Shown: positions 1 through 32,000 of the stretch, piece after piece
Position numbering within the stretch: the first letter of the stretch is position 1
Layout of the letters: the number at the start of each line of letters is the position of its first letter
DNA from: Bdellovibrionales bacterium
GTDB lineage: Bacteria; Bdellovibrionota; UBA1018
Direction of reading: 5' to 3'
Assembly: GCA_018266355.1 (NCBI GenBank)
Contig: JAFEAP010000030.1
Coordinates: 9,481 to 41,480 of the forward strand
DNA length: 32,000 nt
The notes under the pieces: model-generated
The model's input: the letters and a program-made list of their open reading frames with translations, nothing else
The model's database searches: none
What the model was told of the DNA's origin: nothing
Position numbers and translations under genes: made by a program

Positions 1-517
1 CGGGATTGCGGCGCCACGCGCGGAGCGATCGATTGAACGCGACCGGCGACTCGTCGGAAAACGTTCCGGCGGCGAAGCGGATCCTTCCGGGCGCGAGTCC
101 CTCGAGCGCGGCTCGGACGGCCTCGACGCCCGCGGCGACGTAGGCTTCGGCGACCGTCGGGATGAAACCGCCGACCGAGAGCGCGTAAAGCACGTCGGCC
201 GCGAACCCGCCCGGGGCGCTATGCGTGTGGGTCGCGGAAAGGATCAGTTCCTCGCGCGCGAGCCCCGTGCGCTTCCGGATCTCGGCGCGCAGCACCTCGG
301 TGACGAATCCCGTTTCGAGACAAAGCATCACGACGCGTTTCCCGTTCGGGGCGGAGATCGCGATCGCGCGGGCGTAAAGCGGCGTGGCCGCGCCCCGGGC
401 GACGTGTTCGTTATCCCCCCACCCGAGCATCGTCACGCCGCGAACCGGCACGCGGATCTCGCGTCGAGCGGCGCCGATCGAAAACAGGTCGCGCGAATCG
501 GACGCGGAAGCGCTCAT
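1..517 (-). CDS. Neutral/alkaline non-lysosomal ceramidase-like protein, N-terminal part (truncated at left edge)
   Basis: Minus-frame read from ATG at 517: MSASASDSRDLFSIGAARREIRVPVRRGVTMLGWGDNEHVARG...CLETGFVTEVL...ILSATHTHSAPGGFAADV...VAFNRSLRAWRRNP; the SATHTHSAPGG and FNRSxxAxxxNP motifs are typical of the neutral ceramidase family. Start overlaps the upstream gene stop (ATGA at 514-517). Confidence 0.8.
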   Translation of the reverse strand, partial: MSASASDSRDLFSIGAARREIRVPVRGVTMLGWGDNEHVARGAATPLYARAIAISAPNGKRVVMLCLETGFVTEVLRAEIRKRTGLAREELILSATHTHSAPGGFAADVLYALSVGGFIPTVAEAYVAAGVEAVRAALEGLAPGRIRFAAGTFSDESPVAFNRSLRAWRRNP

Positions 518-1797
518 GCGAAAAAACTCCGAAGCTGATCGTTCAGGAAAACGCCCTTCGGATCGAGCTTCGCGCGGATTTCCTTGAACGCTTCCCATTT
601 CGGATAAAGCGCTCCGAGTTCTTTTCCGGTCAGGGTGTGCATCTTCCCCCAGTGCGGACGGCCGCCGTGGTTCCGGAAGATCGCCTCCGCGCGCCGGAAG
701 TAATCGGCATGCGGCATTCCCTTGTAGGAGTGGACGGCGATATACGCGGAATCTCGGCCGTGAGCCGGCGAGAGAAAGATGTCGTCGCCCTTCACGAACC
801 GGCACTCGATCGGGAAATGCACCCGCACGCGGTCGCGTTCGATCATCGCCATCAGTTCGCGGACGACGTCGGACATCCGTTCTGCCGGAACCGAGTATTC
901 CATTTCCTGGAAGCGCACGAGCCGCGGCATGCGGAAGATCCGGTGCGACCAATCGCGCTTCGTCGCCCCGCCCACGCCCCATCCGCAGATCTTCGCCACG
1001 ATCGGCGTCGCGCCGGGGATCCACCGGCTCGCCTCGCTCAGGAGCTTGAACACGCCGTTCTCGAGGACGAGGTCGTTCAGGAACTGTCCGAAATGCGAGG
1101 AAGGGTTTTCCTCGGTGACGTTCACCTCCTTCGTCTGGGCGACGTCGGTGTACGGGAACGTGAAGAACTCGAAGTTCCGGTTCTCGCGCGCGCGGCGATC
1201 GAGGTCGGAGAGGCAGGCGCTCGCGGACTCCTTCCGCTGCACGAGCTTCAATTTGTACGCGGGTACCGTGCGGAGCCGGACCTGCGTGAGGATACCGAGC
1301 GCGCCGAGCGAGACCTGGGCCGCGCGGAAGAGATCGCCGTCGGCCGCCGTCAGGTCGCGCGCTTCGCCGTCGGCGGTGACGAGGCGAAGGCCGGTGAGCT
1401 GGGTCGAGACGGATCCGAAGGCCTTTCCCGTGCCGTGGGTCCCCGTCGAAACGGTGCCCGCGATCGACTGCCGATCGATGTCGCCGAGGTTCTCGAGCCC
1501 GCGCCCGAGTCCGTGCAGGAGGTCGTTCAACTTCCAGAGTTTCGTGCCCGCCCAGGCCGTGATCTGCCCGTCGTCGCGCGTTTCGACGATGCCCTGGAGT
1601 CCGTCGAGCGAGACGAGCCGATCCTCGGTGCGGATCAGCGGGCTGAACGAATGGCCGCTGCCGATCACGCGGATCCGTCCGCCGCCTCGGTTCACTTCGG
1701 CGACCATCGCGCGGAGCGCGGACTCGGTTTCGGGAACCTCGTAGGCGGCCGGCTCGAATCGAACCGCTCCGGACCAGTTTTGGATCTGCTTCGTCAT
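514..1797 (-). CDS. FAD-linked D-arabinono-1,4-lactone oxidase / L-gulonolactone oxidase-like oxidoreductase
   Basis: 427-aa ORF; N-terminal FAD-binding PCMH-type motif GSGHSFSPL, SIAGTVSTGTHGTG, and C-terminal ALO-type GRPHWGKMHTL...LDPKGVFLND. Confidence 0.88.
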   Translation of the reverse strand: MTKQIQNWSGAVRFEPAAYEVPETESALRAMVAEVNRGGGRIRVIGSGHSFSPLIRTEDRLVSLDGLQGIVETRDDGQITAWAGTKLWKLNDLLHGLGRGLENLGDIDRQSIAGTVSTGTHGTGKAFGSVSTQLTGLRLVTADGEARDLTAADGDLFRAAQVSLGALGILTQVRLRTVPAYKLKLVQRKESASACLSDLDRRARENRNFEFFTFPYTDVAQTKEVNVTEENPSSHFGQFLNDLVLENGVFKLLSEASRWIPGATPIVAKICGWGVGGATKRDWSHRIFRMPRLVRFQEMEYSVPAERMSDVVRELMAMIERDRVRVHFPIECRFVKGDDIFLSPAHGRDSAYIAVHSYKGMPHADYFRRAEAIFRNHGGRPHWGKMHTLTGKELGALYPKWEAFKEIRAKLDPKGVFLNDQLRSFFA

Positions 1798-1809
1798 CTT
1801 CTCCCCCGC

Positions 1810-2997
1810 CTACCCGAAGTTCCGGCCTTCGCCGCGATACGTGAGCACCGTCTCCGCGACGCGTTCCCCCTGGACGAGGTGGATCGAATCGAAGCGCTCG
1901 CAGAGCTCCCCCGCTTTCGCGTGCCGGAAGAAAACCGAATCGCCGATCTTCAGCGCCGCCGCGCCGTGCCCACCGACCGGCGTTTGGACCTCGCCGGCGC
2001 CTTCGTGCGGGAAAAGTTCGAGGTCCGGGGGCAGGAACGGAGTCGGAAGCTTCGCCTTCCCCGCCGCGCCGGAAGCGACGTAACCGCCGCCGAAACACGT
2101 CGCGATCCCGCGCTCGGGCTTGCGAGTCACGGCGAGCGCGAAACCGGCGGCGGGTTCGCCGCGGAACGCGCGGTAGCCGTCGAAAAGCGTCGGCGAGAAA
2201 AGACCGCTGCCGGCGGCGAGTTCGGTCACCGAGTCGTCCGTCCGGGTCCGTTCGAAACTCCCGGTCCCCCCGCCGTTCACGAAACGCGGCGAGAATCCCG
2301 CGGCGCGGATTGCGGAGACGAGCGACGACCGGCGGGCCGCCACCCTCGACCAGGTCCATCGCTTCAGGAAACGCGCCGGCGCCGAAAGATCGTCCACGCC
2401 CGCGATTTGGGCCTCGTAACCCATCACTCCGTCGAGCGTGAGGAGCGGCAGATCGGCGAGCGCGGAGAGCATCGCGCGGACGCGGTCGACGTCGTTCAGC
2501 CACGAACGGTGCACGCCGAAGTGAAGGCCGGGCAGCCGCACGGAAAGGTCCAAGTCGAACGCGATCGGAAAGACGACCGCGTGCGCGTTCGCCGCCGCGG
2601 CGAGGATCTTCAGGTGCTCGGGCCGATCGACCATGAGGGTGATCTCCGCGCCTTTCTTCAGCGCGGCCGCCGTCTCGGCGAGTTCGGCTTCTTCCGTCGC
2701 GGGATAGGCGACGACGATGTCGCGGATGCCTTGGCTCGCGAGGAAGACCGCCTCCGAGGCGCGGTACGCGAGCACGCCGGCGTAACCCGGAATCGCGAGC
2801 ACGCGTTTCAAGAGCGCGACGCTCCGGACGGATTTGCTCGCGACGCGGATCGGGAGCTTTCCCGCCCGCGCCCGAAGCGCGTGCGCGTTCCGATCGAAGA
2901 GATCGAGGTCGACGTAAGCGAACGGGCGCCCCCGCCCGCGGAAAACCCGGGAGTAGCGCGCGTACCGTGCTTCGAGGCTTTCGACCGGATCGTTCAT
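1810..2997 (-). CDS. D-threonine aldolase / alanine racemase N-terminal-like PLP enzyme (amino acid deaminase/aldolase-like)
   Basis: 395-aa ORF with PFAYVDLDLFDRN...LPIRVASKSVRS PLP-Lys motif and C-terminal GGGYVASG...EVQTPVGG...GDSVFFRHAKAGELCERF, a D-TA-type metal/C-terminal domain. Confidence 0.82.
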   Translation of the reverse strand: MNDPVESLEARYARYSRVFRGRGRPFAYVDLDLFDRNAHALRARAGKLPIRVASKSVRSVALLKRVLAIPGYAGVLAYRASEAVFLASQGIRDIVVAYPATEEAELAETAAALKKGAEITLMVDRPEHLKILAAAANAHAVVFPIAFDLDLSVRLPGLHFGVHRSWLNDVDRVRAMLSALADLPLLTLDGVMGYEAQIAGVDDLSAPARFLKRWTWSRVAARRSSLVSAIRAAGFSPRFVNGGGTGSFERTRTDDSVTELAAGSGLFSPTLFDGYRAFRGEPAAGFALAVTRKPERGIATCFGGGYVASGAAGKAKLPTPFLPPDLELFPHEGAGEVQTPVGGHGAAALKIGDSVFFRHAKAGELCERFDSIHLVQGERVAETVLTYRGEGRNFG

Positions 2998-3001
2998 CGC
3001 A

Positions 3002-5050
3002 TCACGGCTTCTTCAAGGCGACGTCGATTTTCTCGGCTCCCGCCGGATCGACCTTCACCGGGAAACTCACGCTCGCGATCTCGCAAACGGCGTTCTTGCC
3101 GTCCATGCAGAAGTAGAACGTCCCCTGGAGCGTGTAGGCCATGCCCGTCTTGAGTCCTTCCGGAGAAAGAACGGTCGTCTTCACGAGATCTTCGCGTTTC
3201 CACTCCTGCTTCAGCTTTTCCTTCGGCGGCTCGCCCTCGAAAAGCCGTGCGTAAGACGGACCTTCCTCGTTCAGGTGGTATCCCTCGGGAAGGACCACCC
3301 GGATCGTCGGATTCGTCCGATTCACCACCGCTTCCGGGGTCTCGATCCGGTTCGGCAGACGCACCGAGATCCGTTTCGAGGCGGCGACCGTGGCGGAAGC
3401 ACCGGCTGCGGAACCCGGAGTTCCGGTCTCGACCGCTTTTTCCCCGTCCACCCGCATGCGTTCGACCTGGTTCGTCGTGCGGTTCCAAAGCACGAGCCGG
3501 TGGTTGTTCGTGTCGGAGATCGCGAACATCCCGTCGGCCAGCCGCTCGATTCCCGAAGGTTCGTTCAAGCGCGCCTTCGCGGCCTCGACGGGACCTTCGT
3601 CGCCGCTCGCGCCGGGTTTCCCGTCGCCGATCACCGTCTCGAGGGTTTGTTTCGGCGGGTCGTAGCGGCGAATCGCGTGGTTATACGTGTCCGCGACGAA
3701 GATGCCCGTCACGTCGGCGAAGAGCGCGAGCGGGTGCTGGAGCTTCGCTTTTTTCCGTTCGCCGTCCTTGAATCCGAAGTCGAAGAGGCCCGAGCCGACG
3801 AGCGTACGCACGTAGCCCTCGAAATAGAACCGGAGCGAACTCGATTCGGCGTCGACGAAATAGAGGGAGCCGAGCAGGGAGCTGAGACCGCTCGGTTGGG
3901 CGAGGGTGTTCTTGTCCCCCTGCACGCCGTCGTCGATCGCCTCCACGCCGTTCCCGGCGATCACGTTCATCCGCTTCGATTTCAAGTCGAGCGACCAGAG
4001 CTCGTGAAGCCCCGCCATCGCGATCACGAGGTGATCGTCGTCGGGATGGAAGGCCACGTCCCACGGCGAGGCGAGCGGAGTCGAGAGCGCGGGCATCCCC
4101 TTCCCGTTCTTCGGGAGCGATCCCTGCGTGCCGGTGCCGGCGACGGTCGATACCGTTCTCGACTTCAAATCGATCTTCCGGACGGCGTGGTTCCCGGTAT
4201 CGGCGACGTAGAGCACTCCCTTGCCGACGGCGATTCCCTGCGGAAGGCGGAAGCGCGCTGAGGAATAACTTCCGTTCTTGAAACCGGCGTCGCCCGATTT
4301 ACCGATGCGGAAAGCGGGTTTCAGCTTCGTCGGCTCGGAGGCGTTCCAGGTGTAAGCCGCGATTTGGTGATGGCTCGAATCGGCGACGTAGAGCGTCTTC
4401 GCCTTTTCGTCGAACGCGATCTTCGACGGATAGAAAAATTCACCCTTCGCGACTTTATCCCGCTCTAGTTCGATCGGGAGGTTCGCTTTCGCGCGTTTCG
4501 GAAACGCCTTCATCGTCTCCTTGATCGCCTTCCGAAGCTCGGCGGTGTGACCCTCGCCGATGAACGTCTTCGCGACCTCGCCGTCGGGTTTCAGGAGTAC
4601 GAGCGTCGGCCAGGAACGCACGTCGAAAGCGCGCCAGATCCGGAAGTCTCGATCGTTCACCACCGGATGTCCGACGCCGTAGCGGAGGATCGCCTGGCGG
4701 ATCTGGTCGGTGTCTTTTTCGGTGTCGAATTTCGCCGAGTGCACGCCGATCACGACGAGGTCCTGCTTGAACTCCTTCTCGAGTTTCGCGAGTTCGGGAA
4801 TCGTCTGCATGCAGTTCACGCAGCAGTAGGTCCAGAAATCGAGGAGGACGATCTTGTCGCGCAAGTCTTCGACGGTGAGCGGACGCGAGACGTTCAACCA
4901 CTGGGTGCCCGGCGTAGCGATCGTGAAATGCGTGGTCGGCGGGATATACGGGCGCTCCGGCGCGTCTTCCGCGCGCGAAAACGACGAGGGAATCGCAAGG
5001 ACAAGAGCGATCAGACCGAAGCCCGACATCCATTTCGAAGCTTTTCTCAT
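3002..5050 (-). CDS. Secreted thioredoxin-like / NHL-repeat protein (NHLRC2-like)
   Basis: 682-aa ORF; signal-peptide-like N-terminus, thioredoxin-fold segment DKIVLLDFWTYCCVNCMQTIPELAKLEKEF, then repeated NHL blades (FRLPQGIAVGKGVLYVADTGNHAVRKID, NEPSGIERLADGMFAISDTNNHRLVL). Confidence 0.88.
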   Translation of the reverse strand: MRKASKWMSGFGLIALVLAIPSSFSRAEDAPERPYIPPTTHFTIATPGTQWLNVSRPLTVEDLRDKIVLLDFWTYCCVNCMQTIPELAKLEKEFKQDLVVIGVHSAKFDTEKDTDQIRQAILRYGVGHPVVNDRDFRIWRAFDVRSWPTLVLLKPDGEVAKTFIGEGHTAELRKAIKETMKAFPKRAKANLPIELERDKVAKGEFFYPSKIAFDEKAKTLYVADSSHHQIAAYTWNASEPTKLKPAFRIGKSGDAGFKNGSYSSARFRLPQGIAVGKGVLYVADTGNHAVRKIDLKSRTVSTVAGTGTQGSLPKNGKGMPALSTPLASPWDVAFHPDDDHLVIAMAGLHELWSLDLKSKRMNVIAGNGVEAIDDGVQGDKNTLAQPSGLSSLLGSLYFVDAESSSLRFYFEGYVRTLVGSGLFDFGFKDGERKKAKLQHPLALFADVTGIFVADTYNHAIRRYDPPKQTLETVIGDGKPGASGDEGPVEAAKARLNEPSGIERLADGMFAISDTNNHRLVLWNRTTNQVERMRVDGEKAVETGTPGSAAGASATVAASKRISVRLPNRIETPEAVVNRTNPTIRVVLPEGYHLNEEGPSYARLFEGEPPKEKLKQEWKREDLVKTTVLSPEGLKTGMAYTLQGTFYFCMDGKNAVCEIASVSFPVKVDPAGAEKIDVALKKP

Positions 5051-5052
5051 GG

Positions 5053-5082
5053 CCCTATTTTAGGGAACTTCGGCCCTAAGGG
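5053..5082. promoter_or_regulatory. Candidate operator/promoter: two CCCT..AGGG palindromes, with a -10-like TAAAAT on the minus strand
   Basis: CCCTA-TTT-TAGGG (5053-5065) and CCCT-A-AGGG (5074-5082) in the intergenic space between divergent genes; minus-strand TAAAAT at 5062..5057 lies 6 nt before the ATG at 5050. Confidence 0.35.
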
Positions 5083-5150
5083 AAACCCTCGATTTCGTTA
5101 GGAGATTATGGATTTTATCGCGGCTTTCAGGGACACTAAACCCGATCCTT

Positions 5151-6329
5151 ATGGTGGCCCAATTCCTCGGTGCTCTTTACGCAGCGGGAATCATCCTGGG
5201 AGGGGCGCTTCGCTTCTTCCCGATCTTTCCGCCCATGCGACCGCTCTGGCTCCTTCAGCTCACGGTGAGCGAGCTCGGGCTCCTTCTCGCCGTGCCGCTC
5301 GTCTTCATGGCGTTCCTCACCGCCCGTCGCCGCGACACGTTCTCGCCGATCTCCATCCTTTCCCCGATCGCGCTCGTCCTCGCGCTGCTTCCGATCTTCG
5401 AGACGATCGGGCAGGAACGGAACTGGGTTTGGAACCTCGACTACGGTCCGGGGCGTGACGCGAAGGTCGATGCCGGCCTCGGATCCCCGTACCTCGGCCC
5501 CCTCGCTCACCCTCTTTTCCGCTTCATGGACTTCTTTCAGGTCCCGATCCATCCCCTCGCGATCCGTGAGGATTTCGAAACTTCGGACGGCGCGAAACTT
5601 CCGATCTACGTCTACCTCTCGGCCGCTGGAAAGGGAGGCGCGCCTCGCCCCTGGATCCTCTCGATCCACGGGGGCGGATGGTCGAGCGGCGATCCGAGGG
5701 ACCTCGACCAGACCTATCAGGATCTCCTCGAGGCCGGATATAACGTCGTCGCCCCGAGCTATCGTTTCGCGCCGACCTACGCTTGGCCCCGTCAAGAAGC
5801 CGACATCGAAACCGCTTATCAGTACGCGATAGCGAACGCGGCACGCTTCTCGCTCGACCCGAAGCAAGTCTGGCTCCTCGGACGTTCCGCCGGAGGTCAG
5901 ATCGCGTTGAAGGTCGCCTACGCGTCGAAGGTCGTCACCGGCGTGCGCGGCGTGATCGCGCTCTACTCCCCGACCGACCTCGACTTCGGATACCGGTGGG
6001 CCGAAGAGCCCGACGTTTTGAACTCTCGCCAGCTCCTGCGCGACTTGATCGGAACGACCCCGGATGTCGGAGCGGAAAAATACCGGGACGCCTCCCCGCT
6101 CGCCGACGTCGGCCCGAATTCGCCGCCGACGCTCCTCCTCACCGGGCGCGCGGATCCGCTCGTGTGGTACCGGCACGCGGACCGGCTCGCCGACGCGCTC
6201 AAGGCGGCGAAAGTCCGCGTCGTCCGCCTCGAACTCCCGTGGGCGACCCACGGATTCGATTATTTCCCGAATTCGCCCGGCGGTCAGATCGCGCGAAACG
6301 CGATCCTCCGCTTCATGTCCAGTAAGTAG
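5151..6329 (+). CDS. Alpha/beta hydrolase fold esterase/lipase (HSL/BD-FAE-like) with N-terminal transmembrane region
   Basis: 392-aa ORF; oxyanion motif SIHGGGW, nucleophile elbow LLGRSAGGQ, late Asp in TGRADPLV, late His in ATHGFDYF; hydrophobic N-terminal segments. Confidence 0.85.
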   Translation: MVAQFLGALYAAGIILGGALRFFPIFPPMRPLWLLQLTVSELGLLLAVPLVFMAFLTARRRDTFSPISILSPIALVLALLPIFETIGQERNWVWNLDYGPGRDAKVDAGLGSPYLGPLAHPLFRFMDFFQVPIHPLAIREDFETSDGAKLPIYVYLSAAGKGGAPRPWILSIHGGGWSSGDPRDLDQTYQDLLEAGYNVVAPSYRFAPTYAWPRQEADIETAYQYAIANAARFSLDPKQVWLLGRSAGGQIALKVAYASKVVTGVRGVIALYSPTDLDFGYRWAEEPDVLNSRQLLRDLIGTTPDVGAEKYRDASPLADVGPNSPPTLLLTGRADPLVWYRHADRLADALKAAKVRVVRLELPWATHGFDYFPNSPGGQIARNAILRFMSSK

Positions 6330-6330
6330 G

Positions 6331-8373
6331 CTACTGGTTCCCCGAACGGGCGAACTTGAACGGGAAGGTGAACGTCACCGTTCCGCCCTGCGGAACCGGG
6401 AAGTCGATCCGGCGAAGCACGCCGAGCACGCAGCGCTCGACGTTCGCGTTCCCCATCGACGAGCTCTTGATCCCCGCGTCGGTGATCCGCCCCGAGGAGC
6501 CGATGACCGAAGTCGTGGTGATCGTGCCCGCGAGGTTCGGAAGACCCGCGTTCACTTCCTTCTCGTAGCAATACCGGAACGCGTCCTTATGCGCTTCGAT
6601 CGCGGCCGCGATGGCCGACGTGTCCATCGACCCGGTCACGACGCCTTCGCCGTCCCCGCCGAGGCGGAGCGCGACGCGCGAGCCGCCGCCGATGATTCCC
6701 GTGCCCTTGCCCGCGGCGCCCAAGCCCGTGCCGACCCGACCTCCGCCGCGGCCCTTGTCCGCGAGACCGCCGAGCCCCTCGGCGTCGCCGCCGCCGCCCT
6801 TGCCCTCGCCCGAGAGCGCCTGACCGCCCTTACCGAGGGTCGAGAAGTTTCCGAATCCCTGCAGTTCCGAGCCGCCCGTACCGAGCTTCGCGTTCGTGTT
6901 GCCGAGGATGTTCCCGACCGACGTCACGGCGCCCTTCAGAAGGTCGACGTTCCCTTGGTCCTGGACTTGGGAACTGCCGCCGCCCGCGCCCTTGCCGCCT
7001 TGGGGCGAGGGGCGTTTCGCATGCTGTTGGTGCGTCTTCGACGGGGCGGCGTGCTTGTCGCCGCGTTGGCCCTCGGCCCCCTTGGCTTTCGCACCGGCGC
7101 CTTCCTTCGCTTCGTTCTGCCGTTTCGCGCCCGGACCGCCCTTGACGTTCTTGTCCGAAACGTTCTTGTTCACTTCGATCGTCTTCGCCGGTTCCTTCTT
7201 CTTCGTCGGCTGGACTTCGACCTTCACGTTCTTCGGCGGTTCTTTCTTCGGTTCCGGTTCCGGCTTCGTCGGCGCCTTCTCCTCGACCTTCGGTTCCGGC
7301 GGCGCGATCTCCTTCGGTTTCGGGATATTCACCGTCGGCTGGTAGATGATCGTCGCGAGCCGCTCCGGGAGCTGCTCGACTTCGATGTTGTCGTTCAAAT
7401 GCACGTTCATCGCCGCGAAAATCAGGGCGAGCGTGAGCGCGAGCGAACCGAACATCACGTTCCGGAAGAACGGATCCCGCTCGAGCAGCCGGCGAGCCTT
7501 CAGGCGCGGCGGAGCGGCGGTGTACGAGAAATAGAAGTCGACTTCGCCGAGCTTGATCTTCGCGAACTCGTTCTTCCCGAGATTAAGCGTCCGCGAGCCG
7601 GTCACCTGCCCGAACTGCTCGAGCGACATCAGCTGGCCGGAGCGCTGGATCACGCCCTTCATGCTCGGATCGAGGGAGATCTGGTAGCCGTCACCGCCGC
7701 GTACGGCGATCGGATAGAGCGAACTCGAAAGCGTCGACGGGATCGCGAAGTCGGCCGCGCGGTCCGCGCCGACGGTGACGTCGGCGTCGTTCACGAAGTG
7801 TTCGACGTCGAGGATCGTCGAGGACCAGGACATGACGACTTCGAGCGCCTGCTTCGAGGTCGGGCGATAGTCGAAGATCTCGTACACGTCGCGCTCGTCC
7901 TGAAGGTTCAGCGGCGCGAGGTCTTCCTTCTCGTCGGCGATCAACTTTCCGTAAGAGGTTTCGCGCACGCGGTCCGTCGTTTTGATCGCGTTCGGATCTT
8001 CTACGGCGAAACGCAGCCGGAACCGGCCGATCGTGATTTCGTCGCCGGTCTTGATCGAGGCCGTGACGTGCTTCGTTCCGTTGATGAAGACGCCGGTATC
8101 GGACGCGAGGTCGAAGATCATCGCGCGCGGGCTGCCGCTCGCCTCCGTCGAGATCTCGATGACGGCGTGGATCGGGGAGACCCCGTCGCCGTGGAGGTGA
8201 ACGTCGGCCGAGACGACCGAACCGAGGACGATGCGATCCTTGTGGAGGCGATAAATCCGCCCCGCGCTCGGCGCGATCTGGCTGAACACGACCAAGTGCC
8301 GCGGCGTTCCCGTCGGCACGGGGATCGCGGAGGGATTCGGGGTGGAAGTCGGTTTCGTCGGGGTATCGCTCAT
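6331..8373 (-). CDS. FHA-domain protein with TM segment, Pro/Lys/Glu-rich TonB-like linker and AgmX/PglI-type C-terminal domain (GltG/GltJ-like)
   Basis: 680-aa ORF; FHA-like region (DRIVLGSVVSADVHLHGDGVSPIHAVIE...DTGVFINGTK...IKTGDEITIGRFRLRF), TM near NVMFGSLALTLALIFAAM, PKPKEIAPPEPKVEEKAPTKPEPEPKKEPP linker, C-terminal YCYEKEVNAGLPNLAGTITTTSVIGSSGRI...NANVERCVLGVLRRIDFPVPQGGTVTFTFPFKF. Confidence 0.82.
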   Translation of the reverse strand: MSDTPTKPTSTPNPSAIPVPTGTPRHLVVFSQIAPSAGRIYRLHKDRIVLGSVVSADVHLHGDGVSPIHAVIEISTEASGSPRAMIFDLASDTGVFINGTKHVTASIKTGDEITIGRFRLRFAVEDPNAIKTTDRVRETSYGKLIADEKEDLAPLNLQDERDVYEIFDYRPTSKQALEVVMSWSSTILDVEHFVNDADVTVGADRAADFAIPSTLSSSLYPIAVRGGDGYQISLDPSMKGVIQRSGQLMSLEQFGQVTGSRTLNLGKNEFAKIKLGEVDFYFSYTAAPPRLKARRLLERDPFFRNVMFGSLALTLALIFAAMNVHLNDNIEVEQLPERLATIIYQPTVNIPKPKEIAPPEPKVEEKAPTKPEPEPKKEPPKNVKVEVQPTKKKEPAKTIEVNKNVSDKNVKGGPGAKRQNEAKEGAGAKAKGAEGQRGDKHAAPSKTHQQHAKRPSPQGGKGAGGGSSQVQDQGNVDLLKGAVTSVGNILGNTNAKLGTGGSELQGFGNFSTLGKGGQALSGEGKGGGGDAEGLGGLADKGRGGGRVGTGLGAAGKGTGIIGGGSRVALRLGGDGEGVVTGSMDTSAIAAAIEAHKDAFRYCYEKEVNAGLPNLAGTITTTSVIGSSGRITDAGIKSSSMGNANVERCVLGVLRRIDFPVPQGGTVTFTFPFKFARSGNQ

Positions 8374-8392
8374 GTTCGTTCCTCTGCCGTCC

Positions 8393-8734
8393 TTACTTCG
8401 CCATCACCACGTCGCGGAGCATTTCGCGGTGGAAGTTCTTCCGCCGTTTCACGAGGGAATCGAACTTTTCCTCGGTCTTGCGCTGGAAATAGAAGTCGCC
8501 CGGGTTCCGGAGTTCGCCCGTGATCGCGAGGCCCTCGAAATCGACCTCGGTATTCTTCGGCATCACCGTCTTCGGCGGACGCTTCGCGGTTTTCGTCCGC
8601 GCGGCGGGTCTCCGTCCGCCCTGCGTCTCGGCGGCGCTCGCATGCATCGAATAAAGGAGTCCCGCGCCGAAAGAGACGACGCCGATCGTTCCCAAAATCA
8701 TCGCTCGAAGAGTGAGGCTCATTCCGTTCTCCAT
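8393..8734 (-). CDS. Small (113 aa) membrane-anchored protein of unknown function in the Glt-like cluster
   Basis: ORF 1 bp downstream of the giant TPR gene; N-terminal TM/signal region (LRAMILGTIGVVSFGAGLLYSMHA) and charged tail GELRNPGDFYFQRKTEEKFDSLVKRRKNFHREMLRDVVMAK. Confidence 0.65.
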   Translation of the reverse strand: MENGMSLTLRAMILGTIGVVSFGAGLLYSMHASAAETQGGRRPAARTKTAKRPPKTVMPKNTEVDFEGLAITGELRNPGDFYFQRKTEEKFDSLVKRRKNFHREMLRDVVMAK

Positions 8735-8735
8735 G

Positions 8736-11700
8736 CTATTTCTTCCAAGACTTGCAGATTTCGCCGAGGTGTTGGACGGCCTGGCGCTCGAAACCCGACG
8801 TTTCGTCGAGCAGCTTGTTCGTCAGCTTCAGGCACTTGCCCGGATCCGTGCGCGAAATGCGCCCGGCCTGGTGGTAAATCACGCTCGGCCGGTCCGAATC
8901 GCCGCCGGCCTTCGTGGCTTTCGCGAACGTCTTCTCGGCGGAGTCGAAATTCCCCTGCCCTTGTTCCGAGATCGCGATCCCGTCGAGGACGTCCGGCTGC
9001 GGCGCGACCGCCGCGACCTGGTTCCAGTACGGCTTCGCTTTCGTGAAGATCCGGTAATAGTTCAGGACCGCGCCGCGGTTGAACTTCGCGGCGAGAAAGA
9101 GCTCGTCCTTCGCGATCGCCTGCTTGAAGTACTCGTTCGCTTCCGCGATCCGGATCCAGTCTTCCTGGCCGGACCCCGAGGCGATGAGCACGCCGCGGTT
9201 GTTCAGCGCCGCCGCCGCCTTCGGGTTCAGGAGCAGCGCGCGCTCGTAGGCGATCTTCGCCACGAGCGGTTTTCCGTCGCCCCAAAGCAGGTTCCCGTAA
9301 TCGATCCACGCGGTCGGATTCTTCGCGTTGTCGACGAGCGACTGGCGGATCCGTTCGAACGCGTTCCCGCGTCCCTCTTTTCCGCCGTCGGCGGGCTGCC
9401 CGCTCAACCGGAACTTATCGCGGAAACCCTGGGCGCGATTCGGCAGCGAGGCGCCGAAATCCGTGAGTCGATCGGCGATCGACGGCAAGACCGGCGAGAG
9501 GAGCTCGAGCTCGACCGCTTTCTGGTACGCCGTCCGCCAGGTTTCGAGCGCCTTCGCGCGGAGCGGATCGCTCACCGACTTCAGCCCCTTCCGGAATCCG
9601 GCGACCGCTTCCGGTTTCGCGTCCTTCGGAGGTTCGATCTGGTCGACTTCGTCGGCGAAGTTCATGACCCAGTTCGCGAGCCGATCGAGCGCGGCCACGG
9701 CCCAAGGACCCGCGACGGCGACGACCGACTGGTAAGAATCGTTCAGCTTCTTCAAGAAGGCGAGCCGCTCTTCCAGACCGCGCTTGAGCTTGTCGTCCGG
9801 AAGCGAAAGTTTCCGGAACTGGGTATCCCGCTCGAGCGTGGTCGCGAGGTGATAGCGCGCGTAACCGATCCACGGCGAGGAAGAGGCGCCCGAAGTGCGC
9901 CCTTTCCGTCCGCGTCCGGACGCGGATCCCATCGCCGCCACCGCGCGGAACGTACGGTCGGCTTGGGGCACCGTTTCGAGGCGCATGTAAAGGTCGGCGA
10001 GCCGCGCGCCGCACTCGGGCGACGCCGCGTTGCCTTCCTCGAAGCAGAGCTTGAGGTATTTCACCGCCTGCGGTTCGTTCTTCGAGTAGTCGTACCACTC
10101 GGCGAGCGAGAGCGCGATTTGTCCGCGGTTCCCCGCCTTCTTGAACGCCTCGAGGTAGTAGCGGAAATCGGTCGAGGCTTCCGTCAGGTTCCCCGCCCCT
10201 TCGTAGAGTCGGCCGGCGATCTCGACGGAGTCCGGATCGCCCCGGCGCCCGAGGATGCGGAAAAGCGCGCCCGCTTTCTCGAATTGACCCATGATGATCG
10301 CGTTCGTCGCGACGTCACGGAGCGAATCGACGGCGTGCTTCGAATCCTTGTACCGGCCGAGCCAGGCGGCGACCGTCCGCGTGGCCGAGTCGTAGTCCTG
10401 GGCCGAAACGTAGTTCCGAACGGCGCTCTCGAAGGATTTCTCCGCGAGCTCGCGTTTCGGTTCGGTCTTCGCGAATTCTTCGTAGCCCTTCGCGGCCGAG
10501 GCGAAATCCTTCGATTTCTCCTGCCCGGCGATCACGCCGATCTTGATCCGCGCCTCCTCACCGTCGAGGAACGCGGCCAGCGTCCCTTTTTGGAGCTTCT
10601 GGTCGGCGAGGATGATGCCCGGAGTTTTCCGGATCTCGGCGGCGACCTTCAGGAAGTCGTCGGCTTGGGACGAACCCTTGATGTCCTCGACCTTTTTCGG
10701 CAGCCGGTCGGCGTACATCTGGGCCCAGATCCGCGCCGCGGTCAACGTCTGGGGCGCGTCGGGCGCGAGCGCGATGAGTTTTTTGATCCGGCCTTCGGCG
10801 TCGTCCTGGCGTTTCGGATTCCCGGCGAGCGCGACGATGACGTTCAGGCGGGCTTGGAGCCCCTCGGTCTTCGCGCCGAAGTTATCCGCGACGTAGTCGG
10901 AGGCCTCGATGAAGTCCATCTCCAGCTTCTCGTCCAGGGGCTTCGCCCCCTCCGTGCCGGCCGCGTCCTTCTTCTTCGCGATGCTTTCGCCAAGGGACGC
11001 CATCCAGAACGCGGCCGCCTGCTTCGCGTACCGCTCGTCCTTCGACCGGATGACCTGTTTGTAGAGGAAGGCGGCGTCCGCGGGCTTGCCCTGGTCGCGC
11101 TTCACTTCGGCGAGGTACATCTGGATTTCGGGGATTTCCTTCTTCTCGTCCTGCTTCGCGAGGAACTGATTCAGGTAAACCGTGTAGAAATTCTCGGCGA
11201 CCGCGAGCGAATTCTTGTTCTGGGTCTTTCGGTAGTCCTCGTGCGCGTCGACGGCCGTTTTCCGCACGAGCGCGCGGAGGTTCGTCGCCGCGATCCCGGT
11301 ATCGTCGTCGGTGTTCGCCTTCGGGATCTCGATGCCCTGGATGCGCTTGAGCGCGGACGCGTACTGGCTCCGGCGGAGGTCGAGGTCGAAGAGTTTCACG
11401 CGAACGCGGAACGAGGCTTCGTCGTTCGGATTCGTCTTGAGCAGCGATTCGTAGACCTGCACGGCCTTCGCCGTCTCGGCGTTCCGCTCGTACTGGGCGC
11501 CGAGGCGTTCGAGGGTCTTCGCGTAGAAGTCCTTCCCGCCGGCCGCCTGCTTGAAATACGCGAGCGCCTCGTCGACCCGGCCGCTCTCGGTGAGGAAGAT
11601 CGCCATGTCGCGCATGGATTCGTCGCGCAGGCTCAGGAATTTCTCGTCCTTCGACCCTTCCGCGATGGCCCGCTTCATCGTCGAAACGGCCTTGTCGTAT

Positions 11701-12392
11701 TGCTTCATGCGGTAATGCGACCAGGCTTTTTTCTGGAGGAGCCGTGGGAGGGCGGCACCCTGGTAGCGCGGGAGCGCGAGTTCGTAGTTCTTGAGCGCCT
11801 CTTTATAGTCCGCGCGCAGGTAGGCGGATTCCGCGATCGCGCGGTAGGCTTCGCCGACGTAAGGCGATTCAGGAAATTTCTGGGTGAGTTCGCGGAAATA
11901 CTTCACCGAACTCTTCTCTTCCTCGAGCTCGTCGTAATAGACGCCGAGGAAGTAATAGATCTGGTCGAGCTTCGGGTGCTTGATTCCGAGTCGGAGCACC
12001 TCCTCGCATGCGCGGATTCCGAGCCGGAGGTACGGCTTCGAATTCGAGCGGTCGATGAATTTGTCGGCGACGCCGTTCGCGAGGCGGGTCTCGTGGACCT
12101 TCCCCTCGTTCAGGAATTCGCCGCGGTAGGCTTCCAGGTAGGTCTCGGCGAGCCGGACGTAAAGATCGGCCTTCCGGTTCGTCGGCAGCCGACGCCCGAG
12201 CGCCCGCTTCAACTCCGCGATCTCTTGGTTCCGAAGGTCGCGGATCTTGTTCTCGTCGGGCGTACGCACCGAAGCCATCTCGGACGCCGGATACGGCTCC
12301 GCCCGCGCCGCATGCGTCGAAACGACGGTCAGCGAGGCGGCGACGAGGAAAATCGAGAGCGAACGGCGGATCAGGTTCGAGGAATTCGTCAT
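8736..12392 (-). CDS. Giant (1218 aa) TPR-repeat periplasmic protein (GltD/AgmU- or GltE-like)
   Basis: Signal peptide plus many TPR-like helices (YLRADYKEALKNYELALPRYQ, YDKAVSTMKRAIAEG, RVDEALAYFKQAAG, NPKAAAALNNRGVLI, NFDSAEKTFAKATKA). Confidence 0.8.
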   Translation of the reverse strand: MTNSSNLIRRSLSIFLVAASLTVVSTHAARAEPYPASEMASVRTPDENKIRDLRNQEIAELKRALGRRLPTNRKADLYVRLAETYLEAYRGEFLNEGKVHETRLANGVADKFIDRSNSKPYLRLGIRACEEVLRLGIKHPKLDQIYYFLGVYYDELEEEKSSVKYFRELTQKFPESPYVGEAYRAIAESAYLRADYKEALKNYELALPRYQGAALPRLLQKKAWSHYRMKQYDKAVSTMKRAIAEGSKDEKFLSLRDESMRDMAIFLTESGRVDEALAYFKQAAGGKDFYAKTLERLGAQYERNAETAKAVQVYESLLKTNPNDEASFRVRVKLFDLDLRRSQYASALKRIQGIEIPKANTDDDTGIAATNLRALVRKTAVDAHEDYRKTQNKNSLAVAENFYTVYLNQFLAKQDEKKEIPEIQMYLAEVKRDQGKPADAAFLYKQVIRSKDERYAKQAAAFWMASLGESIAKKKDAAGTEGAKPLDEKLEMDFIEASDYVADNFGAKTEGLQARLNVIVALAGNPKRQDDAEGRIKKLIALAPDAPQTLTAARIWAQMYADRLPKKVEDIKGSSQADDFLKVAAEIRKTPGIILADQKLQKGTLAAFLDGEEARIKIGVIAGQEKSKDFASAAKGYEEFAKTEPKRELAEKSFESAVRNYVSAQDYDSATRTVAAWLGRYKDSKHAVDSLRDVATNAIIMGQFEKAGALFRILGRRGDPDSVEIAGRLYEGAGNLTEASTDFRYYLEAFKKAGNRGQIALSLAEWYDYSKNEPQAVKYLKLCFEEGNAASPECGARLADLYMRLETVPQADRTFRAVAAMGSASGRGRKGRTSGASSSPWIGYARYHLATTLERDTQFRKLSLPDDKLKRGLEERLAFLKKLNDSYQSVVAVAGPWAVAALDRLANWVMNFADEVDQIEPPKDAKPEAVAGFRKGLKSVSDPLRAKALETWRTAYQKAVELELLSPVLPSIADRLTDFGASLPNRAQGFRDKFRLSGQPADGGKEGRGNAFERIRQSLVDNAKNPTAWIDYGNLLWGDGKPLVAKIAYERALLLNPKAAAALNNRGVLIASGSGQEDWIRIAEANEYFKQAIAKDELFLAAKFNRGAVLNYYRIFTKAKPYWNQVAAVAPQPDVLDGIAISEQGQGNFDSAEKTFAKATKAGGDSDRPSVIYHQAGRISRTDPGKCLKLTNKLLDETSGFERQAVQHLGEICKSWKK

Positions 12393-13951
12393 TTACCGCA
12401 CTCCGATTCGAGACCGAAGACGTAGTCCCCGAGTTCGTCGTTCCAGAACTCCCCGTTGAAGGTCCAGAACATCTGGTTATCCTTCCGCGTCGGACGCACG
12501 ACGCCGCGCGAACGCTCGTCGTCTTCCGCCTTCGCGTGAGTCACCTTGCGGATCAGCTTGTCCTTCGCGCGACCGAGCATCTCGAGGCGGATATAGGAGA
12601 TCTTCTCGAAATCCGCGACGAGGACCGAGTGGTGGTCGATCATCGAGTTCTTCACGTACGCGCCGCCGACCTGGTGGATCGTCTTGCGGCGCCACTTGAG
12701 CACTTCGGTGAGGAAGGAAGAAAAGCCGCCGCCGACGTTCGTCCCCGTCATGCGGGCGAAGGCGGTGATCGCTCCCCGCTCCTTGTCGAGCGAGGCGTCC
12801 TGGGCGGCGAGGTCCGAGAAGTACGGGCCGCGCACGAACCGGTTCGCGAGCCGCTCTACGGGATCGGCGGTGTCGCGTTTATCCTTCAGCGTCCGCGCGC
12901 CGAGTTGGTAGAACGCTTCGAGGTTACCCGCGTTCGACTCGACGAACTTCTTCACTTCGCGGCCGATGTCGGTGTAGCGGGAATTGAAATCGTCGATCGC
13001 CTTCTGGGTGTCGTCGTAAAGGCAGAGCGCGAGATAGGTCTGCGCGCGGAGTACTTCGACTTCGCTGTTGAAGACGAAATCGAGGGCGGGCGCCTTGTAG
13101 GTCACGAGTTTCCCGAGCGTGCGGTTGAACTCGCGTTTCGCGAACGCGTTCCAGGCCTGCTCGAAGAGGATCTCGGGCCAAACGCGGCTCGCCTTCGGGA
13201 TCTTGTCGTAGGCCTTCTCGGCTTCGTCGAACTTCTCGCCCTGGTACCAGGCGCGGGCCTCGTCGGCCGAGCAGCGGGCCTCGAGATCCTTCGATTCGTT
13301 CACCTGGCTGCGGTAGCGCGGGCTCGCGGCGTCGGCTTCCGTCACGACGAGCGGCGAATACTTCTGGCAATCGCGGAAATCGTCGACGGCTTCTTCGACG
13401 CGGCCCTGGATCGTGAGCGCCGTGCCGCGAAGTTCGAGCGAGAACGGATAGAGGCGGCTCGACGCGCTCACCTTGTTCAGGTATTCGAGCGCGCGGTTCA
13501 TGTCGTCCTTCAGGATCGCTGCTTTCGCGAGCGAGAAAAGGTAGGCGCTGCGGTTTACGGCGTCGTAGTCCTCGTACTTCGTGTTCCGGATGAGGTAGTC
13601 GCGAAGGACGTCCGGGCCGACGCGCCCGAGGATCGCCTCGGTCTGGGTGAGCACTCGGCGGATCGCGGCGCGGTCACCGGACTGGAGCGTCTGGATGAAG
13701 AAATAAGTCGCCGAATTCCAGAGACCCGCGTGCGCGAGCGCGAGCGTGACGACGGCGCTCGCGTCCCCTTTCGCGGCCCCGTCTTGGGAGGCGGCGTAGG
13801 CGTAGCGTGCGGCGCTGAAATACTGGCCTTGGTTGTAGAACGTCTTCGCCTGCGTGAGCGCGTCGGCGGCGAACGTCGGCGTCGCCGCGATCGCGAGAAG
13901 GCCCGCGATAAAAGGGGCGAGGAGCGCGGTGAGCGGTCCGCGTTTCGTCAT
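12389..13951 (-). CDS. TPR-repeat periplasmic protein (about 520 aa; start corrected from the supplied 14251)
   Basis: Signal peptide MTKRGPLTALLAPFIAGLLAIAATPTFAADALTQAKTFYNQGQYFSAARYAYAA at the ATG ending at 13951; upstream part of the supplied 620-aa ORF is antisense-like Arg/His-rich sequence overlapping the beta-barrel gene. 4-nt ATGA-type overlaps on both sides. Confidence 0.8.
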   Translation of the reverse strand: MTKRGPLTALLAPFIAGLLAIAATPTFAADALTQAKTFYNQGQYFSAARYAYAASQDGAAKGDASAVVTLALAHAGLWNSATYFFIQTLQSGDRAAIRRVLTQTEAILGRVGPDVLRDYLIRNTKYEDYDAVNRSAYLFSLAKAAILKDDMNRALEYLNKVSASSRLYPFSLELRGTALTIQGRVEEAVDDFRDCQKYSPLVVTEADAASPRYRSQVNESKDLEARCSADEARAWYQGEKFDEAEKAYDKIPKASRVWPEILFEQAWNAFAKREFNRTLGKLVTYKAPALDFVFNSEVEVLRAQTYLALCLYDDTQKAIDDFNSRYTDIGREVKKFVESNAGNLEAFYQLGARTLKDKRDTADPVERLANRFVRGPYFSDLAAQDASLDKERGAITAFARMTGTNVGGGFSSFLTEVLKWRRKTIHQVGGAYVKNSMIDHHSVLVADFEKISYIRLEMLGRAKDKLIRKVTHAKAEDDERSRGVVRPTRKDNQMFWTFNGEFWNDELGDYVFGLESECGK

Positions 13952-14670
13952 AGCCGGAACCCCGCTCCGATCGTGAAGTCCGTGCTGTTGAAGAACGTCT
14001 CGTCGCCGGTCACCGCGCGCGCCGGAGCCTTGAACCAAGCGTTCGTGAAGTCGAGGCGCACGAGGAAATTCTCGGTGACGTGGAAGATTTGGCCCGTGCC
14101 GAGGTAGTACGCGGTCAAGCTCTTCGAAGTTTCGGCGAGTCCCGCGCTCGCGGAGCCCGGGATCATGTCGGCCTGCATCGTCCCGATGCCGCCCGAGAAG
14201 TACCAATCGAAATAAAGCACGGTGTTGAAGACGTTGATCTTCGCGTACCACGGCACCCAGTGAAGGAGCGCGCCGACCTGGCTCTTCACCTGGATCACGT
14301 CGGGGCGTACGGAAGTCGACGCAAGCGCCTTCGCGGTGTCGTTTTCCTTGTTCGAGAACATCGAGTAGAACATCTCGATGCCCCAGGATTCATTGAAGTA
14401 ATACGCGATCCGAGGATCGATCACGTAACTCTTCCGGTACGCGTTCGTGTTCGCGAAACCGAAACCGAGCGAGATCATCGGACGGTTCGCCTTCCGGTAT
14501 TTCCGGTTTTGGAGCACCGAAACCTTTTTGTCCGGATCGAGCCAGCTGAAGTTGTATTCGTTATCCGGATCCTCGGCCGCTTCACTCCATGAAGCAGCGA
14601 CGACGCTCAACCACAACGCCGCCATCAGGACCAAGAGGAGCTTTATCACCCAATTTCCATGGCGTTTCAT
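13948..14670 (-). CDS. Outer membrane beta-barrel domain protein (myxobacterial/Bdellovibrio-type)
   Basis: From MKRHGNWVIKLLLVLMAALWLSVVAASWSEAAEDPD (signal peptide) followed by alternating amphipathic strands and a terminal FTIGAGFRL barrel end. Confidence 0.75.
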   Translation of the reverse strand: MKRHGNWVIKLLLVLMAALWLSVVAASWSEAAEDPDNEYNFSWLDPDKKVSVLQNRKYRKANRPMISLGFGFANTNAYRKSYVIDPRIAYYFNESWGIEMFYSMFSNKENDTAKALASTSVRPDVIQVKSQVGALLHWVPWYAKINVFNTVLYFDWYFSGGIGTMQADMIPGSASAGLAETSKSLTAYYLGTGQIFHVTENFLVRLDFTNAWFKAPARAVTGDETFFNSTDFTIGAGFRL

Positions 14671-14775
14671 GATGTTATTAGAATAACCGCCACCCCGGCG
14701 ACGCACTAATTCTTTTTGTCGCTATCTGGCTTCGGCGAGAGTCGGCTCGGGAATATTTTCGTCAGGGTTTTGACG

Positions 14776-17730
14776 TCACTTCGCCGAAGCGACGAAGCGT
14801 TTTCCTTCCGCGCATCGCTCGAGGTGATCGCACACCTCGCAGAGCGAGTGGGGATGCGGCTCTCCGGGTTTTCCGCGAAGGATCGTCTCCGCGCGCGCGC
14901 GGAATTCGGCGAGGCGATTCGCCTCGAGCGGAACTTCGATCTCCGTCACCTGACCACCCGCGATATGGATCAAGAGCGCGCGAATCCGCCCGCGAGACTC
15001 CGGCACGAGCCCTTCGAGCGCCCAGGCGTAGAGATTCAGCTGGGTTCGGTAAGTTTCGAGGAGCTCCGCCTCGGACTTCTTCCGGGCGGTCACCTTGAAG
15101 TCGAGGATCGTGAAGGAGCCGTCGGGGTCCCGCACGAGCCGGTCGAGCGCGCCGATGAGCGTTGCCGTATTGCCCGCCGATGCGGGAGCCGCCGCCTGAG
15201 CGTCGCCCGACCGAGGAATCGGAATTTCGAAAGCGAGTTCCTTCCAAGCGACGCGCCCGTCGGTTCCCCGCATCCACGGCGACTCGTTCATCCAGGAGAT
15301 CACGGGACCCGCGCGAAAGACGGATTCGCCGAGGAGTTTCTCGAGCTCGACCAAACCGCCCGGCTCCTCGAGCTCGAGCGCGCGGTGGACGCGGGTCCCG
15401 ATCTCGTTCTGGGCGATCTTCGGCCTCTTCGACGGACGCTCCTCGCGCGCGGCCTCGTACGCCACGAACTCGCGCCACTCCTCTTCCTCGGTCGGCGCGA
15501 TCGGACGGATCACCGACCATTCGTACGCGCGCTCGCAACGCGAAAGAAGATTCCACTCCGAGACGGAATGCCGCGGACGGCGCGGTAAAAACGCCGGCGG
15601 CCCGCCGCGCGGATCCGGGCGCGGTTCGCTCGGCGCCGGACCGATCTCCGGCGCGCGCACGGGCGCGGACCGGCGCGGACGATCCTTCAGCGCCGGTTCG
15701 ATCCATCCCCTCCAAAAATCCACCGTCGTGAAGTCCGCGATTTTCTCGCGGTGTTTCGCGATCTCCTCGCGCTTTTTCTCGTCGTCGGTCGTCGGCAGCA
15801 CGAGGAGCAGGCGCTTCTTCGCGCGGGTGAGCGCGACGTAAAGGACGCGCTTCGATTCGGCGAGTTCTTTCTCGACTTCGAGTTTCTTCCACTCGCTTTC
15901 GACGGCGTCCTTCTTCAGACGGTCCCCGTTCTCGTCCTTTCCGGCGAGGTAAGCCCCGCGCTCGCGGTCCCAAAAGAAAAGCGGCGTCCGCGAGGCCCGT
16001 TTCGTCTTTTCGGGAAAATCGAGCAGGATCACGTGGGGAAACTCGAGTCCCTTCGATCCGTGGACGGTCATCACGCGAAGCTGGCCCGCGTTCCGCGGCG
16101 GCGGCACCGCACGTTCGCGCCGATCCTCGTCGCAGGCGGCGAAGATCCGCTCGGCCACGCGCGGGAAGTCGAGTCCCTCTTCGGTGAGCTCCTCCGCGCG
16201 GTGCCAGAGCGCGAGGACCGCGACGCCGAGGTCCTCCTCGACGAGCGGAAGCTCGAGGAGCGAGAGGAGCACCTCGCCCGGACGTACGCGCCCGGGATGG
16301 AGCTTGAGCGGGCGGAGCAACCGCGCCGCCGGATGATTCGAACGGAGGAACGCGTGAAGCATCCCCGGATCCGTCCGGCGCCACTCCTCGATCTCCGTCT
16401 CGGGAATCCCGATCCACGGCGCGCGCAGGAACGCGACGCCCATGATCTCGTTCGCCGGATTCGCCCACCACCGGAGCAGGCACGCGAGTTCGCGCGCGCG
16501 TGGGTCATTCCAAAGGAGTCCCCCGCTCTCGATCGCGAGCGGAACGCCCGCGGCGGTCAGCGCCTTCAGCCATTTCTCGTTCTTCCCGCGGATCGTCCGA
16601 AGGAGAAGCGCCATATCGGCGAGCGGGACACCGCGCGCGACTTCGTTTTGGATCAGCCGCGCGAGCTCTTCCGGAGAACGCACCTCGGCCGATTCGACGG
16701 GGGCAGTATCCGGGTCATCGACGAGTCCCGGCGTGAGCGCCCGGTAATCCATCCCGCTCGTCGCGAAAGCCGGCGCGCAAACCGCGTTCGAAAATTCGAG
16801 GATGCCCGGTACGCTGCGGAAATTCCTCGTGAGCGCGACTTGGACCGGCATGTGGGAGCAGAACTCCTCGAAGACCGAGACGTCGGCGTCCCGGAACCGG
16901 TAGATCGATTGTTTCGGATCCCCGACCACGCAGAGGTTCGCGAGCCCCGGACGCGCGAGGCGCGTGAGGATCCGCGCTTGGACGGGGTTCGTGTCCTGGA
17001 ATTCGTCGACCATAACGAGATCGAAACGTTTCCGGTAATCCGCGGCAACCGGATCGTGCTCGAGGGCGCGCGCGGCGCCGAGTTCGAGGTCATTGAAGTC
17101 GAGCGCTCCCCGCCGGCGCTTTAGCCGGTCGTATCGTTCGAGCGCGTACTCGGCGAGGAGGCGAAGCTCGGGGGCGTTCTCCATGCGGACGAGCACGCCG
17201 TTCGCCTGGAGATCCCTCACCCGCGCGAGGAGGGCGTAGAGTTCGTTCCGCGTTTCGCGTTCGGACAATCGCGCGAAGGCTTCGTCCACGTCGGGCGGCA
17301 GTTCCTCGAAGAAAAGGCCGTCGAGCGCTTGGGCCCAAAGCGACGCCCCTTCGGTCTCCGAGAGCATGATCTCGTCGCCGTCGAAACCGGCTTCGCGCGG
17401 GTATTCCCGGATGATCGCCGAGCAGAAGCCGTGGATCGTCGTCACGACGTGGCTTTGGAGCGGGCGGCCCTGGAGTTCGAGGGTGAGCCGAGTGAGTTTC
17501 GCGCGGAGATCGCTCGCCGATTTCTCGGTGAACGAGACGGCCGCGAAGCGGGCTTCGGGATTCCGGATCAAGAGCTCGCGGACTTTCCGCACGAGCGTGA
17601 AGGTTTTTCCCGAGCCCGCGCCCGCGAGCACGGCGATCCCCTGCCCCCAGGACTCGACGACTTCCCTCTGCTCGGCCGTGAGATCGCCGGCGGTTTTATC
17701 GTTCGGGTCCTCGCGACGTTCTTCAGTCAT
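14776..17730 (-). CDS. addA: UvrD/RecB-like helicase-nuclease (AddA-like) with PD-(D/E)XK domain
   Basis: 984-aa ORF; Walker A LAGAGSGKT, VMVDEFQDTNPVQ, VVGDPKQSIYRFRDAD, MTVHGSKGLEFPHVILLDF, LYVALTRAKKRL, C-terminal nuclease ALDRLVRDPDGSFTILDFKV and CEVCDHLERC. Confidence 0.85.
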   Translation of the reverse strand: MTEERREDPNDKTAGDLTAEQREVVESWGQGIAVLAGAGSGKTFTLVRKVRELLIRNPEARFAAVSFTEKSASDLRAKLTRLTLELQGRPLQSHVVTTIHGFCSAIIREYPREAGFDGDEIMLSETEGASLWAQALDGLFFEELPPDVDEAFARLSERETRNELYALLARVRDLQANGVLVRMENAPELRLLAEYALERYDRLKRRRGALDFNDLELGAARALEHDPVAADYRKRFDLVMVDEFQDTNPVQARILTRLARPGLANLCVVGDPKQSIYRFRDADVSVFEEFCSHMPVQVALTRNFRSVPGILEFSNAVCAPAFATSGMDYRALTPGLVDDPDTAPVESAEVRSPEELARLIQNEVARGVPLADMALLLRTIRGKNEKWLKALTAAGVPLAIESGGLLWNDPRARELACLLRWWANPANEIMGVAFLRAPWIGIPETEIEEWRRTDPGMLHAFLRSNHPAARLLRPLKLHPGRVRPGEVLLSLLELPLVEEDLGVAVLALWHRAEELTEEGLDFPRVAERIFAACDEDRRERAVPPPRNAGQLRVMTVHGSKGLEFPHVILLDFPEKTKRASRTPLFFWDRERGAYLAGKDENGDRLKKDAVESEWKKLEVEKELAESKRVLYVALTRAKKRLLLVLPTTDDEKKREEIAKHREKIADFTTVDFWRGWIEPALKDRPRRSAPVRAPEIGPAPSEPRPDPRGGPPAFLPRRPRHSVSEWNLLSRCERAYEWSVIRPIAPTEEEEWREFVAYEAAREERPSKRPKIAQNEIGTRVHRALELEEPGGLVELEKLLGESVFRAGPVISWMNESPWMRGTDGRVAWKELAFEIPIPRSGDAQAAAPASAGNTATLIGALDRLVRDPDGSFTILDFKVTARKKSEAELLETYRTQLNLYAWALEGLVPESRGRIRALLIHIAGGQVTEIEVPLEANRLAEFRARAETILRGKPGEPHPHSLCEVCDHLERCAEGKRFVASAK

Positions 17731-20596
17731 CGCCGCCCCCGCTTCCGTCGCCTTCTTCCTCGTCTCGATCGTCGAGGAACCGCCGCTGACCGCAGGCGTC
17801 CCGCACCAAACACGAATCGCACTCCGCGTACGGCCCGCCCGTTTTCGCCGGTTTCGGAGTCACGTGCACTTCGCCCGAGACGTACCGCCTCGTATGGGCT
17901 TCGATTTCTTCGGCGAGCTTTCCCCAAACCTCTTCCGGCGGCCGATCGACGAGCGAGCTGCTTCGCGCGGTCGTCTTCGTGAGCGTGCCCGGACCTTTCC
18001 CGTTCCACGGCGTGAAGAAAATCCCGCTTCCGCGGGAGCCTTTGCGCGTGAGTTCGATGAATTGGATCCCGAGCGGCGCCTTTTCGAAATGGCGCGCGGC
18101 CGCGAGCGCGTAGATCGGCATCTGCAACCGATACCCGAGGTCGATCATCTGCGGCGCCTTCGGCGAAACCGAAGACGTCTTGTAATCCATGAGGAAGATT
18201 CCGTCGGGATGTTCGTCGATCCGGTCCGGAATGCCCTTGATCGAGACCTGGTCCCTGCCGGCGGGCGAACCCGCGTCGCCGGAAGGAGCCGGACCTAAAT
18301 CGACGACGTACCGAAGCTCCGGTGATTCGAGCGCGAGCACTTTCGTCCGGGCGCGTTCGACGTAAGCGGCTTCCTGAACCATGAACGCTTCGAGGATCGG
18401 ACGTAACTTCCGTTTCGTGAAAGCGGCGAGGCGCTCGCTCTGGAAAAGTCCTTTCGGTCGACGATCCGCCCAGGCCGCGTCGAGCGCCTCATCGGCGGTG
18501 AGCGAGAATCGCCCGGCGTCGTCGCGCGCCTCGATCAAACGGCGGACCGCCTCGTGCAGGAGAGTGCCCCGCGCATCCGGACGCATGTCGAGGTCGGCCG
18601 GCTTGGCCTCCCCGAGCCGCCATCGCCGGAGGAGCAGGCCTTGCATTTCGCAGCGGCTGAAATATTCGAGGTCCGAGGCGCTGAGCTCCGGACGCTCGCC
18701 CGGCCGACCGAGCGGCGAAAGCCGGATCTCCCGCGGCGGTGCCGACGTCGGGTGCAGATAACTCTTCCGCCACCGCGGATGGGAATCCTTTTCGACCGGC
18801 GCGAGCGGTGCCCCGTCCGCGCCGCGGACGCCGAGCTCCTGGATGAGCGGCTCGATCGACTCGCGTTCGCGCCCGTCCCAGTCGTAGAGCGCGTCGAGGA
18901 AAAGTATTTCGCGCGCGTGCGCGAGCCAGAACTTCAAGACCCGGCGCCGGAATTCCGCCTCGTGAATGCCGGAGCGGACTTGGAAATGCCCGGAGAGGAC
19001 TTCGCGTTCGCGATCCGAATAGAAATAATCTCCCGGATTATCGCCCGTCGTATACCTCGGCGGAAGCGCGAGGCACCAGAGCTTCTCCGGATAGGACAGC
19101 GGGGTCTGGCCGAGGCGGAAGATTTCGACGCCGTTCTCGTATTGGATCTTCTCGAAAGGAGGCGTCGCATCCGCGAGCCGGAGCCGAAGCCGCTCGAGCC
19201 AATACAGGATCGGCGCTTTCCGGCGCGCTTCGCCGATCACCGCGAGATCTCCAGCGAACCGCTCCCAAACGGCGGTGAAGAACTCGTGAACCCATGCCTC
19301 GAAATCCGGATTCCTCCGGATCCAAGCGAGGTGGAACCCCGCGACCTCGTCCACGCGGATCCGCGGCGAGAACGCCTCGTTCAAGAGTTCGAGCATCGCG
19401 CGGATCCGTTCGAGCCGGTCGCCCGAGTAGGCGCCGAGCCCGGTTCGGATCCCGCGATCGAGGATCTCCTGGTGCATTTTCCGTTTTTCGGCGAATTCCG
19501 TTTCGGGATTCCCGTCGAGGCGCACCCAGCTCGAATGGAGGAATGAAATCACTTCTTCGTGACGGAATCGGCGCGCGACGACGTCGAGCGGGAGGAGCGC
19601 GACCTTCACGGACTCTTCCCACTTCAACCGCGTCGGATCGCGCGGATCCTTCAGCACGAGTCCCCGTTCGTCGAGCGCGCGCTTCAGGCTGCGGCGTACG
19701 GCCGGCAGATCCGGAAGCAACACGCCGTTCCTTCCGAGCGTGCCGGCGCGGTATTCCTCGAGGAGTCCGTCCGCGAGCCGGTCGCACGTGTCGTCGACCG
19801 TGTGCCACGCCTCCCACGTCGCCGAGAACTCCTCGTCGGGATACGCTCGTTCCATCGTCGCGAACTCGGTCCCGAGCAAGTCGGCGACGAAAATCCGCTC
19901 GACTTCCGTCCGTCTTCCGAGCGCTTCCCAGAGCGCCTCGCCCCGGCTTTCGCCCGTTTTCGCGGAAAGCACCACGATCCGCTCCGGCAGTTCGAGCGGG
20001 ATTTCGGCGGTGCCGAGCACGCCGACGGCGCCGAGGATCAGGCGCGGGAGGTCCCACGCGCGGTTCTCGTCGAGCCACGTCTCATAGGCTTCGATCACCG
20101 CCCGGATCTCGCCGCGCAGGCGTCCGCCTCCGAAGAGTTCCCGGAGTTTTTCTTCCTGGGCCTCGCGTTCCGCGGCGGAGGCGTAGGTCATGCGCGCGGA
20201 TTGGATGGTTCGGTCTAGCTTCTTGTAGAAGTCGCGCTGCCGCTTCAATCGGCGGAGTTCGGGTGCGCGCTCGGGCCCGTTCCTTTCCCATTCGCGCTCG
20301 GAAAGGATCCGTCGCAGGATTTCCTGGCGGGATGGCGCGCCGAGGACGCGGTCGCGTTCGACGAGCGGCCCGAGGACGTGGCGGCAGAGCGAGGCGACGT
20401 CCTGGATCGCGGCCGAGGTGAAACCGCGGCCGCGGGCGAGGTACCGTTCCTTCACTTCCTCACGCGAGATGCCGCTTTCGACGACGATCCACGCGCGCGG
20501 ATCGAGTCCGCCGACGGGAACGGCGTCCAACCGGGCCTCAAGCCGGGGGCTGAATCGCACGCATGAACTCCTGGTAGGCGTTTTCGAAGATCGCAA
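17723..20596 (-). CDS. addB: AddB-like PD-(D/E)XK nuclease subunit
   Basis: 957-aa ORF adjacent to and overlapping addA; C-terminal nuclease SDLEYFSRCEMQGLLLRRWRLG...GIPDRIDEHPDGIFLMDYKTSS...CDSCLVRDACG. The true start may be a TTG at 20530..20528, just after the purQ-like stop and preceded by GAGG. Confidence 0.72.
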   Translation of the reverse strand: MRSSKTPTRSSCVRFSPRLEARLDAVPVGGLDPRAWIVVESGISREEVKERYLARGRGFTSAAIQDVASLCRHVLGPLVERDRVLGAPSRQEILRRILSEREWERNGPERAPELRRLKRQRDFYKKLDRTIQSARMTYASAAEREAQEEKLRELFGGGRLRGEIRAVIEAYETWLDENRAWDLPRLILGAVGVLGTAEIPLELPERIVVLSAKTGESRGEALWEALGRRTEVERIFVADLLGTEFATMERAYPDEEFSATWEAWHTVDDTCDRLADGLLEEYRAGTLGRNGVLLPDLPAVRRSLKRALDERGLVLKDPRDPTRLKWEESVKVALLPLDVVARRFRHEEVISFLHSSWVRLDGNPETEFAEKRKMHQEILDRGIRTGLGAYSGDRLERIRAMLELLNEAFSPRIRVDEVAGFHLAWIRRNPDFEAWVHEFFTAVWERFAGDLAVIGEARRKAPILYWLERLRLRLADATPPFEKIQYENGVEIFRLGQTPLSYPEKLWCLALPPRYTTGDNPGDYFYSDREREVLSGHFQVRSGIHEAEFRRRVLKFWLAHAREILFLDALYDWDGRERESIEPLIQELGVRGADGAPLAPVEKDSHPRWRKSYLHPTSAPPREIRLSPLGRPGERPELSASDLEYFSRCEMQGLLLRRWRLGEAKPADLDMRPDARGTLLHEAVRRLIEARDDAGRFSLTADEALDAAWADRRPKGLFQSERLAAFTKRKLRPILEAFMVQEAAYVERARTKVLALESPELRYVVDLGPAPSGDAGSPAGRDQVSIKGIPDRIDEHPDGIFLMDYKTSSVSPKAPQMIDLGYRLQMPIYALAAARHFEKAPLGIQFIELTRKGSRGSGIFFTPWNGKGPGTLTKTTARSSSLVDRPPEEVWGKLAEEIEAHTRRYVSGEVHVTPKPAKTGGPYAECDSCLVRDACGQRRFLDDRDEEEGDGSGGGDD

Positions 20597-21341
20597 GGCC
20601 CTGTCCGGGCGCGTTCGCCCGTTGGGGCGCCGTCGTCCATTCGGGATGCGCCGTCCACCGGATGAAACTCTCCGGATGCGGCATGATGCCGAGGATCCGT
20701 CCGCTCAGGTCGCAAAGCCCGGCGATGTTCTCGTCGCTGCCGATCGGGTTCCCCTCGTATTTCAGGCAGTGGAGTCCCCGCCGCTGGAGCTTCACGAGGG
20801 TTTCCGTTTTGCGGTTCGGATGGATCACGATACGCGCCTCGGGATGCCGGAGCGGGAGATCGACGACGCCGAGGCCCCGAAGCCAGGTGCACGTCATGCC
20901 GATCGGCGCGACCTTCACCCATCCCTGGAGCGAACGCCCGCCCGCCCCGGCCGGCGAAGCCGTCCCGCCGTTCGAGGTCACCGAGATCTCGCGTCCGAAA
21001 ACGCCGAGCCGGATGAGCGTGTGGAACCCGCTGCCGATGCCGATCACCATCCCGCCGCGCGCGGCGTACCCGGTGAGCGTCCATCCGAGCAGGTGTTGGA
21101 TCTTGAGCGCGAGAAGCTTTCCGCTTCCGAGTTCGTCGGCGGTCGAAGCGCCGCCCGGGATAGCGAGCACCGCGTACTCCTCGGAGAGCCGTTCTTCGCG
21201 ATACCCTTCGGCGACGAGGTCGGCGAGGTTCCGAAGGTGCACTTCGAAGCCCGCGGTCGCGAAGGCTTGGGCCGTTTCGTTTTCGCTCAGGATACCGGGT
21301 CCGCGGAGCACGAGGACGCGCGGCCGTTTCACGTCGCTCAT
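20538..21341 (-). CDS. PurQ-like class I glutamine amidotransferase with nucleophile Cys replaced (supplied start 21629 corrected)
   Basis: MSDVKRPRVLVLRGPGILSENETAQAF...LAIPGGASTADELGSGK...GGMVIGIGSGFHTLIRLGVFG...GRILGIMPHPESF; PurQ-like scaffold, but canonical GxCNGFQ reads GIGSGFH. Confidence 0.8.
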   Translation of the reverse strand: MSDVKRPRVLVLRGPGILSENETAQAFATAGFEVHLRNLADLVAEGYREERLSEEYAVLAIPGGASTADELGSGKLLALKIQHLLGWTLTGYAARGGMVIGIGSGFHTLIRLGVFGREISVTSNGGTASPAGAGGRSLQGWVKVAPIGMTCTWLRGLGVVDLPLRHPEARIVIHPNRKTETLVKLQRRGLHCLKYEGNPIGSDENIAGLCDLSGRILGIMPHPESFIRWTAHPEWTTAPQRANAPGQGLAIFENAYQEFMRAIQPPA

Positions 21342-24300
21342 TCCCAGTAACCCTCCCGCTTCCACGCCTGGCGGAGCACCTTCGTCTCGATCACGAGCGA
21401 AGGCGTTTCGCCGCGACGGATCTGCACGACGCCGGTACCGGTGACCGTTCCGAGCCGAATGAACGGGATTTCGTTCGCGGCGAATTCGGTCTCGACGAGC
21501 GCGGCGTCGATTTCGCCGACGGAAACCACTAGCCCGTGGAAGCCCTCGCCGAAGAGGAATTCCCATTCCGCCGTGCGCGGCAGCCCCTCGGGGTATTGGA
21601 GCGCGACGCCCATGCCGCGGGCGATGCACCCTTCGGCGATGGCCGTGACGAGTCCGCCGTCGGAGACGTCGTGGATCGAGCGCAGCTTCTTCTGTTCCTT
21701 ACCGATCGCTCCGCCGAGCCACGCGTAAAGACGCCGGGCGGTGTCCCACTCCGGCGTCGGCGAGGTCGCGTCGGGCGGAACCGCGCCGTAAACTTCGGCG
21801 ACGAGCGAACCGGTCAAGCCGAATCGCGCGGGACCGAGAAGGTAGACGGCGTCGCCGGGGGTCTTGAAGTCGGCGCTGCGGATGCCCGCGACTTTCGTCG
21901 TGCGCGCGATCGATTGGACGACGAAGTGGAGCTTCGAATTCTGGCCGACGATCGTCTGCTGCGCGCCGTGAACGAAGGGGGTCTGGAGCTCGATCGCCGC
22001 ACGGGTCGCGCCCATGCACGCGCGGACGAGTCCGCCGCGCTGGTTCGCGTCCTGCAAATCCTTCGCGGGACAGGAGAATTGGTAGGTCAGCGCGAAAAGG
22101 AAGTCTTCCTTTCCGTAGTCTGCGCCGCACGCGATCGCGTTCCGCACGGCTTCGTCCGCGGCGAGCGCGCCCATCAGATAAGGATCGACGGCCGCCGCGC
22201 GCGGCGCGAGTCCCGTCGCGACGATGAGGCCGGCGTTCGACTGGGGTTTGAGCTTGAGCGCTCCGCCGTCGTTCGGACCGGAGTGACTCACCTCGGGCGA
22301 GACGGAAGCGACATGGAGGGGCTTGAGCGCGCTCGTGCCCTGGACCTCGTGATCGATCTGGCGAATCAGCCACTCGCGCGAACACACGTTCGGATGGCTC
22401 AGGATCCGGAGCAGCGTTTCGACGCCTTCCTTCGCGGGATCCCCCCACTCGATCGCGCGCGGGGCGCCCGGCTTCGGAGCGGGTTTCGCGCGCGTGATTT
22501 CCTCGTGCGCGCGCGGCTGGCTGCCGCGCAAGAACTTCGTATCGACGTCGACGATCCATTCTTCGCCCGCCGTCTCCGGCGCGCGCATTTGGATCCGTCC
22601 GCTCGCTCGAACCGCTCCGATCTCGGCGCCGACCATCCCCCGGCGGGACGCGAGCCCGACGACCGCTTCGACCCGCTCCTCGGGCACGATCGCGACGATC
22701 CGTTCGGCGGTTTCCGAACCGAGGATTTCCATCGGGCGCAGGCCCGAGATCTTCGTCGGCACGCGGTCGAGGTCGATCTCGACGCCGCCGAATTCGCGGG
22801 CGATTCGGGCGGCGACGCTGGCGATTCCCCCTTCGCCGCACGGGAAGAAGACCCGGTTCCAACCGAGGTCGCGCACTTCGGCGACGAGCGCCGAGAGCGA
22901 ATGCAAGAGCGTCGTATCGCAAATCTGGACGTTCGGGGTGCCGAGCATCCCCTCTTTTCCGGTCGCGGATCCGAGGATCACGAGGCGATCGCCCGCCGAG
23001 GCTTCGCGCGTTTCCGAGGGGATCCCGCCCGCGATCCGCGGAACGAGCGAGAGCGCCGAAAAGTGCGCGACCGGAGTCACGCCTTCCTTCGCGTCGAGGT
23101 AGAGCGCGCCGCCGATCGTGGGCACGCCGAGCTGGGCGCCCGCTTTCGCGATCCCGGTCTTCACGCCGTCGAGGACGCGGCGGGGATGGAGGTGGTCCTG
23201 CCCCTGGGGGACGGGGGCGTGCAGGTCGGCGGAAAAAATCACGTCGGTCGCGAGGATCGGCTTCGCGCCCCGGCCGGCGCAGATCGCGCGCAGGTAGGTT
23301 TCCGCATAGCCCATGAGCGAACCGTAGGTCGCGTCGGAGGCTACCGTCCGCGACTCGATCTCGGTTTCGACGGAGAGCAGGTCCTCCTCGTCGTACTGGA
23401 GGAGGCTCGCGCCGTTCTCGAACGCCGAGACCACCCAAGCGCGCGGGACTTCCCGCGTCGATTCTCGGAAGGTCCCCTCGATGAGGCCGTTCAGTTTCTC
23501 GGGCAGCGGCGGACCGAGCGCTTCGTCGACCTCGCGCGCGAATTCGTCCGGGACGATTTCGGCGCGCATCAGCCGCCGGAACGGAACCGAACGCCAAACC
23601 TTAGAAATCAACTCGAGCTCGACGTCCGTGACGTCGCGTTCGAAGCCGGCGCGAATCGCCTCGACCTCGTTCTCGGCGAAGGAGAATCCCTTGCGTTTGC
23701 AGAACTGCGCGACTTCCGCGTTCGTAAGGCTTCCGACCGCGAGCCGTTCGATCGGCGCGTGAAACCGGGCGGGAGCGGACTTCGGCATCTCGCGTTTCAC
23801 GCGTTCGGGATGGAAGCGCTCGGTGTGCGAGATCTCTTTTTCGGTGAGCAGGGTCCAGCTTTCGAGGAGTTCGTTCGAGAAATACTCGCGCGCGATCCGC
23901 GCGAGGTGCTCCTCGGTGAGTTGCGGGCCTTCGAGAAGGAGCATCGACCCGGTCGCGACGCGCGCTTCGGGTCCGAGCTTGCGCTTGAGCACCGCTTCGA
24001 AGGATTCGACGAGCGTGCGCGAAGCGTGGTCCGTCACGCCGAGACGGAAGCGCTTCTCGAGGGCGAAGAATTTCCCCGGCCGGTTCGGCGCCGTTTCGAG
24101 CAGATCCTCGACGTTCCCGCGCTTGCCCGCGGCGGACGGGATGAGGTTTCCGGTGAAAAGCCAGTGCAGGACGGAATCCCACAGGGTTTCCTGCGACGCG
24201 AAGATGAGCTCTTCGCGCGTAAGCGGCAGATCGAGCCAATACACGGTCATCGACCGCACCCACCGTACGAGTTTCCGCAGGTGCGGATCGGTCATCTCCA

Positions 24301-24373
24301 TCCGACGGAGAAGCGGCCCGGCCAAAGGGTCGGCATACTCGGGTTTCAGGGCGACTTCGATGCGCGCGAACAT
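21338..24373 (-). CDS. PurL-like protein (divergent phosphoribosylformylglycinamidine synthase large-subunit paralog)
   Basis: 1011-aa ORF; PurS-like N-terminal segments (LGVTDHASRTLVESFEAVL), TDVELELISKVW, VETEIESR...GRGAKPI, GVPTIGG, VILGSATGKEGMLGT, GGVEIDLDRVPTKISGLRPMEILGSETAERI, SIHDVSDGGLVTAIAEGC. Confidence 0.8.
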   Translation of the reverse strand: MFARIEVALKPEYADPLAGPLLRRMEMTDPHLRKLVRWVRSMTVYWLDLPLTREELIFASQETLWDSVLHWLFTGNLIPSAAGKRGNVEDLLETAPNRPGKFFALEKRFRLGVTDHASRTLVESFEAVLKRKLGPEARVATGSMLLLEGPQLTEEHLARIAREYFSNELLESWTLLTEKEISHTERFHPERVKREMPKSAPARFHAPIERLAVGSLTNAEVAQFCKRKGFSFAENEVEAIRAGFERDVTDVELELISKVWRSVPFRRLMRAEIVPDEFAREVDEALGPPLPEKLNGLIEGTFRESTREVPRAWVVSAFENGASLLQYDEEDLLSVETEIESRTVASDATYGSLMGYAETYLRAICAGRGAKPILATDVIFSADLHAPVPQGQDHLHPRRVLDGVKTGIAKAGAQLGVPTIGGALYLDAKEGVTPVAHFSALSLVPRIAGGIPSETREASAGDRLVILGSATGKEGMLGTPNVQICDTTLLHSLSALVAEVRDLGWNRVFFPCGEGGIASVAARIAREFGGVEIDLDRVPTKISGLRPMEILGSETAERIVAIVPEERVEAVVGLASRRGMVGAEIGAVRASGRIQMRAPETAGEEWIVDVDTKFLRGSQPRAHEEITRAKPAPKPGAPRAIEWGDPAKEGVETLLRILSHPNVCSREWLIRQIDHEVQGTSALKPLHVASVSPEVSHSGPNDGGALKLKPQSNAGLIVATGLAPRAAAVDPYLMGALAADEAVRNAIACGADYGKEDFLFALTYQFSCPAKDLQDANQRGGLVRACMGATRAAIELQTPFVHGAQQTIVGQNSKLHFVVQSIARTTKVAGIRSADFKTPGDAVYLLGPARFGLTGSLVAEVYGAVPPDATSPTPEWDTARRLYAWLGGAIGKEQKKLRSIHDVSDGGLVTAIAEGCIARGMGVALQYPEGLPRTAEWEFLFGEGFHGLVVSVGEIDAALVETEFAANEIPFIRLGTVTGTGVVQIRRGETPSLVIETKVLRQAWKREGYWE

Positions 24374-24443
24374 CAGAGAAGCCTAACAGAGTCGTTAACT
24401 TGACTCGGAGCGATATCCTTTGGGGAACTAACCGTCCGGCGAC

Positions 24444-24473
24444 TTGCAATCTCCGGAATTTGCCCCCTACACT
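24444..24473 (+). promoter_or_regulatory. Candidate promoter TTGCAA-18 bp-TACACT, 6 nt upstream of ATG 24480
   Basis: TTGCAA 24444-24449, TACACT 24468-24473, no Shine-Dalgarno before the ATG. Confidence 0.4.
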
Positions 24474-24479
24474 GTCTGC

Positions 24480-24707
24480 ATGAGTCAGAAAGACAGCAGT
24501 CCCGTGACGGGTGTGATCGAGGAAAATCTCGTGATCCTGGATTTCGGTAAGTACGAAGGCAAGTCGGTCGAAGAAATCGCCCGCCTCGATCCGGAGTTCT
24601 ACGACAAGCTCGCTTCCGAAAAGGAGAACGGAGTCTTCGCGATCCGCCGTCAGCGCGACAAGACCTTCCGCCTTTACGTGAATCCGCTCTCGAACATGGA
24701 TCACTAG
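24480..24707 (+). CDS. Small (75 aa) protein, similar in look to DUF3820 / exodeoxyribonuclease X C-terminal-like proteins
   Basis: MSQKDSSPVTGVIEENLVILDFGKYEGKSVEEIARLDPEFYDKLASEKENGVFAIRRQRDKTFRLYVNPLSNMDH; FGKYEGKSVEEI...DPEFYDKL motif. Confidence 0.65.
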   Translation: MSQKDSSPVTGVIEENLVILDFGKYEGKSVEEIARLDPEFYDKLASEKENGVFAIRRQRDKTFRLYVNPLSNMDH

Positions 24708-24734
24708 ACGTCGGATCCGACCGCGAAAAAGTTC

Positions 24735-24767
24735 GAGGCTCGACCGGGGTTTCCCCGATCGAGCCTC
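24735..24767. terminator. Strong hairpin terminator between convergent genes (possibly bidirectional)
   Basis: GAGGCTCGA (24735-24743) / TCGAGCCTC (24759-24767), inner CGGGG-TTT-CCCCG stem; a T5 run on the minus strand at 24730..24726. Confidence 0.6.
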
Positions 24768-24792
24768 TCTCGTTTCAGATTCTCGATTCCGA

Positions 24793-26433
24793 CTAGAGGA
24801 TCAGCGAAGCCATCGGCATACCGACGAGCCATCCGCCCCAAGACTGGGAAAGGACGCGCGCGATTTGCGGGATGCGCTTCTGGGCGTCCTTTTCGGAGAG
24901 CCCTTTGAGTTCAGGGAAAAGGGTTTCGTACTTCTTCACGTCCCACTTGATCGCCCGTCCGGCGGTGAAATCGTGGTACGGCTTCGGCTTGCTCCAGGTT
25001 TTCTCGCCTTTCGCGTTCAGGACGGATTTCCCGTCCTTGTCCACGATCTCGACGGTCATCGTCCGGTTATAGGGAGCGGTATCGAAACCGTCCTTCAGCG
25101 GGAAGAGGTCGACGAGCGACTTCGGAGCGGAATGGTAGAAAGACGCGAGATCGATCTTCGCGCTCTCGTTCGAAACGACGGCGCTCGTGACCCCGTCGAC
25201 CTTGCTTCCGTCCTTCGCCGTATTCGAGTAAGTCTTGTCGACCGTCGTGACGTACGAAAGGTTATGCAGCCCCGTCGTCATCATGCGGGCGATCGGAGTC
25301 GTGCCGCGCGGATCGAGGAGGTTTCCGAACGTGCTCTCGTCGTTTTGGCGGCGGCGAAGCTCGGCCCAGCTATAAGAGGCTTCGGCGACCGCCCATTTCA
25401 GGTCGGCGTACGCGGAGTTCATCCAGCCTTGGCCGCCTTCGCGAAGATCGAAGAGCCCGGTCCGATTGTTCTGCGCGCGCAGGACGTCGAAACGCACGCG
25501 ATCGGTCGTGACTTCCGGGTTGTAGCGGAACGCGCTTCCGTAACCGAACTTCTTCGAAAGGGTGTCGATCGCGCTGAAGAGGCCGTTCAAGTTATAGGCG
25601 TTCAAGCTGCAAAGCGAGCTGAGCGCGTAGTGCACGTTCGAAAGCGCCGCGTGGCGCTCGGCTTCGCCCATCCGGATGAACCGGTCTTGGTCGCTGAAGA
25701 AGTCGGCGTCGGCGTAAAAGATCTTCGCGTCGAAATAGACGGTCTTGTTCGCGAAATTCAGCGCGTGGAGGCGATCGCGCGCCTTCCCGAGTTTCGGACG
25801 GACTTCGTTGTTCAAGAAGTCGTGGAATTCGAGCTCGTTCGTGATCGGTTTACCGGTCCCGGTGTTCGGGACGGTGAGGTACTTCATCCCCGCTTTCCAC
25901 TGGTCGGTCGGGAGGTAGGTCATCACGCCCGCTCCGACGGCGCGCAGGGTGGCCACGGCGCCGAGGCGCGTGATCGGCGTCGGCTCGATCCAGTCGATCG
26001 CGCGATTGAAGAAACCGTTGAACGCGATGAGCGGCGCCATTTGGGCGGCCGCGAACTTCGCGTCGTCGCCGAGCGTGTTGTAAAAGGCGTCGTTATCGAG
26101 ATCACGGAGAATCGAGTGGAGATCTTCCGGCGTCTTCGCGGCGAACACGCGTTTGCGAAGAGCGATGAAGGAATCCGAGAAGTTCGTGGTCTCGTTCCGC
26201 GACTCGGTGGTAGCGACTTTGCGCCCTCCGCGCTCCTCGGCGGCGGCGATCGCGGCCTGGTACTCTTCCGCGCTCGGCGGCGGCATCACTTCGGGGGCCG
26301 GGCCCGCCGGAGTGCTCTTCACCGTGGTTTTCGCGACGGTTTTCGCGACGGTTTTCGCGGTGGCGGCTCCGGCCGAAACGGCGAAACCGAGGAACAAAAA
26401 GGTCGCGAGCGAACGAGACGTGAATTTTTTCAT
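24793..26433 (-). CDS. Secreted protein of unknown function (about 546 aa)
   Basis: Signal peptide MKKFTSRSLATFLFLGFAVSAGAATAKT, KTVAKTVAKTT repeat, long globular region without recognised motif; SD-like GGAGAGG upstream of the ATG at 26433. Confidence 0.7.
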   Translation of the reverse strand: MKKFTSRSLATFLFLGFAVSAGAATAKTVAKTVAKTTVKSTPAGPAPEVMPPPSAEEYQAAIAAAEERGGRKVATTESRNETTNFSDSFIALRKRVFAAKTPEDLHSILRDLDNDAFYNTLGDDAKFAAAQMAPLIAFNGFFNRAIDWIEPTPITRLGAVATLRAVGAGVMTYLPTDQWKAGMKYLTVPNTGTGKPITNELEFHDFLNNEVRPKLGKARDRLHALNFANKTVYFDAKIFYADADFFSDQDRFIRMGEAERHAALSNVHYALSSLCSLNAYNLNGLFSAIDTLSKKFGYGSAFRYNPEVTTDRVRFDVLRAQNNRTGLFDLREGGQGWMNSAYADLKWAVAEASYSWAELRRRQNDESTFGNLLDPRGTTPIARMMTTGLHNLSYVTTVDKTYSNTAKDGSKVDGVTSAVVSNESAKIDLASFYHSAPKSLVDLFPLKDGFDTAPYNRTMTVEIVDKDGKSVLNAKGEKTWSKPKPYHDFTAGRAIKWDVKKYETLFPELKGLSEKDAQKRIPQIARVLSQSWGGWLVGMPMASLIL

Positions 26434-26522
26434 CGAGAAAGCCCTCTCCATTGGCCTGCATAAATTTTGGAGGCCGGAGGAATAGTTTTCAACTTAAAAC
26501 AAAACCGAAGAGAATGGTCCCC

Positions 26523-28742
26523 ATGAGCGCCAAATCGTCGTTACCGCGGATCGAGCGCGCGATCCGTAAAATCCAGGCCGCCGCGGTCAAACGATCGACG
26601 CTTTGGCTCGTCGGACTCTCGGCCGTGATCCTTTTGGCGCTCGCCGGGGCCTCGCGACTCCAGACTCTCCTATCCATCGACGAGCTCATCGACTCCGACT
26701 TCCGCGCCTATGCACCCCTCGTCCAGCTCAAGGAAACGTTCAACGACAAGAACGACCTCCTCCTCGTCGTCTCCGGTCCGAATCGCGCGCCGAACCGGAA
26801 GGAACTTTGCGCGATTCAGAAATGGCTCCTCGACGAGGTCGACGGGAACTACCGCTTCCGCCGCATCGTGAGCGTCTACGGAATTCGGAAACCGAAGATG
26901 ATCGACGGCGGACTCAAGATCCCGCCCGTGCTCGACCTTCCCTGCGCGACGGACACTCCCGAGGCGGACGCGAAAGTCGCGTCCCAACTCGCCGAGCTTC
27001 GCGATTCGCCCTGGGGGCGCATCCTCACCTCTCGAAGCGGCGACGACGTCGCGCTCAGTTTCTACCTGAACGACACCGCGAAGGACCTTCGCTTCGGCGC
27101 CTTCGACGTCGGGATCGTGGCCGAGATCGAGAAGAGCTTCGACGAAAAAGTCGTCGCGAAGTTTCCCGGCCTGCGCGCGCGGTGGGCCGGCGTCGCGCCC
27201 CACCAGTATTACCTGAAAGAAGGGCTCGACCAGACGAATCTCCTGAATCTCGCGATGCCGGTCCTCGTCTGCTTCCTGTTCTGGCTCTTCTTCGCGAACG
27301 CTCGCACCGGAATCCTCTTCGTCGTCACGATCGCGATCGGGGGGATCCTCGTCTACGGCGCGATGGCCGTCTTTCACGCTCCCGTCGACGTGCTCGCGAA
27401 CACGCTCCTCCTCATGATCATGCTGAGTTCGCTCGAGGACTTTCTCTTCCTCGTCCACCACCACCAGGACGGAGAGCGCCCCTGGAGGGAGGCTTTCCGC
27501 CGCCTGCTCCTTCCCGGCTTTTTCACCTCGCTCACGACGGCCGTGGGCTTCGCTTCCCTCGGCATGTCGAACTTAGCGACGATCCGGCGATTCGGGGCCT
27601 TCGCCGCCTTCGCGGCCATGGTCGAATGGGCGCTCGTCTTCATCTTCCTTCCGGCGTTCCTCGATCGGTTCCCCCACTTCCGGTCCTGGCTCGTGCCTCG
27701 TTTTTCGGAACGCGGACGCCTCCACGGCTTCCTCTCCCGGCTCGCGCGCTTCCGGCTTCCGCGCGCGGTCGGATTCGCGCTCCTCGCCGTCTATGCCGCT
27801 TCCGGGTACGGCCTCACCCGGCTCCGGGTCAGCGACGCCCCCGCGAACATCTTTCCCGCGCATCACCCCGTGAGCGAAGCGCTCGAGTACCTGAAAGAGT
27901 CGCGTGGGTGGGAGTCCCAGGTGAGCCTCGTCTTCGCGAATTACTACCGCGAAAAGGAGAACCGCGCGGTCGAAAACGCGGTGGAAAAGCTTCCGAACGT
28001 CGTCGCGCTCGAAAGCCCGTACCGGATCGAGGACTACCTCGTCGCGGATCTGCCCGCGGACGAGACGGACCGGATGCACCGGTTCTGGAAGGAGGCGCCC
28101 GCCGCCGCTCGCTTCGTCGGCGCGGACAACTCGGCGCGCACGCTCGTCTATCTCCTCAAGACCGACACCGCCTCGATCGACGCCCTCTCGTCGGAAGTTA
28201 CCCGCCTCTGCCCCTCCGGCGAGTGTCACCTCGCCGGAACCCTCGTGGCCTATACCGAGTTCGGGGACCGGGTCCTCGCGACGCTACTCGAAAGTCTCGG
28301 CGTGAGCCTTTTTCTCGTCTCGATCGTCGTCGTCTACCTGCTCCGCGCGAAAGGGAATTCCGCCTATTTCTCGACCCTGCTTTCGCTCATGTGGGGACCG
28401 TTCGCCCTGATCTGCATCTTCTGGCTCTTCGACTTCCCGGTCACGTACGTGACCTGCACTTTCGCCTCGATCGTCGTCGGCATCGCGGGTGACAACACGA
28501 TCCAGTACCTCTTCGGCACCCGCCGGGGAACGATCGAAGGCGGTGTCGAACGCCAAGGACGCGCGTCGGTCCTCGTCACCCTCATGATGATGGGGCTTTC
28601 CGTCCTTTTCTACGGCTCGTACTTCGCGTCCGTCCGGTCGCTCGCGACGCTCTTCATCCTCGGGTTCGCGCTGACGCTCGTCGGCGACCTCTGGATCTTC
28701 AAGGGAATCCTGCCGAAGGCCGAAGACACGCCCCGGGCGTGA
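26523..28742 (+). CDS. MMPL/RND-superfamily exporter
   Basis: Read from MSAKSSLPRIERAIRKIQAAAVKRSTLWLVGLSAVILLALAG; two TM-cluster repeats with large extracytoplasmic loops; GIAGDNTIQYLFGTRR in the second TM cluster. An alternative ATG exists at 26514; supplied ORF starts at 26451. Confidence 0.8.
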   Translation: MSAKSSLPRIERAIRKIQAAAVKRSTLWLVGLSAVILLALAGASRLQTLLSIDELIDSDFRAYAPLVQLKETFNDKNDLLLVVSGPNRAPNRKELCAIQKWLLDEVDGNYRFRRIVSVYGIRKPKMIDGGLKIPPVLDLPCATDTPEADAKVASQLAELRDSPWGRILTSRSGDDVALSFYLNDTAKDLRFGAFDVGIVAEIEKSFDEKVVAKFPGLRARWAGVAPHQYYLKEGLDQTNLLNLAMPVLVCFLFWLFFANARTGILFVVTIAIGGILVYGAMAVFHAPVDVLANTLLLMIMLSSLEDFLFLVHHHQDGERPWREAFRRLLLPGFFTSLTTAVGFASLGMSNLATIRRFGAFAAFAAMVEWALVFIFLPAFLDRFPHFRSWLVPRFSERGRLHGFLSRLARFRLPRAVGFALLAVYAASGYGLTRLRVSDAPANIFPAHHPVSEALEYLKESRGWESQVSLVFANYYREKENRAVENAVEKLPNVVALESPYRIEDYLVADLPADETDRMHRFWKEAPAAARFVGADNSARTLVYLLKTDTASIDALSSEVTRLCPSGECHLAGTLVAYTEFGDRVLATLLESLGVSLFLVSIVVVYLLRAKGNSAYFSTLLSLMWGPFALICIFWLFDFPVTYVTCTFASIVVGIAGDNTIQYLFGTRRGTIEGGVERQGRASVLVTLMMMGLSVLFYGSYFASVRSLATLFILGFALTLVGDLWIFKGILPKAEDTPRA

Positions 28743-29954
28743 TCAGTTCTCGAATTCCTTCCGGAGCTTCGCGAGACGGTCGAAGTCGATGGTGAGCAGA
28801 CGGGCCTTCTTCTCGCCCTTCACGCGCGCGACGAAATAGAGCGGCGAATCCGGCCGGTCGGAGACGTCGACGTGCTGGGCGTGGGTGTATTTCACCTCGT
28901 CTTCGTCGGAAAGCTTGATGAAGAGCGGGTCGTGGTCCGGGTGATCGAGCGAGATCACGCCGATCCCTTTTTTCCCCGTCAGTCCGTCCTTCGAATGGAA
29001 GAAGACCATATTCAATCCGGAGTGATAGGCCGGGTGCTTGTCGTAGATGTACGTGGAACCGAACTGCCCGAATTTGGCGTCCTTGCCGGTGACGAACACG
29101 GGCTCGCCGAACCTCACTTCTCCGTTCACGACGTCGATATCGACGTAGCCGATCCGCGCGATCTCCTCGCCCGTCTCGGCGATCTCACCCTGCTCGTGGA
29201 AGAAGATCGAAGGGAATTTCCGGCCCGGGCGCGTGCCCCAAGTCGGGTGTTTGTAGAGGTGGTTCCCCATGTAATAGGTCTGGGGACCTTTGATCGTCGT
29301 CCCCGACTCGAAGCGATAGACGTAGATGCCCTGCACGTCCTTGCTCGACTGAGTGTAGAAGGTCATGAGTTTCCCGTCCGGCGAAACGCGGGGGTGTTCG
29401 AGGAACGTCCCCTTCGGAAGCCCGAACGAGGCCGCGTCGTAGGTCGCGAGTTTCTCGCCGTCGCGGTAAACGCTGATTACGGAGTGATATCCGCGCGGCT
29501 CCCATTCGCCGGTCTGAAAGAAATCCCAAGTCGTCTTGATGATCGCGCCGAATCGATATTCGAGTTCGCACGCGATAACGTCGCCGTTCGGTGCGAACGA
29601 GCCTTTCACGAAGATATTCAAGAGCGGCTTCTTGATCCGCTTGCCCATATCGGCGGGATTCGTCAGGTCCTTCATGTAGAGCTCGGTGGGCGGCATCTTG
29701 TCGCTCCACTGGCTCCCGTTCACGAGCACCTTCGTGCCCTCCGCGTTCACGACGGGCGACTCTTTCGCGTCGCCGCCCATCTCGATGACGTCGACGCCCT
29801 TTTTGATCTTCTCTTGCTGATACCGGACCTTCGTCTCGCTCGCGACGCTCTTCTTCGCGAGTTCGGTGCACTCGCCCGCGAGGGCCGGGCGTACCGTCGA
29901 CGGATAAGCGGTGAACGCCAAGACGCCGAGGACGAGGACGGAAGTTTTCTTCAT
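28743..29954 (-). CDS. Secreted beta-propeller-like protein (PD40/WD-like blades), function unknown
   Basis: Signal peptide MKKTSVLVLGVLAFTAYPSTVRPALAGE; repeated ESPVVNAEGTKVLVNG, EHPRVSPDGKLMTFYTQSS, KHPTWG, KHPAYHSGLNMVFFHSKDG. Confidence 0.65.
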   Translation of the reverse strand: MKKTSVLVLGVLAFTAYPSTVRPALAGECTELAKKSVASETKVRYQQEKIKKGVDVIEMGGDAKESPVVNAEGTKVLVNGSQWSDKMPPTELYMKDLTNPADMGKRIKKPLLNIFVKGSFAPNGDVIACELEYRFGAIIKTTWDFFQTGEWEPRGYHSVISVYRDGEKLATYDAASFGLPKGTFLEHPRVSPDGKLMTFYTQSSKDVQGIYVYRFESGTTIKGPQTYYMGNHLYKHPTWGTRPGRKFPSIFFHEQGEIAETGEEIARIGYVDIDVVNGEVRFGEPVFVTGKDAKFGQFGSTYIYDKHPAYHSGLNMVFFHSKDGLTGKKGIGVISLDHPDHDPLFIKLSDEDEVKYTHAQHVDVSDRPDSPLYFVARVKGEKKARLLTIDFDRLAKLRKEFEN

Positions 29955-29974
29955 GCTTAAATCGTAAGGTAGCT

Positions 29975-30889
29975 TCATACGGAGGTCACCCGAAAGGCGC
30001 CGTCAGATTCCAGTCGCTCGAAGAGCTCCCGGTAATTCACTTTCTCGAACATCTCGCGCAGCCGCGCCATCCGGGCGCCGAGAGTGGTCCCGAAGTCGAG
30101 GTCCGCGAAAAGCCGTTTCCGCTCCTCCGACGAAAGCGGTTTCCCCGTCGCGTCGAACGCGGCCGGGATCCAATGCGCCGTTTCGAACGAACGGATGAAC
30201 CGCCGGGAAAGCTCGAAGATCTGGTCGGCGGTCTCGGCGTCGGGCCGTTTCGCCTTGGCGAGGACGAGGCCCGCGCCGTGGTGCCGGGATTCGTCGCGGA
30301 GGATCGACGCGAGCGAAGTCTTCAGTCCCGCGTCCATGCAGGTCTCCTTGAGCCCCGAGTAGTGGGCGATTCCGAAGCCTTCGAGGAGGACCTGGATCAC
30401 GAAGACGAGCGTATCGCGTCCGCCCCACTCGATCGCCTCGGCGAGCGCGGGAAGGACGGGATGGAAATGCGACGTCGTGTTCGGTGTGAACCACATCTCG
30501 TTCATGAACATCCGGAGATGGGTCGCCTCCTCGTTCGCGAAGAGCGCGTAGAGCGTCTTCTCCTCGAGCGTGCTCGAGGTTTGGATCATTTTCGCCGCGT
30601 ACTCGTGGCCGGACTTCTCGATGAAATACGAGAGCGAGAGGTTCAACTCGGTGAGGCGGACGAGGACGGCGTGCTGCTCCTCGGGCGCGAGGCGCGCGTA
30701 GATCGCGGATTTCTGGAGGTGGAAGCGCTCGGCGCCCCAGCAAACCTTCGGCGCCGTGGTCCGGCGCGATTCCACTCCCCGCGCGGCGAAGGAAGCGTCG
30801 ACGATCGCCCCGAGCGGGTGATCGGACGAGAGGTGCGGAGTATCGAGGATCCGACTAAGCGTTTCCGTGGTTTCGTTCCCGAAGGGCAT
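29975..30889 (-). CDS. Ferritin-like diiron protein, possible AurF-type oxygenase
   Basis: 304-aa ORF with helix motifs LYALFANEEATHLRMF, LLEGFGIAHYSG, ASILRDESRHHGAG (ExxH-type ligand pattern). Confidence 0.65.
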   Translation of the reverse strand: MPFGNETTETLSRILDTPHLSSDHPLGAIVDASFAARGVESRRTTAPKVCWGAERFHLQKSAIYARLAPEEQHAVLVRLTELNLSLSYFIEKSGHEYAAKMIQTSSTLEEKTLYALFANEEATHLRMFMNEMWFTPNTTSHFHPVLPALAEAIEWGGRDTLVFVIQVLLEGFGIAHYSGLKETCMDAGLKTSLASILRDESRHHGAGLVLAKAKRPDAETADQIFELSRRFIRSFETAHWIPAAFDATGKPLSSEERKRLFADLDFGTTLGARMARLREMFEKVNYRELFERLESDGAFRVTSV

Positions 30890-31526
30890 AGCTCTCTCCG
30901 TCTCCGACCTTCATGTTCGGATAGAGGCCGGCTCCGGCCTCGATGTGCGCGCGGGCTCCGATCCGCACTCCCGGACCGACGTGCGCGGAATACGACACCA
31001 TGGCGTCCGCGCCGACGGTGATCTTCTTCACGAAAAGAAGATACCGGTCGTCCGTTTTCTTGAGCGCGTGCGCGCTCAGGTAGCTCCGGTTCCCGAAGAA
31101 GGCGCGATCGCCGACTTCGAGGTGGCCGCGGTCCACGATCTGGCACTCCGCGGTCCAATTCACCTTCTTCCCTATGCGCGAGCCCCAGAGCCGGAGCCAC
31201 GCGCTGTAGAGCCCCGGCACGAGGCGAAGCGCGCGCTCGAACGTCGGGAAACTCGTGTAGAAGGACTGGAGGTTATAATAGAGGAACCAGAGGTTCCCCC
31301 CCTTGGCCCGCTTGCCGATCCGGAAAACGCCTTCGGGCGTCGGGCCGAACAGGGCCTTCAGCGCGGTCCAAACCAAGGGCGAAAGGAGATAGGCCGAGAA
31401 GACGAGCCGCGCGCCGTTCACGGCGTCGGGCGAACGCACGAGCCGCACGACGTCCGTCGCGACGAGGATTCCCTGCGCCGCCGGATAGAACGCGAAGATC
31501 GATTCGAGCGCCTTCGGTACCCTCAC
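30855..31526 (-). CDS. LbetaH/hexapeptide-repeat acyltransferase-like protein (start corrected to GTG at 31526)
   Basis: VRVPKALESIFAFYPAAQG...NWTAECQIVDRGHLEVGDRAFFGNRSYLSAHALKKTDDRYLLFVKKITVGADAMVSYSAHVGPGVRIGARAHIEAGAGLYPNMKVGDG left-handed beta-helix pattern; upstream part of the supplied ORF overlaps the next gene out of frame. Confidence 0.68.
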   Translation of the reverse strand: MRVPKALESIFAFYPAAQGILVATDVVRLVRSPDAVNGARLVFSAYLLSPLVWTALKALFGPTPEGVFRIGKRAKGGNLWFLYYNLQSFYTSFPTFERALRLVPGLYSAWLRLWGSRIGKKVNWTAECQIVDRGHLEVGDRAFFGNRSYLSAHALKKTDDRYLLFVKKITVGADAMVSYSAHVGPGVRIGARAHIEAGAGLYPNMKVGDGESYALRERNHGNA

Positions 31527-31537
31527 CGTCCCGCCTC

Positions 31538-32000
31538 TCAGTTCGTCAGGAACGGATAGCGGGCGGTATCGCCCTCTTTGATCGCGAGGAAGCGCTCGAA
31601 GACCTCGTCGAGCATCCGAGCGGTGAGTTTCAGCGACTGGACCATGCATTCTTCGATCGCGTTCCAATCCTCTTCCGTTTTCGCGAATCGCTCGATCGTT
31701 TCCTTCACCACGCGGGCATGCGTCTCGTCGATGCTCGAGTGCTCGCGGAAGAAGGTCATCGCCTTGTCGGGAACGCCGAGGCCCTGCGAGATCATCCCGA
31801 GCAGCGGCTGGATGTAGGCGTACGATTGCTCGGCCCAATAACTGTAGCCGAGGCGCGCGAGAGGGTTCCCTTCGCGGGCGGTCCGGTAGAGGGAATCGAT
31901 CAGCGTTTGGGTCGAAGGCAGCGGCGCCGGGAGGTCCGCCTCGGCGAGCGTCGGATAACCGAGGTTCCGCAAGTCGTGGAACGCCATCAGCTCGTGGCCG
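31538..32000 (-). CDS. Iron-containing redox enzyme family / heme-oxygenase-like fold protein, C-terminal part (truncated at right edge)
   Basis: Open to window edge: GHELMAFHDLRNLGYP...GYSYWAEQSYAYIQPLLGMISQGLGV...MTFFREHSSIDETHARVVKETIERF...MLDEVFERFLAI; helical, with GxxH/E...H..ID..H pattern. Confidence 0.62.
   Translation of the reverse strand, partial: GHELMAFHDLRNLGYPTLAEADLPAPLPSTQTLIDSLYRTAREGNPLARLGYSYWAEQSYAYIQPLLGMISQGLGVPDKAMTFFREHSSIDETHARVVKETIERFAKTEEDWNAIEECMVQSLKLTARMLDEVFERFLAIKEGDTARYPFLTN

Follow-up and report, generated by a model that had tools for sequence, protein, structure and literature searches.

Why a bacterium should keep both subunit genes of a purine-biosynthetic enzyme intact once the catalytic residues of each have gone is the question raised by an overlapping gene pair, here called purSL' and purQ', in 32,000 nucleotides of Bdellovibrionales bacterium DNA (this whole stretch is referred to as the window). 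A preliminary description had presented the pair as a divergent PurL paralog coupled to a Cys-less PurQ, both subunits being catalytically degenerate yet maintained as intact ORFs, and had proposed a new function for them with the gammaherpesvirus vGAT proteins as precedent.

The purSL' ORF (Table 1) is real, and all of the peptides previously quoted from it are present in its translation, although WRSVPFRR, which had been put at about 23581-23604, actually lies at 23573-23596. The ATGA overlap described earlier is borne out by the sequence, the junction reading ...GGTTACTGGGAATGAGCGAC (GYWE* / MSD), and it is also present at locus L010. The PurSL' product is 100 % identical to the NCBI MAG protein 'hypothetical protein JST04_18180 [Bdellovibrionales bacterium]', contains the Pfam domains AIRS and AIRS_C, ends in the KEGYWE common to canonical Bdellovibrionota PurSL, and matches NCBIfam PurL models with E values of 4e-67 and 1e-64, a homology far above chance; the purQ' product is a GATase_5/PurQ homologue (Pfam, 131.8 bits). 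The NCBIfam scores are 219-227 bits for PurSL', about half of the 452 bits of canonical Bdellovibrionota PurSL (cutoff 526), and 86.6 bits for PurQ', about two thirds of the canonical 131.5 bits (cutoff 298), and since the canonical proteins also fall below both cutoffs, a sub-cutoff score alone is no evidence. The match of PurSL' to TIGR01739 (62.8 bits, cutoff 716) is a matter of general resemblance to PurL, as canonical L004 matches that model too. The window proteins share 35-42 % (PurSL) and 55-57 % (PurQ) identity with their canonical Bdellovibrionota counterparts, and full-length orthologues, in >30 protein clusters, range from 88 % down to ~35 % identity.

Table 1. Features of the purSL'-purQ' locus, in window positions
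Feature	Position	Strand	PurSL' residues	Remarks
addA-like gene	14776..17730	(-)		UvrD-family helicase-nuclease; Pfam UvrD-helicase, UvrD_C, PDDEXK_1; 8-nt overlap with addB end
addB-like gene	17723..20596	(-)		PD-(D/E)XK nuclease subunit; Pfam PDDEXK_1; directly downstream, overlaps purQ' end
purQ'	20538..21341	(-)		267-aa pseudo-glutaminase
PHPE	20670-20681			PurQ' His-Glu, retained
GIGSGFH	21021-21041			PurQ'; canonical GICNGFQ
GGASTADE	21132-21155			PurQ' oxyanion strand; canonical GGFSFGDD
ATGA stop/start overlap	21338..21341	(-)		purSL' to purQ'; sequence read
purSL'	21338..24373	(-)	1-1011	1011 aa, ATG start; PurS-PurL fusion homologue, catalytically degenerate
A2/B2 half	21341..22453	(-)	641-1011	auxiliary ADP-site ligands retained; DNFCW, GKDSM lost
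HGAQQTIVGQN	21938-21970		802-812	GKDSM lost
TYQFSC	22070-22087			A2/B2 half; DNFCW lost
Linker and former catalytic half A1/B1	22454..23773	(-)	201-640	motifs lost
GSETAER	22700-22720		552-558	lost motif
FFPCGEGGI	22823-22849		509-517	lost motif
VETEIESRTVASDATYG	23321-23371		335-351	lost motif
WRSVPFRR	23573-23596		260-267	lost motif
TDVELELISKVW			249-260	
GRGAKP			367-372	
GVPTIGG			416-422	
GSATGKEGM			468-476	
VEIDLDRVP			531-539	
HDVSDGGL			901-908	
PurS-like N-terminal adaptor domain	23774..24373	(-)	1-200	27 % identity, E 5e-12, to PurS-containing N-terminus of P0079
LFTGNLIPSAAGK..APNRPGKF insertion	24068-24160	(-)	72-102	phylum-specific, in N domain
Small ExoX-like_C protein	24444..24707	(+)		Pfam PF20600; divergent from purSL'

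Alignment of PurSL' with PurL of E. coli, with 35 small PurL and with the PurSL of 44 canonical Bdellovibrionota bears out the reported replacement of PurL motifs. Neither invariant His is kept (H216 corresponds to V263 and H296 to E340), the likewise invariant N297 and T310 are replaced by S341 and M354, the Asp of GVNRD/DX4GAXP is Arg and that of DNGAGG is Pro, and DNFCW and GKDSM have become YQFSC and GAQQT; on the evidence of this alignment, the FGAR/ATP active site has been lost. The Cys-less character ascribed to PurQ' was correct as well, the nucleophile Cys being Gly here, as in 10/10 deep-degenerate PurQ' proteins. PurQ' has lost its oxyanion strand and the residues of the ammonia gate along with this glutaminase nucleophile, and it retains 94 of the 121 canonical-invariant residues (78 %).

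Degeneration is not uniform along PurSL', a point that was out of reach of the preliminary description: the PurS-like N domain, the B2 subdomain and the auxiliary ADP-site ligands are conserved. Of the canonical-invariant residues, the N domain retains 67-93 %, aa 201-640 only 0-32 % and B2 (aa 841-1011) 80-100 %. The ADP-site ligands R666, D674, D702 (in GPNDGG), E741 and N745 (both in DEAVRN) and D902 (in HDVSDGGL) are the counterparts of K649, D657, D679, E718, N722 and D884 of the E. coli/Salmonella enzyme; among degenerate representatives, four of the six positions are conserved in 16/16, the K649 position is Arg or Lys, and the D657 position has two exceptions. In PurL, this site is located in domain 2 (A2/B2), where Asp679 touches the ADP (PMC3815217), and the bound ADP is structural, being taken up as the protein folds (PMC13013826). 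As an adaptor, the N domain links the glutaminase domain to the synthetase domain (PMC7124931); it is ordinarily the least conserved domain of PurL (PMC3815217), but it is the most conserved domain here, the opposite of the usual pattern; its LFTGNLIPSAAGK..APNRPGKF insertion is near-invariant in the canonical and degenerate clades alike.

Relative to an 88 %-identical relative (dS ~0.8), dN/dS is 0.095 for purSL' overall and 0.080 for purQ', and by domain of purSL' it is 0.044 (N), 0.139 (former catalytic half), 0.077 (A2) and 0.073 (B2). Both genes are maintained by strong purifying selection and are not decaying, and even the former catalytic half (aa 201-640) is still constrained within the window's subclade. 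That half also has its own subclade-specific conserved motifs, namely VWRxVPFRRL, ExEIES(R/K)xVAxD and PCGEGG; given this conservation and the persisting constraint, it may form a remodelled ligand pocket. An AF2 model of PurSL' (pLDDT 89.4, pTM 0.90) was matched by Foldseek to Salmonella PurL (1t3t/4lgy; TMq 0.79), in an alignment of ~1080 columns that runs through the N domain, the linker and the synthetase domain, and to small PurL (3viu; TMt 0.88), and the fold is predicted to be intact.

Because the catalytic residues have been lost and the ORFs are kept by selection, a non-canonical function has to be assumed, as the preliminary description had proposed. The reading favoured here, with a probability of roughly 0.7, is that the pair is the degenerated positional ortholog of FGAM synthase (a PurS-PurL fusion plus PurQ) and forms a heterodimer with a retained non-catalytic role. 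An unlikely alternative is a neo-functionalised enzyme, in which the remodelled A1/B1 pocket and/or the His-Glu of PurQ' act on a new nucleotide or amide substrate. The constraint and subclade motifs of the former catalytic half would suit such an enzyme, as would the conservation of PHPE in PurQ' and of GxGAxP and HPRR in PurSL'; however, the replacement residues are not shared across the deep clade, the sublineages differing at the H216, H296, DNGAGG and GKDSM positions, which speaks for relaxed constraint and against a common new active site, the active half no longer has the Asp ligands for Mg-ATP typical of the PurM superfamily, and the PurQ proteins of L028 and L029 have lost the His too (MPRPE).

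The ancestry of the pair is indicated by gene order. Canonical loci (L004, L005, L007) read dapF, exoX-like(-), purF, C, D, N, SL, Q, H, M, addB, addA, while the window, L002, L003 and L008 read exoX-like(-), purSL', purQ', addB, addA, OMP, TPR, such that purF/C/D/N and purH/M are missing from the window locus and purSL'-purQ' abut addB-addA. The exoX-like gene, also upstream in L002, L004, L005, L007 and L009, is a conserved upstream boundary marker of canonical and degenerate operons. Across the 45 loci surveyed, motif loss tracks the loss of flanking pur genes without exception: purF, C, D and N are all present in 23/23 loci that combine all seven motifs with a visible upstream stretch of 4.5 kb or more, and 10/10 motif-loss loci retain none or one of the four; downstream, purH and/or purM occur in 21/21 canonical loci and neither occurs in 10/11 degenerate loci. 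Erosion happened repeatedly and in a different order per lineage, as L023 and L049 have lost PurSL residues and kept the PurQ Cys, L028 and L029 have lost the PurQ Cys and kept most PurSL motifs, and L033, their sister, has lost PurSL motifs, all of these ORFs still being full-length. Part of the divergence is lineage-wide, in a fast-evolving clade, since AddA, AddB and DapF also have identities to L004 that are ~20 % lower than in canonical genomes. A scan with family-specific patterns, whose listed matches reach down to 26 % identity, gave a single match per degenerate-type assembly, so that no second Bdellovibrionota-type PurSL was found among the matches listed for nine degenerate-type genomes, mostly incomplete MAGs; the remaining pur genes, or a small PurL/PurS not of this type, may be encoded at other places in these genomes.

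Given the syntenic slot from exoX-like to addB-addA and the lack of a second PurSL among those matches, purSL' is best read as a degenerated positional ortholog of Bdellovibrionota purSL, and not as the paralog first suggested. That the pair is a dead duplicate modulating an active purSL-purQ elsewhere, as herpesvirus vGAT engages cellular PFAS, is improbable. In one NJ tree the deep degenerate clade and the canonical clade are sister groups, a topology that an old duplication could explain, and conservation falls on the interface-forming N domain, B2 and PurQ' scaffold, as would befit a docking protein; yet with locus-derived sequences the clade nests within canonical diversity beside partly degenerate lineages, which point to in-situ erosion, and the pair sits in the ancestral slot with its neighbouring pur genes deleted, not duplicated. 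As no active partner enzyme was found among the matches listed, the positional-ortholog reading makes vGAT an unlikely model.

It is very improbable that the pair is still an FGAM synthase, divergent and working with other residues or free ammonia: despite the retained overall fold, C-loop-like GSATGKEG, HPRR and auxiliary site, and although PurSL' seems to have no other PurL homologue beside it in the degenerate-type genomes among the listed matches, the replaced synthetase residues (H216, H296, N297, T310 and the Asp of DX4GAXP and of DNGAGG) are invariant in the 44 + 35 sequences, PurQ' lacks the nucleophile, the oxyanion strand and the gate residues, and all six neighbouring pathway genes are deleted. 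Least credible of all is that these are non-functional remnants, open by chance at 66 % G+C (which yields long spurious ORFs, among them a 955-aa antisense ORF over the purSL' region) or translated only for addBA expression (as the overlap with addB, presumed co-transcription and the absence of a strong terminator between purSL'-purQ' and addB might suggest), because this is contradicted by the dN/dS of 0.08-0.10 in both genes, the persistence of full-length orthologues, the kept invariant PurQ residues and the confident AF2 model, and a mere translation requirement would leave the amino-acid sequence unconserved.

The closest known systems place the degenerated ortholog more precisely. Canonical Bdellovibrionota PurSL-PurQ (P0024, P0054, P0069; L004, L005, L007) has the same PurS-like N domain with LFTGNLIPSAAGK..PNRPG insertion, linker and A1-B1-A2-B2 order, a separate PurQ with a 4-nt overlap and a slot upstream of addB-addA, but keeps all catalytic motifs amid purF, C, D, N, H and M, both of which the window pair has lost. 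The large PurL of Salmonella/E. coli (1T3T) and human FGAMS (9N9W) are the best structural match at 17-18 % identity; large PurL shares the ADP-site ligands, whereas its H216, H296, N297 and T310 are replaced in PurSL' and the window's glutaminase is a separate polypeptide. The PurS2-smPurL-PurQ complex of Bacillus subtilis/Thermotoga maritima (3D54) also has a separate glutaminase, and its PurS is homologous to the window's N domain, but the window has PurS and PurL in one fused chain, and neither of its active sites is alive; metabolite-mediated assembly, for B. subtilis attributed to Hoskins 2004 as cited in PMC13013826, cannot be assumed here because the glutamine site is eroded. Gammaherpesvirus vFGARAT/vGAT (PMC7605207; NCBIfam TIGR01739) are likewise FGAM-synthase homologues without catalytic residues kept for a non-catalytic role, but they are viral, single-chain large-PurL derivatives acting alongside an active host enzyme, while the window pair is bacterial, chromosomal and two-subunit, having arisen as the organism's own enzyme degenerated in situ, with no active counterpart detected. 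No bacterial precedent for such a dead FGAM-synthase pair was found in the literature.

The ancestral operon of the phylum is purF-purC-purD-purN-purSL-purQ-purH-purM, running straight into addB-addA, and the six other pur genes have been deleted from the locus in the window's lineage, with PurSL' losing its FGAR/ATP site and PurQ' its nucleophile, oxyanion strand and gate residues. Constraint is concentrated on the N domain and its phylum-specific loop, B2, the auxiliary ADP-site ligands and nearly all of PurQ' outside the active site. In the reading proposed here, the two proteins would remain folded and associate as an ADP-containing heterodimer that no longer makes FGAM. A non-catalytic role, whether scaffolding, binding or regulatory, would predate the dispensability of catalysis and be exerted via the conserved N-domain/B2/PurQ' surface. 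Gene order suggests only one candidate partner, the presumably co-transcribed AddAB helicase-nuclease: purQ' adjoins addB in every degenerate locus extending far enough, and the addB-like gene presumably belongs to a conserved transcription unit with the pair. The addA-like protein scores 234 bits against NCBIfam addA_Gpos, below cutoff. The addB-addA order is also found in canonical genomes, so the AddAB link is possibly just inherited. In this Bdellovibrionota lineage of predatory type, the purine operon has decayed and a dead step-4 enzyme (PurSL, PurQ) has been kept intact under strong selection.

The larger protein of the pair, PurSL', is identical in a protein search to an NCBI MAG protein named only as hypothetical, its source given as 'Bdellovibrionales bacterium'. 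Its Pfam domains are AIRS and AIRS_C, and NCBIfam PurL models match it at E ~1e-64 to 1e-67. PurQ' is matched by Pfam PF13507 over aa 6-257 (131.8 bits) and is 55-57% identical to canonical Bdellovibrionota PurQ, 'canonical' denoting here that the catalytic motifs are kept and 'degenerate' that they are lost. The PurSL' peptides quoted in the preliminary description were all found, where it had placed them or a few bases off, and the ATGA overlap between the purSL' stop and the purQ' start is likewise seen in the sequence. At least ~77 full-length relatives of PurSL', with 34-88% identity and lengths of roughly 1000-1100 aa, occur in Bdellovibrionota/Oligoflexia-type MAGs, and PurS-PurL fusions from other phyla are the remoter matches beyond them. 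PurSL' is itself such a fusion, in that it aligns full-length with the homologous proteins P0079-P0085 while PurQ' is separate and downstream; its N-terminal 200 aa match the N-terminal part of P0079 (E 5e-12), where Pfam recognizes PurS. An AlphaFold2 model made from 50 sequences (pLDDT 89.4, pTM 0.90) has the pseudo-dimeric fold of the PurM superfamily, and the proposed structural comparison with Salmonella PurL was carried out with Foldseek (1t3t/4lgy, E ~1e-53, TMq 0.79, ~1080 columns, 17-18% identity). Because the model superposes on Salmonella PurL, PurSL' can be described as a PurS-like N domain and a linker followed by A1-B1-A2-B2, with the glutaminase separate. The nearest relatives of the pair are canonical Bdellovibrionota PurSL and PurQ, and the nearest solved structure is Salmonella PurL.

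Features of the window discussed in the text
Feature	Position	Strand	Description
purSL'	21338-24373	minus	1011-aa ORF
purQ'	20538-21341	minus	267 aa, GATase_5/PurQ homologue
Loop insertion	24068-24160 (aa 72-102 of PurSL')	minus	consensus LFTGNLIPSAAGKxGxxxDLLExAPNRPGxF
ExoX-like gene	24444-24707	plus	87-aa ExoX-like_C protein (PF20600)
Hairpin	24735-24767		15-bp stem, 11 G-C pairs, between convergent 24793-26451 (minus) and 24444-24707 (plus)
OMP and TPR genes	8736-14706	minus	OMP beta-barrel gene and two TPR genes (one ~1200 aa), 3' of addA
Antisense ORF	21536-24403	plus	955 aa, spans nearly all of purSL'

When at least 120 listed PurSL' hits were aligned with E. coli PurL by MAFFT, the Bdellovibrionota family fell into two groups. 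The canonical group keeps TWSEHCKHKIF, KVETHNSPSALDPYGG..GVNRD, TDNGAGGL, SESQERM, DNFCWPDP and SGKDSMKND without exception; in the degenerate group, which includes PurSL', the catalytic motifs are replaced, and the replacements are unlike between sublineages. The preliminary description had claimed the loss of PurL signature motifs, and the alignment bears this out, with H216 changed to V263, H296 to E340, N297 to S341 and T310 to M354 (E. coli/Salmonella numbering), four positions that never vary among the 44 canonical Bdellovibrionota and 35 small PurL sequences compared. H216 sits in the SEHC motif and H296 in the (T/S)HNxP motif, and H296/T310 form the gate of the synthetase site (PMC7124931). 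PurSL' also has TYLRA for GVNRD, FPCGEGG for TDNGAGG, YQFSC for DNFCW and GAQQT for GKDSM. The Asp of DX4GAXP/GVNRD and the Asp of DxGAGG are presumably Mg-ATP ligands of the catalytic half, as is general for the PurM superfamily. PurQ' was likewise correctly described as lacking the nucleophile Cys, since its motif reads GIGSGFH versus G(I/V)CNGFQ in 33 canonical PurQ; the residue is Gly in 10 of 10 PurQ' proteins of the deep-degenerate clade, to which the window pair belongs, and Cys in 33 of 33 canonical PurQ. The oxyanion strand GGFSxGD has become GGASTADE and the N18/C19 gate region is altered as well; the triad His and Glu are retained (PHPE, aa 221-224). Judged from these sequences, the active sites of both PurSL' and PurQ' have been lost.

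The Ser beside the lost Cys (GIGSGFH) was rejected as a substitute nucleophile, as it does not occupy the elbow and other clade members have S, A or N there. For the window's PurQ', a glutamine sensor that binds without hydrolysis is disfavoured by the altered oxyanion strand, CNGFQ Gln and gate residues N18/C19. NCBIfam cutoffs do not discriminate in the Bdellovibrionota and do not prove degeneracy: PurSL' scores 227 bits against NF002290 (cutoff 648) and 219 against TIGR01736 (cutoff 525.75), and canonical Bdellovibrionota PurSL (449 and 452) and PurQ fall below the cutoffs too. At the fully canonical locus L004 (10001-13869), the PurL scores are 452/449 bits (cutoffs 526/648) and the PurQ score is 131.5 (cutoff 298). 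Because canonical Bdellovibrionota proteins miss these cutoffs, public names are uneven ('AIR synthase-related protein', 'hypothetical protein', 'PurSL').

Canonical Bdellovibrionota loci run dapF, a small divergent ExoX-like gene, purF, purC, purD, purN, purSL, purQ, purH, purM, addB and addA, and their genes overlap at the ends. Four degenerate loci that were sampled independently, L002 (2.45-Mb contig), L003 (1.19-Mb contig), L008 and the locus of the homologue P0074, as well as the window, have instead the ExoX-like gene (where visible), purSL', purQ', addB and addA, after which OMP and TPR genes follow in most. Because the gene orders match, the degenerate pair is seen to hold the ancestral slot, the six other pur genes having been removed around it; canonical loci have those six, and no pur gene besides purSL' and purQ' was found in the 32-kb window or the deep-degenerate flanks. 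A survey was made of at least 80 loci from GTDB species representatives, with flanks searched by tblastn using the L004 gene set and seven PurSL motifs scored. Among the loci listed, purF, C, D and N lie upstream in 23 of 23 all-motif loci with at least 4.5 kb visible upstream, and 10 of 10 motif-loss loci with the same visibility have none or one of them; downstream, purH and/or purM occur in 21 of 21 canonical loci and neither in 10 of 11 degenerate ones, although the loci share phylogenetic kinship and these counts exceed the number of independent events. A second Bdellovibrionota-type PurSL was not found in nine degenerate-type genomes, mostly incomplete assemblies, among the matches listed, which reached down to the 26%-identity PurSL of other phyla. 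No assembly gave two of these matches; the patterns were specific to PurSL and blind to an unrelated small PurL. PurSL' had been called a paralog; however, since the pair occupies the ancestral purSL-purQ slot, with one PurSL per degenerate-type assembly among the matches listed, purSL'-purQ' is best read as an in-situ ortholog and not a paralog.

Several further features of these loci may be recorded. The canonical purine operon leads directly into addB-addA, which encode the AddAB helicase-nuclease (L004 15485-19316, L005 15508-19182, L007 18251-22013), and in L004 purM ends ~20 nt inside addB; purine synthesis genes and AddAB thus appear to be co-transcribed across the Bdellovibrionota. The divergent ExoX-like gene lies just upstream of canonical and degenerate operons alike. 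The OMP and TPR genes that follow addA in the window recur in L002, L003 and L008, and the canonical loci inspected showed none of them. The hairpin upstream of purSL' probably terminates transcription from both sides, so that the purSL' transcription unit would begin below it; it is the sole strong hairpin at 14000-25000 of the window, where no sigma-70-like promoter was found. The long ORF antisense to purSL' lies in DNA of 66% G+C, and its length alone is therefore weak evidence. PurSL loci also lie on certain MAG contigs (L053, P0014, L055 and L061) whose labels are 'Lysobacteraceae', 'Cryobacterium sp.' and 'Micrarchaeota archaeon'. L053 (JAGTJX010000003.1, 982 kb) has a complete Bdellovibrionota-type purF..purM-addB locus, P0014 is one of the degenerate clade, and a remoter PurSL-PurQ pair without the purF..purM-addB operon is present in L055 and L061; these contigs are probably mis-binned or mislabelled.

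In NJ trees, the deep-degenerate clade is monophyletic in 99.5% of bootstraps and nested within canonical diversity. Partly degenerate lineages adjoin it with 81.5% support, a placement in which long-branch attraction is possible. Among these, L049 (purSL-purQ-purH-addB) has SEHY, TNNGAGG and VSSFCW, and L023 (purSL-purQ-addB) has SEYY, AHDSPSA and GKES, the PurQ Cys being kept in both. In L028 and L029 (dapF-purC-purSL-purQ...addBA), most PurSL motifs persist and PurQ has GIGNGFQ and MPRPE; in L033, the sister of these two, the PurSL motifs are gone. Since the losses vary from one intermediate to another, catalytic erosion is taken to have occurred several times, in varied order and after operon decay had begun; purSL and purQ are full-length ORFs in every eroded case. 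In some degenerate lineages, a purC-like ORF lies directly upstream of purSL' (L036 3884-5269, L029 8808-9989, L033 ~3242). That of L036 encodes 461 aa with 36% identity to canonical PurC, no Pfam hit, and ADLHE for GSVKD and ISMPGTEELE for VDAIGPDELR, and at the P0074 locus a 462-aa gene without a Pfam hit overlaps the purSL' start. A third pseudo-pur protein may therefore exist in some degenerate lineages.

The preliminary description held that both genes are maintained intact despite their degeneracy, and in the one pair compared, the window versus its relative L010 (88% aa identity, dS ~0.8), dN/dS was 0.095 for purSL' overall and 0.080 for purQ'. Within purSL', the value was 0.044 for the N domain, 0.139 for aa 201-640 (linker and A1/B1), 0.077 for A2 and 0.073 for B2. 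On these values, purSL' and purQ' are functional genes rather than remnants. The mapping of conservation across orthologs, as had been advised, scored 16 diverse degenerate representatives against residues invariant in the canonical clade; these residues were kept at 67-93% in aa 1-200, 0-32% in aa 201-640, 47-69% in aa 641-760, 27-35% in aa 761-840 and 80-100% in aa 841-1011. In ordinary PurL, no domain is less conserved than the N domain (PMC3815217); in the degenerate group it is, in reverse, the most conserved. It carries a ~25-aa insertion, LFTGNLIPSAAGK..APNRPG, specific to the Bdellovibrionota family; this loop sits between the two PurS-like halves, is missing from PurS-PurL fusions of other phyla and is near-invariant across canonical and degenerate Bdellovibrionota proteins, the conservation of PurSL' being densest there. 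PurQ' keeps 94 of 121 canonical-invariant residues, its losses being concentrated in the glutaminase site. AddA, AddB, DapF and PurQ' are ~20% less similar to L004 than their canonical-genome counterparts and PurSL' is ~45% less similar; as the drop in PurSL' exceeds that of its neighbours, an excess, localized loss of constraint is superimposed on a fast-evolving lineage. In the window's subclade, the A1/B1 half may hold a remodelled ligand pocket; however, the replacement residues are not common to the whole clade, which counts against a shared new active site.

The auxiliary ADP site has fared differently from the two lost active sites. By alignment, R666, D674, D702, E741, N745 and D902 of PurSL' correspond to K649, D657, D679, E718, N722 and D884, and all six positions are conserved in PurSL'. 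Four of them do not vary among the 16 degenerate representatives, while that of K649 is Arg or Lys and that of D657 has two exceptions. In the structure 1T3T, K649, E718, N722 and D884 are reportedly the Mg/ADP ligands. GKDSM was considered as the D884 motif and rejected, as the mapping puts D884 at the Asp of HDVSDGGL and E718/N722 in DEAVRN; since these residues are conserved, the site is viewed as retained and not lost. In PurL, the ADP site is located in domain 2 (A2/B2) and ADP is contacted by Asp679 (PMC3815217), while ADP and three Mg2+ in human FGAMS are viewed as structural and taken up during folding (PMC13013826). The PurL N domain has an adaptor role (PMC7124931). Together, the kept auxiliary site, adaptor N domain and PurQ scaffold would fit a pair that still folds and assembles.

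Purifying selection is strong and spatially specific, the neighbouring pathway genes have been deleted, and both the coupling of purSL' with purQ' and their adjacency to addBA are constant; purSL'-purQ' is rated as an FGAM-synthase-derived pseudoenzyme. We infer an ADP-containing PurSL'-PurQ' heterodimer that would act without catalysis through the conserved surface of the N domain, B2 and PurQ', a role that would continue one held by the complex before purine synthesis became dispensable. Gene order would make AddAB a candidate partner, and canonical genomes have the same order. It is improbable that the heterodimer is a dedicated accessory or regulatory factor of the co-transcribed AddAB, or a sensor of nucleotide state at the ADP site that gates DNA-end processing, with the phylum-specific N-domain loop serving a pre-existing non-metabolic job of the FGAM-synthase complex in Bdellovibrionota. 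If true, an AddAB-linked role would explain why purSL and purQ alone among the eight outlast each decay of the purine operon. An anti-phage defence system was dismissed, PADLOC giving AddA only generic UvrD (GajB) similarity and PurSL', PurQ' and AddB no defence-system similarity.

The herpesvirus vFGARAT/vGAT pseudoenzymes (PMC7605207), cited earlier as a precedent for the pair, are alike in kind, being FGAM-synthase-derived pseudoenzymes, but the parallel fails in origin, architecture and active partner. The viral protein is a tegument component, a single-chain homologue of large PurL that works with the host's active enzyme, whereas the window pair is encoded on a bacterial chromosome in two subunits, with no active counterpart among the matches listed; against the model TIGR01739, PurSL' scores 62.8 bits (cutoff 716). 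In the literature searched, no description was found of bacterial PurL/PurQ pseudoenzymes or of purine-pathway loss in Bdellovibrionota. To our knowledge, FGAM synthase is viewed as solely metabolic and the herpesvirus proteins are its only known dead homologues. Here, a bacterium's own complex has lost both active sites and yet, once the operon around it was deleted, has been preserved by strong purifying selection throughout a deep clade as well as in lineages that erode separately. The partly degenerate loci offer graded intermediates for the study of pseudoenzyme origin. Automatic 'phosphoribosylformylglycinamidine synthase' labels will over-predict purine prototrophy in genomes with the degenerate pair; the window's lineage is, as predicted from the locus, a probable purine auxotroph, which bears on predatory or host-dependent lifestyles and on cultivation. 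The preserved dead pair is natural evidence for a second, non-catalytic function of PurS/PurL/PurQ, at least in Bdellovibrionota, and what has been kept points to where it may reside: in the PurS-like adaptor domain with its phylum-specific loop, in B2, at the structural ADP site and in the scaffold of PurQ.
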